64,000 bases of DNA from a bacterium (lineage in GTDB: Bacteria > Cyanobacteriota > Sericytochromatia > S15B-MN24 > VGJW01), in NCBI GenBank assembly GCA_021781555.1, contig JAJXWQ010000007.1, positions 529 to 64,528 of the forward strand, read 5' to 3'. Positions 1-64,000 of the stretch are shown piece by piece. Position 1 is the first letter of the stretch. The number at the start of each line of letters is the position of its first letter. The position numbers were made by a program, and so were the translations under genes. The notes beneath the pieces are model-generated. The model saw only the letters and a list, made by a program, of their open reading frames with translations, had not been told where the DNA came from and did not search any database.

Positions 1-202
1 ACGTCAGGGACCCTCTGGGAGCTGCCAGACAGCAGCATGCGTCCGGATCCTCTGGGAGTCGAAAGCGCGGACGTGACGCCGGTCGAGGCCGTCGGGTCTG
101 AGGGCTGCGCGAGGGTGGGAGCTAGGGATCGGGTGAAGGCATCTCGAGCCTTGGACGGGGCGCGAGACAGTCAGTAGATAGCTCCAGCTGCACCTGAACC
201 GT

Positions 203-1075
203 TTGGACCGATTGGCCGAGGAATATCGAGCCATGCACGACCCTCGCCGGATCGCTCTCGACCCGCATGGCTTGCCATGCGCGGTACGAGCGGGTATGAA
301 TTACCATCCCATGATCCTTCCAGCCCACGACAACGCCAGGCTCACCCAGATCCTCGAGCGGATCGAGCGCGACGGGCAGATCGAGCGGCTATGGGGCGTG
401 TCGGTGACGAACTCGGTCAGGGCAGGGGTCAACGATCACGGCCCCACGCACGTCAAGATCGTCGCCCACAACGCCCTCAAGATCTTCCGACTGCTGGTCG
501 CCGCCGGCGTGGTGCCGGGCGTCGTCCAGGACCACGGCCTGACCCTCAACGACGCCGAGGTCGTCGTGACCCTCGCCGGGCTGCTGCACGACGTGGGGAT
601 GACGACTCACCGCGACGGGCACGAAACCCACTCCCTCTTCCTCGTCAACGCCGCCCTGCCCGAATTCCTCGAGGGGATCTACGAGCCGGTCCAGCGGATC
701 ATCATCGTGAGCGAGGTCCTCCATGCCATCATCGGGCACAACCACTCGCAGAAGTGCCTCACTCCCGAGGCCGGGGTGGTCAAGATCGCCGATGCCCTGG
801 ATATGAGCAAGTGGCGATCGCGCAACATCATCAAGCACGGCCGGGTGTCCATCCATGCCCTCTCCGCGGCGGCCATCGACAAGGTGGCGATCGGACCGGG
901 CAAGACGGCCCCCGTCGGGGTCGAGATCACGATGAACAACAGCGCCGGCATCTTCCAGATCGACAGTCTGCTCCGCAACAAGATCCACAGCAGCGGGCTG
1001 GCAAATCACTTCGAGATCACGACCGTCGTGGCTGGCGACTCCGAGCGCCAGCACATCCAGACATTCCGGATCTGA
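203..1075 (+). CDS. HD-domain metal-dependent phosphohydrolase
   Basis: His...HD motif (AHNALKIF ... LLHDVGM) typical of the HD superfamily; 290 aa. No other family signature recognised. Confidence 0.55.
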   Translation: MDRLAEEYRAMHDPRRIALDPHGLPCAVRAGMNYHPMILPAHDNARLTQILERIERDGQIERLWGVSVTNSVRAGVNDHGPTHVKIVAHNALKIFRLLVAAGVVPGVVQDHGLTLNDAEVVVTLAGLLHDVGMTTHRDGHETHSLFLVNAALPEFLEGIYEPVQRIIIVSEVLHAIIGHNHSQKCLTPEAGVVKIADALDMSKWRSRNIIKHGRVSIHALSAAAIDKVAIGPGKTAPVGVEITMNNSAGIFQIDSLLRNKIHSSGLANHFEITTVVAGDSERQHIQTFRI

Positions 1076-1486
1076 TCACCCCCGATCTGGCAGGATCTGG
1101 CGCAGGACCTCTGCGACCAGCTCCGGCTGCCCGGCCCGCGGGAGATCATCGAGCGACAGGATCCCGAGGATCCGCCCGTCCTGCGTGACGCACAGACGCC
1201 GGATCTTGTACTCGACCATGGCCCGGGCGGCCTCTTCCACGGTCGCGTCCGGCGAGACGCACACCGCCTCGCCGTGCAACACCTCGGCCACCGGGCGATC
1301 GATGTTTCCCGAGGCCACGCACCGGGTGGTGATGTCCCGATCCGTGACCACCCCGAGCAACCGGTCGCCCTCGATCACCGGAATCATCCCGATGTTGCGG
1401 ACCTTCATGGTCCGCGCCACCTCGGCGATCCCGGTGGACGGGGGACACGTGATCACGTCGGGGTTCATCAGATCGCGGACTCTCAT
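1076..1486 (-). CDS. CBS-domain protein (tandem CBS pair)
   Basis: ORF trimmed to the internal ATG (MRVRDLMNPDV...), which is preceded by GGAGCTACCG. Two CBS-like repeats (DLM..V.T...T.I.EVA..M / RRLCVTQDGRILGILSLDDL). Confidence 0.7.
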   Translation of the reverse strand: MRVRDLMNPDVITCPPSTGIAEVARTMKVRNIGMIPVIEGDRLLGVVTDRDITTRCVASGNIDRPVAEVLHGEAVCVSPDATVEEAARAMVEYKIRRLCVTQDGRILGILSLDDLPRAGQPELVAEVLRQILPDRG

Positions 1487-1600
1487 CGGTAGCTCCCTCG
1501 AAAAATCACGGCTCGGACGGCTGCGCCCCGGCCACAACATGGTAACATATGTTTATCATGCTATATTAAGTACGCTTTCGCGATCTGTTAGAATGCCTGT

Positions 1601-3100
1601 ATGCTGAGGGTTTTCAATGACCTGACACGGCGCGTCGAGCCGTTTTTGCCGCAAACGCCTGGTGCGGTCAGCTTGTATGTATGCGGCGTGACCGTTTATG
1701 ACCTGTGCCATCTCGGTCATGCCAGATGTTATATAACCTGGGATGTCGTGCGGCGGTACCTCGAGTTCTCGGGCTACCGCGTCCATCACGTCCAGAACTT
1801 CACCGATGTCGACGACAAGATCCTGAACCGAGCCCGGGAGCAGGGCGAGGATCCCGTCCACCTGGCGCGCCGCTTCGAGGCGGAGTACTTCGCGGACATG
1901 GACCGCCTCGGCATCCTGCGCGCCCATTCGTATCCCCGGGCGACCGAGCACATCGGCCAGATGCTCTCCCTCGTCGATTGCCTCGTCCAGTCCGCCAACG
2001 CCTATCCCACCAGCGACGGTACGGTCTACTTCGACGTGGCCTCCTTCCCCCGGTACGGCAAGCTGTCGGGCCGGGACCTGGACGACCTGTCGCAGCGCAC
2101 GCGCCTCGACGAGCCGGACCCGTCCAAGCACAACCCGGCAGATTTTGCGCTCTGGAAGGGGGCCAAGCCGGGGGAATCCAGCTGGGACAGCCCGTGGGGC
2201 GCGGGCAGGCCCGGATGGCACCTCGAATGCTCGGCCATGGCCCTGGACCAGCTGGGCAAGACGATCGACATCCATGCGGGGGGGATGGACCTGATCTTCC
2301 CGCACCACGAGAACGAGATCGCCCAGTCCGAGGCCTGCACGCACGAGCCCTTCGTGCGCTACTGGGTCCACAACGGCTTCGTCAACGTGGACGCCGAGAA
2401 GATGAGCAAGTCGCTGGGCAACTTCTCGACCATCCGCCAGCTTCTCGATCGCTACGATCCCCAGGCCGTGCGCTATTTCCTCCTCCAGACCCATTACCGG
2501 CAAGACTGCGATTTCTCGAGCGAACCGCTCGAGGCTGCCGGCAACGCGCTCAAGCGCCTCCAGCGCTCCCTGGCGGACCGCCAGGCAGCCCTCGCGGCTC
2601 CCACGGTCGCCATCACCGAGCAGATCGAGCAGCTGGCCCGGGCTTTCACGGAGGCCATGGACGACGACTTCAACACCCCGCGGGCTGTGGCCTCGCTCTG
2701 GGAAGCCCGGGCTCGCCTCGGAGATCTCGAAGGCGCCGATCGCGCTGCAGCAGGACACGTGGTGGCGCGGATCCGCGAGTTCGGCGCGGTGCTGGGACTG
2801 GACCTCGCGGCCAAGGCGGCGGCTGAAGGCGATCGTCTGGCGGCGGTTCTCGACATCGCAGATCAGCTTCGCGAGATCGCAGCCCGGTACGAGGACGACG
2901 ACCTCGCAGAGGCCCGCCAAGCCAGTGCCTCGCAGCTGATCGAGGCCCTGTTGACTCGTCGCACGCGCGCCAAGAAGGCCCGAGATTTTGCGACGGCCGA
3001 CGGCATCCGTGCCATGCTCTCCGAGCTGGGCATCACCCTGGCGGACCAGCCGGGCGGCGTGACGCGGTGGGAGCTCGCGGGCGGAGCCGCGCCTCGTTGA
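1601..3100 (+). CDS. cysS: cysteine--tRNA ligase
   Basis: Class I aaRS with HIGH-like motif (CHLGHARCY), KMSKS and a Zn-binding Cys. Clear global similarity to CysS. Confidence 0.95.
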   Translation: MLRVFNDLTRRVEPFLPQTPGAVSLYVCGVTVYDLCHLGHARCYITWDVVRRYLEFSGYRVHHVQNFTDVDDKILNRAREQGEDPVHLARRFEAEYFADMDRLGILRAHSYPRATEHIGQMLSLVDCLVQSANAYPTSDGTVYFDVASFPRYGKLSGRDLDDLSQRTRLDEPDPSKHNPADFALWKGAKPGESSWDSPWGAGRPGWHLECSAMALDQLGKTIDIHAGGMDLIFPHHENEIAQSEACTHEPFVRYWVHNGFVNVDAEKMSKSLGNFSTIRQLLDRYDPQAVRYFLLQTHYRQDCDFSSEPLEAAGNALKRLQRSLADRQAALAAPTVAITEQIEQLARAFTEAMDDDFNTPRAVASLWEARARLGDLEGADRAAAGHVVARIREFGAVLGLDLAAKAAAEGDRLAAVLDIADQLREIAARYEDDDLAEARQASASQLIEALLTRRTRAKKARDFATADGIRAMLSELGITLADQPGGVTRWELAGGAAPR

Positions 3101-3558
3101 GCACGGACCTCGATCCCGATCGCCTTCACCCCCGGGAGCTGGCCTACCTCGGCGATGCCGTCTTCGAGCTGCATGTCCGAGAGCAGCTCTTGGGCACCAA
3201 GCTGAGACCCAGCGATCGCCATCGTATGGCGGTGGCCCGGGTTAGGGCCGAGGCGCAGGCCGCCGCCCTGGCTGCGGTGGAACCCGCCTTGAGCGAATCC
3301 GAGCGCGACCTCGTGCGAAGGGCGCGCAATCTCAAGGTTTCCACGCCCAGGTCGGTCGACCAGGATACCTACCGCCTGGCCACGGCCCTGGAGGCCCTCG
3401 TCGGCTATCTGCACGCCTCCGGGCGCACCGAACGCCTGGCTCAGATCTTCGCGCTCGCAGACTGCGCCGCGCCAGCCGGCCCCGACCCGGGCCAGCAGCC
3501 AGATCGCCAGGCAGGCCGCCAGCCGGAGCCCGGAATCGACGGAGCACAGCGGACATGA
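3097..3558 (+). CDS. mrnC: Mini-ribonuclease 3 (Mini-III)
   Basis: RNase III signature LAYLGDAVFEL. Order cysS-mrnC-rlmB is the same as in Bacillus. Likely TTG start at 3097 overlapping the cysS stop; the ORF track frame opens at 3067. Confidence 0.75.
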   Translation: MSTDLDPDRLHPRELAYLGDAVFELHVREQLLGTKLRPSDRHRMAVARVRAEAQAAALAAVEPALSESERDLVRRARNLKVSTPRSVDQDTYRLATALEALVGYLHASGRTERLAQIFALADCAAPAGPDPGQQPDRQAGRQPEPGIDGAQRT

Positions 3559-3592
3559 ACGAGCCTCGGAAGCACGGGAGCGAACAGCAACA

Positions 3593-4657
3593 ATGAAGAA
3601 CTCAGGCAGCGGACGACCCTCACGGGATGGTCAAGGCAAGCGCAAGCGCCAGACCGGACCCGAATCTTCCAAGCGAGCTTCCTGGCCTGGCGAGGGGCCT
3701 GCCCGGCGGACATCCCGACCCGGTGACGGGCCAGCCCGAAGGACGTCGCGGCCTGGCGAGGGGCGCAAAGAGGGGCCCGGCCAAGAGAAAGCCTTCGATC
3801 GCGCCCCGGCGCGGCGGCCCGGCCGGCCGGAGCGTCCGGCAGAGCCGGCGCCCCGGCCGCGGCACGCTCCATCCGTCCCACCAGCGCCCGCGGCCGCAGC
3901 CGTGGAGCCCGAAGGCGAGCGGGAACTCCTGTGGGGCCGGCACGCGGTGGTGGAGGCCCTCAAGGGCGATCGCCCCGTCAACAAGATCTGGATGCTGAGG
4001 GGCCTGGAAGAAGCGCGCACGGTCGCCACGGTACGACGGCTGGCCCGCGAGAAAGGTGCCGTCGTACAGGAGGTGGATCGGGCGAAGCTCGATGCGCTGG
4101 CCGCTGGCCCTCATCAGGGCCTGGTCGCCGCCATGGCGGCTGCGACCTATGCGGACTTCGACCAGGTGCTCGTCGCGAGCCGGGCCGCCGAACGCCCGCT
4201 CTTGCTCGTGCTCGACGGCATCGAGGATCCCCACAACCTCGGAGCCCTGGTGCGAACGGCCGGCGCGTCCGGCGCCCAGGGTGTCGTCATTCCGCTGCGA
4301 CGTGCCGTCGGATTGACCGGCGTCGTGGCCAAGGCAGCGGCAGGCGCACTCGAGCACGTTCCCGTTACCCGGGTAGCCAATCTGGTCCGGGCGATCGGGC
4401 AGCTCAAGGAAGCCGGAATCTGGGTGGTCGGGGCGGACGAGCACGCCGAGGGCGTGGCCTACGATGCCGATCTCACCGGCCCGGTCGCCCTGGTGATCGG
4501 TGCCGAGGGCCAGGGTCTTTCCCGGCTGGTACGCGAATCATGCGACCTCCTGGTGCGCTTTCCGATGCAGGGCCAGGTCCCGAGCCTGAATGCCTCGGTC
4601 GCCGGCGGCTTGCTGCTGTTCGAGGCGGTCCGCCAGCGCCAGGTTTCCCGCTCCTGA
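3593..4657 (+). CDS. rlmB: 23S rRNA (guanosine-2'-O)-methyltransferase, SpoU/TrmH family RlmB-like, with a low-complexity N-terminal extension
   Basis: SPOUT motifs (LVLDGIEDPHNLGALVRTA, IGAEGQGLS, PSLNASVAGGLLLFE). About 110 aa of Arg/Pro/Gly-rich N-terminal extension containing the peptide repeat PARRTSRPG(D/E)G twice. True start may be internal. Confidence 0.8.
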   Translation: MKNSGSGRPSRDGQGKRKRQTGPESSKRASWPGEGPARRTSRPGDGPARRTSRPGEGRKEGPGQEKAFDRAPARRPGRPERPAEPAPRPRHAPSVPPAPAAAAVEPEGERELLWGRHAVVEALKGDRPVNKIWMLRGLEEARTVATVRRLAREKGAVVQEVDRAKLDALAAGPHQGLVAAMAAATYADFDQVLVASRAAERPLLLVLDGIEDPHNLGALVRTAGASGAQGVVIPLRRAVGLTGVVAKAAAGALEHVPVTRVANLVRAIGQLKEAGIWVVGADEHAEGVAYDADLTGPVALVIGAEGQGLSRLVRESCDLLVRFPMQGQVPSLNASVAGGLLLFEAVRQRQVSRS

Positions 4658-4852
4658 TCTGCGTCCACGCGGCCGGGTTGGAGCGTGAAACCGTGTCGTC
4701 GTGGTAACGGCTTGTTACGGAATCGCGCAAACCGGGCATCATGTATTATTCCCGCTTGCATGGGCTCCCCGTGCATCACGGAACCCCAGCAGGATCGCGG
4801 CAGTCTTCCCGATACATAGTTACAGGAGACGTTCAGGCAAGGTCGGCTCGAT

Positions 4853-6193
4853 ATGTCCATCACGGTCAACATAGCGAAGGACAAGCTCAGCGCGACAGTG
4901 CTCCTGACGGACGCCGAGGGGGTCACGGCTCTGGCGATCCGGCAGGCTCTCCAGGCGCGCGGCGTCACCTACGGCTACCTCGAGGACATCATCGAGCGGG
5001 TCGCAACCGCCTCGGCTGCTGGCGAATACGAGGTCGCAGTCGGGGATGCGCCCGTCCAGGGCTCGGACGCTTCGATCGAGTACTTCTTCCGCACCGGCAA
5101 GCCCAATCTGTCCCCGCAGATCCTCGACGACGGGCGCACCGACTACTTCAACCTCGGAGTGGTGCAGAACGTACAACCCGGCGACGTCCTGGCCCGCAAG
5201 ACCCCCGCCGTCCCGGGGATACCAGGCAAGTCGGTTACGGGGGACGACCTGCCGCCCCGGGTGGTCAAGGAGATCAACTTCCGGATCGGGCGCGGGGTCG
5301 AGCTTTCCCCCGACGCTCTCGAGGTGCGCGCCACCGACACCGGCCAGCCGCTCATGACCCGCGGGATCCTCTCGGTCTCGTCGACCTTCGTCGTGTCGGG
5401 AGACGTCGATTTCTCCGTGGGTAATGTCTTTTTCGAGGGCAATGTCGAGGTCCAGGGTACGGTCAGGACCCACTTCAACGTCCGCGCCAAGGGCAATATC
5501 ACCGTGCACGGGGCGGTCGAAGGCGGCATCCTCGAGGCCACGGGCTTCATCATGGTGGTCGGGGGCGTCCGTCAGCGCGCGGCCTTGCGAGCCGAGGGCG
5601 ACATCCAGGTTCGGTTCATGGAGAATTCGATCGCTCGCACGCCTGGCAACCTCTTCGTAAAGGACGACCTCTTGTTCAGCGAGGTCGACGTGGGGGGCAA
5701 GGTCGAGGTCACCGGATCGCTCGTCGGGGGGACCTGCAAGGCGGATGTAGAGGTGAAGGCCGACTGCATCGGCAGCAAGATGGGTACCCCCACACGGGTC
5801 GAACTCAACCCCCTCGAGAAGTGGCTGGAGGTGCTGCACGGCTTCCAGACCCGTCAGGCCGAGGTCAAGGGCAACGTCACGCGAATCGAAGAGGGGCTGA
5901 GCACCCTCGGCACGGCGAGAGAACGTTTCCACGGCCTGCACCCGGACAAGGACGCGCTCTACGATCGTTTGAGCCAGGCCTTGCAGGGATTGCAGCAGGA
6001 ATCCATCGAGCTTGCCGCCAAGGTCATGCAGGCCAAGGCCAAGGTCGAGTCGCTGCCCGAGCCCAAGATCATCGTGCGCGACCGGATCCACCCCGGGGTG
6101 CAGATTCGCCTCAACGAGGCTCGCCTCAACAACGAAGGCGAGCTCCTGGCCCGGGAGCTTTCCGAGAGCTCCGGCAAGATCAGGTTGCAGTAG
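4853..6193 (+). CDS. DUF342/FapA-family protein (flagellar assembly protein A-like, beta-helix)
   Basis: AGGAG 8 nt upstream. Central run of GNV/GDV beta-helix repeats (GDVDFSVGNVFFEGNVEVQGTVRTHFNVRAKGNITVHGAVEGG) and a C-terminal coiled coil, as in FapA/DUF342. Confidence 0.55.
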   Translation: MSITVNIAKDKLSATVLLTDAEGVTALAIRQALQARGVTYGYLEDIIERVATASAAGEYEVAVGDAPVQGSDASIEYFFRTGKPNLSPQILDDGRTDYFNLGVVQNVQPGDVLARKTPAVPGIPGKSVTGDDLPPRVVKEINFRIGRGVELSPDALEVRATDTGQPLMTRGILSVSSTFVVSGDVDFSVGNVFFEGNVEVQGTVRTHFNVRAKGNITVHGAVEGGILEATGFIMVVGGVRQRAALRAEGDIQVRFMENSIARTPGNLFVKDDLLFSEVDVGGKVEVTGSLVGGTCKADVEVKADCIGSKMGTPTRVELNPLEKWLEVLHGFQTRQAEVKGNVTRIEEGLSTLGTARERFHGLHPDKDALYDRLSQALQGLQQESIELAAKVMQAKAKVESLPEPKIIVRDRIHPGVQIRLNEARLNNEGELLARELSESSGKIRLQ

Positions 6194-6199
6194 GGTAGC

Positions 6200-6299
6200 T
6201 TCTGCAGTTTGCACGCGTCCCTCTGGGCGGGCGCCGCCCTGCACAACCGGGCCCCTTTCACTCTTCAAGCCCGATCGTTTCGAGTCGAAACCGCTCTAG
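6200..6299 (-). repeat. diverged inverted copy of the MITE/REP-like element
   Basis: ctgcagtttgcacgcgtccctctg...caaccgggcccctttcactc...cgaaaccgctctagc aligns with the reverse complement of the 55927 unit. Lies immediately after the FapA stop. Confidence 0.6.
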
Positions 6300-6345
6300 C
6301 TGCGCGTCTCCGTGGTAGGATTCCCGCAGAAAGGGAACCTCGACC

Positions 6346-8976
6346 ATGTGGAAGGACCGCCGCCTGCTCCTGGCTGGCACCGTTACCGTTGTAGCCATCG
6401 CCGGAGCTGCCTTTGCCGTCGCCCGCCCCCAGTTCTCGAAGCCCCTCCGGTCGACCGCAGGCAATGTCGCCCCCGTCACCGCGGGCGAATCAACCGGAGG
6501 CCCGGCACTCCACCTCGTCGCATACTCTGGCCCCGAGGCCCCGAACGAACTCGGAATGGTGCCGGTCCTCGAATACCACGACGTAGGCCCCACCGAGGGG
6601 CGCTGGCAGCGGAGCATCGCCAACTTCAAGGGCGACCTCCAGTGGCTCTATGACAACGACTACGTCCCGACGACCACCGCCGACATGATCGCAGGGTTCC
6701 CCGACGTCCCGGCGGGCAAGAAGCCCGTGGTCATAACTTTCGACGACGCTCGCAAGAGCCAGTTCGTCGCGGCAGGCATCGGGCCCGATGGCGAGGCGAT
6801 TCCCACTCCCGACTGTGCGGTCGGGATCATGATGAATTTCGCCAAGACGCACCCGGGCTTCGGTCCCCACGCCAGCTTCTACCTGCTGCCCTCCTTCTTC
6901 GAACAGGACCAGTACGCCGCGGCCAAGCTCAAGTTCCTCGAGCACCACGGCTTTGAACTGGGCAACCACACCTGGTCCCACATGCAGATCGGAAAGGCCT
7001 CTCCCCTGCGCATCCGCAGCGAACTGTCGCGTTTGCAGGCCGCCGTGCAAAAGGAACTGGGCCAGCCTGATTTCCGCACCCTCACCCTGGCTCTGCCTGA
7101 CGGCATCACGCCCAAGTCGCCGGCGCAGATTGCCGCGGCGGTCGGCGGCGGCAAGGCGCCGTATCACATCGAAGCCATGCTGCTGGTGGGCGCCAATCCA
7201 GCCCTTTCCCCCTTCGACAAGCACTTCGCCCCCCTCAAGGTCGCGCGCATCCAGGCGATCGACTCGCAGTGGAAGCTGTGGTTCGGCCGTACGCCCGGGC
7301 ACGTGGGGATCGACCACGAGTCCTTCCACCCGTACGTGAGCGACGGGAACCCGGCGACGATCACCTTCCCCGAGAAGTACGCCGACCGCCTGAACCCGGC
7401 ACTCTCTGGCAAGTACAAGATCCAGGCTTACAAGCCCGGCCAAGCGCCGCTGGTCGCCGTCGCCGGCACGGCCAGCTTGAGCCCCGCCCAGCAACAAGCC
7501 GCAGCCAGCCCCCCGAGCGCCGCCCCGGCCGTCCAGGCAACGGCCAGCGCGAAGCCTGCCGACGCGCAGGCGTCGGGCTCCACCAGCGCCTCCGCGTCTG
7601 TGGCCGCGGCCGGAGTCACGACGATCCCGGGTTTCAGCGCACCGCTGCCGCCGGGTGGCATCTACAAGAACGGCCACATCTACCACAAGGTCAAACCGGG
7701 CCAGGATCTCGACGCCCTGCTTGACCGCTACTTGCCCTTCACGATGGCCTACACCACGCACGACCTGCGCCTGGCCGTGATGAAGGTCAACCACCTCAAG
7801 CATCCGTGGGTCAACCCCGGTCAGACCATCGAGATTCCCGAAGCCCTGTCGGCCCCGCTCCATGCCACGCCGGACGGGTGGCCGGCCACGAAGCCGGTCA
7901 TGGGCATCTACTGCACCTCCACGACCGCCGGGATGGATCGGATCTTCGAGCTGGCGCGCCAGATCCAGGCGGTCGGAGGCAACTCGGTGGTCTTTGACGC
8001 CAAGGACGGTCCCGTCTCGTTCCTGCCTTCCGATCCCAAGGTGCGCGCCATGAGCGAGTGGGATCACACCATCGTCGACCTGCCCAAGCTGGTCTACCTC
8101 CTGCACAAGATGGGAATCCACGTCATCGCCCGCCAGGTACTCTTTCACGATCCGGTTCTGGCCACGCGGCGCCATGACCTCGACGTCCACCGCAAGAGCG
8201 ACCCGAGCGCCGTCTGGCTCGAGCACGGCAAGCTCGACTGGGTCGATGCCAACCAGCCCGAGGTTCAGGAGTACAACCTGCGCCTGGCCAAGGAACTCGC
8301 CGAGAGCGGAGTCGACGAGATCCAGTTCGATTACGTCCGGTTCCCGGCACAGGGCGACACCAAGGACTGCAAGTTCAGCTTCAATCCCAACGTCGAGCCC
8401 AAGTGGCAGGTCCTCGCGAGCTTCCTCAAGCGCGCACACGACGAACTCAAGCCCTACCACGTGCTTCTGGGGATCGACGTCTACGGCGTGATGGCCTGGA
8501 ACAAGATGGTCGACCAGGATGTCACCGGCCAGCGCATCCAGGCTCTGGCAAAGTACGTGGACGTCATCAGCCCGATGCTCTACCCCTCGCACTTCTACGG
8601 CCCGTTCGACGGCTACTCCCATCCGGGCGATCATCCGTACTACTTCGTGAGCCAGGGCGTCGCCCGGGTCCTGTTCGACACCAATCCTTTGCCGGTGGTG
8701 GTCAGACCCTGGGTCCAGGCCTTCGAGTACCTTTCGCCCAACTTCTCTCCCCGGTACGTCGAGCGGGAGTTGCAAGCGGCTCGCGATGCCCACGGAGTCG
8801 GCTGGCTCCTGTGGAACGCAGGCAACAAGTACGACATCGCCACGTCGGGTGTCGCCCGCTGGAACCGGGACCAGTCCCGCATTCCGCCGGTCGCGGTCCG
8901 TATCAAGGGCCTGGAGCCGCCCGCCAAGCACGTTGCGGCCAAGCCTCCAACCAAGACGGCGAGCGCTCGCCGCTGA
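6346..8976 (+). CDS. membrane-anchored polysaccharide deacetylase (CE4/NodB) fused to LysM-like and putative glycoside-hydrolase (DUF4015-like) domains
   Basis: N-terminal TM anchor. NodB motifs (VVITFDDA, GNHTWSH). Ala/Ser/Pro linker. LysM-like segment (YHKVKPGQDLDALLDRYLPF...VNPGQTIEIP). C-terminal TIM-barrel-like GH region with DEIQFDYVRFP. Confidence 0.7.
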   Translation: MWKDRRLLLAGTVTVVAIAGAAFAVARPQFSKPLRSTAGNVAPVTAGESTGGPALHLVAYSGPEAPNELGMVPVLEYHDVGPTEGRWQRSIANFKGDLQWLYDNDYVPTTTADMIAGFPDVPAGKKPVVITFDDARKSQFVAAGIGPDGEAIPTPDCAVGIMMNFAKTHPGFGPHASFYLLPSFFEQDQYAAAKLKFLEHHGFELGNHTWSHMQIGKASPLRIRSELSRLQAAVQKELGQPDFRTLTLALPDGITPKSPAQIAAAVGGGKAPYHIEAMLLVGANPALSPFDKHFAPLKVARIQAIDSQWKLWFGRTPGHVGIDHESFHPYVSDGNPATITFPEKYADRLNPALSGKYKIQAYKPGQAPLVAVAGTASLSPAQQQAAASPPSAAPAVQATASAKPADAQASGSTSASASVAAAGVTTIPGFSAPLPPGGIYKNGHIYHKVKPGQDLDALLDRYLPFTMAYTTHDLRLAVMKVNHLKHPWVNPGQTIEIPEALSAPLHATPDGWPATKPVMGIYCTSTTAGMDRIFELARQIQAVGGNSVVFDAKDGPVSFLPSDPKVRAMSEWDHTIVDLPKLVYLLHKMGIHVIARQVLFHDPVLATRRHDLDVHRKSDPSAVWLEHGKLDWVDANQPEVQEYNLRLAKELAESGVDEIQFDYVRFPAQGDTKDCKFSFNPNVEPKWQVLASFLKRAHDELKPYHVLLGIDVYGVMAWNKMVDQDVTGQRIQALAKYVDVISPMLYPSHFYGPFDGYSHPGDHPYYFVSQGVARVLFDTNPLPVVVRPWVQAFEYLSPNFSPRYVERELQAARDAHGVGWLLWNAGNKYDIATSGVARWNRDQSRIPPVAVRIKGLEPPAKHVAAKPPTKTASARR

Positions 8977-8981
8977 CCCGT

Positions 8982-9016
8982 ACGTGGATGCGCCCGGCCA
9001 GCCGGGCGCTTCCACG
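8982..9016 (+). terminator. GC-rich hairpin downstream of the CE4 gene (no U-tract)
   Basis: acgtggaTgcgcccggc cag ccgggcgcTtccacgt: a 7+8 bp inverted repeat immediately after the stop at 8976. Confidence 0.35.
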
Positions 9017-9055
9017 TAAACCTCACGCCAGGACTTGCCGCGGGCTGGCCACCGG

Positions 9056-10438
9056 ATGAACGGTCGCTCGGTCTGCGGGTATGATTCCGGGCAGGAGGAA
9101 GGCACGCTGTCACCCGACGTACTGGTCAAGCGTGAGGTTCGCTGCCCGCTATGCGGCAAGGACTTCCGCCACTGGTCGCCCAGGAGCGGCACCTATAGCC
9201 TGATCCGGCGTGACAGCGATTTCTGCCCTCACTACCATGGCACCAATCCCACGCTCTACCAGGTCTACGTCTGCCCCGGCTGCAACTTCGCAGCCTATCG
9301 CCCGGATTTCAGCAACCTCGAGGAGAGCTCGCGCGCTGCCATTGTCTCGGCGCTGGGTCGGGTCAGGCACGAAGGAGCGGTCGATTTCTCGCAGCCAGAG
9401 CGCTCGCTCTTCGCGGCCTTGCGGAGCTTCGAACTCGCGCGGATCTCGGCCGAGGCGCGCAGGTCTCCGCCCGAGGTCCAGGCCAGTCTGATCCACCGTG
9501 CCGCCTGGATTTGCCGTTACGCCGAGGAGTTGGGGCGCGAGGTGCGCTACCTGGGTAGGGCCCGCGATCTTTACCAGGCTGCCTTCGATCGCGGCGTGGC
9601 CAGAGAGCGCCAAACCAACGATCTCGCGGTCGCATATCTGGTGGGCGAGCTCATGCTAAGGACCGGCAGAATTCCGGAGGCGCAGCCCTATCTCCTCCTG
9701 GTAGCCAACGCGAGCGACGCCAAGGCGTCGCTGGTGCGCTCGGCCAAAGACCGGTTGTACGATTCCAAGCAGGCGGCTCAGATCCAGCGCCTCCTGGAGA
9801 CCATCACCCTCTTCCACCCGATCGCCCACCTGGTCGGTCTGATCGCCGCGCACAGCGAGCGTAGATCGATCGGCCCGGGGGGAATCTTGTGTCGCAAGGG
9901 CGAACCCGGGCTCTCGATGTTCGTCGTGGCGGCCGGCGAGGCGGAGGTCTATCTCGGCGATCCGGCCGACTCGGATCCGGTCGCCATCGTGGGCCCAGGC
10001 GAGACCCTGGGCGAGATGAGCTTGTTCCTCGCGGCACCGCGGTCGGCGACGATTTTGGCTCGACCTGCCCGCACGGGACCCATGGCGGTAGCCCTCGAGA
10101 TCATCGAGATTCCCAGGACCGCCTTCCGCAATCTACTCAAGCTCGACGCCGGGGTCGTGGCGGCGATCTCCGAGACGATCGCCCGGCGCCAGCGCGAGAA
10201 CGCCCACTGGCTCGAGGAGCTCGAAATGGCGGCCGACACCCACGGCCAGCTGGAGATCCCGCTGCCCGTCTCGCAGTCTCCCGGCGGCTTGCAGTCGCTC
10301 ATCTTGCCCAAGGTCCGGCGATTCTTCGGCTTGGGCGCGGATCACGAGGCTGCCGAGGCCGTGGCCGACCAGGGGTTGGATGGGGCGGATCCACCATCGC
10401 TCGCGCCCGGCCCGGACGCCGAGGAGCTCGCAACCTGA
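9056..10438 (+). CDS. DUF2225 zinc-ribbon domain fused to a cyclic-nucleotide-binding (CAP-family) domain
   Basis: N-terminus CPLCGKDF...CPHYHGTNP..YVCPGCNFAAY matches the DUF2225 pattern. C-terminus GPGETLGEMSLF...RSATILAR is a cNMP-binding signature. The ORF-track frame opens at TTG 9035; I chose ATG 9056. Start uncertain. Confidence 0.6.
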   Translation: MNGRSVCGYDSGQEEGTLSPDVLVKREVRCPLCGKDFRHWSPRSGTYSLIRRDSDFCPHYHGTNPTLYQVYVCPGCNFAAYRPDFSNLEESSRAAIVSALGRVRHEGAVDFSQPERSLFAALRSFELARISAEARRSPPEVQASLIHRAAWICRYAEELGREVRYLGRARDLYQAAFDRGVARERQTNDLAVAYLVGELMLRTGRIPEAQPYLLLVANASDAKASLVRSAKDRLYDSKQAAQIQRLLETITLFHPIAHLVGLIAAHSERRSIGPGGILCRKGEPGLSMFVVAAGEAEVYLGDPADSDPVAIVGPGETLGEMSLFLAAPRSATILARPARTGPMAVALEIIEIPRTAFRNLLKLDAGVVAAISETIARRQRENAHWLEELEMAADTHGQLEIPLPVSQSPGGLQSLILPKVRRFFGLGADHEAAEAVADQGLDGADPPSLAPGPDAEELAT

Positions 10439-10525
10439 GCCCTCGGGCTCCGAGGTCGAGAGGGCTCTTGACCTTCTCCTCTCTCAACGGATTCGACGGG
10501 CCTCACCTCTGATACGCTCAGCGCC

Positions 10526-12154
10526 ATGGACGCGGCCGGAGAACGAAACGCGATTCGTTCACTCAGGATATTTTCGGATGTCGCCGCTTCGATCGCGCTG
10601 ATCTGTGGCGGCCTCGAGATCGCCGCCTGGATCCTGGACCTCCGGGGCCTCGAAGCCTCGGCCATGGCGCCCCTGGCGCAGGGCCCCGAGGCCGCCACAG
10701 GCCTGCTCCTCGTGGGAGCCGCCCTCATCGTGGCGGGCAGGAACTTCCCGGGCGCCCGGATCGCCTGGCAGCTTTTGGCACTGATGGCGATGACCTTCGG
10801 CACCGCGCTGTCCGTCCGCGGGCTCGGAAGGATCGACGTCGGGCTGGGGCACTTGTTCTCTCCCCATGCGGCCGCCGCGAACTTCACCTCGGCCCGGATG
10901 GCCCTGCCCACGGCCCTGGTGATCACGCTCCTCGGACTGGCCCTGCTGCTCAAGGGCCGGTCGCTGAGCCGAGCGGGGGACGCCCTGGGCACCATGGCCT
11001 TCCTGTTCCTTTACTTCGGGTTCCTCCACCAGGTCCTCAGGATCGAGTTCATGCGGGTGGAACCGCCGTTCAGGCAGGTGCCGCAGGCCTGGCTCCTCTG
11101 GATGCTGCTGAGCCTGGGGGTCACGGCGGTCCGATCGTCGCAATGGCTGGTCGACACCGCCCTGGGGCGAACGCTGACTGGCCTGATGGGGCGCCGCTTC
11201 CTGGCCGCCGTCCTCGTCACCCCGGCACTGTTGGGTTTGCTGTGGATCGTGGCGGTCAGGGCCAACGGCGTGACGCCGATCGAGCGGCTCATGACGGTCG
11301 CCCTCGGCTTCACCGCGCTCATCGTCGGCGTGATCGCCCTTGATGCCCGCCGCCTCGAACAGATCGAGACCGAGCGCGGTCGAGCCGAGGAAGCCTTGGC
11401 CATGAGCCAGGCCGAACTCAAGAAGGCAGCCGAGCTGGCCCAGCTCAAGGATTCCTTCCTCTCGACGGTATCCCACGAGATGCGCACTCCACTCTCGCTC
11501 ATCATGGGCTACGCCGAGCTTCTCGAGGACGTCTATCCCGGCGAAGAGCTCATCGCCGGGATTCAAGAAGGCACCCGAAGGCTCGCCGAGCACATCGAGC
11601 GGATCGTCGAGTACTCCGCCTTGCTCGGCGGTACCTTGCCCCTCTACCAGACGCCAGTAGACATGGCCGAACTGGCCCGCAACGTCGCCGAGGTCGAGCG
11701 GGCGCGGTTCAAGGGCAAGGATCTGACACTCACCGTCGAGGTGAGCGTCAAAACCCCCATCGTGCAGGGAGACTCGCGCCGGCTGACCGAGGTGCTCAAG
11801 GAGCTCCTCGACAACGCGATCAAGGTCACACCGCCCGGGCGCAAGGCCGGGATCCGGGTCGGACCCGAGGGCGACAAGCTGCGAATCGACGTCTGGGACA
11901 GCGGGCCCGGGATCGGCGAGTCCGAGATCGCGCGTCTCTGGGAGGCCTTCGGGCAGCTCGAGGCGGGAGATTCCGCCCGGCGCGGCGGCCTGGGGCTCGG
12001 GCTCCCGATCTCCAGAAAGCTGATCGAACTCCACGGCGGCACGCTCGCCGTGGCGAGCCAGCCCGGCGAGGGGAGCACGTTCACGGTGCTGCTGCCGGCC
12101 TTCGGAACCGAGACTACGGACGCCGGTCCGGAACTCCCGGGTTCGCCTACGTGA
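10526..12154 (+). CDS. membrane sensor histidine kinase
   Basis: Several TM helices, HisKA H-box (SHEMRTPLSLIMGYAELL) and HATPase_c G-boxes (DSGPGIGE, GLGLGLPISRKL). Confidence 0.85.
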   Translation: MDAAGERNAIRSLRIFSDVAASIALICGGLEIAAWILDLRGLEASAMAPLAQGPEAATGLLLVGAALIVAGRNFPGARIAWQLLALMAMTFGTALSVRGLGRIDVGLGHLFSPHAAAANFTSARMALPTALVITLLGLALLLKGRSLSRAGDALGTMAFLFLYFGFLHQVLRIEFMRVEPPFRQVPQAWLLWMLLSLGVTAVRSSQWLVDTALGRTLTGLMGRRFLAAVLVTPALLGLLWIVAVRANGVTPIERLMTVALGFTALIVGVIALDARRLEQIETERGRAEEALAMSQAELKKAAELAQLKDSFLSTVSHEMRTPLSLIMGYAELLEDVYPGEELIAGIQEGTRRLAEHIERIVEYSALLGGTLPLYQTPVDMAELARNVAEVERARFKGKDLTLTVEVSVKTPIVQGDSRRLTEVLKELLDNAIKVTPPGRKAGIRVGPEGDKLRIDVWDSGPGIGESEIARLWEAFGQLEAGDSARRGGLGLGLPISRKLIELHGGTLAVASQPGEGSTFTVLLPAFGTETTDAGPELPGSPT

Positions 12155-13484
12155 ACATGGCCGCAGCGCTCGTCGTCGACCCGAGCATCCGCAACTGGCG
12201 GACGGTCTCGTCGAAGGGCGTGTTGTCCCGGACGTCCTGCTTGAGATAGCCCTTGATCTGGTCCCACATCGAGATGGCACGGTCAAAGGCGGGGTTGCTC
12301 CCCCTGACGTAAGCCCCGACGTTGAGCAGATCCTGGACCTCCTTGTAATCGGCGATCATCTGGAAGACGGCCTGGCGTGCCTGCTTGTGTTCCTTGGTAG
12401 CCAGGATATCCAGCAGACGGGAAACGCTCTGTAGCACGTCGATCGCCGGGAAGATGCCCTGCGCCGCGATCGATCGCAGCATGACGATGTGGCCGTCGAG
12501 GATGCCGCGGACGGTGTCGGCGATCGGCTCGTCCATGTCGCCGCCATCGACCAGCACCGTGTAGATCCCGGTGATCGAACCTTTGTCACTGGTACCCGCC
12601 CGCTCGAGGAGCTTGGGGATGAGCGAGAAAACCGACGGCGTGTACCCCTTCTGCGCGGGCGGTTCGCCGATCGCCAGGCCGATCTCGCGCATCGCCATCG
12701 CAAAACGCGTCATCGAGTCCATCATCAAGAAGACCTTGTTGCCCTGATCGCGGAAGTACTCGGCGATGGAGGTAGCTACCAGCGGCGCCTTGAACCGCAT
12801 CAAGCTGGAGGTATCGCTCGTCGCAACCACCACGACCGAACGTCTCAAGCCTTCCTCGCCCAGGGAGTACTCGAGAAATTCCCGGACCTCGCGCCCGCGC
12901 TCTCCGACCAGGCAGAGCACGGATAGATCCGCCTTGGCCTGGCGGGCGATCTGGCCGAGCAAGGTGCTCTTGCCCACTCCCGATCCGGCGAAGATCCCGA
13001 TACGCTGGCCCTCGCCCAGGGTCAAAAAGCCGTCCATCACGCGCACGCCGGTCGGGAGAACCGTGTCGATGAGCCGCCGTGTCATCGAGTTGGGGGGAGC
13101 GTTCATCTGCGGCGTCGTCGTCTCGTACAGGAGCGGACCCTTGCCGTCGATGGGGTTGCCGAGACCGTCCAGCACGCGGCCGAGGAGCTTGGGCCCGACC
13201 TTGACGCTGACCATCCGCCCGGTCGCCACGACCTCGCAGCCCGCCCCGATGCCCTCCATCTCGGAAAGAGGCATCAGCATGACGCGCCGCGGCTTGAAGC
13301 CGACGACCTCGCACGGAAAGACCAGCTTGCGATCCTGCGAGTAGATGTGGCAAAGCTCTCCGTAACGCACGCCTTGCAACTGCGCCTCGATGACCAGGCC
13401 CACGAGCTGCACGACGATTCCCCGGGCTCGCACCGGCTCGGTATCCCGCAACGCGAGGGCGTAGGGCTCGAGAGAGATGTTCAC
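12147..13484 (-). CDS. fliI: FliI/YscN-family type III secretion ATPase
   Basis: Walker A GSGVGKST and a T3SS-ATPase N-domain. GTG start with AAGAGG upstream. Stop overlaps the convergent HK stop (CTACGTGA). Confidence 0.9.
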   Translation of the reverse strand: MNISLEPYALALRDTEPVRARGIVVQLVGLVIEAQLQGVRYGELCHIYSQDRKLVFPCEVVGFKPRRVMLMPLSEMEGIGAGCEVVATGRMVSVKVGPKLLGRVLDGLGNPIDGKGPLLYETTTPQMNAPPNSMTRRLIDTVLPTGVRVMDGFLTLGEGQRIGIFAGSGVGKSTLLGQIARQAKADLSVLCLVGERGREVREFLEYSLGEEGLRRSVVVVATSDTSSLMRFKAPLVATSIAEYFRDQGNKVFLMMDSMTRFAMAMREIGLAIGEPPAQKGYTPSVFSLIPKLLERAGTSDKGSITGIYTVLVDGGDMDEPIADTVRGILDGHIVMLRSIAAQGIFPAIDVLQSVSRLLDILATKEHKQARQAVFQMIADYKEVQDLLNVGAYVRGSNPAFDRAISMWDQIKGYLKQDVRDNTPFDETVRQLRMLGSTTSAAAMFT

Positions 13485-13514
13485 GGAAGCAAGCCTCTTG
13501 ACGTCGGCACCCGG

Positions 13515-14900
13515 CTACTGGTTGAGGTCCTCGAAGGCCTGCGACTCGGCATCGTCGACCTCGGAGAGCTCCCGCTGCACGTTCTGGAAGACCTCCTGCA
13601 AGACCGAGAGCTGGGTCTTGATGGTCGCATCCACCGTGCCCGATCCGGTCTCGATGAAGACGCCGCCCCGCTGGATCTTGTTGGACGCCTGGAACTCGAG
13701 ATGCTTGACCTGAGCCAGCATGTCCCGGAATCGATCCTCCTGGGCCTGAACCTGGGGCAGATCCTCGGTATTGACCCGCACCACGACGCGCTCCAGGTCC
13801 GTGACCCGGGTCAGCGCCTCGTCGAGGACCGACAGCACGATCTCGGGCTTGGCCGAGATCTCGTCGCAGACGATCTTTTCGGCCACGCTCATGGCGAGCT
13901 GGATGAGTTTCCTCGAGTTCTCCCGCGCTGCCTGTGGATAAGCTAGCCGAGCGCGATTGAGGGTCTCGATCGCCTCTTCGATGATCTTGGCGCCTTCCTC
14001 GTCGGCCTGCGCCCGGCCCTCGGTGTAGCCAGCCGCTCGGGCCGCCTCCACCATCTGTTCGTAGCGCTCGGACCGGGAGCGCTCGAAGTCCTCGAAGGCC
14101 TGGGCGATCTGGTTCTGCGCATCGGCCCGGGCCTCGGCTGCCGCGATCTGGGCCTCGCCGACGATCCGCTCCGCCTCGAGACGAGCCTCGGCGAGCAGCC
14201 GCTCGCGTTCGGCCAGCAGCCGCTTGCCGGCATTCTCCTTGAGCTCGAAGCCGTCGAGCAGCGCGGCGATCTGCTCCTCGGCGCTGGCGAGCTCGCGCCA
14301 ACGCGCCCGCGAGGCGGCCCGCGCCGCCTCGAACTCGGCCGCCGCCGCCGCCTGCTGCTCCAGAGTCGGCACCAGCGCATCGACCGCACTGCCGAGCTGC
14401 TGGGGATCCGCGCCGAGAGCCTCGGACAGACGTTGGGTCGCAGCCTCGAGCAGAGCCGAGAAGGTACCCTCGGGATCGGGGGCCTGATTGGCGGCCTCCT
14501 CGGCTCCGGCCTGGGCAGCGGCTTCGGCGGCGGTCAGGATCTCCTGCCTGGCGCCCTCGAACCCCGCCAACCAATCCCCATCCGCCTCGAGGGCCGCGTC
14601 GAGTCCGGCCGCGGCTCCCCCCGGCGCCGGCTCTGCAACGCCAGCCCCGGCGCTCGCTACGGGATCGACGGGACGAGCCGGGGCCTCGGGTCCTGGCGAC
14701 TCCGGCTGCAGCGGCACGATGTCGAGGTCCGATTCGGCCATCGGCACGACCCGCTCGGCCCTGCGCAGCCCGCTCTCGGGGGCGTCGACTCGCCGGCGCA
14801 CACGGCCCGGACGGCCTTCGCCCTCGTCGGCGATAACCTGGTCGCCGGCGACCACGACCGACCCGCCCTGGTCGACCTTGCTACCCTTTATCAGCGCCAC
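13515..14900 (-). CDS. fliH: FliH/YscL-family ATPase regulator with a ~200-aa Ala/Glu/Pro-rich N-terminal extension
   Basis: C-terminal 260 aa match FliH (coiled coil, then ...RGGVFIETGSGTVDATIKTQL). 30-bp gap to fliI. Annotated start is a GTG without a clear SD. Start uncertain. Confidence 0.65.
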   Translation of the reverse strand: MALIKGSKVDQGGSVVVAGDQVIADEGEGRPGRVRRRVDAPESGLRRAERVVPMAESDLDIVPLQPESPGPEAPARPVDPVASAGAGVAEPAPGGAAAGLDAALEADGDWLAGFEGARQEILTAAEAAAQAGAEEAANQAPDPEGTFSALLEAATQRLSEALGADPQQLGSAVDALVPTLEQQAAAAAEFEAARAASRARWRELASAEEQIAALLDGFELKENAGKRLLAERERLLAEARLEAERIVGEAQIAAAEARADAQNQIAQAFEDFERSRSERYEQMVEAARAAGYTEGRAQADEEGAKIIEEAIETLNRARLAYPQAARENSRKLIQLAMSVAEKIVCDEISAKPEIVLSVLDEALTRVTDLERVVVRVNTEDLPQVQAQEDRFRDMLAQVKHLEFQASNKIQRGGVFIETGSGTVDATIKTQLSVLQEVFQNVQRELSEVDDAESQAFEDLNQ

Positions 14901-15038
14901 GATCGAACTATACCCGTCAAAGAGCGGCCATGCGAGGTGCTGGATGTCGAAGTCGGCGCCAGGCGCGGCCTGTCGTCGCGATCCTCGGGGCAGCGCCCCC
15001 TCTCGAGCTCCTGCCAGCTAACCCAGAGCAGCCAAGCC

Positions 15039-15278
15039 TCAGGCCAGGTCCTCGATCTGGCTCAGCAGATCCTCGAACGAGGCGAAACCCTCACAGTCGC
15101 CGCAACGCAGCAGGATCACGCGCAGCTTTTCGGTGTGGCCATGGCGGAACTCGACCTCGCGCTCTCCGCGCTCGAGGACCAGCTTTTCCCGGCTCACCGG
15201 AAAATGGACTCCCTCCGTGGCCTGCATCAGCGCCGCAACTCCGAAGCGCCGGGGATGTTCACCTGTAGCGTCTGCCAT
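15039..15278 (-). CDS. DUF2795-like small protein
   Basis: GVHFPVSREKLV ... FASFEDLLSQI resembles the DUF2795 pattern (VDYPASK.DLV ... P..Y.SP.DV). 79 aa. Confidence 0.45.
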   Translation of the reverse strand: MADATGEHPRRFGVAALMQATEGVHFPVSREKLVLERGEREVEFRHGHTEKLRVILLRCGDCEGFASFEDLLSQIEDLA

Positions 15279-15354
15279 GGCTTTACCCTCCCGAGCTGAG
15301 CCTATCTCAGTCGGCCTTCCGTGTCTGGCCCGGCGCCAGCTCGCACGGGCTGCT

Positions 15355-17253
15355 TCAGTCCAGGCCCACCGAGTAGCCGAAGTTCACGCTGGCGTTGAAG
15401 GGGAAGAGCGTCATCGTGGACGTCAGCGACCAGGAGAGGCAAGCGGCGCGGTAGGTCAGCCGCAGCGTGGCATCGTTGAAGTTTAGCCGGAGGGCGCCCT
15501 GCGGACGGTAGAAGTTGGCGCCCACGTCGGTGTACCAGTGGCGAGTCCACGCGTAAGAGGCGCTGCCGAAGACCCGATCCCCGCTTGGCGCCTGATCGAA
15601 GTAGAACGGCGAGCGGCCCAGCAGCTGGTCGGTCTCCGCCCCGAAATCCGTGGACCATCGTGCCGCCCAGCGCTGTATGTTGTTGAGCCCGACGACGCCG
15701 CTCACCTGGTACGCGGGCTTCCACGACCTCGCGCCCAAAGCTGGCGGCTCCAGGTATTCCGTCGCCGTACCCCAGGCGTAACCGTCGGTCTCCCAGAAGG
15801 GCTCGGGTCGCCAGGCGGGGGCCGCCACTGCGACGTGAACGGATCCAGCAACGGCACTGGCATGCGGCGGCTCGTCGAACGGCAACCACTCGAGCTGCGG
15901 CAAGGGCGAGAGTTCCTGGAAGTAGCCCACCCGCGCCGTCGGGTTGATCATCAAGGGCCCAAGGCCCAGATTACCGAGATTGAGGTCCAGATCGCCCAGT
16001 CGGTTGACGTTCTGGCCGTTGATATCCGATCGGTAGCCGGCGCCGAGCGAAAGACTCCTGCCGCCTGCCAGAGCCAGCAGGGCGCCACCATTGGCGCGCG
16101 GGCCGTAGGTTCCGCCCTGAAACGGCGTCTGGTAGGTCGCGTCACCCGATAGCGAGATGTTCCCGACCTTGGCGGTCCCCTGGGTGCCGAAGAGGATGCC
16201 CCGCCCCTGCGTGACACGGAAGGGAATCGTGCCCTGGATGTACTTGCCCAGAGCGAAAGCGCCGGCACCGGCCGCGAAGGCCCCCTCGTACGGGTCGTAC
16301 CCGGCCTGGGCACCGAGGGTGTGCGACCCGCGCCGATGGGAGATCTGGTCCTTGAGGCTCGTATTGATCTCGGGAATCGAAGCCAGGGTCCAGCCCGAGA
16401 CGTGCAGGGCCACGTCGTGGGCTTCAAAGATCTGCCGATCGCCGAACGGGTGCCACTTCAGCTTCTTGCTGGAAAGGAAGTATCCGGGGTCGTCAGCCAT
16501 GCACGGACTGAAAACCGTGTTCCGGGCCAAAGCATAGGAAGGCGAGAGATACAGGAAGCTGCCGCTGGCGCGCCCGCGGTGGGCCGCTCGGCCCGACCAG
16601 TGCCAGGCCTGGGCCTCCTGGTGGAGGAGGTCGAAATCGAAGCGGTCGGCGCGGAGGCGGTAACCTTTGATCGTGAACCGCACGTGGTTGTCCGCGTGGC
16701 CCCGCCGGGCCGCCGCATCGAAGTAGAGCCGCCCGGCCGACAGGGAGTAGGATCCGTACCACGCCTGCACGTGGCCCGTGGCGATGAGGATGGACGCATC
16801 GGTTCTTGCCTCGATATGGTCGGCCCAGATCACCAGGGTCTGGCCTCCCGGCTCGTTCACGGTCACCGAGGCCGAGGCTTTTCCGGGCCGGGCGGGTGAG
16901 GACTCCGCCTGTGCCGGTCCGAACTCGTCGGGCAGCAGCGTCGGCGGCAAATAGGGATTGGGCGAGGGGCCGACCTGGGGTTCGGGCAGGGCATCGGGAT
17001 CCGGCAGCGCCGGCCCGGCGAGAGGATCCCCGATGCCCATAGGGGCGAGGACCGGGCTCTCGAAACAGCACGCCGCGGGAGCGAGCGCAGGAGACGGCGA
17101 GGGCGACGGCGAAGGCAAGGGGGACGGCGAGGGCGAGGGAAAAGGCTCGGCCGAAGCCAGTAGATCGGGGATCGGGTTGCCCAGATGATCGCCCGTGATG
17201 GGCAGGTAAGCGGCGGCAAGATGGATCGCCGCGGCGCAAAGCAGGGCGATCAT
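15355..17253 (-). CDS. OstA-domain (LptD-like) outer-membrane beta-barrel protein with an (SP)n linker
   Basis: Signal peptide, SPSPSPLPSPSPSPSP linker, OstA-like N-domain (TLVIWADHIEARTDASILIATGHVQAWYGSYSLSAGRLYFD) and a Gly/aromatic-rich C-terminal half consistent with a beta-barrel. Start overlaps the DUF58 stop (ATGA). Confidence 0.5.
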   Translation of the reverse strand: MIALLCAAAIHLAAAYLPITGDHLGNPIPDLLASAEPFPSPSPSPLPSPSPSPSPALAPAACCFESPVLAPMGIGDPLAGPALPDPDALPEPQVGPSPNPYLPPTLLPDEFGPAQAESSPARPGKASASVTVNEPGGQTLVIWADHIEARTDASILIATGHVQAWYGSYSLSAGRLYFDAAARRGHADNHVRFTIKGYRLRADRFDFDLLHQEAQAWHWSGRAAHRGRASGSFLYLSPSYALARNTVFSPCMADDPGYFLSSKKLKWHPFGDRQIFEAHDVALHVSGWTLASIPEINTSLKDQISHRRGSHTLGAQAGYDPYEGAFAAGAGAFALGKYIQGTIPFRVTQGRGILFGTQGTAKVGNISLSGDATYQTPFQGGTYGPRANGGALLALAGGRSLSLGAGYRSDINGQNVNRLGDLDLNLGNLGLGPLMINPTARVGYFQELSPLPQLEWLPFDEPPHASAVAGSVHVAVAAPAWRPEPFWETDGYAWGTATEYLEPPALGARSWKPAYQVSGVVGLNNIQRWAARWSTDFGAETDQLLGRSPFYFDQAPSGDRVFGSASYAWTRHWYTDVGANFYRPQGALRLNFNDATLRLTYRAACLSWSLTSTMTLFPFNASVNFGYSVGLD

Positions 17254-18395
17254 CGCACTTCGGGCCGGTGGGCCCGGAGCCTGCGCTTGCCCCTGCGCTT
17301 GAAGAAGGCGAAAACCGGACGCCAGAAGGACTCGCCCGTCCGCAGCTCGATCTCGTCGATCCCCATGGCGGCAAAGGCCTGCTGACGCGTGCGGCGGCGG
17401 GTCTCGGCGATCTGGCGGTAGCGTTGCTGCACGTCGGGATCCGAGGTGTCGACGACGGCGCTGACACCCGTCTCGGGGTCCATGAAACTAACCCGTCCCA
17501 GCGCAGGCAAGACCTCCTCCATGCGATCCGTCAGCGTCACCGCGATCACGTCGTGCCGCGCCAGTCGCCGGAGCGATTCGAGATCGGCCGCCAGGAAGTC
17601 CGAGCAGACGAAGATCGTGGCAGGCCGGCGCACCAGGCGCGCCAGCGCGATCACGGCACCCTGGAACGCAGCCGGGAAGGGTCCGGTTGCCGCGGACGTG
17701 CCGACCTCCAGGTCGAGGGCTCCCACGGTCGGGCTCGTGGGTCCGACGTCGAGGAGATCGTGGACCAGGCGCAGGACATGTGCGCGCCCTTTGCGCGGCG
17801 GGACGAAACGGACGGTCTTCGAACCGAACAGGAAAAGCCCGACGCGATCGTGGTTGGCCATGGCCGAAAGCGCGATGGCCATCGCGAAGCGACCGGCGAG
17901 ATCCCGCTTGAGCTCGGTGCCGGCCGTCGCAAAATCCAGGCTGCGCGAGCCATCCACGGCGAGGATGACGGTCAGCTCGCGCTCCTCGACGAATTTCTTG
18001 ACGAAGAGCCGATCCATCCGCGCCGTCACGTTCCAGTCGATCGTGCGCGGATCATCGCCCTCTTGATACTCCCGGACCTCGTCGAAGATCATCCCCCGTC
18101 CCTTGAACACACTCTGGTATTCTCCGGCCAGGATGCTGCGAACCAGGCGATCGCTCTGGATCTCGAGCCGGCGGATCTTCCTGGCCATCCGGCTCGTCGC
18201 CTCGGGGACCGGAGCGGGCCTCGCGATCGCCCGACGCCAGCGGTTCCATCCGAGCACCAGGAAGCCCGTGGATGGCCACGGGATGCGCAGCGGCCGAAAC
18301 GACCTCCCGGTCGCTGCCAGGCGCTCCCGGGGCGATCGCCTGAAACCGTCTCGATGGCCCGAAGAGGGCCCGCGCTTGAGCGAACGGCCAGACAA
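17250..18395 (-). CDS. DUF58 protein (MoxR partner, vWA-like fold)
   Basis: Conserved DUF58 core (YQEGDDPRTIDWNVTARMDRLFVKKF...ILAVDGSRSL). Start lies 3 nt after the MoxR stop. Confidence 0.75.
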   Translation of the reverse strand: MSGRSLKRGPSSGHRDGFRRSPRERLAATGRSFRPLRIPWPSTGFLVLGWNRWRRAIARPAPVPEATSRMARKIRRLEIQSDRLVRSILAGEYQSVFKGRGMIFDEVREYQEGDDPRTIDWNVTARMDRLFVKKFVEERELTVILAVDGSRSLDFATAGTELKRDLAGRFAMAIALSAMANHDRVGLFLFGSKTVRFVPPRKGRAHVLRLVHDLLDVGPTSPTVGALDLEVGTSAATGPFPAAFQGAVIALARLVRRPATIFVCSDFLAADLESLRRLARHDVIAVTLTDRMEEVLPALGRVSFMDPETGVSAVVDTSDPDVQQRYRQIAETRRRTRQQAFAAMGIDEIELRTGESFWRPVFAFFKRRGKRRLRAHRPEVR

Positions 18396-18397
18396 GC

Positions 18398-19387
18398 CTA
18401 CGGCACCCGTAGTGACAGCAAACGCCTCACCACGAAATCCACGGACACCTCCTCGGCCTCGGCCTCGTACGTCAGCAGGACGCGGTGCCGCAAGACGTCC
18501 AGGGCGATGGCCTTGACGTCGTCAGGGAGCACGTACGCTCGCTTGCGCAAGAAGGCATGGGCCTTGGCGGCCTGGATGAGGTAGATGCTCGCCCGCGGCG
18601 AGGCCCCGTACGCGATGAGGGGGGCAAGATCCTCCATGCCGGCTTCCTTGGGCTGCCGCGTCGCGGCAACAAGATCCACCACGTAGCGCTTGATCTTGTC
18701 TGATACCAGGATGTCGGCCGCGAGGTTACGGGCCTCGAGAACCAGCTCCAGGGTACCGAGCTTGGCGAGCTGCACCTCCCGACGCACCGTCATACGATCG
18801 AGGATCTCGAGCTCCTCGCTCTTGCTGGGATAGGTCACCTTGACCTTGAACATGAAGCGATCGAGCTGGGCTTCGGGCAAAGAGTAGACCCCTTCGTTAT
18901 CCATGGGGTTCATCGTGGCCATCACCAGGAAGGGCTCGGGCAAGGCGAGGGTCTCGCCGCCGATGGTGACCTGCCGCTCCTGCATGGCCTCGAGGAGAGC
19001 GCTCTGGACCTTTGCCGGGGCACGGTTGACCTCGTCCGCCAGGACCAAATTGCCGAAGATCGGCCCCCTCTTGGTCTGGAAACGGCCCTTCTTCGCATCG
19101 AAGATGGAGGTGCCGAGGATGTCTGCCGGCAAGAGGTCGGGGGTGAACTGGATGCGGCTGAACTCGGCCTGCAGCACCTGGGCCAAGGTGCTGATCGAGA
19201 GGGTCTTGGCCAGGCCCGGGACGCCCTCGAGCAGGATATGGCCGTCCGCCAGCAAACCGATGAGCAGGCGATCGATCAGCGCCCCCTGGCCGACGATCAC
19301 GCGCTTGATCTCGGCGGTGATCTGACCGAAGCGCTCGGCAGCGGCCCGCACGCGTTCATTGGCCTCGAGGATGGTGTTGTCGATCAC
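18398..19387 (-). CDS. MoxR-family AAA+ ATPase
   Basis: Walker A GVPGLAKT, Walker B LLADEVNRA and the MoxR-specific C-terminus. Confidence 0.9.
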   Translation of the reverse strand: MIDNTILEANERVRAAAERFGQITAEIKRVIVGQGALIDRLLIGLLADGHILLEGVPGLAKTLSISTLAQVLQAEFSRIQFTPDLLPADILGTSIFDAKKGRFQTKRGPIFGNLVLADEVNRAPAKVQSALLEAMQERQVTIGGETLALPEPFLVMATMNPMDNEGVYSLPEAQLDRFMFKVKVTYPSKSEELEILDRMTVRREVQLAKLGTLELVLEARNLAADILVSDKIKRYVVDLVAATRQPKEAGMEDLAPLIAYGASPRASIYLIQAAKAHAFLRKRAYVLPDDVKAIALDVLRHRVLLTYEAEAEEVSVDFVVRRLLSLRVP

Positions 19388-19766
19388 GATCCGGAATCTT
19401 TCCTTGTTCGGCGCAGAACCGAGCGCGACTTGCGGGGCAAGGCCGGGGACCGCGCCATTTTACTAGAGATCGGCCCCTGCCAGCGTGTTACGCGCGGGGT
19501 CCCCTTGGCGAGCACCCGGCGATCCGTACCACGAACCTACGGAGTTTCCCCGCATGGCCAGGCGCTCGTACATGCTACGATCTCTTCATCGTCCTCCTGG
19601 TGAACCTCCAGCTGATCTTCGCAGTTTCATCGCAGCATCGGTCCTAGCAACGTCCCGCGCATTGTCTCCGATTCCACCAGGACGGTATCGGAAGGGCTCC
19701 GTCAGGGGCCCTTTCGCGTTAGGGGCCCGGATCGGTCCGGACGGCTCGTGCCGGCCCTGGTAACAT

Positions 19767-20567
19767 GTGCGGGTGCTCGACATCCTGAAGCCCGCGCTCC
19801 AAAACCTCCACGCCATGGCGACTGGTGCCATCGCCGCCCTGCCTCAGGTCCTGCTGGGTCTGCTGGTTTTCGGGATCTCCCTGCGGATCGCGCGCTGGGG
19901 TCGCCAGTGGACGCACCGGGCGATAGGACAGGCAGGCAAGCGCGAGGACGCCGCCCTGGTCGTAGGGCAGCTCGCCTACGGCGCGCTGATCGTCGGAGGG
20001 ACGGCCGCTGCCGCCGCCGTCATGGGCGTTGGCCTCGGCAGCGTCCTGGCAGGCATCGGCGTGTCGGGCATGGTCGTCGGGTTCGCCTTCAAGGACATTC
20101 TCGAGAATTATCTCGCCGGCATCCTGTTGATGCTGGCCCGGCCCTTCGTTACCGGTGACGACATCAAGACGGGCGACTACGAAGGCCGGGTTCTGGCAGT
20201 ATCCACGCGCAGCACGACCATCGATACCGGAGACGGTCAGCTGGTGGTCATCCCCAACGCCAGGATCTACTCGCAGGCCCTGATCAACCTCTCGGCACTT
20301 GGAATCCGCAGATCCATCCTGCCCCTCCACGTCGAGATCAGCCAGGATCTCGATGCGACGCGCAGTGCGATCGAGGCCATCGCGGGAGCGAACCCCCTGG
20401 TCCTTCACGATCCGGGTCCCGAGCTCCTGGCGACCGCCCTGGATGCCACCGGGGTCAATGTCGAACTGCGCTTCTGGTCCCGGGCGCAGGACGCCCAGGC
20501 CGCCAGGGGCCAGCTCGTGGAGGCGATCCGCCGGCAGCTCTTCGCGCCGGTCACGCCGCCGCGCTGA
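19767..20567 (+). CDS. MscS-family mechanosensitive channel
   Basis: GTG start. TM helices followed by the MscS beta domain (GDYEGRVLAVSTRSTTIDTGDGQLVVIPNARI). Confidence 0.8.
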   Translation: MRVLDILKPALQNLHAMATGAIAALPQVLLGLLVFGISLRIARWGRQWTHRAIGQAGKREDAALVVGQLAYGALIVGGTAAAAAVMGVGLGSVLAGIGVSGMVVGFAFKDILENYLAGILLMLARPFVTGDDIKTGDYEGRVLAVSTRSTTIDTGDGQLVVIPNARIYSQALINLSALGIRRSILPLHVEISQDLDATRSAIEAIAGANPLVLHDPGPELLATALDATGVNVELRFWSRAQDAQAARGQLVEAIRRQLFAPVTPPR

Positions 20568-20648
20568 GCGGCACGCCCCCCGGCCGGCCCGTAGCTTTTG
20601 CAGCGGGAACGAGTTCCTCTGCGCTGCGCAACCGGGACCCGTTTGGCA

Positions 20649-21419
20649 TCAGGACGGCAACAGCCGTTTGACCATTCCGTGCAGCGCCTCGTACTGCCTC
20701 AGCCCATCCTCGAGATGCTGCATGGCCCGGTCGGGTCGGAAGGCCTGGTTGGCCGAGAACAGCGGATCCGTCGCTGGATAACCGCCCTCGGTCCGACGCA
20801 TGCTGTAGACGTAGCGGCCGTGGTGCACGAGATGCAGATCGAAATCGCAATAGGTCTCGATCCCGCGGGACCTTGCCCGCTCCCCGAACGCCCAATCCTC
20901 CCCGAGGTGGATGGGCGTGCCCTCCGAGTCCTTGATGAGAATCGGGTTGAAAAATCCCATGTAAGTCTTCAAGAACTCGATGTAACGAAGGGACTCATCG
21001 GCGATATTCTCGAAAACCTCGCGCCGGATCAGCAAGAAACCGGTCGGCAGGTACCGAACCTTGGCCAGTCCGCGGGCCAGTGGCGGCTGATCCTTCTCGG
21101 CTGCGACAAGAAGCTCGAGGGGGAACATCTTGCGTGGATATGTCGCCCCGACGATCGCTTTGTCATGGCGATACAGACGATCGACGCCATCCGGCGGGAA
21201 AGAGAGGTCCGAATCGATCATCATGAGGCTGTCGCAGTCCGACTCTGCAAACAACGCCGCGAGCTTGTTCCGGGCTCGCGAAATCAGCGACTCCCCGGTC
21301 AAGATCTGCACGTCGAAGCGATGCCCCCCCGGATTCCGGCTCAGCATCGCGACGAGGCTCTCCACCGCAGGTACGTGGAAGCCCCCCCCGACGGGCAGAC
21401 CCAGCATGATCCTGGCCAT
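20649..21419 (-). CDS. GT-A fold (family-2-like) glycosyltransferase, paralog A (DxD intact: DSD)
   Basis: ISRARN...MIDSDLSF and GEDWAFGERARSRG motifs. Confidence 0.55.
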   Translation of the reverse strand: MARIMLGLPVGGGFHVPAVESLVAMLSRNPGGHRFDVQILTGESLISRARNKLAALFAESDCDSLMMIDSDLSFPPDGVDRLYRHDKAIVGATYPRKMFPLELLVAAEKDQPPLARGLAKVRYLPTGFLLIRREVFENIADESLRYIEFLKTYMGFFNPILIKDSEGTPIHLGEDWAFGERARSRGIETYCDFDLHLVHHGRYVYSMRRTEGGYPATDPLFSANQAFRPDRAMQHLEDGLRQYEALHGMVKRLLPS

Positions 21420-21421
21420 CG

Positions 21422-22258
21422 TCAGCGCACCCTCCGTTCGAGGTACTCCGCCATCGACCTGGCCGCGGCCTCCTTGAGGCTGACCTCGAGCATCTCCAGT
21501 TGATCCACGAAGGCGGCTACCGGAGGCGGAAGCTCGACGCCAGGGGGCCGCAGCGCGGCGGAGGGAAGCGCCATCAGTCGCTCGACGACCGGAAAGTACT
21601 CGTGGATCGGCACGGCGCCATCGGCAAGCGGATCCACCTGGTAGGCATACGACCCCGCGCGACCGATCGCCAGGTCGAAGTCGCAGGATACGGACAGGCC
21701 GCGATCGCGAGCCCGCTGACAGAAAGCCCGATCCTCACCGAGATGAACGGCCACGCCGTCCGTCACCACGACGGGGTCGAAGAAACCGGCGATCCGGCGC
21801 CCGAAATCCTCGCGGATGATCGCACTGCCGGCCATCGCCTCCAGGGCTTCACGACGGATCAGGATGAAACCAGCTGGAGCGAACTCGACCTGCAGCAGGC
21901 CCGCGAGCGTAGCTGGAGCATCGCCGGAAAGCCGCAGTCCCCTCTCGAAGGCATCCTCCCACGTGGGATAAGGCCCCACGACGATGGGGACCTCGTGCGC
22001 CAGGAGGCGATCGATCGCATCCGGATCGAAGGTCAACCCCGACTCGAGGATCATCAAGCCGGCGGCATCGGACCTGAGCAAGGCGTCGGCGAGAAAGTCG
22101 CGAGCCCGGCCCGGCGAAAGCCCGGGTGGGATCCGCTCGATCTCGAACTCATGTTTACCGGGATTGGCCTGGATGGCGGCGAGCAGGCTCGCCACCGTGC
22201 CGGGAAAGAGCGTGGCGTCCCCGCCGGACGCAAGAAGACCCAACAAGATTCGTGCCAC
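21422..22258 (-). CDS. GT-A fold glycosyltransferase paralog B (DxD replaced by ESG)
   Basis: Collinear with paralog A (GEDRAFCQRARDRG retained) but the DxD position reads LMILESGLTF. 3-bp gap to paralog A. Confidence 0.55.
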   Translation of the reverse strand: MARILLGLLASGGDATLFPGTVASLLAAIQANPGKHEFEIERIPPGLSPGRARDFLADALLRSDAAGLMILESGLTFDPDAIDRLLAHEVPIVVGPYPTWEDAFERGLRLSGDAPATLAGLLQVEFAPAGFILIRREALEAMAGSAIIREDFGRRIAGFFDPVVVTDGVAVHLGEDRAFCQRARDRGLSVSCDFDLAIGRAGSYAYQVDPLADGAVPIHEYFPVVERLMALPSAALRPPGVELPPPVAAFVDQLEMLEVSLKEAAARSMAEYLERRVR

Positions 22259-22423
22259 GCCCCATGCTATACCTGTTTCGCTCCGAACGGGCCCCTGTGC
22301 GCGTCCGCCTCGCCGCGCCAGCGGGCCCGCGCGATGAAGGCCGCGGCGACGAAGCGCTGCGGCCTTTGCGGTGATTCGGGAGCTTTCCCGAAAGGTGGAC
22401 CGATCGCTCGGACCGGTCGAAAC

Positions 22424-22648
22424 CTACTCCTTGTGGAAGGAGCGGACCGCCTGCGAGACGTCGTCCATCAACTTCTTGAGCATGTCGAGACGAGTCTCCA
22501 TGTCGAGCATGTAGGCCTGGAATTCATCCGGCGTGTAGCCGCCACTGCCGACGTTCGCGGCCTTGGTCTGGATGTCCTTCAGCAGGTTCTGCACACCCTG
22601 GGAGATGGTCTCCATCGTGCTTACGCCTTGGACATGAATCGAACCCAT
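22424..22648 (-). CDS. small helical hypothetical protein (74 aa)
   Basis: ATG preceded by AAAGGAAAGAACG. Helical, acidic. Sits between the regulator and the GT pair. Confidence 0.4.
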   Translation of the reverse strand: MGSIHVQGVSTMETISQGVQNLLKDIQTKAANVGSGGYTPDEFQAYMLDMETRLDMLKKLMDDVSQAVRSFHKE

Positions 22649-22696
22649 CGTTCTTTCCTTTCTTGACTGAACGCTCCCGACCCACCGCGGTCGCAC

Positions 22697-22811
22697 GTTC
22701 TCAACCTTCTGACACCGAACTTATCCACCAGGGAGGGGAGGTCTTGCAGGACTTAACCTAGAATAAAAGCTCCTCCGCAATGATTTAACTGCATCTCGAC
22801 AGCTAGCCAAC
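22697..22811 (-). promoter_or_regulatory. AT-rich intergenic segment (probable promoter of the small-protein/GT genes)
   Basis: Sharp local GC drop (..ctagaataaaagctcctccgcaatgatttaactgcatctcg..) in an otherwise GC-rich region. Confidence 0.3.
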
Positions 22812-25800
22812 TCACTTAAGCGACCCTCTAAGGATCTGCAGATGCAGCTCGATCGTCTCGGAATCCGGGCCGATGCCTATCTCCTGCTTCATGATACGCT
22901 CGACGAGCTTGAAGTGTTTGAGTGCGTCCTCCCGACGCCCCATCCGGCCCAGTGCCCGCATCTTGGCGCGATGCGCCTCCTGGGCGGTGCGATCGAGCTG
23001 GATCTGGCGATCGGCGAGGTCCAGGACGGCACCGTGCTGCCCGGCCGCTTCGAGCGCCTGGGAGAGCTCGAGGAAGACCCAGCTGGCGTCCCGCCGGAAC
23101 CGCTCCCGCTCGGCCTCCACCCAGGGTTCCTCGAACTCGACCAGGAACGGTCCGCCGTACAGATCCAGCGCCTGCCGCAGGTGGAGCTGACGCTCGGCGC
23201 CTTCGGATTGTCTGGCCTGTCCGACCTGGAAGGAGAAATCTGCGGTGTCGATCCGGTGCCGGAGAGCAAAGTTGAACCGATAGCGTCCGTCCTGGAAGAG
23301 GATGAATCGACTCGAGGCGTTGCGCTCGAGGCCCGGCTCGAGCGCGGCCCGGAGGCGGGCGATCAAGACATGGAGGGCGCTCGCCTTGGTATCGCCCGCA
23401 AAGAAGATCTCCACGAGTTCTTCCTTGCCCGAGCCATGGCGGCTGGTCAACAGATGCGCCAACAGGAGCTTGGCCTTGGCCGCACGCCAGGCGCTCTGAG
23501 CGACCTGCTTGCCGTCGACCTTGACGCGCATGCGCCCAAACAGCGAGCCCTCCAGGGCCAGGTCCGGAGCGCGAGCGGCGGCGATCCGGCCATCCTCGGA
23601 AGTCTCCAGCCAGCTGAACTGGTACTGGCGGGCCAGTTTGCGAGCGCTTTCCGCGGCTTCGCGGGCTCGCTCCGCCTTGCCCTGAGCGGACAGCAGGCGG
23701 GCCTGCAGGAAGCGTGCGCGGGTGAGGTCATAGCGAAGATCACGCCGATCGAGAACCGGAATGAGCTCGCCCAGCGCGGCGTCTGCGCCCTCGAGCGCCC
23801 CCTCCGACAGCGCGACGGCGATCTCCGCCAGGCTCTCGGCGGGTGGCGTGTCGGACAGGCGCCTGCCCCCCGCTGCAGCTGCCGCCCCCACGGCGCCGCC
23901 GGCCAGAGAGCTCGTCTGCGAGCGGCGGCGATCGCCCTCGTGATGCACGCGGAGGGATTGCCGGAAGCTGCGGGCCTCGTCGAGAAAGCCCCGCGCCTCC
24001 GCGGAATGCGCCTGGGCCAGGGCGAGCTCGGCGCGATCGATCTGGGCCATGGAGAAAAGAACCGGATCCGCGAGCTGGCCGGCCAGGGCCGCCGCCTCCG
24101 CCAGGAGCGTCTGGGCTTGCTGGAACTGGCCGGTGATACGGCCGATATGCCCGAGCGCTGCCAGCGCCTCGGTCTCGGCCAGGCCATCGCCGACCTGGCG
24201 AGCCTCGGCAACCGCCTGCTCGGCCAGTTCCCAGGCCGCGGTGGTCTCGCCGCGAGTCGCGCGGACCCTGGCCGCAGCGGCCCCCGCCTCCGCAGGGGGT
24301 ATGCGCCCGGCTCCACGCGCGGCCGCCCGGGCCTCGTCGAGGGCTGCCAGAGCCCGTTCGAACTGACCTCCCGTGGCCAGAACCCGGCCGAGGTGCGTAC
24401 TTACCCGCGCCAGCCCACCGGCATCGCCCACGCGCCGATACAGGCTCGCGGACTCGCCAAGGTACGTCGCGGCGGGGCCGAGATCGCCCTCGCGCAGATG
24501 ATGCAGGCCCAGCTGATCGTAGGCGAAGGCCTTGAGGCCGAGATCGTCCGCAGGAGCCATGTCGAGAGCCGCCTGCGCGGCCATTGCCCCCTTGCCCGCG
24601 GCCGCAGACAATGCGAGGGCCCACACGGCCGATCGCGCGTCCCCCACGGCCTTGGCGAGGATGCCGGCCCGGTCATAGCAGGCCTGCGCCTCGGCCATCT
24701 TCCCTGCGTGGCGGGCGATCTCTCCCTCGAGCAGCGCGACCCGGCAGGATCCCTCGCGCCACGAACCGGGGATCCGATCGAGCCAGCGCTGGACGCCCGC
24801 ACTGCGGCCCTGCCCGAGCATTCCGTCGGCCAGCTGGACGATCCGGGCCTCCGCCTCCGCCCAGGCGCCCGCCGCCAGCCAGTGGTCGACGGCGGCTTCG
24901 GGATCGTCCTTGACGATCGCCGACGCCACTCCCAGATGGAAGGCGCGCAAGCGCTCCGCTGGCCACGTACGAGCTGCGGCATCCTGGAGAGCGGCCTTGA
25001 ACAGCGGATGGAAGACATAGCCGTCCGGCCCCTTGGACAGCAAGAACCCCTGGGCGGCCAGGGCGTCGAGCTGCCCCAGGGCCTCGGGTGCCGTGAGCAA
25101 GGGAATGAGCGCCGCGGCCCCCCCGGGCAGGAGCGCGCAGGCCAGCAGGTCCTCCCTGGCATCGGCAGGAAGGTCATAGAGCACCTGATGGCTGATGTAC
25201 TCGTGGAGCGGCTCGTCGGCGTGGAGTGCGGCAACGTCCGCTCGCGCCCCCATGGAGACACCGGCGGGCCAGCCTGCGGTACGCTCGTGCAGCGCCGTGC
25301 CGATCGCCGGATCTCCGCCAGCCAACCGGACCAGACCGGCGGTCTGGTCCACCGAAAACCGCAACTGCTCGGGGCCGATCTCGAGGTCGGCCACCAGGTC
25401 GGGCCGGCCTCGGGCCGAGATCCACAACCGGCCGGGCCAGTACTCGACCAGGCGCTCGACCACCTCGGACGGCAAAACATCCGCTCCGTCGAGCACGACC
25501 AGAAGGTTCGCGCACAGCTCCGCGACCTCCTCGGTGAGCCGCGCCAGGACGGGCTCGGCGGCGAACTCTGGATCGGCGGAGGCGAGTTGCTCACCAGGCA
25601 GGGCCGAGAGGGACGGCAGCGCCTGTTCCACGCCGGCGACCAGGTGCGAGAGGAAAACGAAGGGAGAGGAGTCGGCGGACTCCAGCGACAACCAGACGCC
25701 TGCCGGCCCGCCCCGAAGCCCTGCAGCTGAAACCGATCGGGCAAACGCGTCGGCCAGCAGCAGGCTCTTGCCGTAGCCGGGCCCGCCCCACACCGTCGCG

Positions 25801-25916
25801 ATCCGAGCGTTCTCCAGCGCACCGACGGCGTCTTCCCGCCGCAGGTACGCCGCCGGGAGAGCCGGCGGCACGAACTTGCGCGAGAGGATCGGGACCAGGG
25901 CCACGCCCGATTTCAT
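22812..25916 (-). CDS. large STAND/AAA ATPase - TPR - C-terminal OmpR-type wHTH + BTAD (SARP-like) transcriptional regulator
   Basis: Walker A VWGGPGYGKSLL near the N-terminus, a long TPR-like helical middle and a C-terminal trans_reg_C-like segment (LLAHLLTSRHG...LHVLIARLRAAL...RYRFNF) followed by BTAD. Confidence 0.75.
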   Translation of the reverse strand: MKSGVALVPILSRKFVPPALPAAYLRREDAVGALENARIATVWGGPGYGKSLLLADAFARSVSAAGLRGGPAGVWLSLESADSSPFVFLSHLVAGVEQALPSLSALPGEQLASADPEFAAEPVLARLTEEVAELCANLLVVLDGADVLPSEVVERLVEYWPGRLWISARGRPDLVADLEIGPEQLRFSVDQTAGLVRLAGGDPAIGTALHERTAGWPAGVSMGARADVAALHADEPLHEYISHQVLYDLPADAREDLLACALLPGGAAALIPLLTAPEALGQLDALAAQGFLLSKGPDGYVFHPLFKAALQDAAARTWPAERLRAFHLGVASAIVKDDPEAAVDHWLAAGAWAEAEARIVQLADGMLGQGRSAGVQRWLDRIPGSWREGSCRVALLEGEIARHAGKMAEAQACYDRAGILAKAVGDARSAVWALALSAAAGKGAMAAQAALDMAPADDLGLKAFAYDQLGLHHLREGDLGPAATYLGESASLYRRVGDAGGLARVSTHLGRVLATGGQFERALAALDEARAAARGAGRIPPAEAGAAAARVRATRGETTAAWELAEQAVAEARQVGDGLAETEALAALGHIGRITGQFQQAQTLLAEAAALAGQLADPVLFSMAQIDRAELALAQAHSAEARGFLDEARSFRQSLRVHHEGDRRRSQTSSLAGGAVGAAAAAGGRRLSDTPPAESLAEIAVALSEGALEGADAALGELIPVLDRRDLRYDLTRARFLQARLLSAQGKAERAREAAESARKLARQYQFSWLETSEDGRIAAARAPDLALEGSLFGRMRVKVDGKQVAQSAWRAAKAKLLLAHLLTSRHGSGKEELVEIFFAGDTKASALHVLIARLRAALEPGLERNASSRFILFQDGRYRFNFALRHRIDTADFSFQVGQARQSEGAERQLHLRQALDLYGGPFLVEFEEPWVEAERERFRRDASWVFLELSQALEAAGQHGAVLDLADRQIQLDRTAQEAHRAKMRALGRMGRREDALKHFKLVERIMKQEIGIGPDSETIELHLQILRGSLK

Positions 25917-26246
25917 ACCCGGCGAAGAGCCTTTACTTCCTCTTAACAGCTTTTGAAAGCCCGATCATCCATCTATAGCGTGTGAGGTCGAGGAGCGCAG
26001 GCGGTTCAGCCGGCACCCTGAACCACCTGCGACCGACACCTCCTTCAACACGGTAAGAAACCAGCCGCGGGGCCAGCCGGCACCCTGACCCCGCGGCCGG
26101 TCCTCTTCCCGAAGACCCACCGGACGTAAAGTTTCCAGCGACCAGGTCCTGCTCTGTCGGCACCCAGAGAAGAGCCTGGCAACTGGGTGAGGGACCGAAC
26201 CGCGGCTTGGCCGGCACCCCAAGCCGAGGCTCGGAACCAGCAGAAG

Positions 26247-26272
26247 GGCCCCGGAGCGCAAACTCCGGGGCC
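26247..26272 (-). terminator. perfect 10-bp stem hairpin downstream of gltX
   Basis: ggccccggag cgcaaa ctccggggcc followed by ttgttg on the + strand and cuucug on the - strand. Lies between the gltX stop (26328) and the regulator start. Confidence 0.45.
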
Positions 26273-26327
26273 TTGTTGCACGGCAAAGCGACCGGCCCCC
26301 CCCCGCGGCGGGTCGGCGCGACGGCTC

Positions 26328-27782
26328 CTACGTCCGGGCGGGATCGGCCAGCGCCAGGATCGCCTCATCGAGCCGCGCCAGCGCTCGCTCCCGGCCCAGC
26401 CACTGCACCACCTCGAACATACCCGGCGAGACCGTAGAACCGGTGAGCGCCACGCGGACCGGCTGGATGACCGCCCCGAGCTTCACCCCGAACTCTGTCG
26501 CCAGCTGCCGGAATTGCGCCTCGATGGCATCGTGGCTCCAGTCTTCGAGCGCTCCGATGCGCACGGAGAGCGCAACCAGGATCGGCCGCTGGGCATCCGT
26601 GAGGAACTTGGCCCGGGCCTCGCCGTCCCACACGAGCGGGACGTCGAAATAAAAGCGCGCCTTGTCGGCCAGCTCGACCAGGGTGCGTGCCCGTTCGACC
26701 AGCGTGGACGCGATCCCTTCGAGTCGCTCCCCTGATTCGTCTGGACCGATCCAGCCCCGCTCCTCCCAGAGGGGGCGCACTCGCCGTGCCATCTCGGCGG
26801 GTCCGAGCCGGCGGATCCACTCCCCGTTCAGCCATTCGAGCTTGGCATAGTCGAAAACGCACGCGCTCTTGCCCACGCCGTCGAGGTCGAAAGCAGCCAC
26901 CAGCTCCTGGCGGCCAAAGATCTCCTCGTCGCCGTGAGCCCAACCCAGGCGGGCGATGTAGTTGACGAGAGCCTCGGGCAGGTAGCCGTCCGCGCGGAAT
27001 TGCTGGATGGAAACGGCCCCGTGGCGCTTGGACAGACGCTTCTTGTCGGGACCGAGGATCATGGGGATGTGTCCGAAGCGGGGAAGGCCAAGTCCGAGCG
27101 CCTCGTAGAGCAGGACCTGCTTGGGCGTGTTCGAGAGGTGATCGTCCCCGCGGATCACATGCGTGATGCCCATGGCCGCATCGTCGACGACGCATGCGAA
27201 GTTGTATGTCGGCACCCCATCGGCCTTGAGAATGATGAAATCGCCGATCTCCTTCCGCTCGAACCTGACCGAGCCGTGGATCAGGTCCTCGAGGTCGATC
27301 TCCCCGTCCTTCGGCGTGGCGAAGCGGATGGCATGGGGGCCCCCGGCCACCCGACGCTGGCGCTCGGCCGGGTCCAGCTCGGCGCAGCGGCAGTCGGTCC
27401 GGGCCGGTGTCTCGGGCTCGAGATCCTCGGTCGCCTCGACCTCGGCTCGCGGCGGGCAGAAGCACGGGTAGGCACGGCCGCTTGCAAGCAAGCGGTCCGC
27501 GGACTCGTGGTAGCTATCGAGGCGTTCCATCTGGTAATACGGGCCGTGAGGCCCCTCGATCCCCGGCCCTTCGTCCCACTCGAGCCCCAGCCAGGTCATC
27601 GCGTCGAGGATCGCATCGGTGTATGCCTGTGTGGACCGCTGGCGATCGGTGTCCTCGATGCGCAAGAGAAAGGCACCGCCGTGATGGCGCGCCAGGAGCC
27701 AGTTGAAGAGGGCGGTCCGGGCCCCGCCTACGTGCAAGAAACCGGTGGGAGAGGGCGCAAAGCGCAGGCGTACGGCGTTCAT
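26328..27782 (-). CDS. gltX: glutamate--tRNA ligase
   Basis: MNAVRLRFAPSPTGFLHVGGARTALFNWL (HIGH) and KLSKR (KMSKS). ORF trimmed to the ATG at 27782. Confidence 0.9.
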   Translation of the reverse strand: MNAVRLRFAPSPTGFLHVGGARTALFNWLLARHHGGAFLLRIEDTDRQRSTQAYTDAILDAMTWLGLEWDEGPGIEGPHGPYYQMERLDSYHESADRLLASGRAYPCFCPPRAEVEATEDLEPETPARTDCRCAELDPAERQRRVAGGPHAIRFATPKDGEIDLEDLIHGSVRFERKEIGDFIILKADGVPTYNFACVVDDAAMGITHVIRGDDHLSNTPKQVLLYEALGLGLPRFGHIPMILGPDKKRLSKRHGAVSIQQFRADGYLPEALVNYIARLGWAHGDEEIFGRQELVAAFDLDGVGKSACVFDYAKLEWLNGEWIRRLGPAEMARRVRPLWEERGWIGPDESGERLEGIASTLVERARTLVELADKARFYFDVPLVWDGEARAKFLTDAQRPILVALSVRIGALEDWSHDAIEAQFRQLATEFGVKLGAVIQPVRVALTGSTVSPGMFEVVQWLGRERALARLDEAILALADPART

Positions 27783-27867
27783 TTCCAGAATTCTACCAGC
27801 CTGGACGAACGCCGTTGGCCGGCATTGACGAGGCCAGACGGCCCATCGAGCGCTACGCTCGGCCGGT

Positions 27868-28545
27868 ATGTTGATCTCGACGACGGTTCGATGCGGCGTG
27901 GCGAGGCTGATCCTGGCCGCGGGCAGCCTCCTGCTTTCCGCGCCGCCCGCCGTTGCGGCAGGACCTCCCCCAGGGGTGCCGCAGGTCGGCGACACGCTCT
28001 CCTACGTCGTTTCGACGGGCGAGCGCGTCGTGGTCACGACCACCCGCGTGCGGCCGCGCGGGCGGGAATGGGTCGCGACGGAGCAGGAAACCGTGCGATC
28101 TCCCGGCGAAGAACCCAGGACCACGGCCATCTCGGTCATCCGGACCGCTGATGCCCTGGCCTTCGAGTTCGCGCCGCATGGCAGCGAGAGCCTCTCCCCG
28201 CTCGTGTACTTCTTTGCGCCCGCGCTGGTGCACGACTCGTGGCTGGCCCAGCGCGTCAGCTACGTGGACTCGCAGGGACAAAAAGTCGCCTACCAGGTGA
28301 TCGCCCGGGTAGCAGCGATCGAGACGGTGTCTTCACCTGCCGGCATTTTCGCGGGTTGCTGGCGCGTCGACTTTTCCAGTACGGCGAACCCGCGCGACCG
28401 CCTCGAGGCCTGGCTGAAGCCAGACCTCGGCATCGTGCGCACGCAGTCCGACGACCACGGGCGAGCGATCGTCACCGAGCTGACGGGCTTCCACCTGGTC
28501 AAGGATGCCGGTCGCCCCGGAAACTCCGGCCGCCCCTCCCACTGA
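27868..28545 (+). CDS. secreted hypothetical protein
   Basis: N-terminal signal peptide (LILAAGSLLLSAPPAVAA). No recognised domain. Competing antisense ORFs nearby. Confidence 0.4.
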   Translation: MLISTTVRCGVARLILAAGSLLLSAPPAVAAGPPPGVPQVGDTLSYVVSTGERVVVTTTRVRPRGREWVATEQETVRSPGEEPRTTAISVIRTADALAFEFAPHGSESLSPLVYFFAPALVHDSWLAQRVSYVDSQGQKVAYQVIARVAAIETVSSPAGIFAGCWRVDFSSTANPRDRLEAWLKPDLGIVRTQSDDHGRAIVTELTGFHLVKDAGRPGNSGRPSH

Positions 28546-28647
28546 CACGATCTTCGGTCGAACTGGACCAAGCGTCCGACCGATCGCCAATCCTAAGCTT
28601 GGGATGCGACCGTTCCAGCAAGAAACGCAGTCCGCCATGGAGGAGAT

Positions 28648-29475
28648 ATGCGGATCCTCATCATCGAATCCGATGCCCCGTGCGCCGAAGCGCTTGCCTT
28701 CACCCTCACGAACGCCGGCTACGAGGTCGAGCATGCCCTGACCGGGCGACAAGGCCTCCAGGTCATCGCGGACCAGGGGCCTCCCGACGGCGTGCTGGTG
28801 GGCCACCCCCTGGCCGATCAATCGGGCCTCGACGTCTGCCGCGCCATCCACGCGGAGAGCGATGCCGGACTCATCCTCGTGAGTTCTTGCACCCGCGAAG
28901 AGACGATACTCCGGGCCTTTGCAGCCGGTGTCGACGATGCCGTCGTGAAGCCCGTCCGCGTCGCGGAATTGACTGCGCGGCTCGGAGCCGTGCTGCGGCG
29001 CCGGCAGCTCAAGGGGGCCGGTGCCCCCTGCGGGATCGTGGAGCGCGGCCCGTTCCGGCTCAATTCCAATCGACTCGAGGCCACGGTTACCGGACGCCTT
29101 GCTCCGGTGCGCCTGACGCCCCTCGAGGCCAAGCTGCTGGGGCTCTTGATGCTCAACACCAACCAGGTGATGACAAAGGCGCGTCTCCAGGAGCTGATCT
29201 GGGGATACCAGAACGACTCGAGCGGCGATCTGCTCAAGACCCACGTTCGACACCTGCGCGTGAAGCTCGAGGCCACGCCATCGTCGCCCCGGTTCATCCA
29301 GACGATCAACGGCGTGGGCTATACCTTCGTGAGCCCGCGCCCCGCCGAGAGGGTCGAACTCGATGCGCCGGCGACGCCCGGGACCCTCCTGGCCGGCGTG
29401 CCAGCCGCGGCGGCACCAGGCCACCTGTCCGGCCTGCAGTCAGAGCCTCGCTCCCCGCTTCCGGCACCGGCTTGA
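28648..29475 (+). CDS. OmpR-family response regulator with Asp-less receiver (atypical)
   Basis: Receiver plus wHTH (LTPLEAKLLGLL...VGYTFV). The phospho-acceptor position aligns to Gly (PDGVLVGHPLAD vs canonical PDLVLLDLMLP). No adjacent kinase. Confidence 0.7.
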   Translation: MRILIIESDAPCAEALAFTLTNAGYEVEHALTGRQGLQVIADQGPPDGVLVGHPLADQSGLDVCRAIHAESDAGLILVSSCTREETILRAFAAGVDDAVVKPVRVAELTARLGAVLRRRQLKGAGAPCGIVERGPFRLNSNRLEATVTGRLAPVRLTPLEAKLLGLLMLNTNQVMTKARLQELIWGYQNDSSGDLLKTHVRHLRVKLEATPSSPRFIQTINGVGYTFVSPRPAERVELDAPATPGTLLAGVPAAAAPGHLSGLQSEPRSPLPAPA

Positions 29476-29581
29476 TCGGGCCAACCGGTCCGCAGGGCCC
29501 GCCCGGCCAGGGAAGCGCGAGGCCGCAGCGGGCAGGGTATTTGACCGTCGTTCAGCGCCGTGATAACGTGTTCCTGTTCGC

Positions 29582-29655
<74 letters not shown>

Positions 29656-29727
29656 CTCCGCCAGGGGCCTCGAGAGATCGAGGCCCCTGCGCTCGTCTGG
29701 GCGGGCAGGCGTGGGCCCGTGCGGCTC

Positions 29728-29892
29728 CTACGGCTTCAGCGTGGGGCCCGAGCCGGCCTGCGGGTTCACCAGCCCGTCGAGGACCGAAACCGTGGCCCCG
29801 ACGAAGATCGCCGAGGCAGCAACGCTTACGAACAGGAGAATGACGGGAACGAGCCACCCGATGATGCTGGTCGCGATGAAGAGGGCGAGCAT
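29728..29892 (-). CDS. small hydrophobic membrane protein (54 aa), absent from the ORF track
   Basis: GGAGGGAAAT then ATG. MLALFIATSIIGWLVPVILLFVSVAASAIFVGATVSVLDGLVNPQAGSGPTLKP: a single or double TM helix. Confidence 0.4.
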   Translation of the reverse strand: MLALFIATSIIGWLVPVILLFVSVAASAIFVGATVSVLDGLVNPQAGSGPTLKP

Positions 29893-29917
29893 CTGGATTT
29901 CCCTCCTTCACTTCGAT

Positions 29918-30125
29918 CTAGAGTGCTCCCGGTTTGAACAGGATCGAGCCCGATGAGTCAAACGGGGCCCGGTTGCGCAGCGAAGCGACCGCGCAGAGGG
30001 ACCCGTTCGAGCTCAACAAGGCCTAGGGTTCCCGGTTTGAACAGGATCGAGCCCGATGAGTCAAACGGGGCCCGGTTGCGCAGCGAAGCGACCGCGCAGA
30101 GGGACCCGTTCGAGCTCAACAAGGC
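29918..30125 (+). repeat. tandem dimer of a CTAG-bounded ~105-bp MITE/REP-like element
   Basis: Unit ctagagtgctcccggtttgaac..gcccgatgagtcaaacggggcccggttgcgcagcgaagcgaccgcgcagagggacccgttc.. occurs twice head-to-tail. Confidence 0.85.
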
Positions 30126-30241
30126 ATAACACCCGGCACTCGCGGCGACCACGGGAACCCGGACATGGTTTCCCGGCGCCAGCCGGGATCCTGTCGCCAG
30201 GTCGGCTCCCCGGGGTACACCAGGCCGGGGCGGATGCCCAG

Positions 30242-31138
30242 CTACCGGGACGATTCCATATCGAGGCTGATGTCCAGGAACCCCGCCAGGCGCGTGATGG
30301 CCGACGTGGAGAGGTAGTCGACTCCCGTACGGGCGATGGCCCCGGCTCGCTCGAGCGTGATCCCGCCCGAGGCCTCCACCGGAATGCGTCCGGCCACCAG
30401 TGCGACCGCTTGCTCGATCTCCTCGTTCGTCATGTTGTCGAGGAGGATGTGGTCGGCTCCGGCGGCCAGGGCTTCCTGCACCTGGAAAAGGGTGTCGGCC
30501 TCCACCAAGACCTTGGCCGTGACCGGGATACCAAGCCTGGCGCGCCTCACGGCCTCGGCGATGGATCCCGCCAGCGCGATGTGGTTGTCCTTGATCATGA
30601 CGGCGTCCGAAAGGCCAAAGCGGTGGTTGCGACCGCCCCCTGTCCGCACCGCGTACCGCTCGAGGATGCGCAAACCCGGCGTGGTCTTGCGCGTGTCCAG
30701 AAGCCGGGTCTTGCTCCCGGCGAGGCGCTCGACGAATCGGTGGCTCGTCGTGGCCACGGCGCACATCCGCTGCAGGAGGTTGAGGGCGACACGTTCGGCC
30801 ATGAGCATGCCGCGGGCCGGGCCGCTCACCCGCGCCACCACCGCTCCGGCCTCGGCCAGCGCGCCCTCGGGGACGAGCACCTCGGTGGCGATCGCCGGGT
30901 CGGCGAGGTAGAACACCCGCGCCAGGACCCCTGCGCCTGCAATCACCCCGGGCTCACGCAAGGTCACGTTACCGACTGCGCGATCGCTCTCGCCGAGGAC
31001 CAGCTGCGACGTGAGATCCCCGGAGCCGAGATCCTCCCGCAGGGCTGCGGTGAGGATGGGGTCGAGAAGGAGGGGGTGCAGGGCATCGACCGAGACGCCG
31101 CCGGCAGCTGACCTTTCAAGCATTGGCGAAGTATACAC
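30242..31138 (-). CDS. nadC: nicotinate-nucleotide pyrophosphorylase (quinolinate PRTase)
   Basis: Global NadC similarity (TRKTTPGLR, DNHIA, LLDNM). Start may be the second ATG (MLERS). Confidence 0.9.
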   Translation of the reverse strand: MYTSPMLERSAAGGVSVDALHPLLLDPILTAALREDLGSGDLTSQLVLGESDRAVGNVTLREPGVIAGAGVLARVFYLADPAIATEVLVPEGALAEAGAVVARVSGPARGMLMAERVALNLLQRMCAVATTSHRFVERLAGSKTRLLDTRKTTPGLRILERYAVRTGGGRNHRFGLSDAVMIKDNHIALAGSIAEAVRRARLGIPVTAKVLVEADTLFQVQEALAAGADHILLDNMTNEEIEQAVALVAGRIPVEASGGITLERAGAIARTGVDYLSTSAITRLAGFLDISLDMESSR

Positions 31139-31189
31139 TGCGTCAGGCGCCCAGTGTCGTCAGCAACGGTTGGTGCTACGATCGCTGCG

Positions 31190-31396
31190 ATGACCGTCGA
31201 CAAGCTTCTGGAATTCGAGCCCATCGAGTGCCAGCGCCTGGACAAGGAGAACGCGGCCTGGGCGCTCCAGTACGTCGCGCGCTGGCGCCAGCGCCTGGAG
31301 ACCGACGGCGACGACCCCGACCTGGTTGCTTACGGCAACCGCGAGATCGCCGCCTACGAGGAGCTGCTGGCCCGGTTCGGCCAGGCTCCAAGCTGA
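31190..31396 (+). CDS. small acidic hypothetical protein
   Basis: ORF-track frame 31154..31396; I chose the internal ATG (MTVDKLL). No homology recognised. May be the front half of a frameshifted gene continuing in 31326..31913. Confidence 0.25.
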   Translation: MTVDKLLEFEPIECQRLDKENAAWALQYVARWRQRLETDGDDPDLVAYGNREIAAYEELLARFGQAPS

Positions 31397-31931
31397 GGAC
31401 GGCGAGGTGCCTGATTGGTCCGTCCCCCTGTTGCTAGCGGCCACGGTCGCGCTGGAAGGTGCCCTGGCCTCCCCTGCCCTCGCGCTGGTGCAGTACGGCG
31501 AGCATGCAGCCAGCCAGCCAGCCCTCCTCGCCGATCGCCTGATCGTGGCTTCCGGGGACATCCTGCACGCCAGGTCCTTCGACCAGTGCCTCGGCGGCCG
31601 TCCGACGCACCTGATGCCAGACATCCCGCGCTGGACGCGCCAGGCGCTCGCCGCGGCAGACCAGGAGCTCTATGCCGCGGGTTTCGACACCATCGATCCC
31701 GCCGAGCAGGGCAAGATAGCCGACCTCCGCTCTTGCATCCACGTCCTCTCTGCCCGCCTTGACAGGCGTCGCCGAGGTCTCGGCCGTGCCCTCCTACGCC
31801 TGTATCTGGCAGTCCACGCCATGGCATCCGAGGTCGCGGGCAGGGTCGCCAACCGGGTCGAGTCGAGCGCGCCCTTGACCCGACCGCCCCTCGGAGCCAC
31901 ACCCGCTACCTGACGAGCCGCAGCCCGTCTC

Positions 31932-33191
31932 CTATTCCAGGAACTCGGCGAAGACCCCGTTGGCCACGGGGAGGGCCGCAGGAGTCAAGCGCAGGGAATC
32001 CCCGCGCAGCTCGAGCATGCCCAGCTCCACCATCCTCGAGATGGCCGTCCCGAACACCTCGTCCAGCTCTTTGCCGAAGCGCCGCCGGAACGCGGCGAAG
32101 GACACTCCTTCCTGGACCAGCCGCAAGCCCATCAAGACCGCGTCTTCCATCGCCTCTCGAATCGGCTGTGGCCGCGCGGGAATGGCGGGAAGAGGCTGGT
32201 CGAGGTACCCATCGATCGTCCGGTCGTGCGCGAAGCGACGCCGGGCGAGGTACGAATGCGCTCCGGAGCCAAACCCGAGATAGGGCCGCCCCAGCCAGTA
32301 GATGCGGTTGTGGGCCGATTCGTGCCCCGGGCGTGCCCAGCTCGAGATCTCGTAGCGCCGATATCCAGCCTCCGCCATCTTCGCGACCAGGAGGTCGAGC
32401 ATCTGGCGCTCGGCATCCTCGCCGGGAAGCTGCAACAGGCCACGCTCGGCACGGACACCGAAAGCGGTGCCGGGCTCGACCTGCAGGCCATAAACCGAGA
32501 AATGCTCGGGTCCCAGGGCAAGCGCCCGATCTAGCGTAGCGTCCCATGAGGCCTGGTCCTGCCCGGGCAGGCCGAACATGAGATCCAGGGAGATATCCGT
32601 GAACCCCGCATCCCGAAGCTCGCCGACGGTGCGCGACACATCCACCACGCCGTGATCCCGGCCGAGAATTCCGAGCAGGGTATCGTCGAAGACCTGGGCC
32701 CCCACCGAGACGCGGTTGACGCCGCACTCCCGCGCCATTCGCCAGAGAGCGGTCGAACCCGTCTTCGGGTTGACCTCCAGCGTGACCTCGGCGTCCTTGG
32801 CGAGGCGAAAATGCCGGTGGGCCGCCGACAGAACCCTCTCGAGCAGTCCAGGCTCCAGGAGGGAGGGCGTGCCGCCGCCCAGGTACAGCGTTGCGGCATC
32901 GAGCACGCCACCCCGCGGCATCGCGCAGCCCGAGTAGGACGAGATCTCGCGCTCGAGGGCCGCGACGTAGGCCTCCATCTGGCGCTCGCGACCGGCATGG
33001 CACGCGAAGTCGCAGTAGTGGCACTTGATCCGGCAAAACGGGATGTGGATGTACAGGCCGAGCCCACGCCCTATCGGGCGAGCGACGTCCCCCGCGAGTT
33101 CGTCACGTTCCGACGTCCCGGATATCCTCGAACTTGATGACGTGGACACGCTTCTGGCCCTTTTCCTGGCCCGTAAGATATCCGCCCTCAT
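31932..33191 (-). CDS. hemW: radical-SAM heme chaperone HemW (HemN-like)
   Basis: LYIHIPFCRIKCHYCDF radical-SAM motif and the HemN C-domain. The only in-frame start gives a 45-aa leader and overlaps the upstream small ORF. Start uncertain. Confidence 0.8.
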   Translation of the reverse strand: MRADILRARKRARSVSTSSSSRISGTSERDELAGDVARPIGRGLGLYIHIPFCRIKCHYCDFACHAGRERQMEAYVAALEREISSYSGCAMPRGGVLDAATLYLGGGTPSLLEPGLLERVLSAAHRHFRLAKDAEVTLEVNPKTGSTALWRMARECGVNRVSVGAQVFDDTLLGILGRDHGVVDVSRTVGELRDAGFTDISLDLMFGLPGQDQASWDATLDRALALGPEHFSVYGLQVEPGTAFGVRAERGLLQLPGEDAERQMLDLLVAKMAEAGYRRYEISSWARPGHESAHNRIYWLGRPYLGFGSGAHSYLARRRFAHDRTIDGYLDQPLPAIPARPQPIREAMEDAVLMGLRLVQEGVSFAAFRRRFGKELDEVFGTAISRMVELGMLELRGDSLRLTPAALPVANGVFAEFLE

Positions 33192-33345
33192 CCTCCGATA
33201 TCGACTTGACCAGGAAGTCGCGCATCGGCCTGCGGTTGTCGAAGAGCAGCTTGATCGGACGGGTCCCCCCCTTGGACATGTCGTCCACCATCTTAGCGAT
33301 TTCGTCCGGTGTCTTCTTGAGTGCCATCCAAACCTCGCGTGACAT
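33103..33345 (-). CDS. small charged hypothetical protein
   Basis: A coupled start candidate (TAAGATGG at 33291) lies 1 nt after the GNAT stop. The longer frame overlaps both neighbours. Protein-like composition (..GGYLTGQEKGQKRVHVIKFEDIRDV). Confidence 0.4.
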   Translation of the reverse strand: MSREVWMALKKTPDEIAKMVDDMSKGGTRPIKLLFDNRRPMRDFLVKSISEDEGGYLTGQEKGQKRVHVIKFEDIRDVGT

Positions 33346-33871
33346 GCTCGGAAGCCAGCATGCCCATTGCCATGAAATCGTGATGCGTACCGGCGAAGAA
33401 GCGATGGTGTCTCAGCATCCCCTCGTGCTGAAATCCCAGGCGCTCATAGCACCGAACCGCCCGGTCATGGTCCGAGCGGACCAGTAACCGGACCTTGTGG
33501 ACTCCCAGATCCTCGAACAGGTAGGACAAGAGGAGCCCCATGGTCTCTGTACCCAACCCTCGGCCGCGGTCCTCCTCCTGACCCAGGTAGAGTCCAACCT
33601 CGACATTGCGATCCTGGGCATCGAAGGAGCCGTACCAGGCAGTTCCCAGCAAGCGGCCGTCGACGGTGGCACAGACCGCATAGGTACGGCCCTCGTGGGG
33701 CTCGACCCGGGCCAGGATCGCGTCGTACCAGGCCTCGGTCTCGTCGGGCGCGGACAGGTGCCGGCGGGTCCCCAGCAGGGCCGAGAGGGCCGGGTCGTTC
33801 CACCAGGAGTTGAGCGCATCGAGATCCTGCCGCTCGATGGCCCGGAGCATCACCCGCTTTGCCAGTAGCAT
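33293..33871 (-). CDS. GNAT-family N-acetyltransferase (RimJ/RimL-like)
   Basis: GNAT motif A region (VGLYLGQEEDRGRGLGTETMGLLLSYLFEDLGVHKVRLLV). Confidence 0.75.
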   Translation of the reverse strand: MLLAKRVMLRAIERQDLDALNSWWNDPALSALLGTRRHLSAPDETEAWYDAILARVEPHEGRTYAVCATVDGRLLGTAWYGSFDAQDRNVEVGLYLGQEEDRGRGLGTETMGLLLSYLFEDLGVHKVRLLVRSDHDRAVRCYERLGFQHEGMLRHHRFFAGTHHDFMAMGMLASEHVTRGLDGTQEDTGRNR

Positions 33872-34040
33872 TCGCTTGATTATAAGGGTTCAACCGGCGT
33901 ACGATTCCTGGCGGCTTCCTCAGATGGACGGGCCCTGCCAGGCAAGCGCCAGGGGGGCGGATCGTGATCCCGCCCGGCTTCGCGATCCACGCGATCGGGT
34001 CCCGTCCGACGCTATCCCAAGATCGGCCCGGAGCTTCGCA

Positions 34041-34820
34041 ATGCTTCGAATCGGCGAGCCCCACTACCTGAGCACGCTGCCGCTATACCACTCCCTGCGC
34101 AAGCGGCAGGATCCTGACCTGGAGCTGTTTCCAGGCGGTTTGACCGAGCTATCCACCAGGCTTGCCAACAAAGAGCTCGATGCCGGTCCGGTCTCGGTCG
34201 TCGAGTACCTGGCCCACCCGGATCGGTTCAGGATGCTCCCCAACGTGGCGCTCTCGAGCGTCGGCCGCTCCCTGTGCGTCACGCTCTTCAGCCGGCGGCC
34301 AGCCTACGAACTGGCCGATGCGCGGATCGCGGTTCCGGCCACGGCCCCGGGTCCCGTGGCCCTCCTGCGCTGGCTCATGCGCGAGATGTACCGACTCGAA
34401 CCCACGCTCGTGGCCCGGACGGGCGGCCTGCGTGAGAGCCTGGCCGAACACGACGCGGTGCTCCTGTTCCAGGATGCCGCGCTCGAGGCACACGCCGGCA
34501 CGGCCGATCTCTTCCAGATCTGGGATCTGGGCGAGGCCTGGTGGCAGATCACCAATACCCCGTTCATCTACATGCTCTGGGCGGCCCGGAGCGATCTTCT
34601 TGAGGACGACGTTGCGGCGATCACCCTCGCTTTCGACGCAGCCAAGGCCAACGCGCCGGCGCTCGGTGGCGAGATCCTGGCCGAGGCCCAACGCCGCAGC
34701 GCCATCCCCCGTACCCTCTTGGAGGGCTACTTCAACCGCTTCCGGTACGATTTCACGACGTCCCAGCAAGAGGGCCTCGAGGCCTATCGCCAGGCGCTGG
34801 CCACCCTCGTCACGGTCTAG
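34041..34820 (+). CDS. MqnA/MqnD-family menaquinone (futalosine pathway) protein
   Basis: N-terminus MLRIGEPHYLSTLPLYHSL resembles the MqnA start (IGRISYLN.LPLFY). Periplasmic-binding-like fold family. ORF trimmed to the internal ATG. Confidence 0.55.
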   Translation: MLRIGEPHYLSTLPLYHSLRKRQDPDLELFPGGLTELSTRLANKELDAGPVSVVEYLAHPDRFRMLPNVALSSVGRSLCVTLFSRRPAYELADARIAVPATAPGPVALLRWLMREMYRLEPTLVARTGGLRESLAEHDAVLLFQDAALEAHAGTADLFQIWDLGEAWWQITNTPFIYMLWAARSDLLEDDVAAITLAFDAAKANAPALGGEILAEAQRRSAIPRTLLEGYFNRFRYDFTTSQQEGLEAYRQALATLVTV

Positions 34821-34915
34821 AGTGCTCCCGGTTTGAATGGATCGGGCCCGATGAGTCAAACGGGGCCCGGTTGTGCAGCGAAGCGACCGCGCAGAGTGAC
34901 CGTTCAAGCCGAAAG
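34817..34915 (+). repeat. MITE/REP-like element copy (long form, single)
   Basis: Begins at the CTAG that includes the mqnA-like stop. Same family as 29918 and 55927. Confidence 0.85.
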
Positions 34916-34999
34916 GATCGCTCGGGAAGGGCCCCCGTGCCGGCCGAGGCCGGCACGGGAGCCCCTGAGCGGAAGCGCGCACCGCCTCGCGCTTCGAGC

Positions 35000-36271
35000 C
35001 TACGGAAGTCCGATCGAACCGTCGACGGGGACCGGCGGGACCGACGGCGCGCCGTCGAAAGGCAGTGGCGGAACCGCAGCGCCGAGTGATGGCACGAAGC
35101 CGGAATAAGGCAACAGCGATCCAGCTCCGAGGTAGAACGGCGGGAAGAACGGGTGCCACAGACCCGAGGCCAGGGAGTACGGCACCATGTAGACGTAGGA
35201 GTCGTAGAGGTACGGATAGAAGGAGAACGGGAACGTCCCGCCCGCGTATGGCAGCATCCCCCCGAAGATCCCGAAGGGATAGAAGCCACATTCACCGCAC
35301 CAGTTGAGGCCGCCGAAGAACAGCCCGTCGAAGTCGCCCATCGGCGCGAATCCCCCTCCATCGGGCCCCCACCAGTGGCTACCGTGATCCCGGTGCCCGC
35401 GGCCCCGGCCAGGCCCGGCGTGGTCGCCGCCGTTGCCGCCGTGGTTCCACTGCTCGCCGCCGGCGCCATTGCCACCGTTCGCATGGCCGCTGCCACCCGG
35501 GTTCGAGTACCCGCTCCCGGCCGCCCCCCCATTTCCCCCAGGAGCGGGATCCCCATGCCCCCCGCTGGAAGCGCCGCTCGAGCCGCCGGCAGCTGGCATT
35601 CCGGAAGCCAGCGCAGGATCGACCTTGTAGGCCCCGGTCGGACGCCCACGCTGCTCTGGCGTCGAGCGGCCGCTGCCGCCTTCGTGGCTCTGCGGTCCGG
35701 TATACGCTCCGCTGCCCCGTCCACCTGGAACCGGCGATCCGCCATTCCAGCGTGACGCCTGCAGGTCCGAAGCGGAAAGATCGGAGCTCGTGACGCCTGA
35801 CGACAACGAGGACACGCTATACCCGGGCCCACCCGGGGACTCGCCGTCCGCCGTCCCCCCGGAGGACGGGAACTGCACCGCCGAAGCCGGGACCTGCAGG
35901 AGCTCCGTGCTGGCCTGCTCGGGTGTGAGCTGGCCGGGCACGAACTGCTGGAGCTGGCCGAGGGTGGGCCTCATCGTATCCGGCGCCTCGCCGGCATCCG
36001 TACGGGCCAAAAGATCGGACAGGCTCGAGATGTGAATGTAACCCTCGGTTGCCAGGGCCTGGGAATTACCCGGAGACGCATTGCCGGAAAGACCGCCAGC
36101 GGCAGGATCCGTGACGGGGCTCGCGCTCATGCCGGGCACGGCCACGGGATCGGCAGGACTCGGGGCATAAGGGTTCAAGGCAGGCACGTCTGGCTTCCAG
36201 GCACTGCAGCCGACGACGCCGGTTGCGACGGCCATCGAGGCCGCCCAAAGAATCTTCCACCGGATCAGCAT
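35000..36271 (-). CDS. Gly-rich secreted lipoprotein with an aromatic/Pro-rich C-terminal domain
   Basis: ATG preceded by CAGGAGGTG. Lipobox-like ATGVVGC|S. Long G/S/N/H-rich tracts then an F/Y/P-rich C-terminus (FGGLNWCGECGFYPFGIFGG...). Confidence 0.45.
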   Translation of the reverse strand: MLIRWKILWAASMAVATGVVGCSAWKPDVPALNPYAPSPADPVAVPGMSASPVTDPAAGGLSGNASPGNSQALATEGYIHISSLSDLLARTDAGEAPDTMRPTLGQLQQFVPGQLTPEQASTELLQVPASAVQFPSSGGTADGESPGGPGYSVSSLSSGVTSSDLSASDLQASRWNGGSPVPGGRGSGAYTGPQSHEGGSGRSTPEQRGRPTGAYKVDPALASGMPAAGGSSGASSGGHGDPAPGGNGGAAGSGYSNPGGSGHANGGNGAGGEQWNHGGNGGDHAGPGRGRGHRDHGSHWWGPDGGGFAPMGDFDGLFFGGLNWCGECGFYPFGIFGGMLPYAGGTFPFSFYPYLYDSYVYMVPYSLASGLWHPFFPPFYLGAGSLLPYSGFVPSLGAAVPPLPFDGAPSVPPVPVDGSIGLP

Positions 36272-36675
36272 CCGACACCTCCTGCAGCAGCGCTCGTGAC
36301 GGGCCTCAGAGCGATCCACATGGATCCCGGGGCCAGCGCCGGCCAGACGGACCCCGCCGGCCAGCGCCAAGAGCACGCTGCGACTACCCCACCTGCAGGT
36401 CAGCTTAAGCGAGGCCCTGAACTCGCACAACGCGCGCAGGGCCGCTCGGGGTCCTGCTCTTGGATACCGAGGGTTGCGGCCGGCGCCCGAGGTCCCGAGG
36501 GCCAGGGAGTCCCTGCCGCCAGCCACTCGTTTTCGGCTTGCGACGACCTTTTTTGTTCGCAGCCGGGCAAAGGTCGCCTTTCACCCGTGCGCAGGCCAGG
36601 AAAGCCTTCTCTAACGCCTCGAGCCTACGGTATGATGAAGTTTGAGCAACCGAGGAAAGGGGGCGTGGGCGGACG

Positions 36676-38046
36676 ATGTCGATCGTGCCCTTCACACCCG
36701 GCCCCAAAGGGGAAGCGGTCAAGCATAACGATCGAGGCGTCGCCCTCCACGAGCAGGGGGATCTCGACGGTGCGGTGGCGGCATACCGCGAGGCGGTCGC
36801 GATCGATCCTTCGTACGCCAACGCGCATTTCAACCTGGCACTCGCCCTCCACGACCAGGGCAAGATCGACCAGGCGATCGGGTCGTACCGGGATGCCACG
36901 CGCCTCGACCCCGAGGACCCCGAGGCCCTTCTCAACCTCGGCGTCGCTCTGCAGACCCGGGGCGACATCGAGGAGGCACGCGCATGTTTCAAGGCCTGCG
37001 TCACGCTCGATCCCGACTATGCTTGCGCGCACTGCAAGCTCGGCGCCCTGCTTTACGATACCGGCGACCTGGATCAGGCCTCATGGGAACTCAAGAAGGC
37101 CCTACGCCTCGATCCCCACTGCCCGGACGGCCATCACACCCTCGGGCTCGTCCTGTTCGATCGCGGCAGGGCGGATGCCGCCCAGGGCGAGTTCCGCCGC
37201 GCCATCGACCTCGATCCGTCACACCTGGACGCAACCCGGGATCTCGGTCGGGTCCTCCAGCAGACCGGCCACCTGGACGCCGCGGTCTCGGAATACCGCA
37301 AGGCGCTCCTGCTCGAGCGCGACGACCTGCATGCCCGCGTCGGCCTCGCGTCGGTCCTGACCCAGCGGGGCGATTACAACGGTGCCATCGAGGCCTTCGG
37401 CCAGATCCTCGCCGAGGCTCCTGATTTCGCCCCCGCCCACCTCGGGCTGGGCGAGGTTCACCAGGCCCTGGGCGATCTGCCGGCAGCCATCGCCTGCTTT
37501 CGCCAGGCAACGGCTCACCTGCCCACCTCGGCGGGCGCCTGGCTGGCGCTCGGCGAGGCCCTCCACGCCGTTCACGATACGCGGGCGGCCCTCGCTGCTT
37601 ACGAGACCGGCCGCCGCCTCGCACCCCAAGATCCGGCGGCCCACGAGGGCTGCGGCTGGGCTCTCCTCCAGAACAAGGAGCCCGGCGAGGCGGTTCGCTC
37701 CTTCACAGAAGCCGTCCGGCTGAGTCCAGATTCCGTCGGTGCCCGCTTCGGGCTGGCTTCCGCCCTGGCAGCTCAGGGCGCCGCCGAGGACGCGGTGGCG
37801 GCTTTCGAGGAGGTCATCCGACGCCAGCCGAATCATGCTGCGGCCCACGTCCAGCTGGGCGCCCTGCTGCTGGCGAGAGGGCGTCTCACCGAAGCCGGCC
37901 GAATACTGCAGGCTGCGATCGATCTAGACCCGAGCCTATCCGGCGCCTACCTGCAGCTTGGACTGGCACGTCTGCTGCAAGGCCGCGTGCGCCTGGCCGT
38001 CTCGACCTGGCTGGCGGGCCTGCAGTACCTGAGATCCCGCTCGTAG
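36676..38046 (+). CDS. TPR-repeat protein
   Basis: About 12 canonical 34-aa TPR units (AxxxYxxAxxxdP pattern throughout). Confidence 0.85.
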   Translation: MSIVPFTPGPKGEAVKHNDRGVALHEQGDLDGAVAAYREAVAIDPSYANAHFNLALALHDQGKIDQAIGSYRDATRLDPEDPEALLNLGVALQTRGDIEEARACFKACVTLDPDYACAHCKLGALLYDTGDLDQASWELKKALRLDPHCPDGHHTLGLVLFDRGRADAAQGEFRRAIDLDPSHLDATRDLGRVLQQTGHLDAAVSEYRKALLLERDDLHARVGLASVLTQRGDYNGAIEAFGQILAEAPDFAPAHLGLGEVHQALGDLPAAIACFRQATAHLPTSAGAWLALGEALHAVHDTRAALAAYETGRRLAPQDPAAHEGCGWALLQNKEPGEAVRSFTEAVRLSPDSVGARFGLASALAAQGAAEDAVAAFEEVIRRQPNHAAAHVQLGALLLARGRLTEAGRILQAAIDLDPSLSGAYLQLGLARLLQGRVRLAVSTWLAGLQYLRSRS

Positions 38047-38077
38047 CTGCAAAGCCGCAGGCGAAGGAGTGCGCGGT

Positions 38078-38153
38078 GGCTAGGCCTTTTGCAGTTTGAA
38101 CGGGGCCCGTTTGACTCATCGGGCCCGATCCATTCAAACCGGGAGCACTCTAG
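38078..38153 (-). repeat. MITE/REP-like element, short (76 bp) inverted-orientation form
   Basis: ctaggccttttgcagtttgaacggggcccgtttgactcatcgggcccgatccattcaaaccgggagcactctag. It lacks the internal 32-bp ggttgcgcagcgaagcgaccgcgcagagggac segment. Confidence 0.85.
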
Positions 38154-38893
38154 GCCTTGCGCCGATCGGATCCTTCCATCGACATGACCCACTCGGTGTA
38201 CCTGGGGGTGTCGGTGGGATCGTCCCGCAGCGCCATCCGGAACGTGATGCGATCCTTGATGGGCCGGAAGGACACGACCTCCACGATCTCCTGGCAGTAA
38301 CCCTCGCGGCGGAGATCCTCGACGGCCTTCTGGGGGCTGACCATGACGACCTTGTCGCCCGAGAGCGGATCGAAGGCGACCAGCGTCCCACCCTCGGCAT
38401 CGCCGCGGGGTCCCTCGATGGCGAGCAGCCGGCCATCCGGCGACCAGCCGACGCGCTTCCAGACCAGATCGGGGCCATCCGACGGGACGGCGATCCGCTT
38501 GCCGCTCTTGCGTTCGAACACGGTGAGCGTGTTGGGCGCGCCCTTGATGGAGCTGTCCAGGACACCGACATAGCGGCGATCGGCGCTCATCCGGACTTCC
38601 CCATGCTGCGCGGTGCGCTGGGCCAGGCCCTGGGCGGGCTCGCCCGCCGAGGCCGGCAGGAGATCGGGCACCCAGATGCGCTCGGTCGGGCGCAGAAAAT
38701 TTGGATTCATCGCGGGGTTGCGACGCATGAGCTCAGCCACGGGCACACCCGAAGCTCGGGCGATCGCACCAAGGGTATCGCCCGGTCGCACCAGGTAAGC
38801 GAAGGCCGGACCACGACCGGGGCGGTCGTTGGGAGATGGGCCCGCCGGGATGGGCAGCCTTGCAGGACGCGCAACGCCCGGCTGGCGCAACAT
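38150..38893 (-). CDS. LysM-domain protein
   Basis: LysM (YLVRPGDTLGAIARASGVPVAELMRRNP). ORF trimmed to an internal ATG. C-terminal half possibly beta-propeller-like. No clear signal peptide. Confidence 0.5.
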   Translation of the reverse strand: MLRQPGVARPARLPIPAGPSPNDRPGRGPAFAYLVRPGDTLGAIARASGVPVAELMRRNPAMNPNFLRPTERIWVPDLLPASAGEPAQGLAQRTAQHGEVRMSADRRYVGVLDSSIKGAPNTLTVFERKSGKRIAVPSDGPDLVWKRVGWSPDGRLLAIEGPRGDAEGGTLVAFDPLSGDKVVMVSPQKAVEDLRREGYCQEIVEVVSFRPIKDRITFRMALRDDPTDTPRYTEWVMSMEGSDRRKA

Positions 38894-39097
38894 TGCAGTG
38901 GACACGAGACCTTCCTCCTCCGTGGGCTCGAGGCAACCTTCGCGGCCGTTCGCCTCGCCCGACGAGCCATGACGGCTCTCCAGTTCTATCGTGCTCGGGC
39001 GCCGAAGACTGACGCGCTCGCACGTTAAGCTTGGAGGAAGAAACGCCCCAAAGGGCTTAACCGAGCCTTCCCGCTCCCGGTGCGCTACACTGTCGTC

Positions 39098-39352
39098 ATG
39101 ACCACAGAGAATGGCCTGATGCGCCTGTACCAGTTCGAGTCCTGCCCGTACTGCCACCAGGTGCGGCAGAAGCTAAGCGAGCTCCTGCTCACCTACGTCG
39201 CGATCAACGTTCCGCAGGATCGCTCCAGGCGGCAGGAGGTCATCGCGGTATCCGGACAGCCGACCGTTCCGGTACTGGTCGACGGAGACGTCGTGATCGC
39301 GGACGAGAACGACATCATCGCGCATCTCGAGAAGAAGTACAGCAAGAAATAG
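39098..39352 (+). CDS. glutaredoxin-like protein (CPYC)
   Basis: YQFESCPYCHQVRQKL...GQPTVPVLVDGD thioredoxin-fold pattern. Start ambiguous (39080, 39098 or 39119). Confidence 0.7.
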   Translation: MTTENGLMRLYQFESCPYCHQVRQKLSELLLTYVAINVPQDRSRRQEVIAVSGQPTVPVLVDGDVVIADENDIIAHLEKKYSKK

Positions 39353-39360
39353 GTGGCGGG

Positions 39361-40260
39361 GTGTCGGACAACCCGAGCGTGCGGCTCGACGGCCTGGTCA
39401 AGGCGACGGCGGCCGGCGGACGCATCCGCGCACTGGCCGCCTACACGACCGGCATCGCCGAGACCGCCCGCCAGAACCACCAGACGGCGCCGCTGGCGAC
39501 CGCGGCCCTTGGCAAGGCCCTGACCGGCGGCCTGCTCCTGGCGAATTCGCTGATGAAGGAGGAGGGCCGCCTCACCATCCGCATCGTCGGCGGCGGGCCG
39601 ATTGGCGGGATCATCGTGGATGCGGGCGCGGATGGCTCCGTTCGCGGCTACGTGGGGCGGCCCGATCTCTATCTCTCCCAGGGCGACAAGGATATCGTCG
39701 ACATCGGCCTCGCCGTCGGGCACGAGGGCTTCCTGTACGTGACGCACGACCGCGGAACGGGCCACCCCTACACGGGCGTCGTCCAGCTGGTCAGCGGAGA
39801 GCTCGGCGAGGATTTCACCCATTACCTGGCGACCTCCGAGCAGATCCCTGCCGCGGTTTCGCTGGGCATCTTCATCAACCGGGATGGCACGGTAGCCAGT
39901 GCAGGCGGCTTGCTGGTCCAGCTCCTACCCGATGCCGGCGACGAGATCGCCTGGCGGCTGGAGCAGACCATCAAGGCCCTGCCGGGCTTCTCGGAGCTGA
40001 TGAACCGCTGTCCGGATCCTGCCGACGTGGTGCACCAGGCCCTGGCGGGATTCCAGGTCGATACGATCACCCATCACCAGGTGGGATTCCGGTGCCGCTG
40101 CTCGCAAGAGAAGGTGATGGCGGCGATCGCCAGCCTGGGCGAACAGGAGATCCGCTCGATGATCGACGAGGACGGCCAGGCCGAGGTCCGCTGCCACTTC
40201 TGCGGACACCAGTACCACATCAGCCGCGCCCAGCTCAGCGCGCTCATCGAGGCCAGTTGA
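39361..40260 (+). CDS. hslO: redox-regulated chaperone Hsp33
   Basis: Hsp33 N-domain and the C-terminal Zn centre CRCS...CHFCG. Confidence 0.9.
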   Translation: MSDNPSVRLDGLVKATAAGGRIRALAAYTTGIAETARQNHQTAPLATAALGKALTGGLLLANSLMKEEGRLTIRIVGGGPIGGIIVDAGADGSVRGYVGRPDLYLSQGDKDIVDIGLAVGHEGFLYVTHDRGTGHPYTGVVQLVSGELGEDFTHYLATSEQIPAAVSLGIFINRDGTVASAGGLLVQLLPDAGDEIAWRLEQTIKALPGFSELMNRCPDPADVVHQALAGFQVDTITHHQVGFRCRCSQEKVMAAIASLGEQEIRSMIDEDGQAEVRCHFCGHQYHISRAQLSALIEAS

Positions 40261-40355
40261 AACCTGCCAGCGCGGAGCGCCCCTGGGCTCCTGCTGGGTG
40301 TCCTCCGGAAGCGCACGTGCCGGGCACGTGCCAGCTCCGGCCGTCCGCCGGACGG

Positions 40356-40550
40356 CTAGACCGCGCGCTTGACCTTTCCAGCCTTCAGGCACGAGGTGCA
40401 GACCCGGACCTTGCGAATCGTGCCGTTGCCGATATCGGCGCGGACGCTCTGCAGGTTGGGCAACCAGCGGCGCTTGGTGTGGACGTTGGAATGGCTGACG
40501 TTGAACCCGGTGGCGGGTCCCTTGCCGCAAACTTGGCACTTCCAGGCCAC
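40356..40550 (-). CDS. rpmB: 50S ribosomal protein L28
   Basis: [37 protein letters not shown] start with GGAGGA upstream. Confidence 0.9.
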
Positions 40551-40662
40551 GATCAGATCCTCCAGGCAGTGGCCCGTCCCCTGGGGGCTGGACCGAGAAC
40601 AGAAAGGTCACAGACGGAGCCCGCTCACACGCGGCGACGCCCGCTCCGATAAAAGAAGTCGA

Positions 40663-41400
40663 ATGAAGAACCTACCACACCTTTCGCCCTCCGGCAAGCG
40701 CCCTGTCGAGGTCCTGGTGGTCGGCAACACCCACACCACGCTCACCGCCTTCTCTCCGAACCCGACCCTGGCCAAGGCGGTGCGGACGGACGAACTCGCG
40801 GCCTGCGCCGAGGACCTTCTCCGGGCGCGGCCCGACCCGTCGGCGGACCTGGTGGTCGTGAGCGTGGTCCCGCCCATCGAGCCGACGATCGCCTCGATCT
40901 TTCCCGGCGCCACTTTCCTGGCGGCCGAAGCAGCGCCGATCGATATCGCCTATCTTGATCCCTCGACGCTCGGGCCCGATCGAATCGCCAACGCGCTTGC
41001 CGCCCGAGCCCTGTTCGGGGCGCCGGTCCTGACGGTCGACTGCGGGACCGCGACAACCTTCACCGCGGTGGATTCCGACGGTCGACTCGCGGGAGGGGCG
41101 ATCGCCGTGGGCCTCGGGACCGCCCGCGACGCCCTGGCGGCCAGGGGTGCGCGATTACCTACCGTCGATCTTGCCGTTTTACCTCCCGGCCCCGCCACGG
41201 ACACGCGTTCCGCCCTGCAGATCGGCCTCGTCCACGGCCACGCGGGATTGATCCAGCATCTCTGCAAGTTGCTGGCGCCAGCCACCCCGATCCTGCTCAC
41301 GGGGGGCTGGAGCGCGCTCCTGGCCCCCTTGATCCCGCGCTCGCGGCGCGTGGAGCACCTCACCGCCCTGGGCGGAAAGGTCTACCATGACGCCCGGTGA
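40663..41400 (+). CDS. coaX: type III pantothenate kinase
   Basis: VVGNTHT phosphate-1 motif and DCGTATTFTAVD...GGAIAVGLG (ASKHA fold), as in CoaX. Confidence 0.85.
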   Translation: MKNLPHLSPSGKRPVEVLVVGNTHTTLTAFSPNPTLAKAVRTDELAACAEDLLRARPDPSADLVVVSVVPPIEPTIASIFPGATFLAAEAAPIDIAYLDPSTLGPDRIANALAARALFGAPVLTVDCGTATTFTAVDSDGRLAGGAIAVGLGTARDALAARGARLPTVDLAVLPPGPATDTRSALQIGLVHGHAGLIQHLCKLLAPATPILLTGGWSALLAPLIPRSRRVEHLTALGGKVYHDAR

Positions 41401-41851
41401 CGATGGGATCTCCGCGCTACGCGCCCACCACTTCCTGTGCCTCACGACCTTCGCCGGCAAGGGATATTCGCCGGACTTCGCGGCAAACCTGAGCCGGGTC
41501 TTCGGGGCCGCCCAGCGCGGCGAGCTCTCCCGGCTGCGCGCCACGTCGAAGGCCGATTTGATCTGCGGGGCCTGTCCGCACCTCGAGGATGGCTCGGCCG
41601 CCGACGGCTGTGCCTTCAGCGCGTCCATCGCGGCACGAGATCGCCGGATGCTCCGAGCCCTGGGCTGGCGGGAGAATCAAGAGGTCGACTTCGCTGCGGC
41701 CATGGACATCATCCATGAGCGCCATCGCGAGCTCATGCGTCAGGTTTGCCGTGGCTGCGACTGGGAGGCCCTGTGCGCAGAGGAACGCTTTACGCTCCGT
41801 CCCGCAAAGAGCCCGCCGCGCGAAGGCAAACCCGAACCGGGCCCCGTTTGA
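41387..41851 (+). CDS. DUF1284-family Cys-rich protein
   Basis: HHFLCLTTFAGKGYSPDFAANL with CxxC pairs. Overlaps the coaX end by 14 nt. Confidence 0.55.
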   Translation: MTPGDDGISALRAHHFLCLTTFAGKGYSPDFAANLSRVFGAAQRGELSRLRATSKADLICGACPHLEDGSAADGCAFSASIAARDRRMLRALGWRENQEVDFAAAMDIIHERHRELMRQVCRGCDWEALCAEERFTLRPAKSPPREGKPEPGPV

Positions 41852-41983
41852 CTACGCGGACCCGACCCTTGCCAACAGGGACCACCCGGAAGGCTGCCCG
41901 CTCAAGCCGCGCGAACACGGATCCTTGGCGCGCCGGGCCGCGATTCTGGCAGCCAACCAGCGCGTCTCCTGAGCGGCCGGGCG

Positions 41984-43342
41984 CTATGACCTGGGGATCG
42001 CCAGGACCTGGCCCGGGTGGATCCAGTGGGGATTCGAGATCACGTGCCGGTTAATGCCGTAGATGCGCGGCCAGAGCGCTCCGTTCCCGAGGTGAGTGGC
42101 CGCCAGGCTCCAGAGGCTATCCCCCGGATGAACCGTGACCGTCACCGAGCGGGACGGAAACTCGGCCCGTGCCAGCTGCGTCGCGGGGATGTGAAGGATC
42201 AAACCCGGGTGAATCAACCCCGGATCGGATCCGATCAGCTCGCGATTGGCGCGGTACAGCGCGCCCCAGAGCACCGGGTTGCCGAGGTACCGACCTGATA
42301 TCGCCCAGAGCGTATCCGCGGGACGAACCCGATAGGTGATGGCGGTGGCAGGCCTCGAGACGACGACCGTACGGGGGCTGCGCCGATGCCCCGGAGCGAC
42401 GCGAACCGCAGGGTGCTCCGCAGCCTTGACTCCTGGGTGCTCCACCCGGGCGCCGGGGCGCTTCACAACGGCCGGCTTCGCCCGTCCGGGCGCCAGGGGA
42501 GGTGAAGCGTGTTCCGACAGCCGAGCGGCATTCGGGGCGTGCGGGACCGCCGTGGCCTTGACCACGAGGGTCCTGGGCCGGGCGGGGCGGGCAGGAGCGG
42601 CGGGGTGCGCGTGCCCGTATGCAGGCGCCTTCGCCGCCGGCTTGTGGACCGCGATGGGCTTGCCTCCGGGTTGCAGTGGCATCGGAGCAGGCAGGGCTCT
42701 GGCCACCTGCTCGTGGCCTGCTGGCGAAAGTCCCACGAAGAAGCTCGATCCAGGCTTGAGGCCGGTGAGGATCAACGGGAAGGATCGGTATCCCGGCTTG
42801 GCGACCTCGACCGGGCCGCGGCCCATGGTCGAGACCGAGATCCTCGCCTCGCCGTCCGCGCCGGTCCGGGCGACGATCCGCCCGTGGTCCGCGACGATCC
42901 GGGCGCCGGCCAGTGGCCTCCCGGTGGCGGCATCCACGACCCTCACGATGGCGACGGACTGCGCGGCCGGGGCGGCCATGACCGGGCTCTCGACCAGCAC
43001 GGCCTGCGGGACGAGCAGCGCCGCGGCCAAGATGGCAACGCCCGGAGCGGCCAGGCGTGGTCCTGGAGCCGATGCGCGGGCGATTCCGGGCACTTGCAGC
43101 TCTCGCCAGGCCTCTGCCCAGAAAAAGGAAGTGCGCGGTAGCCGAACACCGGACAAACTACCACCCGCGATCGCCGCATCGAGCCAGGCAAGCTCCGCGA
43201 GAATCGAATCCTCGCGCTCGGCTGGTTCGCGACGGGTCGACTCGGGTCCCATGCACATTCTGGGCTTTCCTCGCTTGCTACGCTCGCGTGCCCGGCTACA
43301 GGCCTCCTGGTCAGAGACCAGGCCTGCTTCGAGACGCGCCAA
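41984..43342 (-). CDS. membrane-anchored protein with two C-terminal LysM domains
   Basis: Two LysM-like repeats (YRVRPADTLWAISGRYLGNPVLW... and VTVHPGDSLWSLAATHLGNGALW...). Pro/Ala-rich linker. Start uncertain. Confidence 0.55.
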   Translation of the reverse strand: MARLEAGLVSDQEACSRARERSKRGKPRMCMGPESTRREPAEREDSILAELAWLDAAIAGGSLSGVRLPRTSFFWAEAWRELQVPGIARASAPGPRLAAPGVAILAAALLVPQAVLVESPVMAAPAAQSVAIVRVVDAATGRPLAGARIVADHGRIVARTGADGEARISVSTMGRGPVEVAKPGYRSFPLILTGLKPGSSFFVGLSPAGHEQVARALPAPMPLQPGGKPIAVHKPAAKAPAYGHAHPAAPARPARPRTLVVKATAVPHAPNAARLSEHASPPLAPGRAKPAVVKRPGARVEHPGVKAAEHPAVRVAPGHRRSPRTVVVSRPATAITYRVRPADTLWAISGRYLGNPVLWGALYRANRELIGSDPGLIHPGLILHIPATQLARAEFPSRSVTVTVHPGDSLWSLAATHLGNGALWPRIYGINRHVISNPHWIHPGQVLAIPRS

Positions 43343-43462
43343 CTACGTCCGGGTCCCGCCCGGCAAGAGGGCTGTCAGGTCAGACCTTTGCCTGCGGGCG
43401 GTGCCGGAGTATAGCGCCAGGCGCTCGCCCCTCGCAACCGGAGCGAACGCCGCCCCGATCCG

Positions 43463-44407
43463 TCAGAACAGCTTGCCGTACGTGTGCAGGCCCGTCGCCA
43501 GATAATTCACGCCGAGATAAGTGACCAGCAGCGAAGCGAAACAGAGCACCGCGAACCAGGCCGCTTTGGTCCCCCGCCACTCGCGCTGCAGCCTCACGTG
43601 CAGGTACGCGGCATAGAACAGCCAGGTGATGAGCGACCAGGTTTCCTTGGGATCCCAGCTCCAGTAGGTTCCCCACGCGTGGTTGGCCCACATTCCGCCC
43701 AGGATGATGCCAAAGGCGAGCAGGGGAAAGCCCAGCAAGACCAGGCGGTAGGTGAGCTCGTCGAGCATGTCGAGGGTCGCAACCGACGCCTTGGCTCCCT
43801 TCGCGGCCATCGCGCCCGCGGCACGAGGCGCGAACAGACGATCCCGGTAGTGGAAGAACAGGTAGAGGATCGCGCCCACGAAGGAAAGGAAGAAGGCCGC
43901 GTAGCTGATGAGCATCAGCGACACGTGGACCTTGAGCCAGTAGCTCTGCAAGCTCGGCACCAGCGGATGGGCGTCCTTCAGGCGCGGCGGCAAGAGCGAG
44001 GCCAGGCCGATGATGATGGCTACCAGGAAGCTCGACACCAGACCGAAACCGGGCGCCTTGAACATCCGGTCCACGACCAGATAGATGGCGAAGATCGCCA
44101 CGACGATGTACATCACCGACTCGAAGAGGTTGGATAACGGCCAGTAGTCCGGCGAGATCTTGACCATGTACGAGTAGCGCGTGGCGAGTTCGCCGAAGTT
44201 GGCAAGGGCAGCCACGACCATCAGTCCGTAACCGAACTTGCCGAACATCGGCTTCTTGAGCACGATCTCGAGCAGGAAGGCCACGGCCGCCAGGCCGGCC
44301 AGGATCAGCACGGCGCTCGTGAGGACCTGGTCGATCGCCATCATCTGGTGCATCGACGCGGCGACGGCACCGGTGGACTGGTCGAGGGTCCCGAAATCAC
44401 TGCCCAT
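43463..44407 (-). CDS. ccsA: cytochrome c biogenesis protein CcsA (system II)
   Basis: WWD domain WGTYWSWDPKETWSLITWL with flanking His residues. ATG with AAGGAGAA upstream. Its start overlaps the resB stop. Confidence 0.9.
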   Translation of the reverse strand: MGSDFGTLDQSTGAVAASMHQMMAIDQVLTSAVLILAGLAAVAFLLEIVLKKPMFGKFGYGLMVVAALANFGELATRYSYMVKISPDYWPLSNLFESVMYIVVAIFAIYLVVDRMFKAPGFGLVSSFLVAIIIGLASLLPPRLKDAHPLVPSLQSYWLKVHVSLMLISYAAFFLSFVGAILYLFFHYRDRLFAPRAAGAMAAKGAKASVATLDMLDELTYRLVLLGFPLLAFGIILGGMWANHAWGTYWSWDPKETWSLITWLFYAAYLHVRLQREWRGTKAAWFAVLCFASLLVTYLGVNYLATGLHTYGKLF

Positions 44408-46511
44408 GAAGTTCTCCTTGAGGAATCGCACCTGGAACTCGAGAGGACTGGCCCGGGCCCGGATCCTCGCCGTCGGCGTGGGCCGCTGCCGGGTCCGGAT
44501 CCACCGCGTCGAGCGCAGCGGCTGCGAACGCATCCTCGGCATTGACGCCGAGCTCCCGCGCCATCTGCGCAAGTTCCTGGTGGAAGAGATACTGGCCGCG
44601 GTTGGCCTTGCCCGCGACCTTGCAACCATCGGCGGTGCTGGCCACGTAGAGCTGCCGGTGGCTGAACATGCCGAGGAAGGCGCCCAGGATGACGGTGATG
44701 AATCCGGTGTAGATCACCGGAATCGCCGGATCGCTCTTGGTCTGCAACCCCGAGAACCAGACCGGGCCCCGGTAGTTCACGATGTCATGGCCGAGCTGCA
44801 CCGTATCGTGAGGATCCAGGATGGCTGCAGCCGTCTGATCCCGGGTATTGATCAGCCAGAGCGGGGAACCGGCCGGATCGGCGTTCTGAACGGCGACCAC
44901 GGTCTTACCGCCGATCTCGAACGGATCGGAGGCCGGCCCGGACACCTGGAACCCCGTCATCGACACGTCGACGAGCCGGAGCGGCACGGGCTTGCCGTCC
45001 TCGAGAATCGTCGCGCTCGCCAGCCCCCCGGCCGTTGCGGTGGTCTTCCGGGCCACGTAGCCCACCGTCACGTCGTCGGCAACGGCCGACTGGTGCATGG
45101 CGATCTTGCAGATCGGAGCCAGGGTCCGCAGGTCCATGATCTGCACCGGCCCCTCGGGATCGGGCATGTACAGGAACACCTGGTGCTGGCCCACCACGAA
45201 CTCTCGCGAGATGTACCCCGCCAGGTTGAACCTCCCGGCCGATTCGACCGCAAGGGTCCGGCGCTGCCCGCCGACATCCAGAACCACCGCCGCGATGCCG
45301 GGAGCCGTCGTGACGGAGCCGAGGGCGTAGGTGTGGCCGTCGAGCGCGAGTGGCTTGCCCGGCGCGATGCTTCCGAGGCAGTTCAGGTTCGCCAGGTCCA
45401 GGAGAAAGAAGGGCCGGTGCGGCCCGGCGCTGTAGAAGAACGCCTCCTGCCGCCGGTGGCCCTTCGTCGCGCTGCTGGCCGCGGGTGCGGGAAGCTTGAA
45501 CTGGGTCGAGATGAAGCCAGCCAGCTTGATCGACACGCCGTCTTGACGGGTGAGGAGGATCCGCGTCCGGATGCCGCGGTCGACGACGAACCGCTCGGCT
45601 CCGATGCCGTAGAACGACTGGTAGAACCAGACGCCCTTGTAACGCAACGGGTCGTTGACGTGAATGGTCCGGGTCAAGACGGTCTTGCCCCCGTCCAGGA
45701 CGGACAGGGTCGAGTAGTACTGCTTGACGGCCCCCCCCGGGTAGTGGGTCATCCAGAACTTGTCGAGGTGGATCTTCCAGGAACCCGGATCAGGAGTCAG
45801 CGGCCCGCGTTGGCTCGCGGCCCGCATCGCCTGCTGCACCGGCATCGTGTCGCCGGGCAAGAGGGGGAAGCTATCCTTGAAGCCGGCCAGGCCGGCCGTG
45901 ATGGCCCCGATGAGGATCAAGAACAGCCCCACGTGCACGACCATGGGGGCGAATCGGAACCAGCGGTTGCGATCGGCCACGAGCCCGCCGTCGTTCGTCT
46001 TGAACGTGCGGAAGAAGCGTCGGGAAAGCAACGCCTGCACGCGATCGACCGTTACCCCGGCGAGCTTGAGTTGCTCGGGCAGCCGAGCTTGAACCGCCTC
46101 GGGCAGCTCGCGCGGACGGCCCAGCGCGAACTGGAGGTGAGGCCAGACGCGCACGTAGGTGCAGACGGCCAGGTTGAAGAAGAACAGAGCCAGCAGACCA
46201 AGATACCAGGGCGAGCCGAAGACGTCGTACGCCCGGATCCAGATCAGAAATTGCTTGGCGCCCTCGCTCATACCCGCGATGCCGAGCACGCCGCTCGGCT
46301 CGCCCTGGGGAATCAGGGTCCCGACAATGGATCCGAGGGCGATCAGGACGATCAGAACGACGGCAAGCTTGACGCTGCTCCAGACACGGACGAAGGACGA
46401 CCGCATCGATTCGTAGACCGAAGGCCCCTCGATCTCGGCCTCGGAATCGCGGGGATCTTGAGAAAGGTCGACCGCCTCGGCGGGGGGGTCTTTTTGCGAA
46501 TGTGTCGGCAT
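44397..46511 (-). CDS. resB: cytochrome c biogenesis protein ResB/Ccs1
   Basis: ResB-family architecture (N-terminal TM, large periplasmic domain, C-terminal TM). ORF trimmed to the internal ATG. Confidence 0.8.
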   Translation of the reverse strand: MPTHSQKDPPAEAVDLSQDPRDSEAEIEGPSVYESMRSSFVRVWSSVKLAVVLIVLIALGSIVGTLIPQGEPSGVLGIAGMSEGAKQFLIWIRAYDVFGSPWYLGLLALFFFNLAVCTYVRVWPHLQFALGRPRELPEAVQARLPEQLKLAGVTVDRVQALLSRRFFRTFKTNDGGLVADRNRWFRFAPMVVHVGLFLILIGAITAGLAGFKDSFPLLPGDTMPVQQAMRAASQRGPLTPDPGSWKIHLDKFWMTHYPGGAVKQYYSTLSVLDGGKTVLTRTIHVNDPLRYKGVWFYQSFYGIGAERFVVDRGIRTRILLTRQDGVSIKLAGFISTQFKLPAPAASSATKGHRRQEAFFYSAGPHRPFFLLDLANLNCLGSIAPGKPLALDGHTYALGSVTTAPGIAAVVLDVGGQRRTLAVESAGRFNLAGYISREFVVGQHQVFLYMPDPEGPVQIMDLRTLAPICKIAMHQSAVADDVTVGYVARKTTATAGGLASATILEDGKPVPLRLVDVSMTGFQVSGPASDPFEIGGKTVVAVQNADPAGSPLWLINTRDQTAAAILDPHDTVQLGHDIVNYRGPVWFSGLQTKSDPAIPVIYTGFITVILGAFLGMFSHRQLYVASTADGCKVAGKANRGQYLFHQELAQMARELGVNAEDAFAAAALDAVDPDPAAAHADGEDPGPGQSSRVPGAIPQGELHGQ

Positions 46512-46746
46512 GAGTCTGGAGACCTTTCGAGGCCTGGCTGACGTGCTACGATCGAGTGGTCCGAGGCAGTCTGCGCGAGGCCTCCGATCAGTATAGCTCA
46601 CGGTCTCGATTCGTCCTCGACCGCTTATAATGGAGGCCTTCGCGCCTGAATTTACAAGCAAGACGCTCCGCGCGACCGTTTCGGTCACCGGGATCGAGCA
46701 AGGTTGTATCCTTGATCTTGGGCCGGCCGACACCAGCTGCTAGACG

Positions 46747-48054
46747 ATGACGATTTTTCGCTACGGAATTAGCCACGACGAGGCAAGCGTCTCGCTCCGC
46801 GAGCAGGTGGCGTTCTCGGGGAGCCAGATCCCCGAGGCCCTGGCCAGCCTGGCGGAGATTCCGGAGCTCCTCGAGGCGGCCCTACTCTCCACCTGCAACC
46901 GCACGGAATTCTACGCCGTTGCCGAGAGCGCAGAGGTGGCCCAGGAGTCCCTGGCGCGGTTCCTGGCCCGCCATCGCGGGCTGGAAGAGCGCTTCGTCGC
47001 CTCGCAATTCCACGGCCTGGCGGATCGCGACGCCGTGATCCATCTTCTGCGCGTGGCCGCCGGCCTCGAGTCGCAGATCCTGGGCGAGGGCCAGATCCTG
47101 GGGCAAGTCCGCGACGCGGCGGCCACAGCCAGGACCGCCGGCACGCTCGGTCCGGTCCTCGACGCGCTTTTTCGCCAGGCGGTCACCACGGGCAAGCGCG
47201 TCCGCACGGAAACCCCGATCAGCCAAGGTGCGGTGAGCGTCGGTGCGGCGGCGGTCGAGCTGGCGCGCCGCGAGCTCGACACCCTGACGGATCGCACGGT
47301 CCTGGTCCTCGGAACGGGCAAGATCGGCGAGGCGACGATCAAGCACCTGGTCGGGCAGGGCGTGCGCAAGTTGCTGGTCTCCAACCGCACGCTGGAGCTG
47401 GCCCAGTCATTGGCGCGTGATATCTCCTGCGAGGCGGTGCCGTTCCACGCAGTGGCGAGCGCCTTGGGCGAAGCCGATGTCGTGCTCTGCTGCACCGCGG
47501 CGCCCCACTACGTCCTCGAGGATTCGGACCTCGGCCCGGTGCTGACGGCCCGCGCCGGCAGGCCGCTGGTCATGGTCGACATCTCCGTGCCAAGGAACAT
47601 CGATCCCAGGATCGGGGGCCACGCCGGGGTGACCCTGTTCGATATCGACGCGCTATCCTCTCTGGCTGACCAGGCCCGCATCGAGCGCTTGAAGCAGGCC
47701 CCGGCCGCAGAGGCCATCGTTGCCGACGAGACCGAGAACTTCGATGGCTGGCAGCGCTCGTATCAGGCGGCGCCCACGATCGCCAGTCTTCGCGGCAAGC
47801 TCGATGCCATCCGGCAAGGGGAGCTCGACCGCTTCTTCGCGCGTCACGGCGACGGGCTGAGTCCCGAGCAGCAAGAGGCCGTCGCGCGCCTCACCCTTGC
47901 CATCACCAACAAGTTCCTGCACGAGCCGACGGTCGGCCTCAAGGCCCAGACCGGCGCCAAGCGCGAGGCTCACGCGCTGGCCATCCGCGACCTCTTTCAG
48001 CTCCAGGTGCCCGTCCGCCCGGCAGGTGGAGCGCCAGCTCCGGCGGGCACCTGA
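46747..48054 (+). CDS. hemA: glutamyl-tRNA reductase
   Basis: LSTCNRTEFY catalytic Cys motif and NADP-binding LGTGKIGE. Divergent from resB. Confidence 0.9.
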   Translation: MTIFRYGISHDEASVSLREQVAFSGSQIPEALASLAEIPELLEAALLSTCNRTEFYAVAESAEVAQESLARFLARHRGLEERFVASQFHGLADRDAVIHLLRVAAGLESQILGEGQILGQVRDAAATARTAGTLGPVLDALFRQAVTTGKRVRTETPISQGAVSVGAAAVELARRELDTLTDRTVLVLGTGKIGEATIKHLVGQGVRKLLVSNRTLELAQSLARDISCEAVPFHAVASALGEADVVLCCTAAPHYVLEDSDLGPVLTARAGRPLVMVDISVPRNIDPRIGGHAGVTLFDIDALSSLADQARIERLKQAPAAEAIVADETENFDGWQRSYQAAPTIASLRGKLDAIRQGELDRFFARHGDGLSPEQQEAVARLTLAITNKFLHEPTVGLKAQTGAKREAHALAIRDLFQLQVPVRPAGGAPAPAGT

Positions 48055-48115
48055 TCTCGCTCCCGAGCCGCCCCGTCTCGGCCTGATCGCTGCCAGGCCC
48101 CGGGCGCTCTGTTCT

Positions 48116-49303
48116 TCAGTAGTGGATGCCTGCCTGGCGGAGGCGATCCAGCGCCTCCTGGAGGACGGGCTCGTCGGCCACCAGACTGACCCGGAAGTAG
48201 CCCTCGCCGCCGTCGCCGAAGCCCGTTCCCGGGGTGAAGACGACCCCGGTGCGATCGATGGTATCCGCGACGAAGTCGTAAGCCTTCTGGCCGGGCGGGA
48301 CCGGGCACCAGACATACATCGTGGCCTTGGGCCGGATGACCGGGAACCCGAGCTGCGTCAGGCCGTCGACCACGACATCGCGGCGGCGTTGGTACAGCGC
48401 GACGAGCGCGTCCACATGGCTCTGGGGCAACGACAGCGCGAACTCGGCGGCATCCTGGATGGCGCCGAAAAGGCCGTAGTCCATGTTGGTCTTGACCCGG
48501 TAAAGCTGCTCGATGATCCGGGCGTTGCCGACGACGAAGCCCGTGCGCCAGCCGGCCATGTTGTAGGTCTTGGACATCGTATGGAACTCGACGCCGACGT
48601 CCTTCGCCCCGGGGATCTCGAGGAGGCTGGTGGGGCGGTAGCCATCGAAGGCAAGCTCCGCGTAGGCGAGGTCGTGGACGAGGATGAGGTCGCGCTTGCG
48701 GGCAAACGCAACCGTGTCCTCGTGGAACTCGCGCGGGGCGACCGCGGCCGTGGGGTTGTTGGGGAAGTTGTAGAACAGCATCCGGGCCCGCGCCAGCTGG
48801 CTGGCCGGCACCTCGGACCAGTCGGGCAAGAATTCCCGCGCCGGGCGCATCGGCACCAGCGCCAGCTCGCCTCCGGCGAGCAGCGTCCCGCGGTGGTGCA
48901 CCGGATAGCTGGGGTCGGGCGCGATGGTGACGTCGCCCGGATTGATGAACGCCAGGGCCAGCTTGGCCAGGCCTTCCTTGGAGCCGATGAGGGGCAGGAC
49001 CTCGCTGCGGGGGTCGAGATCGACGCCATAGCGTCGGCCGTACCAGTCGGCGATCGCCTTGCGGAAGCTCTCCTTGCCCTTGAAGCCGGGGTAGCGATGG
49101 TTGGAAGGGTCGCGCAGGGCGGCGATCATCCGCTCCACGACTTCCGGGGGGGTGGGCTGGTCGGGCGATCCGATGCCCAGATCGATGCACTTGAGGCCCT
49201 TTTTCTCGGCTGCCGCGCGGAGTACCTCGAGCTGTGCGGTTGCGTATGGCGGAATACCCGCCAGGCGGTTCGCGATGGCGAAGCGATCGATGGTGGAGGT
49301 CAT
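48116..49303 (-). CDS. PLP-dependent class I aminotransferase (LL-DAP/aspartate aminotransferase-like)
   Basis: PLP Lys motif (FHTMSKTYNMAGWR). ATG with AAGGAGA upstream. Confidence 0.8.
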   Translation of the reverse strand: MTSTIDRFAIANRLAGIPPYATAQLEVLRAAAEKKGLKCIDLGIGSPDQPTPPEVVERMIAALRDPSNHRYPGFKGKESFRKAIADWYGRRYGVDLDPRSEVLPLIGSKEGLAKLALAFINPGDVTIAPDPSYPVHHRGTLLAGGELALVPMRPAREFLPDWSEVPASQLARARMLFYNFPNNPTAAVAPREFHEDTVAFARKRDLILVHDLAYAELAFDGYRPTSLLEIPGAKDVGVEFHTMSKTYNMAGWRTGFVVGNARIIEQLYRVKTNMDYGLFGAIQDAAEFALSLPQSHVDALVALYQRRRDVVVDGLTQLGFPVIRPKATMYVWCPVPPGQKAYDFVADTIDRTGVVFTPGTGFGDGGEGYFRVSLVADEPVLQEALDRLRQAGIHY

Positions 49304-49386
49304 GGAGGTCTCCTTGTGAGCGCCTGGCAATTCGGCGCCGGGAATGCGAGGGGTTTACAAACTCGAATCCAAGGCTGGCAGGTGCG

Positions 49387-50499
49387 CTAGCGAAGCGCTT
49401 CCTGGCGATGTTCTGCCAGGGTGCGCCGCGCGAGGGCGTCAGCCTCCAGGATGGCGCGACCCAGGGTATGGGCATCGACGGCCACGGGAAGGCGGTGAAG
49501 GGTGGAATCAGGGGCCATCGCGACCGCGACGGCGCGATCCAGGGCGGCCCGGGTGTCGGGCAGGCCCAGGGACTCCAGCGTGAGCGGGAGTCGGAGGTCC
49601 GCCAGGAAGGCGATGAACTCCTCGATCTCGGAAAGGTCGCGGTCCTGCAGGACGAACTGAACCAGCAGGCCGAACGCGACCTTCTCGCCGTGGAGGCTGC
49701 AAGAGGCACCCGGAAGATGGGTCAGACCGTTGGCCACGGCGTGGGCTGCCACGCTGCGGCACATCGAACCGCCCAGGCCGCTGACGGCGCCGGTGAGGAT
49801 CACATTCAGATCGGCGACGCGGACCCCTGCGGCGCGGTCTCCCGACAGCGCGGCCTTGGCGTGCCGGACCAGCTGCTTGTGGAGGTGATGGCTGAGCTCG
49901 ACCGCCCCGGTCGACGTGGCGTCGGCGGATCCGAGGTCCACCGCCGAATCCGATTCATACCATTTGGCCATGGCATCGGCGACACCGGCCGCCAGCAGCC
50001 GCACGGGCGCGTCGAGAACCAGGCCGTGATCCAGGAAAACCGCCCGGGGACCCTGCTCCAGCGGAACTCCATAGAGCCACCCGCCCTCGTCGCTGTAGAC
50101 GTTGGAGAGCGCGGTCCACGCCGCGCAGGTGGCGGCACTGGTCGGAACCATGTAAGCCGGGACCTCGAGACGATGGGCCGCGAGCTTGGCCGCGTCGAGG
50201 GCCTTGCCGCCCCCTACGCCCACGATGGCATCGACCCCGCGGGCTTCGAAGCACAGGCTCTCCAGCGTGCTCTCGGATACCTGCTTCCCGTAGAAGAGCA
50301 CCTCAGTCGCGACCCCGGCGGTCGACAAGGTCGACTCCACGGCCGTCGCAGCCGCTCTCCAGGCCGTCGCTCCGGTTACGATCGCCACGCGCGAAGCCGT
50401 TCGACTGACAGCGGGCCCGAGATCCGCCAGCACGCCGTTTCCGCCGTAAACGCGCGCGGGGCCGACGGTCAGCAGCCGCGGATCAGGATCCTGTCGCAT
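49387..50499 (-). CDS. iron-containing alcohol dehydrogenase / glycerol dehydrogenase-family protein
   Basis: GGGKALDAAK NAD-binding motif and conserved His cluster (HAVANGLTHL). Confidence 0.75.
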   Translation of the reverse strand: MRQDPDPRLLTVGPARVYGGNGVLADLGPAVSRTASRVAIVTGATAWRAAATAVESTLSTAGVATEVLFYGKQVSESTLESLCFEARGVDAIVGVGGGKALDAAKLAAHRLEVPAYMVPTSAATCAAWTALSNVYSDEGGWLYGVPLEQGPRAVFLDHGLVLDAPVRLLAAGVADAMAKWYESDSAVDLGSADATSTGAVELSHHLHKQLVRHAKAALSGDRAAGVRVADLNVILTGAVSGLGGSMCRSVAAHAVANGLTHLPGASCSLHGEKVAFGLLVQFVLQDRDLSEIEEFIAFLADLRLPLTLESLGLPDTRAALDRAVAVAMAPDSTLHRLPVAVDAHTLGRAILEADALARRTLAEHRQEALR

Positions 50500-50713
50500 G
50501 CAATGCCCCCGGACGTCGTCGCAGTCCAAACGCTGTCATTGTAACACTTGCCCGGCGCCCGACGCGCGTTCTGGAGGGCGCCGCGGCGGGCCCCTTCCGC
50601 GACGCGACACGCCCCGCACGGCGGGGATGCGCCGAAAGTTCCCGGAGCGACGAGGCCGTAAATCCGACACCGCCAGCGGCTGGCAGCAGGCGCAGGTAGT
50701 CCTTTCCTGGTAA

Positions 50714-52726
<2,013 letters not shown>

Positions 52727-52875
52727 CGCGGTTTCGCCGCGCAGGGACGGGCTGAAGGAGTCAAACCGGGACCGGTTGCGCAGCGCAGGGACGGGCTGAA
52801 GGAGTCAAACCGGGACCGGTTGCGCAGCGCAGGGACCGCGCAGTGGGATCCGTTCGGGCGGCAAAAAATCTAAAA
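52727..52875 (+). repeat. variant repeat related to the MITE/REP family, with an internal 47-bp tandem duplication
   Basis: gcgcagggacgggctgaaggagtcaaaccgggaccggttgcgcagc x2; shares the gagtcaaacSggg.ccggttgcgcagcg core. Lies between the convergent gyrB and MTase stops. Confidence 0.7.
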
Positions 52876-53964
52876 AACGGGCCGACGGATCGTCTCGGCC
52901 AGCTCGCCGTCCCCGGCCCGGGCGACGTCGTCGCGAGACAGGCGCCGAGCCGCGGTCTCGATGGCCGCCGGGCTCCGGTCGATCCCGATCCAGCGGCGGC
53001 CCAGGCGCTCGGCTGCCAGCAACGTCGTGCCGGATCCGCAAAAGGGATCGATGACCAGGTCGCCCGGGTGGGTCGTCATCGTGACGATCCGCTCGAGGAG
53101 AGCCAGCGGCTTCTGGGTGGGGTAACCGGTGGCTTCCGCGTAGCGAGGGCTGTTCCGGATCTCGGGGATGTCCGCCCAGACCGAGCGCAGCAGCGATCCC
53201 TGCATCACGAAGGCGATCTCGTCGTCCTGCGGGGGCCGCTGATGCTGCCGGATGAAGCGCCGCTGCAGCCGCGCGTGGGTCTGGCCCTCGCGCCGGATGC
53301 GGCCGAAGGGCACGCGGCCCTCGGCGTCGGCGTAGTGGCCCCACCTGCGGATCATGGGGTCCGAGACCTTGGCGCCACGAGGCGGGTTGAAGACATGATC
53401 CGGGCCATTCGCGTACCAGAGCAGGACATCGTGCTTGCGGGGCAGATGGCGCCGGACGCTCGTGAGGGCACCGCCTTGATAGAACCAGACGATCTCGTTG
53501 AGAAAGCGTCCGAAGACCTCGTCCATGACCAGCTTGACCGCGTGGGATGCGTGGTGATCGAGGTGGACGATGACGGTGCCATCGGCAGCGAGCACGCGTC
53601 GCACCAGGACCAGGCGCTCGTAGAGCATCTGGATATAGGCATCCGGCGCCAGATCGTCACGATAGGCGTCCACCCCGCCCATCTTGAAGGCGTCCCCCGT
53701 CATGAAGGGCGGATCGAGATAGACGAGGCGAGCCTTGCGCCCGGTCAGGCCTGCCAGGGCTGCGAGGTTGTCCCCGTGAACCAGCAGCGGTTCGCCCGCC
53801 GGAAGGGCCAGCGGCTCGACTGCCGGCTCGCGCCTACCTTCCCACGCGAGGCGCATGCCCGACCTCTTGGCTCCTGCCGGAAGATTCGATCCGCATGCCA
53901 GCATCGTAATCAGGAGAAGGATCCGGTCAAGCGGGCTCCCGGGTAGGGCAGGCGCAACGCGCAC
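52870..53964 (-). CDS. beta-class N6-adenine/N4-cytosine DNA methyltransferase (orphan)
   Basis: Motif IV VYLDPPF comes before motif I VIDPFCGSGTT, the circular permutation typical of the beta class (CcrM/M.RsrI-like). No restriction-enzyme-like neighbour. Confidence 0.85.
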   Translation of the reverse strand: MRVAPALPGSPLDRILLLITMLACGSNLPAGAKRSGMRLAWEGRREPAVEPLALPAGEPLLVHGDNLAALAGLTGRKARLVYLDPPFMTGDAFKMGGVDAYRDDLAPDAYIQMLYERLVLVRRVLAADGTVIVHLDHHASHAVKLVMDEVFGRFLNEIVWFYQGGALTSVRRHLPRKHDVLLWYANGPDHVFNPPRGAKVSDPMIRRWGHYADAEGRVPFGRIRREGQTHARLQRRFIRQHQRPPQDDEIAFVMQGSLLRSVWADIPEIRNSPRYAEATGYPTQKPLALLERIVTMTTHPGDLVIDPFCGSGTTLLAAERLGRRWIGIDRSPAAIETAARRLSRDDVARAGDGELAETIRRPVF

Positions 53965-53968
53965 CAGG

Positions 53969-54514
53969 CTAGGACGGCTCGGGCGGATGCTCCCGGCTCC
54001 CGGCGTCGTCCGGTTGCGACCCGCCCCCGGGGCGATCCGGCGCCGGGCTGCCGCTGGCGAATTCCGGGTGCCCGGCCCAGCTAAGGGGCGGGACCTCGAA
54101 GATGGGGCCGCTCCTCGCGATGGCGCTGACGATGCTGCTGACCAGGAGCAGGCCGCCGGCAGCGATGGTCAGACTCTGGTAGAGGCCTGCCGAGAACAGC
54201 ACCCCCACGATGACGGTCGCGGCACCCATGGCGCCGGTCAGCCAGGAGAAAATGGCGGGCTGGTGGTTCCACGCGCGCGCGGCGCACAGCAACTGGGCGA
54301 CGAATCCCACCGCGACGTCGACGATGAGGACGGGCCAGTACGGAAAGCTGACGCCGAGGCCCGGGGTGCCGAAGAGGGTCCAGCATGGCATCCAGAGCCC
54401 CATGAGGAAGAGCCACGTTGCCGCCAAGACCCCGACCTCGGCTGCCCGCAACGCCCAGAGCCTCCGGCGGTCCAGCCGCGCCCTGCCGCCGGTTTGCGAA
54501 TCCACCTGCGCCAT
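53969..54514 (-). CDS. hypothetical 4-TM membrane protein
   Basis: Hydrophobic helices. ORF trimmed to an internal ATG (MAQVDSQ). Confidence 0.35.
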   Translation of the reverse strand: MAQVDSQTGGRARLDRRRLWALRAAEVGVLAATWLFLMGLWMPCWTLFGTPGLGVSFPYWPVLIVDVAVGFVAQLLCAARAWNHQPAIFSWLTGAMGAATVIVGVLFSAGLYQSLTIAAGGLLLVSSIVSAIARSGPIFEVPPLSWAGHPEFASGSPAPDRPGGGSQPDDAGSREHPPEPS

Positions 54515-54552
54515 CGTTCCCGCCCCTTCGAAAAAGGCCTGCCGGGCCGCCC

Positions 54553-54978
54553 TCAACGCTCGATCGGATCGAAGAATCTTTCGTGCTCGATGCGTCCCGG
54601 TGCGCCGAGCGCCGTCCACGTGCCGACGAAGACCAGCGCCAGCCCGACCCCGATCTCGGCCCAGCAGATACCGAGCGGGACTTGCGTGAACACGCTGGGA
54701 TCAACCCCGAAGGCACGGGGCGCAAACCAGGAGTAAACCCCCAGCCCGAGCACCACCAGGCTCGCCCAGTTCGCCAGTCCGATCCACAGTCGACCTGCCA
54801 TCAACACGACCGTCAGGGCGCCGACGCCGAGGGTCGACCAGGCCAGACCCGTGGCTGGCCCGATCAAGAAGACGCCCAGGGCGATCGCGCCCAACCCGGC
54901 CAGGATGCCGAACCCAGCTGCGAAGTTGCTCCGGTAGGTCCCCGGTTCCTCGACGATGTCCTGGTGCTGGAAAGTCAC
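54553..54978 (-). CDS. hypothetical 4-TM membrane protein (paralogous in style to the upstream gene)
   Basis: GTG start with GGGAGGA upstream (MTFQHQDIV...). The Arg-rich translation upstream of it in the ORF-track frame is non-coding-like. Confidence 0.4.
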   Translation of the reverse strand: MTFQHQDIVEEPGTYRSNFAAGFGILAGLGAIALGVFLIGPATGLAWSTLGVGALTVVLMAGRLWIGLANWASLVVLGLGVYSWFAPRAFGVDPSVFTQVPLGICWAEIGVGLALVFVGTWTALGAPGRIEHERFFDPIER

Positions 54979-55303
54979 GAGCGTCCTCCCTGCCGAACCC
55001 CGCGCAGGTCCGCTTGGCCGGATCGCCGCTACCGGTAGCGGCCCCAGCTCGAGCCGTCGTCCTCTTTGGAGTCTCCCTCGATTCAAAGCCTGGCCCCGAG
55101 TTCGCCCGATTTGAAGGGAGGATCGGCCCCCATGTTTCGAATTGTAACACACCAAGCTGACCCGGAGACGATGGTGGATCCGGCGGTAGCGCGCCGGTCG
55201 TCGGCCCGCGGACGATTCATCGACGCCTCGATCGCCGGACGAGTCCCGGGCGACGGGCAAGGCTGCCACACGAAACCGCCCAGAACCGGTAAAATCACCG
55301 AAA

Positions 55304-55930
55304 GTGAGCTCCAAGCCCAGTCCCAAGCACCGACCGACGCGCCGCCGTAGTTCATTGCCCGGCGCGCTTTATTGGCTGGTGTTCATCGCGTGTGCGGGGG
55401 CCTCTTTCGGGCTGGGCTTCTGGTTCACCTATCGCTACACCAGCGACGTCGATGTCCGCGGCCCCCAGGAGGCCGCCGCGCCTCCGCTGGTGCCCCTGGC
55501 GACGCCAGTGCCCCTGGTGACGCCGCAACCGGTCGCGACGCCGCAGGATCTCTTCGCGGTCGGCCCCGACAGCACCCCTACCCCCTTCCCGGCGTCGACG
55601 CCCGAGCCGCTGCCGCCCACCCCGGTACCGGTCGCAGCTCAGCAGCTTCCGGTCCAGACCCCATATCCCGAGGCGACCGAGCAGGTCGACGAGCCCACCC
55701 CCGAGCCGACCGTCGAGGACGTCTACCGCGTGCAAGTGGGCTCCTACGACAACCGGGAGGATGCCGAGTCGATGGTGCAGGAGCTCCTCAACAACGGTAT
55801 CGAAGCTGTCGTGGTCTACGATCAGAGCCAGTACCATGCTCAGATCGGTGCGTACAACAGCAGGGAACGGGCCCTGGCCGTTGCCGACGAGGTCAATGCC
55901 AAGGGTTACGAGGTCACGATACGCCACTAG
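55304..55930 (+). CDS. SPOR-domain (septal peptidoglycan-binding) protein
   Basis: N-terminal TM anchor, Pro/Thr-rich linker and a C-terminal SPOR fold (YRVQVGSYDNREDAESMVQEL...AQIGAYNSRERALAV). Confidence 0.7.
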   Translation: MSSKPSPKHRPTRRRSSLPGALYWLVFIACAGASFGLGFWFTYRYTSDVDVRGPQEAAAPPLVPLATPVPLVTPQPVATPQDLFAVGPDSTPTPFPASTPEPLPPTPVPVAAQQLPVQTPYPEATEQVDEPTPEPTVEDVYRVQVGSYDNREDAESMVQELLNNGIEAVVVYDQSQYHAQIGAYNSRERALAVADEVNAKGYEVTIRH

Positions 55931-56138
55931 AGTGCTGCCGGTTTGAATGGATCGAGCCCGATGAGTCAAACGGGGCCCGGTTGCGCAGCGAAGCGACCGC
56001 GCAGAGGGACCCGTTCAAACTGCAAAAGGTCTAGAGTGCTGCCGGTTTGACTGGATCGAGCCCGATGAGTCAAACGGGGCCCGGTTGCGCAGCGAAGCGA
56101 CCGCGCAGAGGGACCCGTTCAAACTGCAAAAGGTCTAG
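55927..56138 (+). repeat. tandem dimer of the CTAG-bounded MITE/REP-like element
   Basis: Two 104-bp units sharing CTAG junctions. The first CTAG includes the SPOR gene stop codon. Confidence 0.85.
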
Positions 56139-56249
56139 AGCGGTTCCGCACCGCAAGAGTTCCAGGCGCCCTGGCGCTCCGGTCCTGGCAGCGCGTTTCG
56201 CGCTAGAATTAGAGATCCAACAACCCTACCCCGACAGGAGGACGACGCG

Positions 56250-57605
56250 ATGGCCCAGGCCGTGCAGACCGACGTGATGGACAAGGTGGTCTCGCTGTGC
56301 AAGCGCCGCGGGATCATCGTGCAGTCGAGCGAGATCTACGGCGGCCTGGCTTCGTGCTGGGACTACGGGCCGTACGGGGTGCTGCTGAAGAACAACGTCA
56401 AGCAGGCCTGGTGGCGATCGGTGGTCACAGAACGCGACGACATGGTCGGCCTCGACGCCGCGATCTTGATGCGCCCCGAGGTCTGGGTGGCCTCGGGACA
56501 CGTGGAGACCTTTCACGATCCCCTGGTCGATTGCAAGAGCTGCAAGAAGCGTTTTCGCGCCGACCACGTGGCCGGACCCAGGTGTCCCGAATGCGGTGGC
56601 GAGCTGACGGACGCCCGCAACTTCAACTTGATGTTCAAGACCTTCATGGGCCCCGTCGAGGAGTCGTCCGCGGCCATCTACCTGCGACCCGAGACGGCCC
56701 AGGGCATGTTCGTCAACTTCAAGAACGTGATGACGGCGACCCGACGCCGGCCACCCTTCGGGATCGCGCAGATCGGCAAGGCGTTCCGCAACGAGATCAC
56801 GCCCGGGAACTTCACCTTCCGCACCCGCGAGTTCGAGCAGATGGAGATCGAGTACTTTTGCCCGCCCGATGAGGCCGACGCCCTCTGGGAACGCTGGGTC
56901 GCCGATCGCTTCGACTGGTACATCAAGCTCGGCATCCATCCGGACAACCTCAAGAAGCGGCCGCAGAGCAAGGATGAGCTCGCTCACTATGCCCGGGCCA
57001 CGACCGACATCGAGTACCGCTTCCCGTTCGGCTGGGCCGAGCTCGAGGGGATCGCCAACCGCGTGGACTTCGACCTCAAGCAGCATAGCCAGCACAGCGG
57101 CCAGGATCTCTCCTTCTTCGACGAGGAGACCAAGGTCCACTATTTGCCGTACGTCGTCGAGCCATCCGCCGGGGCGGATCGCGCCACCCTGGCCTTCCTG
57201 GTCGACGCCTTCGAGGAGGAGGTCGACGACAAGGGCGAGGCCCGCACGGTGCTGCACCTGCATCCCAGCCTGGCGCCGATCAAGGTCGCCGTCTTGCCGC
57301 TCTCCAAGAAACCCGAGCTCGTCGGCCCGGCCCGCAAGATCTTCGACGCCCTGCGCGCGCGCTGGTCTGCCGAGATGGACGTGACGGGATCCATTGGCAA
57401 GCGTTACCGGCGGCAGGACGAGATCGGCACCCCGTTCTGCCTGACCCTGGACTTCGCCAGCCTGGAGGATCGCTCCGTGACGATCCGAGATCGCGACCGG
57501 ATGACCCAGGATCGCGTGAAGATCGAGGCTGTGATCGACTACCTGGCCGAACGCATCGAACCCCGGCGCCCGCAGCTCGAGAGTCACGACGTTTTCGGGG
57601 GATAG
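56250..57605 (+). CDS. glyQS: glycine--tRNA ligase, dimeric alpha2 type
   Basis: Class II aaRS motifs and the anticodon-binding C-terminus, like GlyQS of Actinobacteria and Deinococcus-Thermus. Confidence 0.95.
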   Translation: MAQAVQTDVMDKVVSLCKRRGIIVQSSEIYGGLASCWDYGPYGVLLKNNVKQAWWRSVVTERDDMVGLDAAILMRPEVWVASGHVETFHDPLVDCKSCKKRFRADHVAGPRCPECGGELTDARNFNLMFKTFMGPVEESSAAIYLRPETAQGMFVNFKNVMTATRRRPPFGIAQIGKAFRNEITPGNFTFRTREFEQMEIEYFCPPDEADALWERWVADRFDWYIKLGIHPDNLKKRPQSKDELAHYARATTDIEYRFPFGWAELEGIANRVDFDLKQHSQHSGQDLSFFDEETKVHYLPYVVEPSAGADRATLAFLVDAFEEEVDDKGEARTVLHLHPSLAPIKVAVLPLSKKPELVGPARKIFDALRARWSAEMDVTGSIGKRYRRQDEIGTPFCLTLDFASLEDRSVTIRDRDRMTQDRVKIEAVIDYLAERIEPRRPQLESHDVFGG

Positions 57606-57744
57606 AAGGCGGTCAGCCCCTCCCCCTGGCGTCGAGGGAGCCGTTCAAACCCAAGACGATACCGGGTTCGGCTCTGGCGACTCCGGTCCTCACGGTGGCC
57701 TGGCAGTTCGTTGGAGCACCCGGGCGGGTATAGCGTTCTCGACC

Positions 57745-58635
57745 ATGCGTCGTTTTGCCTCTTTGCTCTTCGTTACTTTCTGGGCGCTCCTGTTCGCGCT
57801 CGGGCAAAACGCGCTCGCCTATCGTCCGCCCATCTTGCGGATCGGCTTCATCCCATCCGAGAACTCCCAGGAGATCACGCGCCAGGTGAGGCCGCTGATC
57901 GCATACCTCCACCACGCGCTCGGCATCAGCGTGACGGCGTTCGTTCCTACCGACTATCCAGGCGTCATCGAGGCCATGCGAAGCCACATGGTCGATGCCG
58001 CCTTCCTCTCGCCCGGGGCGTTCGTCGTGACCGAGAACGAGTGCAAGAGGCTCAAGCGGCCGTTCTTCATCAAGCCCCTCCTCAAGGTCGTCCGCTACGG
58101 TCGCGACACCTACTACTCGGCGATCATCGTCAGGGCGGACTCCGGCATCCACACGCTCGCTCAGCTGCGAGGCAAGCGGTTCGCATTCGGCGATCCCGAG
58201 AGCATGGCCGGATCCCTGTTCGCCAAGGTCATGCTCAGGAAGGCCGGGATCGATCCCAAGCGGGACCTCAAGCTTTTGCCACCTGGCGGCCACGATGCGA
58301 CGGTCATGGCCGTGTTCAACCACCAAGCCGATGCCGGCGCGGTTTTTTCCGACGATCCCAAGGGCAAGGTGGGCGCCTGGACGCTCTTCCTCAAGACGCC
58401 CGCTGAAAGACGCCAGATCGTCCCCATCGCCTTCTCCCGCCCCATCCCCGACGACATGTTCTGCGTCCGCAACGACCTCGACCCCAGGATGAGCCAGGCC
58501 CTCGAGCACAGTCTCGAGCGCCTGTCCGCGACGGCCTGGGGTCGCAATCTCCTTCACCGGGTCTACGACATCGACGGGTTCACGCTCGCCCATTCGTCCG
58601 ACTACGATTCGGTGAGGGAGGCGCTGCGCCACTAG
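57745..58635 (+). CDS. phnD: phosphonate/phosphite ABC transporter substrate-binding protein
   Basis: Signal peptide and PhnD-family similarity. Confidence 0.8.
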   Translation: MRRFASLLFVTFWALLFALGQNALAYRPPILRIGFIPSENSQEITRQVRPLIAYLHHALGISVTAFVPTDYPGVIEAMRSHMVDAAFLSPGAFVVTENECKRLKRPFFIKPLLKVVRYGRDTYYSAIIVRADSGIHTLAQLRGKRFAFGDPESMAGSLFAKVMLRKAGIDPKRDLKLLPPGGHDATVMAVFNHQADAGAVFSDDPKGKVGAWTLFLKTPAERRQIVPIAFSRPIPDDMFCVRNDLDPRMSQALEHSLERLSATAWGRNLLHRVYDIDGFTLAHSSDYDSVREALRH

Positions 58636-58648
58636 AAACGAGAGTCCC

Positions 58649-59458
58649 TTGTCCGAACCCGTCCTCTCGGTCCGGCACCTTTCCAAGCGGTACGGCGACG
58701 GGGCGCCGGTGCTCCGCGACGTATCCCTGGATTTCGAGGCCGGGGAGTTCACGGCGATCCTCGGACTGTCCGGGGCGGGCAAGTCGACCTTCCTGCGCTG
58801 CCTCAACCGCCTGGTGGAGCCGAGCGGTGGCGAGATCCTGGTGCCGTCCGCCATTCTCGACCGCGAGGGTGGACAGATCGACGTCGGCAAGTTCGGAGCG
58901 CGGGATCTCCGGCGCTGGCGCCGAAAGGTCGGGATGATCTTCCAGCAATTCAATCTGGTCAAGCGCCTGACCGTCCTCGAGAATGTCCTGTCCGGTAGCC
59001 TCGGTTACACCCCTGGGCTGCCGAGCACGCTCAGGTTTTTTTCCTCTGCGGACAAGCGGCGAGCGCTCCTGGCACTCGATCGGGTGGGATTGCTGCCCTT
59101 CGCTTACCAGCGCGCCGACTCCGTCTCGGGAGGTCAGCAGCAGCGCGTCGCCATCGCCCGTGCCCTGATGCAGCGGCCGGCGGTCATCCTGGCCGACGAG
59201 CCCGTCGCCTCGCTCGATCCCAAGCTTTCCCTGGCCATTCTCGACCTCCTGCGGAAGGTCGGCCAGGAAGACGGCATCACGGTGCTGGTCAGCCTGCACG
59301 TCCTCGACCTCGCCAAGCGCTTCTCCGGGCGCTGCATCGGATTTGCCGGCGGCGAGGTGGTGTTCGACGATGCCCCCGAACGGCTCGACGAAACCGCCAT
59401 CCGGCGCGTCTATCAAGCCCGGACCGAGGAACTCAAGGCCTACCCGATTCCGACCTGA
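58649..59458 (+). CDS. phnC: phosphonate ABC transporter ATP-binding protein
   Basis: Walker A GLSGAGKST, ABC signature SGGQQQR and Walker B ILADEP. Confidence 0.9.
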   Translation: MSEPVLSVRHLSKRYGDGAPVLRDVSLDFEAGEFTAILGLSGAGKSTFLRCLNRLVEPSGGEILVPSAILDREGGQIDVGKFGARDLRRWRRKVGMIFQQFNLVKRLTVLENVLSGSLGYTPGLPSTLRFFSSADKRRALLALDRVGLLPFAYQRADSVSGGQQQRVAIARALMQRPAVILADEPVASLDPKLSLAILDLLRKVGQEDGITVLVSLHVLDLAKRFSGRCIGFAGGEVVFDDAPERLDETAIRRVYQARTEELKAYPIPT

Positions 59459-59513
59459 GGCCGTCTGGCCGAGCCCGCCGGACGCAACCTCTACCGCTAG
59501 CAAGGATCGCTTG

Positions 59514-60437
59514 ATGAGCACTCTGGACAGGACCGCGGAGCTCGTGCTTCCGCCTCCACCTCGACGCGCTGCCAAGGTCTGGGCATTGGTCGCCTTGCTG
59601 GGCTTGATCCTGGCCTGGGCGTTCGTCGGAACGGGGTTCGATCCGGTCGCCCTGGTGCAGGGCGTACCCAAGATGATCGACATGGCGAGCCGGAGCTGGC
59701 CGGCCTCGTATAGCCTGGTGGTCGATCCCTCGGCCTACGAGTTCCCGCACCGGCTGACGCTCGAGCAGCTCTTGCTGCCAGTGCCGCTGCATGGCGACCT
59801 GGCCTACGTCAAGACCGCCTGGTGGCAGAACACCTGGCCAAATACCTTGCTTGGCGGCACCCTCCAGACCATCCAGATGGCCGTCGCCGGCACCGTGCTC
59901 GCGGCGATCATCGCGTTCCCCATCAGCTTCCTGGCCGCCCGCAACACCTCGCCGGATCGCTCGGTCTACATGGCCGTGAAGTCGGTCAACAACTTCCTGC
60001 GCAGCATCCCGGACTTCGCCATCGGGCTGGTGCTGATCTCGGCGATCGGCCTGGGTGCGTTCACCGGGGTGATGGCATTGACCTTCGGAACGGCCACGGT
60101 GCTCATCAAGCTCTTCGCGGAGGCGATCGAGGGTGTCGATCCGGGAGTGGTCGAGGCGGTCCAGGCCACCGGGGCCAACCGGTTGCAGGTCTACTCCTTT
60201 GCCGTGGTCCCCCAGATCATGCCGAGCTTCCTCAGCTTCGTCATCTACCGGTTCGAGTCCAACATCCGCGCCGCCACCGTCCTGGGCTTGATCGGCGCGG
60301 GCGGGATCGGTGAACTGATGACCAGTTACTTCCGGATGTTCCAGTATCAGGAGGCGGCGATGACGGTGCTCGTCCTCATCGTCCTCGTGATGATCGTCGA
60401 CTTTACCAGCGCCCGGCTGCGCAAGCTCGTGATCTAG
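59514..60437 (+). CDS. phnE: phosphonate ABC transporter permease
   Basis: PhnE-type permease with about 6 TM helices. ORF trimmed to the ATG at MSTLDRT. Confidence 0.8.
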   Translation: MSTLDRTAELVLPPPPRRAAKVWALVALLGLILAWAFVGTGFDPVALVQGVPKMIDMASRSWPASYSLVVDPSAYEFPHRLTLEQLLLPVPLHGDLAYVKTAWWQNTWPNTLLGGTLQTIQMAVAGTVLAAIIAFPISFLAARNTSPDRSVYMAVKSVNNFLRSIPDFAIGLVLISAIGLGAFTGVMALTFGTATVLIKLFAEAIEGVDPGVVEAVQATGANRLQVYSFAVVPQIMPSFLSFVIYRFESNIRAATVLGLIGAGGIGELMTSYFRMFQYQEAAMTVLVLIVLVMIVDFTSARLRKLVI

Positions 60438-60440
60438 GCG

Positions 60441-61214
60441 ATGGATCCGGACTCGCGGCCCTCGCTGCCTCGGCTGGTGGCCTTCCTGCTCCTTCTCCTC
60501 ATCTTGCCCACGGCGGTGGGCGGCTGGTGGCTGCATGAGGTCGGGAGCCGGTCCCGCCTGCTCATCCAGGCCTTCTTCTTTCCGGTGGAGATCCTGGGCG
60601 TTCTGTTGCCCGCGTTCCTGTTGACGAGCGGGACCGAACGCCTGGCGGTGCTGCGCTGGCGGCCGGCGCGGTGGACCTGGATCGGTCTGGCGATGCTCGG
60701 CTCGCTGGGCCTGGGCGGGCTCCTGACCTACGCCCAGACCCTCTGGCAAGATGCATCACACCTGGCGCCTCCAGCCGGGCTGGACCGGCTCCTCGGCATC
60801 CATTCGTGGGTAAGTGGCGTCGTGCTCGTCCTGGGTGCGGCCCTCGTGCCGGCCATCTGCGAGGAGACGGCCTTTCGGGGGGTGGTGCTGTCAGGGCTCG
60901 AACGCTGGGGCGGACGGGTCGCCGTCATCGTCACGACGGTCCTGTTTGCGGGATACCACCTCGCGCCCTACGGCCTCCCTACTTACCTGGTGCTGGGTGG
61001 ATTCCTGGCCTGGCTGGCGTGGCGAAGTGGCAGCATCTTGCCAGGTGTGGCGGCCCATGCGACGAATAACCTCCTGGCCCTGGCGCAGGTCAACGGAATC
61101 GGCGAGGACTGGTGGTGGGCGCACGTCCGGGCGATCGCGCCGGCATCCGCCGTGCTGGCGATCGTGGCGATCGCCTGGCTACACCGGGAGCTACCCCGAA
61201 CCGAATCGCGTTGA
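60441..61214 (+). CDS. CPBP-family (CAAX/Abi) intramembrane metalloprotease
   Basis: EExxFRG (CEETAFRGVV), FAGYH and AHATNN motifs. Confidence 0.75.
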   Translation: MDPDSRPSLPRLVAFLLLLLILPTAVGGWWLHEVGSRSRLLIQAFFFPVEILGVLLPAFLLTSGTERLAVLRWRPARWTWIGLAMLGSLGLGGLLTYAQTLWQDASHLAPPAGLDRLLGIHSWVSGVVLVLGAALVPAICEETAFRGVVLSGLERWGGRVAVIVTTVLFAGYHLAPYGLPTYLVLGGFLAWLAWRSGSILPGVAAHATNNLLALAQVNGIGEDWWWAHVRAIAPASAVLAIVAIAWLHRELPRTESR

Positions 61215-61535
61215 TCCTCGGCCAGCGCGGCTTTTTCCTCGGCTCGTCAATGGCGAGATCTGCCGCCAACATCAAGAGCTGCCAACAGACCTTTCGGTCC
61301 ATCGGCAGCTCTCCCCTTCCATTCCGGATCGGAATGGGGTTGCCCGGGATTACCCGGGAGAGTCTTTACCTCCCGTCAGAGAGGAAAGGCTCTGGGCGCC
61401 ACACTAACTCCCCGCGATCAAGCTGCAACGGCCGACGGCACGCTGGAGCGACCGCGTTCGCCTGCCTTTGGCGGGTGCGACGAACCGAGGCGGGGATCTC
61501 GGCTACAATAGGGGATCGTTCAAGGAGGTTCGTCC
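61215..61535 (+). promoter_or_regulatory. long structured 5' leader of thrS (candidate translational control element)
   Basis: 320-nt untranslated gap. gacgaacc (61479-86) is perfectly complementary to ggttcgtc (61527-34), which sits between the SD AAGGAGG and the GTG start. T-box-like GGAGCGACCGCG at 61445-56. Confidence 0.35.
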
Positions 61536-63491
61536 GTGTCCGCTGTTCAGTCCGCCCCGATCGCCATCACGCTGCCCGACGGGTCCGTGCGCGAGGTCGC
61601 CGCGGGCACTCGTTGCATCGATCTCGCCGAGCAGATCTCTCATCAGCTGGCCAAGAAGGCCGTGGGAGCCCGCATCGAAGGCAAGCTGGCCGACCTTCGC
61701 ACGCCCCTGGAGCGCTCGGTCCGCGTCGAGATCGTCACCGCGGACGACCCCGACGGCCTGACCTTCCTGCGGCACTCCGCGGCGCACCTCCTGGCCGAGG
61801 CGGTCACCGAGCTGTGGCCCGAGACCAAGGTCGCCATCGGACCGGTGATCGCGGACGGCTTCTACTACGACTTCGATCGCCCCGAGCCCTTCTCGTCGGA
61901 GGATCTCGAGCAGATCGAGAAGGTCATGCGCAAGCACGCCGGAGCCGCCGAACCGATCGAACGGACCGAGGTCCCCCACGACGCGGCCATGGCCAAGGTC
62001 ACGGGGTTCCTCGGCCAGGGCGAGATCTACAAGGCCGAGATCCTCGAGGGCATCCTCGCGGAACCCGGGAGCGTCGTGAGCTTCTACCGCCAGGGGACGT
62101 TCACGGACCTGTGCGAGGGTCCCCACGTGGCGCATACGGGCCTCATCCGGCACTTCAAGCTCCTGTCGGTCGCCGGAGCGTACTGGCGGGGCGACGAGAA
62201 GAACAAGATGCTCCAGCGCATCTACGGCACGGCCTACTTCAAGGAAGACGATCTCAAGGCCCACCTCCACCGCATCGAGGAGGCAGCCAGGCGAGACCAC
62301 CGCAAGCTCGGCAAGGAGCTGGACCTCTTTGGCCAGTACGACGACATCGGCCCGGGCTTGATCCTCTGGCACCCAAAGGGTGCGCTGATTCGCAACGAGA
62401 TCGAGACTTTCTGGCGCAAGGCCCACTACGAGGGTGGATATGACCTCGTTTATACGCCGCACATCGCCAAGACCACGCTCTGGAACAAATCCGGCCACAC
62501 CGGCTTTTATCGCGAGAACATGTTCAGCGGCATGGACGTGGATGGCCAGGAGTATCTGGTCAAGCCGATGAACTGCCCGTACCACATCCAGATCTTCAAC
62601 AATCGGACGCGGAGCTACCGCGAGCTGCCGCTGCGGTGGGCTGAACTTGGCACCGTGTATCGCTACGAGCGCTCCGGAGTGCTCCATGGCCTCTTGCGGG
62701 TGCGCGGATTCACTCAGGACGACGCCCACCTGTTCGTCCGCCCCGATCAGCTCGAAAGCGAGCTCGATCGCGTCATCGACTTCGTGCTCTACATCCTCCG
62801 GACCTTCGGATTCGCCAAGTTCGAGGCGTACCTCGCCACGCGCCCGGAAAAATTCGTCGGAGAGCCGGCGATGTGGGAGCGCGCGACCAAGGCCCTGGCC
62901 GACGCCCTGGTCAAGAATGGCCTCGACTACGAGGTGGACGAAGGCGGCGGCGCCTTCTACGGTCCCAAGATCGACCTCAAGCTCAAGGACACGCTCGGCC
63001 GATCCTGGCAGTGCTCGACGATCCAGGTCGACTTCAACAATCCCGAGCGCTTCGACATGAAGTTCACCGGATCCGATGGCAAGGAGCACCGTCCCGTCAT
63101 GATCCACCGGGCGCTGATGGGCTCCATGGAGCGCTTCTTTGGATGCCTGGTCGAGCAGTATGCGGGTCATTTCCCGCTGTGGCTGGCGCCCGTGCAATGC
63201 AGCGTGTTCCCGATCTCCGAGGACGTCGACGAGGCGGCCCTCCAGGTTGCCGACAGGCTCCGCAAGGCCGGCTTGCGGATCGACTACCGGGACGCGAGCG
63301 ATCACCTGAACGCCCGGATCAAGGAGGCCCAGCTCGCCAAGGTCCCGTACATGGCGGTGATCGGCAAGCGCGAGGCCGAGGCCGGGACGGTCGCGCTCAG
63401 ACTCGCCTCCGGCAAGCAGGAGGTCATGGCTATCGCGGACCTCGTCGGCAGGCTTACCCGCGAGGTCCAGGACAAGTCCCTGCCCAGCTGA
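61536..63491 (+). CDS. thrS: threonine--tRNA ligase
   Basis: TGS/editing N-domains, class II core and anticodon-binding domain. GTG start after AAGGAGG. Confidence 0.95.
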   Translation: MSAVQSAPIAITLPDGSVREVAAGTRCIDLAEQISHQLAKKAVGARIEGKLADLRTPLERSVRVEIVTADDPDGLTFLRHSAAHLLAEAVTELWPETKVAIGPVIADGFYYDFDRPEPFSSEDLEQIEKVMRKHAGAAEPIERTEVPHDAAMAKVTGFLGQGEIYKAEILEGILAEPGSVVSFYRQGTFTDLCEGPHVAHTGLIRHFKLLSVAGAYWRGDEKNKMLQRIYGTAYFKEDDLKAHLHRIEEAARRDHRKLGKELDLFGQYDDIGPGLILWHPKGALIRNEIETFWRKAHYEGGYDLVYTPHIAKTTLWNKSGHTGFYRENMFSGMDVDGQEYLVKPMNCPYHIQIFNNRTRSYRELPLRWAELGTVYRYERSGVLHGLLRVRGFTQDDAHLFVRPDQLESELDRVIDFVLYILRTFGFAKFEAYLATRPEKFVGEPAMWERATKALADALVKNGLDYEVDEGGGAFYGPKIDLKLKDTLGRSWQCSTIQVDFNNPERFDMKFTGSDGKEHRPVMIHRALMGSMERFFGCLVEQYAGHFPLWLAPVQCSVFPISEDVDEAALQVADRLRKAGLRIDYRDASDHLNARIKEAQLAKVPYMAVIGKREAEAGTVALRLASGKQEVMAIADLVGRLTREVQDKSLPS

Positions 63492-63737
63492 CGATCCTCG
63501 CCTTCCGACTGCCGAGCGGCACCGTTTCAGGATCCAGAGGGATCGCTCGGCACCGATCCTTGCGGTCCTGCATTGGAATCGATCCGACCCGGGCCGGGAA
63601 CCTACCCAAGGGTCCGAGAGTCGATCCATCGGACGCCAGGTTGCGGCGCTCTGACCTCTGCCTGGCGTGTTTGGCGCCCCTAGGCGGGGGTAGAGACGGA
63701 TCAGATCCGCTTTTTGCCAAGACTGAAGGTCAGGAAG

Positions 63738-64000
63738 ATGGAAAGGCGAACCACTGTGCTGGTCGCCCAGGGAGAGGTCGCCCTGGCGAACGCCCTTGCC
63801 TCCGAGTTCAACGTCATCGTCCTCTCGGGGGCCACGCCCCTGGCAGACCTGGAGATGGCCGATCTCCTGGTGATCGATGGCAGCCTGCCCGAAGCCATGT
63901 TGCTCCTGGGAACCCTCAAGCGCCGTCTGGGCGGCCTGCCGACGATCTGGCTCGGCCGTTCCTGGCGCCAGGACGAGGTCGAGGCCGCCCTCGCGGCGGG
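63738..64000 (+). CDS. response-regulator receiver-domain protein (5' partial, runs off the window)
   Basis: AGGAAG SD then ATG. ...LLVIDGSLPEAM... is a receiver-like Asp pocket. Confidence 0.45.
   Translation, partial: MERRTTVLVAQGEVALANALASEFNVIVLSGATPLADLEMADLLVIDGSLPEAMLLLGTLKRRLGGLPTIWLGRSWRQDEVEAALAA

Follow-up and report, generated by a model that had tools for sequence, protein, structure and literature searches.

The core of this locus is a two-gene unit, B followed by A, which encodes soluble glycosyltransferase paralogs with a GT-A fold, and with a probability of roughly 0.6 B serves as the non-catalytic partner of the catalytic A. The locus is part of a stretch of 64,000 nucleotides (the window) and consists of four co-directional minus-strand open reading frames (ORFs), namely a regulator gene, a small gene and the genes for paralogs B and A, whose positions in the initial annotation we could confirm (Table 1). 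That annotation joined the four genes into one regulated module. This framing, to which the locus owed its special look, fails, and what is left is an otherwise ordinary glycosyltransferase pair.

Table 1. Features of the locus. Positions are counted from the first nucleotide of the window.
Feature	Position	Strand	Length	Description
Regulator gene	22812..25916	-	1034 aa	STAND-TPR-SARP regulator: MalT-like STAND NTPase, TPR region, C-terminal SARP module
AT-rich spacer	22649..22811	-		Promoter-like pattern and leader of the small gene
Leader block	22669..22700	-	32 nt	GAACGTGCGACCGCGGTGGGTCGGGAGCGTTC; near-invariant, 20 nt 5' of the ATG of the small gene
Small gene	22424..22648	-	74 aa	Predicted helical-hairpin protein; ATG preceded by AAGGAAAG
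Post-stop hairpin	22337..22366	-		AAGGCCGC...GCGGCCTT; 3' of the stop codon of the small gene
Paralog B	21422..22258	-	278 aa	A197-like GT-A fold; DxD replaced by ESG and C-His by Arg, xED retained
Paralog A	20649..21419	-	256 aa	A197-like GT-A glycosyltransferase; starts 2 nt after the stop codon of B

Paralogs A and B share 40% identity across 210 aa (E=4e-47), which is well past chance, and no transmembrane segments were found in either protein, A being soluble. The AlphaFold2 models of both displayed a GT-A fold (pLDDT 78.4 for A and 77.5 for B), and Foldseek matched both with a probability of 1.00 to STIV A197, COLGALT1, LH3, GalNAc-transferases, TarP, SpsA and Mnn9. The top match of A was A197 (PDB 2C0N, E=2.9e-8), while B matched LH3, COLGALT1 and, in fourth place, A197 with E-values of about 1e-8 to 1e-7. 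These results bear out the GT-A assignment of both paralogs and refute the possibility that they have non-GT folds. The GT2 assignment that had also been suggested was not upheld, as an HMM search gave no Glycos_transf_2 match at E<=1 and all Pfam and NCBIfam models stayed below threshold; the subthreshold Pfam matches were Glyco_transf_21 (E=0.12-0.18) and Anp1 (E=0.3), and NCBIfam gave nothing. The likeness to Anp1 (GT62) recurred in relatives, also below threshold (at best 25.8 vs 28.8 bits).

Both proteins matched the phrog_1574 profile across the domain (E=4.6e-21 over residues 4-205 of A, and E=1.4e-8 for B), which places them in the A197-like/phrog_1574 family, and A matched phage GT-A proteins in BFVD with a TM of about 0.7. 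With 26,013 cluster representatives at E<=1e-3 (clusters at 50% identity), this mostly viral family is widespread among cyanophages, pelagiphages, jumbo phages and giant viruses but has neither a Pfam model nor a characterised member, and A and B offer a tractable soluble pair for the first biochemistry on it. The sole solved structure that the family profile recovered by sequence was that of STIV A197 (E=1.4e-5, with the DxD motif aligned), a putative glycosyltransferase described as uncharacterised, and like A a minimal soluble GT-A protein with a DxD motif and an Asp as catalytic base (PMC4187194). However, A197 is only 14-19% identical to A and B, and it comes from an archaeal virus, is about 200 aa long and has been proposed to act on the capsid, whereas A and B are encoded on a bacterial chromosome, form a catalytic and degenerate pair and carry C-terminal extensions, which in B include a conserved B-specific helix. 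A role of the family in glycosylation is supported by members elsewhere that are fused to GT4, Mannosyl_trans3, PIG-L or methyltransferase domains. Clustering of the neighbours at 79 genomic loci, in which several clusters were antisense artefacts, revealed no recurrent partner of family members across taxa, and the contexts were lineage-specific (PhaB/PhaR in Caballeronia, dnaE/prlC in Neisseria, and FHA-like and CHAT proteins in Roseomonas).

The two paralogs differ in their catalytic motifs, which we placed by alignment position rather than by superposition of active sites, with xED and C-His as defined in PMC7185993. The DxD region of A reads MMIDSDLSF and that of B MILESGLTF, in agreement with the initial reading of DSD and ESG. 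All motifs are intact in A (D69-S-D71, E174-D175 for xED and H199 for C-His), and this complete GT-A catalytic set fits a metal-dependent enzyme. In GT-A enzymes the DxD motif and C-His handle the metal and the nucleotide-sugar, and the xED Asp is the catalytic base (PMC7185993); A would use its motifs in the same way, holding metal and nucleotide-sugar in a metal-dependent catalysis. The conserved xED Asp of A is suggestive, but only suggestive, of an inverting mechanism. In B, a second loss had been missed before: C-His is replaced by Arg. Both changes recur in the three B orthologs (ESG, ESG and ASG at the DxD position, and Arg in 3/3), which reach down to 55% identity, belong to one clade and are the only ones that a word-indexed homolog search found, so that this conservation evidence is shallow. 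The substitution is nevertheless refuted as strain-specific noise, and B has evolved under purifying selection (dN/dS 0.19). B is thus a paralog with a motif loss that is fixed in these three orthologs of one clade and maintained by selection, and is likely a pseudo-glycosyltransferase partner of A; the earlier suggestion of a non-catalytic or altered partner is borne out to this extent.

Loss of the DxD motif is rare in the family. DxD, ED and His were retained in 256 of the 279 aligned domain instances, and most of the others are fragments, besides which there are three minor variants of xED or C-His. Among full-length domains, DxD has been lost only in the B orthologs and in the second domain of each of the fused two-domain viral proteins P0031 and P0036. 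The second domain of P0031 reads DGM, AD and R at the three motifs and lacks the SLIxRARN motif and the Glu of xED as well, while that of P0036 has NSN at the DxD position. Together with B, these domains indicate that a catalytic/degenerate pairing arose at least twice in the family, and the independent, similar degeneration in the fused viral proteins suggests that the family works as dimers. The protein P0027, a fusion of two intact domains, fits a dimeric working unit. Taken together, the ESG and Arg fixed in orthologs, the purifying selection, the gap of 2 nt between the stop codon of B and the start of A, and the rarity of DxD loss across the family lend good support to a catalytic/pseudo-catalytic pair.

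An alternative is that B is itself an active, metal-independent GT-A enzyme of altered specificity in which the Arg replaces the metal, with A and B adding two different sugars in succession. B keeps xED (as GED) and most of the RAR motif, and the Arg at the C-His site in all three orthologs might neutralise the donor diphosphate. GT-A families that lack DxD and use basic side chains independently of metal do exist (GT14 and prokaryotic GT6; PMC7185993), so B might be active, and arrays of intact paralogs occur in the family, with four in tandem at locus L012. We nevertheless consider this alternative unlikely, since the B orthologs disagree at the first DxD position (E, E, A), the rate of evolution of B is about double that of A (55% vs 71% identity to the REEB65 copies, and dN/dS 0.19 vs 0.09), and the second domain of P0031, which shares the His-to-Arg change, looks degenerate rather than re-tooled.

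As a non-catalytic subunit of A, B would act as a scaffold, a stabiliser or an acceptor-binding component, and the two proteins may form a heterodimer in the manner of COSMC/T-synthase or of the GT1 and GT2 domains of COLGALT1. COSMC is a catalytically incompetent GT-A paralog that is retained to support T-synthase (GT31) (PMC7185993), and in COLGALT1 (GT25) a non-catalytic GT1 domain supports the GT2 domain (PMC12003778). These systems resemble A and B in that an incompetent GT-A domain is kept beside a catalytic one, the partnership of B being predicted, and both paralogs have COLGALT1 and LH3 among their closest structural matches. They differ in belonging to the eukaryotic secretory pathway; moreover, the xED motif that B keeps is lost from COSMC together with DxD, and the GT1 domain of COLGALT1 still binds metal and UDP-Gal. 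A bacterial counterpart is the streptococcal O-GlcNAc transferase complex GtfA/GtfB, which modifies serine-rich adhesins and in which a catalytic glycosyltransferase and a paralogous non-catalytic partner are encoded by adjacent genes. These proteins have a GT-B fold (GT4) and come with an accessory Sec system and a large substrate rich in serine. A and B would likewise form a bacterial cytoplasmic pair with a non-catalytic paralog that glycosylates protein, but they are GT-A proteins, and the accessory Sec system and serine-rich substrate are absent here. The acceptor of A and B, for which the initial annotation had offered a surface protein or polysaccharide as examples, would be cytoplasmic, a protein or small molecule being likelier than a polysaccharide. 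The annotated ORFs, covered up to about 62 kb of the window, included no transporter, flippase, polymerase or sugar-nucleotide gene, and the surroundings of the locus are free of polysaccharide genes.

The regulator, the small gene, B and A occur in the same order and direction in the closest relatives (loci L001 and L003), which raises the question whether the small gene and the B-A pair form one regulon under activation by the regulator, the 74-aa protein being either the acceptor, glycosylated in its inter-helix loop, or a third subunit. At the REEB65 locus (L005) a third glycosyltransferase copy takes the place of the regulator upstream of the small gene, so that the gene has family members as neighbours on either side, an arrangement suggestive of a genuine link with the small protein. 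Such a regulon is nonetheless doubtful. The small gene occurs at nine other loci with no nearby ORF of the glycosyltransferase family, the regulator was absent upstream of it at all four loci searched (L005, L088, L089 and L090), and at L088, L093 and L094 it is gltX that lies directly upstream, with a DUF2225/cNMP gene downstream at L094. In view of the nine loci, the regulator absences and the gene order in REEB65, the linkage of the regulator amounts to adjacency in very close relatives only, and no repeats or binding sites connect it with either promoter.

The signals around the small gene also separate it from its neighbours. The spacer upstream has a GC content of 52% vs 67% for the window, contains the second-lowest 100-nt GC minimum of the window, and carries a promoter-like pattern (GCAAG, about 18 nt, GATAAG) that is conserved in an alignment of the window, L001, L005 and L088. 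The AT-rich promoter island that had been proposed here thus stands as regards its low GC and conserved pattern, but a strict sigma-70 consensus scan of the locus found no promoter. The leader block was kept at 6 of the 10 small-gene loci, and both it and the promoter-like region are conserved irrespective of the upstream gene. RNAalifold folded the leader block into a hairpin without covariation, it had no match in Rfam, and it is either an operator inverted repeat (GAACG...CGTTC) or an RNA hairpin. An Rfam search of positions 20400-26400 at E<=1 gave a single chance IRES match outside the module. The hairpin behind the stop codon is part of the MFE structure of the spacer that separates the small gene from B, is conserved in L001, and probably acts as a terminator or attenuator ahead of the B-A pair. 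At L005 the equivalent hairpin is followed by a T-run, CTTTTTTATT; the copy in the window has none and was not called by a terminator scan, and because of this some read-through from the small gene into B-A is possible. With a promoter-like region, a leader and a hairpin of its own, all of them conserved, the small gene does not fit a single module of four genes. The small gene and the regulator are probably transcription units separate from the glycosyltransferase pair and merely its neighbours, and their adjacency to the pair is recent and clade-specific.

As to the small protein as acceptor, its loop reads GGYT(P/V)DE only in the three copies linked to glycosyltransferase genes and GGMS/Q(P/A)EE in unlinked copies, and the presumed target of A197 is a protein, the STIV capsid (PMC4187194, PMC10551542). 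The three linked copies form one clade, however, so the correlation amounts to one evolutionary event. A bolder and quite improbable extension is that A and B are a virus-derived GT-A counterpart of GtfA/GtfB, a cytoplasmic heterodimer, with A catalytic and B a pseudo-enzyme, that specifically glycosylates the Tyr/Thr-containing loop of the 74-aa protein. If true, non-photosynthetic cyanobacterial relatives would possess a dedicated system for protein glycosylation, and the small protein would be the first defined substrate for the A197-like family of 26,000 clusters.

The small protein is lineage-restricted, with only 9 relatives among 5.8 billion proteins, each 66-100% identical, and its gene is strongly constrained (dN/dS 0.06). 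Several other identities were considered for it and rejected. As a WXG100/ESAT-6-like protein it scored below the cut-offs (20.7 vs 27.3 bits in Pfam and 13 vs 44.85 bits for TIGR03930); the WXG100 model was under threshold in 7 of the 9 members (best E=1.5e-4), the turn reads GSGGY, without Trp and hence without a WXG motif, and none of the ORFs annotated in the window is a T7SS gene. A glycocin-type RiPP precursor was dismissed since the protein has no Cys and no leader peptide; no ABC or C39 peptidase gene of the kind that exports glycocins is near the locus, and the presence of the small gene mostly without any glycosyltransferase also counts against a glycocin-type cluster. The idea of a T3SS needle or flagellar protein was prompted by FliH/FliI at a distance of 8 kb and a Flagellin_N match (E=0.068), but no needle or flagellar model was significant. 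A match of the small-protein profile to All3316 in the PDB (7b5h, E=0.17) was judged non-significant. An N-terminal extension in P0183 that resembles a Sec signal is ambiguous, given that the ORF also has shorter in-frame starts. PADLOC returned nothing for A, B, the small protein or MoxR/DUF58, and a link to a defence system was dropped accordingly.

The regulator itself is a STAND-TPR-SARP protein, as had been annotated. Its Walker A motif is GGPGYGKS, and it matched BTAD (E=5.5e-21, residues 900-1029), TPR_12, TPR_MalT and AAA_22 in Pfam, MalT in the PDB (8bob, E=8e-10) and, in NCBIfam, part of MalT (E=1.3e-23) and the AfsR model (E=4.9e-11, residues 783-1031, model positions 24-268). It shares a STAND NTPase, TPRs and a SARP module, that is, an OmpR-type winged helix followed by BTAD, with large AfsR-type SARP and MalT-LAL regulators. 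However, its layout is NTPase-TPR-SARP, so that the LuxR helix-turn-helix of MalT is swapped for the SARP module, and this module is atypically C-terminal, whereas it is N-terminal in AfsR. The regulator scored far under both equivalog cut-offs (83 vs 537 bits and 41 vs 1430 bits). Its dN/dS was 0.14 in comparison with L001. At locus L002 the gene appears split, which is probably an assembly error because it results from a single 1-nt indel in a MAG contig with 1.25x coverage.

The four open reading frames that the initial annotation had described, with DSD in paralog A and ESG in paralog B, were all found on the minus strand within positions 20649-25916, and their codon-position GC pattern is typical of real genes in this window of ~67% GC. 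Two nucleotides separate the stop codon of B from the start of A, and the two products are 40% identical across 210 residues (E=4e-47). No Pfam or NCBIfam model matched A or B above threshold; the only Pfam matches below it were Glyco_transf_21 (E=0.12 and 0.18) and Anp1 (E=0.3), membership of GT62 is likewise sub-threshold only, and the suggested GT2 assignment did not hold. When modelled by AlphaFold2 from the family alignment, both paralogs had a confident core (pLDDT 78.4 for A and 77.5 for B), and all probability-1.00 matches of the two models in a Foldseek search of the PDB were GT-A enzymes. The matches of A were the STIV protein A197 (E=2.9e-8), COLGALT1, LH3, GalNAc-transferases, TarP, GlfT2 and SpsA, and those of B were LH3, COLGALT1, A197 and Mnn9. 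Among viral models, the best matches were uncultured Caudovirales proteins (TM ~0.7), some of them labelled GT-A type. The family profile recovers A197 by sequence (E=1.4e-5), its DxD being aligned to D69-x-D71 of A, and both paralogs match phrog_1574 (A, 4.6e-21; B, 1.4e-8), which is annotated as "unknown function". Together, these models and matches place both paralogs in the GT-A fold, as had been proposed, and in the A197-like/phrog_1574 family. An exhaustive HMM search recovered 26,013 cluster representatives of this family at E<=1e-3 and 3,916 at E<=1e-30, with members in Synechococcus, Sinorhizobium, Caulobacter and Pelagibacter phages, on a 294-kb jumbo-phage-like and a 244-kb giant-virus-like contig, and in many bacterial genomes. 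Other members are fused to GT4, Mannosyl_trans3, PIG-L deacetylase or methyltransferase domains, which fits a role in glycosylation.

Features of the window discussed in the text
Feature	Positions	Strand	Remarks
cysS, mini-RNase III and SpoU/RlmB methylase genes	1601-4657	plus	
FapA gene	4853-6193	plus	
FliI/T3SS-type ATPase and FliH-like protein genes	12147-14900	minus	
MoxR, DUF58/vWA and 632-aa protein genes	15355-19387	minus	
Paralog A	20649-21419	minus	ORF, 256 aa
Paralog B	21422-22258	minus	ORF, 278 aa
Hairpin 3' of small-gene stop	22337-22366		
Small gene	22424-22648	minus	74 aa; ATG with AAGGAAAG 5' of it
32-nt leader block	22669-22700	minus	GAACGTGCGACCGCGGTGGGTCGGGAGCGTTC
Regulator	22812-25916	minus	ORF, 1034 aa

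The core motifs of GT-A enzymes are DxD, xED (which in inverting enzymes supplies the catalytic base), G-loop and the metal-binding C-His (PMC7185993). DxD, ED and His were present in 256 of the 279 aligned domain instances of the family, the remainder being mostly fragments, apart from three with a minor variation of xED or C-His. A has the complete set (D69-S-D71, E174-D175 and H199) and so has every residue expected of a metal-dependent glycosyltransferase of the GT-A type; the Asp conserved in its xED is suggestive of an inverting enzyme, though not diagnostic. In the DxD region A reads MMIDSDLSF and B reads MILESGLTF. Among B and its orthologs (n=3) this site reads ESG, ESG and ASG, with ED kept and Arg replacing C-His in all three. 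The orthologs are 86% and 55% identical to B, so ESG cannot be dismissed as strain-specific noise. The only other full-length domains lacking DxD among the 279 instances were the second domains of two fused proteins, P0031 (DGM, AD and R) and P0036 (NSN, with the other motifs gone), whereas a third fusion, P0027, joins two intact domains. Since B is nearer to A (40%) than to these two degenerate domains, degeneration must have arisen independently at least twice in the family. P0031 is encoded on the giant-virus-like contig of 244 kb (L091, 8001-9587) along with genes for a RING finger protein, a dNK, a ricin lectin and an Asp/Arg hydroxylase. In an uncultured Ignavibacteriae MAG, a tandem array of four family genes (L012, 4808-8681) keeps DxD, ED and His in every copy.

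B is evolving faster than A (55% versus 71% identity to the MAG "Cyanobacteria bacterium REEB65", an unclassified member of Cyanobacteriota that is the nearest named relative of the window organism; dN/dS of 0.19 versus 0.09 against the nearest relative), yet it is clearly under purifying selection. Both metal-ligand motifs have gone from B, yet it has stayed conserved and tightly coupled to A. The reading of the two genes as a catalytic/pseudo-catalytic pair was borne out by the intact motifs of A, the loss of DxD and C-His across the B orthologs and the purifying selection. We propose that B would act as a non-catalytic partner of A, serving as scaffold, stabiliser or acceptor-binding subunit, and the recurrence of two-domain fusions in the family suggests that the working unit may be dimeric. 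A non-catalytic GT-A partner has precedents in COSMC, which accompanies T-synthase (PMC7185993), and in the GT1 domain of COLGALT1 (PMC12003778); both paralogs have COLGALT1 and LH3 among their best structural matches, and A and B show, as judged from their sequences, the genetic features of a COSMC-type pseudo-partner arrangement. The main alternative, considered less likely, makes B an active enzyme that needs no metal because Arg takes its place; this would be consistent with the retained xED of B and with the existence of metal-independent GT-A families (PMC7185993). For the pairing with a non-catalytic B, the fold and motifs are textbook, and catalytic and pseudo-glycosyltransferase pairs are already known; what is new is the example, from a huge, uncurated and largely viral family in which degeneration recurs in fused viral proteins.

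Neither paralog has a transmembrane segment. The other annotated ORFs up to ~62 kb of the window are mixed and mostly housekeeping (cysS, mini-RNase III, rlmB, gltX, nadC, hemN, hemA and cytochrome c assembly genes), with in addition an isolated fliH/fliI pair, FapA, a polysaccharide deacetylase/DUF4015 protein, an HD-domain and a CBS-domain protein, MoxR-DUF58, mscS and two-component genes. Because they include neither a flippase, polymerase or exporter gene nor one for sugar-nucleotide metabolism, a cytoplasmic protein or small molecule would be a likelier acceptor than a polysaccharide. Neighbour clustering over 79 genomic loci of family members found no partner conserved across taxa. For A197, the nearest solved relative, glycosylation of the STIV capsid protein has only been proposed (PMC4187194, PMC10551542).

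Adjoining the GT pair is an apparent operon for a MoxR AAA+ ATPase, a DUF58/vWA protein and a 632-aa protein without a Pfam match; the MoxR protein also matches the bpMoxR model of MoxR-vWA ternary systems, and PADLOC returned no defence model for the three proteins. The FliI/T3SS-type ATPase is accompanied by an unusually long FliH-like protein of 461 aa, with the FapA gene 6 kb away; the annotated ORFs of the window include no other gene of a flagellum or export apparatus. The order cysS, mini-RNase III, SpoU/RlmB methylase in this 67% GC genome resembles the cysS-mrnC-rlmB arrangement of Bacillus.

The label "STAND-TPR-SARP" given to the regulator is a fair one. A MalT-like STAND NTPase makes up its N-terminal part (Walker A GGPGYGKS; partial match to NCBIfam MalT, E=1.3e-23; solved MalT 8bob, E=8e-10), its central region is TPR/TPR_MalT, and its C-terminal ~250 residues form a SARP module (BTAD, E=5.5e-21; AfsR model positions 24-268 on residues 783-1031). 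The domain order is that of MalT, but the SARP module replaces the LuxR helix-turn-helix; the layout also differs from that of AfsR. In the MAG DBS2-1.bin124 (L002 / L008, 3945-7050) the gene call of the regulator ortholog is split by one 1-nt indel, the copy being otherwise 99.97% identical to that of another close relative (L001); with a contig coverage of only 1.25x, an assembly error is likelier than a real pseudogene.

The proposal that all four genes form one regulated module is wrong or at least unsupported, since the small gene has signals of its own, nine further small-gene loci contain no family GT ORF, and the regulator was not found in the four loci searched for it, three of these nine (L088, L089 and L090) and L005, which is REEB65. 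In another of the small-gene loci (L094) the order is RR, unk225, gltX, small gene, DUF2225/cNMP and, further on, fliI and fliH; the FliI of this locus is 88% identical to that of the window. From this order, together with the loci lacking GT or, where searched, regulator, it follows that in the window clade an insertion brought the regulator between gltX and the small gene; the GT pair lies at a rearrangement breakpoint on the other side of the small gene. The regulator is tied to the pair by adjacency in near-identical relatives and by nothing more. A link between the small protein and the pair is unlikely, and in its strongest form more doubtful still. Two observations speak for it: the small gene of REEB65 has GTs on both flanks, the upstream one being a third family member with ED and His intact, and the loop GGYT(P/V)DE occurs only in GT-linked copies, the others having GGMS/Q(P/A)EE, but all GT-linked copies come from one clade.

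The small protein has nine relatives only among 5.8 billion proteins, all 66-100% identical, and is the most constrained of the four (dN/dS 0.06), its C-terminal half being almost invariant. It reads as a helix-turn-helix hairpin and received no family assignment; similarity to WXG100 was below threshold in seven of nine members, and the WXG motif is absent. The spacer between regulator and small gene (163 bp, 52% GC) holds the second-lowest 100-nt GC minimum in the window, and the conserved promoter-like pattern belongs to the small gene. A near-invariant leader block ~20 nt 5' of the start codon is present in six loci (the window, L001, L005, L088, L093 and L094) and is kept where flanks and upstream gene differ. 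This block, for which neither covariation nor an Rfam match was found, may serve as an operator, given its inverted repeat GAACG...CGTTC, or form a hairpin in the leader RNA. The hairpin 3' of the stop codon is also conserved and is followed by a T-run in REEB65. One relative labelled 'Bacilli bacterium' (P0183) has an N-terminal extension resembling a Sec signal peptide. The protein of L092 is identical to the L093 and L094 copies and has an unrelated upstream region, and may represent a second genomic copy.

Follow-up and report, generated by a model that had tools for sequence, protein, structure and literature searches.

A probable, recently active MITE family targeting CTAG (TA) in an uncultured lineage related to Sericytochromatia

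The stretch of DNA analyzed here (64,000 nucleotides, hereafter the window) carries a real and recently active family of CTAG (TA)-targeting MITEs, elements of a well-known kind that here occupy a poorly studied lineage. The units are non-coding and shorter than 300 bp, end in terminal inverted repeats, occur as many dispersed copies, and have a target site that is found both filled and empty, with duplication of the target sequence in the filled state. The precise empty allele argues for assignment to the MITEs when it is taken together with the imperfect inverted repeats, the lack of coding capacity and the recurrence of a deletion derivative at two loci. We consider it probable that the family is non-autonomous, that it was mobilized by a DDE transposase acting in trans at the TA of a CTAG/YTAR target, and that its insertion regenerates stop codons.

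Every sequence compared here derives from a metagenome assembly. By exact matches of its proteins, the window’s locus was also found in the ~67-kb contig ERZ27236847:k141_1281511 and in the MAG GCA_027325145.1, and pieces of it were found in three other samples. The best named relatives of its GyrB, at 72–78% identity, belong to ‘Candidatus Sericytochromatia bacterium’ and to unclassified ‘Cyanobacteria bacterium’ MAGs, and the relatedness of these proteins suggests that the host is probably a non-photosynthetic member of Cyanobacteriota. A high-GC Firmicute (Limnochordia) as host was rejected on the same GyrB evidence. The copies and fragments of the element in the window are as follows.

6195–6299, minus strand: unit D, a diverged copy of subfamily 2, antisense to both neighboring genes; its 5′ CTAG is at 6296–6299, and at its degenerate 3′ end (CTAC) a single nucleotide separates it from the TAG stop of FapA (6191–6193).
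20593–20652, minus strand: fragment G, the right arm alone with the hairpin loop deleted, directly after the TGA stop of the minus-strand gene at 20649–21419.
22268–22328, minus strand: fragment H, a diverged right arm whose 3′ end, GGTATAGC, adjoins the ATG that starts the minus-strand ORF at 21422–22258.
29918–30026, plus strand: unit A1 of subfamily 1, bounded by CTAG at 29918 and 30023, upstream of a 54-aa membrane-protein gene whose start codon (29892, minus strand) is 25 nt away; antisense relative to both neighboring genes.
30023–30129, plus strand: unit A2, with 96 internal bases identical to those of A1; it starts with an alternative 5′ end, CTAGGGTTCCCGG, and its 3′ end is degenerate (CATAA).
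34817–34921, plus strand: unit B, in a convergent intergenic region; its 5′ CTAG holds the TAG stop of an mqnA-like gene (34041–34820) and its 3′ end is degenerate.
38080–38153, minus strand: unit C, a short form of 74 bp including both CTAGs, in which the apical 34 bp of the internal hairpin are missing; the TAG stop of a LysM gene falls within its 5′ CTAG (38150–38153).
41835–41885, minus strand: fragment I, the left-arm core, identical at 19 of 19 nt.
52723–52873, plus strand: unit E, a subfamily 2 copy in which an internal stretch of 44 bp is repeated in tandem (2.5 copies); its 5′ CTAG holds the GyrB TAG stop and its 3′ CTAA holds the TAG of an N6_N4 DNA methyltransferase gene (minus strand, 52870–52872).
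55927–56034, plus strand: unit F1; its 5′ CTAG holds the TAG stop of a SPOR-domain gene (55304–55930).
56031–56138, plus strand: unit F2, head-to-tail with F1, with which it has the CTAG at 56031 in common and from which it differs by 1 nt.
56135–56206, plus strand: a candidate decayed third unit with 68 bp between CTAGs, starting CTAGAGCGGTT like subfamily 2; the assignment, made by direct reading, is uncertain.

The 21-nt core sequence GATGAGTCAAACGGGGCCCGG matched seven times in the 64-kb window when up to three mismatches were allowed, compared with no matches in 100 dinucleotide-preserving shuffles, and BLAST together with an nhmmer profile delimited nine loci. The unit described in a first-pass annotation of this DNA, and the copies listed there, were borne out by the core matches and by both searches. 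Its count of six loci (eight units) was too low, having missed the three loci at 20593–20652, 22268–22328 and 41835–41885. The tandem dimers reported at 29918 and 55927 were likewise recovered. In the former, A1 and A2 are arranged head-to-tail with a period of 103 (29927–30125, 100% identical over 199 bp), and in the latter (55927–56140, period 104, 99% identical) F1 and F2 have the private variant GCTGCC in common. Two lengths needed correction, since the internal duplication of unit E measures 44 bp rather than 47 bp and the short form lacks 34 bp rather than 32 bp. The alternative 5′ end of A2 recurs in a copy on another contig (L014, position 14399, minus strand), and the opposite strand of fragment I provides the final codons and the TGA stop of a DUF1284 gene (41387–41851).

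Further copies lie on separate contigs, four on L014, three on L015/L016 and one on L017, all of which agree with the window in their samples and G+C content and carry unrelated genes. These contigs were reached via a protein search with the element’s six frames joined end to end, which returned three ORFs running into element copies and no transposase among its matches. In total, 17 loci were found in ~106 kb across four contigs. The copy density of ~1 per 6–8 kb (~1 per 7.5 kb without the index copies) extrapolates to several hundred copies per genome of a few Mb. Contigs of several other assemblies terminate within the element, as expected of a high-copy repeat. Neither the 5′ end nor the whole unit had a match in the JGI metagenome, viral and plasmid collections. 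A comparison with Rfam, which the first-pass annotation had proposed, yielded no family for the unit: at the gathering threshold a tRNA-Met alone was matched in the window, and at a lax threshold the best score in the element region was 12.9 bits (gathering threshold 45, E = 8.5).

We give almost no credence to the alternative that these repeats represent a local segmental duplication or an artefact of metagenome assembly and not a genome-wide family. The dimer at 29918–30129 and the extra 44-bp repeat of unit E (52729–52836) are restricted to the window and missing from other assemblies, as this alternative would have it. However, copies on three other contigs sit amid unrelated flanking genes, and the same copies were independently recovered in ENA, Logan and NCBI assemblies. 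Confinement of all copies to the window had been named at the outset as an observation that would count against a mobile family, and the copies on L014, L015/L016 and L017 show instead that the family is not a local duplication. For the family as a whole this alternative is already refuted, the window’s two length variants apart.

The anatomy of the element was derived from an alignment of 18 copies with their flanks. Units are 74–108 bp in length, with ~100 bp between the two CTAGs and a G+C content of ~65%. All six frames contain short open stretches only, and the sole ATG-initiated peptide lacks a Shine-Dalgarno sequence; the recurrent spurious ORF MSQTGPGCAAKRPRR is present. Both ends are built in the same register, with CTAG(A) followed by 9–10 poorly matching bases and GTTTGAA(Y)GG, and form imperfect inverted repeats of 21–28 nt (end sequence CTAGAGTGCTSCCGGTTTGAA, inverted partner TTCAAACTGCAAAAGGYCTAG). 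When compared in register, the ends match at 17 of 28 positions including CTAG, and GTTTGAA occupies positions 15–21 of both; over positions 5–25 the match is 11 of 21 (shuffle p ~0.012), and the outer 10 nt match poorly. The family comprises two subfamilies that differ over the first ~25 nt. Subfamily 2 (units D and E and the copy at L015 13832–13937) has a local 5′ hairpin of variable sequence. The right two-thirds are common to both subfamilies and contain a long imperfect hairpin (AACGGG-G-CCC-GGT-TGCGC … GCGCA-GA-GGG-A-CCCGTT). The inverted repeat GTTTGAA/TTCAAAC and the internal imperfect hairpin of the original description are thus both present. The deletion in the short form removed the 34-bp hairpin apex, between direct repeats GGGRCCCG, and copies with this deletion are present at two loci, including the polymorphic one described below, indicating that the hairpin apex is dispensable for movement.

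Comparison of alleles at the unit C site indicates that the family has moved recently. In another sample (L005), whose flanks are 100% and 99.77% identical to those of the window, unit C is precisely absent and both genes beside the site are intact. The empty allele reads …GCGGTGG-CTAG-GCCTTGCG…, and the filled allele, found in the window and in L004, L006, L007 and L008, reads …GCGGTGG-CTAG-(70 bp)-CTAG-GCCTTGCG…; the empty site thus has a single CTAG and the filled site a pair. The string repeated in the filled allele is 9 bp long (CTAGGCCTT), and therefore the empty allele could also have arisen from a filled one by deletion between direct repeats, in which case it would not be the ancestral state. 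Length polymorphism was also observed at other copies. The dimer at 29918–30129 is a monomer in five other assemblies (L004, L011, L012, L025 and L026), either a strain-specific or an assembly difference, and in L009 and L010 unit E is shorter by one 44-bp internal repeat. Private variants common to the two units of each dimer suggest that the dimers arose by local duplication rather than by independent insertions.

Element copies were absent from more distant relatives at the sites compared. None was found at four loci around mqnA homologs (32–56% identity) or at two loci around gyrB homologs (74–78%). In one of these relatives (L018) the mqnA stop lies within an unoccupied ggtCTAG. In the syntenic L029, gyrB ends with TAA, and behind it lies a bidirectional terminator of the classical type, a hairpin with A- and T-runs; the SPOR gene also ends with TAA, with the next gene 11 nt on. 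The lack of copies at the relatives’ loci suggests that the family is lineage-restricted and that the occupied sites were created or used in this lineage only. Together, the dispersed copies, the filled/empty polymorphism and the orthologous sites without the element uphold the initial description of a mobile, structured element family of MITE/REP-like character.

CTAG is strongly depleted in the window, with 28 occurrences in 64 kb where 196 would be expected on base composition and 57 under a second-order Markov model, and 10 of these 28 are termini of elements. Among the 18 unoccupied CTAGs, five are stop codons of called genes and ~4 lie inside coding sequence. In seven copies the 5′ (C/T/G)TAG doubles as the stop codon of the gene upstream: the mqnA-like, LysM, gyrB and SPOR genes in the window, and an N6 methyltransferase gene, a MoCF gene and cheD on L014 and L015. 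In two copies the 3′ CTA(G/A) provides the TAG stop for a convergent gene encoded by the opposite strand. Unit E exactly fills the spacer between the stop codons of gyrB and the methyltransferase gene, and the copy at L015 13832–13937 extends from the cheD stop to 3 nt short of the next start codon. Enrichment at stop sites relative to unoccupied non-coding CTAGs is marginal (9/12 vs. 5/14, p = 0.06), as is the excess of copies in sense orientation relative to the upstream gene (~11/14, p = 0.057). Several copies are antisense or located upstream of start codons (A, D and L014 10222).

The first-pass annotation had described the elements as always abutting stop codons, which fails at the very locus that it flagged: the copy at 29918–30129 begins 25 nt upstream of a start codon, and 113 nt separate its other end from the stop of nadC. 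It had also named four genes whose TAG stop is shared with an element. Three of them (mqnA-like, SPOR and LysM) hold, and the fourth is GyrB rather than FapA, beside whose TAG lies the degenerate 3′ end of an antisense copy. The link to stop codons is nonetheless real, and we attribute it mainly to the choice of CTAG as target and the regeneration of the stop, not necessarily to function. CTAG is a palindrome with TAG on both strands and is remade by insertion, so that a C+TAG stop and its reading frame are left untouched, and the harmlessness of such insertions is the simplest reason why copies accumulate at stops. The orientation bias is not predicted by a palindromic target alone or by a simple selfish-element model. 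We found no directly matching precedent in the literature for a CTAG MITE at stop codons.

The flanks of the copies bear on the type of transposase. The flanking tetranucleotides are identical on both sides at C and F and different at six older copies (TTAG/CTAT, TTAG/ATAG, GTAG/ATAG, CTAG/CTAA, CTAG/CTAC and CTAG/ATAA), where TA is the sole dinucleotide common to both flanks; this holds for nearly every older copy, the exception being one mutated 5′ flank, CCAG, at L014 10220–10326. The shared TA favors duplication of TA, the behavior of the IS630 family, over the 4-bp duplication seen in IS5, and on this reading of the flanks an IS630-like transposase is favored over an IS5-like one. A 4-bp CTAG/YTAA duplication as in the IS5-family element MITEPsy1 is possible, and the flank differences at the six older copies could have arisen by mutational decay. 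Because the element would contribute its own G…C ends, 2-bp and 4-bp duplications look the same at CTAG sites. Neither the window nor the other contigs with copies contain a transposase gene, and since no transposase with matching ends was seen, its family is something that we infer. Every young copy is flanked by CTAG, with the inner G…C fairly constant and the outer bases variable. Selection to preserve the stop codon confounds the constancy of the 5′ G.

We propose that a DDE transposase supplied in trans would bind the inverted ends and integrate the element at the TA of CTAG, or more loosely of YTAR, with duplication of the TA; the element’s terminal G…C would then remake CTAG on both sides. 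With CTAG strongly depleted, a large share of the tolerated CTAGs would consist of C plus a TAG stop. Insertion at C+TAG would keep the stop, and the surviving copies would gather at gene ends, sometimes spanning stop to stop or stop to start. Tandem dimers may form by re-insertion into a flanking CTAG or by local duplication, and may collapse via recombination. Loss of the internal imperfect hairpin would be compatible with mobility.

A different mechanism, to which we assign a low probability, is that the elements are REP/REPIN- or PATE-like, moved as single-stranded hairpins by a Y1 HUH transposase (RAYT or IS200/IS605 TnpA), with CTAG as a cleavage or target tetranucleotide that is not duplicated. 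The single CTAG of the empty allele and the two of the filled allele fit equally with insertion 3′ of CTAG by an element that ends in CTAG, and stable hairpins are present ~10–20 nt inside both unit ends. The weakly matched outer bases of the inverted repeats, the intergenic and stop-proximal siting and the tandem arrays, the latter features typical of REP/BIME, are also in line with it. However, the ends form an in-register inverted repeat, and the short form, which lacks most of the right hairpin, is found at two loci, one of them polymorphic. Orientations are mixed (five minus, four plus) within 64 kb over which cumulative GC skew falls almost monotonically, a pattern suggestive of one replichore. 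An HUH mechanism by either RAYT or IS200/IS605 is less likely given these inverted-repeat ends, the mobility of the short form without most of the right hairpin and the mixed orientations. Considered by class, the unit departs from REP/REPIN in being a 104-nt composite whose halves are ~60% alike as an inverted doublet, with no Y1 transposase gene in the ~105 kb examined, and from IS200/IS605-derived PATEs in having inverted repeats and both orientations.

Three further classes were considered and rejected. Integron attC sites have R″/R′ core sites (RYYYAAC … GTTRRRY) and occur in cassette arrays beside an integrase; in the present elements GTTTGAA/TTCAAAC misfits GTTRRRY/RYYYAAC, and the flanks are housekeeping genes in mixed orientation. 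A CRISPR array does not agree with the irregular spacing and the absence of spacers, and a structured ncRNA gene does not agree with the absence of covariation.

Returning to the MITE reading, a possible role of its copies at gene ends, by analogy with REP, ERIC and Correia elements, could be that of a 3′-end stabilizer or a modulator of translation. Ribosome-stalling structures have been described for stop-proximal REPs. The suggestion in the first-pass annotation that the elements act as terminators was not sustained. The element 3′ ends read …CAAACTGCAAAAGGYCTAG and have no U-tract, whereas an intrinsic (Rho-independent) terminator combines a G+C-rich hairpin with such a tract, and this class was rejected on that ground; no element scored in a search for terminator-like matches over 29000–39500, and a sister strain does without one of the copies. 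No promoter-like or IHF sites were found in the elements. RNA folding, also proposed as a check at the outset, showed that single units fold somewhat better than shuffles (z −1.1 to −4.1). The alignment contains no compensatory covariation (term +1.08), and the apical stem, an inner stem that caps the internal hairpin, forms ~8 pairs, including G-U, in the antisense strand vs. 5 in the sense strand. The lack of covariation, the antisense-favored apical stem and the dispensable copy argue against strong selection at the RNA level.

The family could, in contrast, be a selected cis-acting RNA module of 3′ UTRs, protecting against 3′ exonucleases, causing Rho-independent-like pausing or stalling ribosomes near the stop, with copies and positions that reflect function and not target choice. 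In this reading, which we regard as quite improbable, the predominantly sense orientation (~11 of 14 copies) and the spacers filled stop-to-stop or stop-to-next-start by unit E and by L015 13832–13937 would be products of selection, as would the greater stability of units than of shuffles (z −2.7 to −4.1). It is also consistent with the classical bidirectional terminator that the syntenic L029 has where the focal genome has unit E, with the scarcity of canonical terminators in the region (one found vs. 4.8 expected), and with known effects of ERIC and REP on mRNA stability (PMC2229807). Set against these points are the absence of compensatory covariation, with diverged copies losing pairs, the better pairing of the apical stem in antisense, the missing U-tract and the absence of one copy from a sister strain with its two genes intact. 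The antisense copies and those upstream of start codons (A, D and L014 10222) also speak against it, and the orientation and stop-enrichment statistics on which it would draw are marginal (p ~0.06). A stronger proposal, unlikely in our view but a little less so, is that the MITE family has been domesticated as the default gene-end module of a genome that appears short of canonical intrinsic terminators. Its stop-fused sense copies would form or stabilize 3′ ends or stall ribosomes, replacing the hairpin-plus-U terminators that the syntenic relative retains at these positions, and TAG targeting would be an evolved ‘safe-harbor plus function’ rather than a by-product of CTAG choice.

The family changes no general principle, and its practical consequences are for annotation, assembly and strain typing. 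Public protein sets contain ORFs extended through elements (P0001–P0003), and an element fragment supplies the last codons and stop of one gene. The family also breaks this organism’s contigs in several samples. Filled/empty and monomer/dimer alleles are ready markers for strain typing of an uncultured lineage. The family further provides a natural example of how a stop-containing palindromic target, CTAG, steers a selfish element to gene ends and leaves the genes undamaged, and, should the bias in orientation persist across the whole genome, it would offer a tractable instance of MITEs co-opted in 3′ UTRs.

Several known systems resemble the family in part. REP and BIME sequences are intergenic, often a few nucleotides from stop codons, arranged in tandem arrays, hairpin-forming and G+C-rich, and the present elements resemble REP/BIME/REPIN in all of these respects. 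REPs are palindromes of 20–40 nt with a GTAG-type head, usually in inverted pairs, whereas the present unit, a composite of 104 nt, carries CTAG at each end, and no RAYT gene was present in the sequence examined. Correia/NEMIS and ERIC elements are likewise small, palindromic and intergenic with TA ends, and are co-transcribed with their neighbors, with long stems formed between the 5′ and 3′ ends (PMC2229807). Effects on mRNA processing and stability have been shown experimentally for Correia and ERIC (PMC2229807), whereas the family here is known from sequence alone and differs in that no IHF or promoter-like sites were found.

Closer in target choice is MITEPsy1 of Pseudomonas syringae, an IS5-family element derived from ISPsy2, which is 100 nt long, inserts at CTAG or YTAA and has inverted repeats that match at inner and mismatch at outer bases (PMC3189936). 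The targets observed here (CTAG, TTAG and CTAA) fit YTAR in a similar way. However, MITEPsy1 duplicates 4 nt, whereas at six older copies here the two flanking tetranucleotides differ and have TA alone in common; the ends of the present element also lack the GG/GA start of the IS5 family (as in PMC3189936), and the two have no sequence similarity. The family can also be compared with RUP, a 107-bp element attributed to IS630-Spn1, and with other IS630-family MITEs, which it resembles in size (~107 bp for RUP) and in being non-coding, intergenic and high-copy, with terminal inverted repeats and TA-sharing flanks (PMC2229807). It differs from RUP in sequence, to which it has no similarity, and in composition, RUP being A+T-rich and the present family G+C-rich (~65%). 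The present family is also hosted by an uncultured lineage related to Sericytochromatia, has no IS630-type partner in the sequence examined, and its outer inverted-repeat bases are poorly matched. For IS630 itself, the title of Tenzen and Ohtsubo (1991; cited in PMC2170065) gives preferential transposition ‘to TA in the 5′-CTAG-3′ sequence’, and the preference for TA in CTAG expressed in that title is paralleled here by the young copies flanked by CTAG.

Copies and fragments of the CTAG-bounded element were found at the ends of genes and within predicted proteins. One such gene end is that of a DUF1284 gene, whose final codons and TGA stop are read from an element fragment on its antisense strand:
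41835-41851, end of the DUF1284 gene (41387-41851) built from an element fragment, identical to the conserved core at 19/19 nt.
Because both the last codons and the stop are supplied by the fragment, the sequence suggests that an old insertion remodelled the C-terminus of this gene. Open reading frames that run through element copies have also entered public protein databases (P0001, P0002 and P0003, the last corresponding to 10001-10585 of L015, an unlinked contig of the same organism). One of the three consists of an N-terminal remnant of an isocitrate/isopropylmalate dehydrogenase joined to residues encoded by the element, and all three are likely pseudogene or annotation artefacts.

Directly 3' of the F dimer, the tandem pair of units at the stop of the SPOR gene, lies a further bounded stretch:
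56135-56206, CTAG-bounded stretch of 68 bp, starting CTAGAGCGGTT as in subfamily-2 copies.
It is possibly what is left of a third, decayed copy inserted at this SPOR stop. The flagged dimer (29918-30129, +) has two features just to its left, and it occupies the upstream region of the second:
29582-29656, +, tRNA-Met gene.
29728-29892, -, hydrophobic ORF of 54 aa with a strong GGAGG ribosome-binding site.

When the window was compared with the public assemblies overlapping its loci (L004, L009, L010, L025 and L026), it carried one 103-bp unit more than every assembly retrieved at 29918-30129, and one 44-bp repeat more at 52729-52836, within element E. The extra unit and the extra repeat mean that the window derives from a strain or an assembly other than those behind the recorded contigs.

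At its 3' end, element E contributes the CTA that forms the TAG stop of a gene convergent to gyrB:
52870-53856, -, N6_N4 DNA methyltransferase gene (PF01555).
No restriction partner for this methyltransferase was evident in the window gene table. Across the whole window, ~40% of the high-GC3 ORFs end in TAG, an apparently large share given a genome G+C of 67%. The window also contains 19 copies of the HIP1 octamer of cyanobacteria, GCGATCGC, where base composition predicts ~2.5.

Classical intrinsic terminators are almost absent from the window (one seen vs. 4.8 expected over 10.5 kb of it), whereas the syntenic locus of a relative (L029, GCA_017744355.1) has bidirectional ones, each made up of an inverted repeat of 35-42 nt and runs of A and T, 3' of gyrB and four other genes (site 11969-12021).
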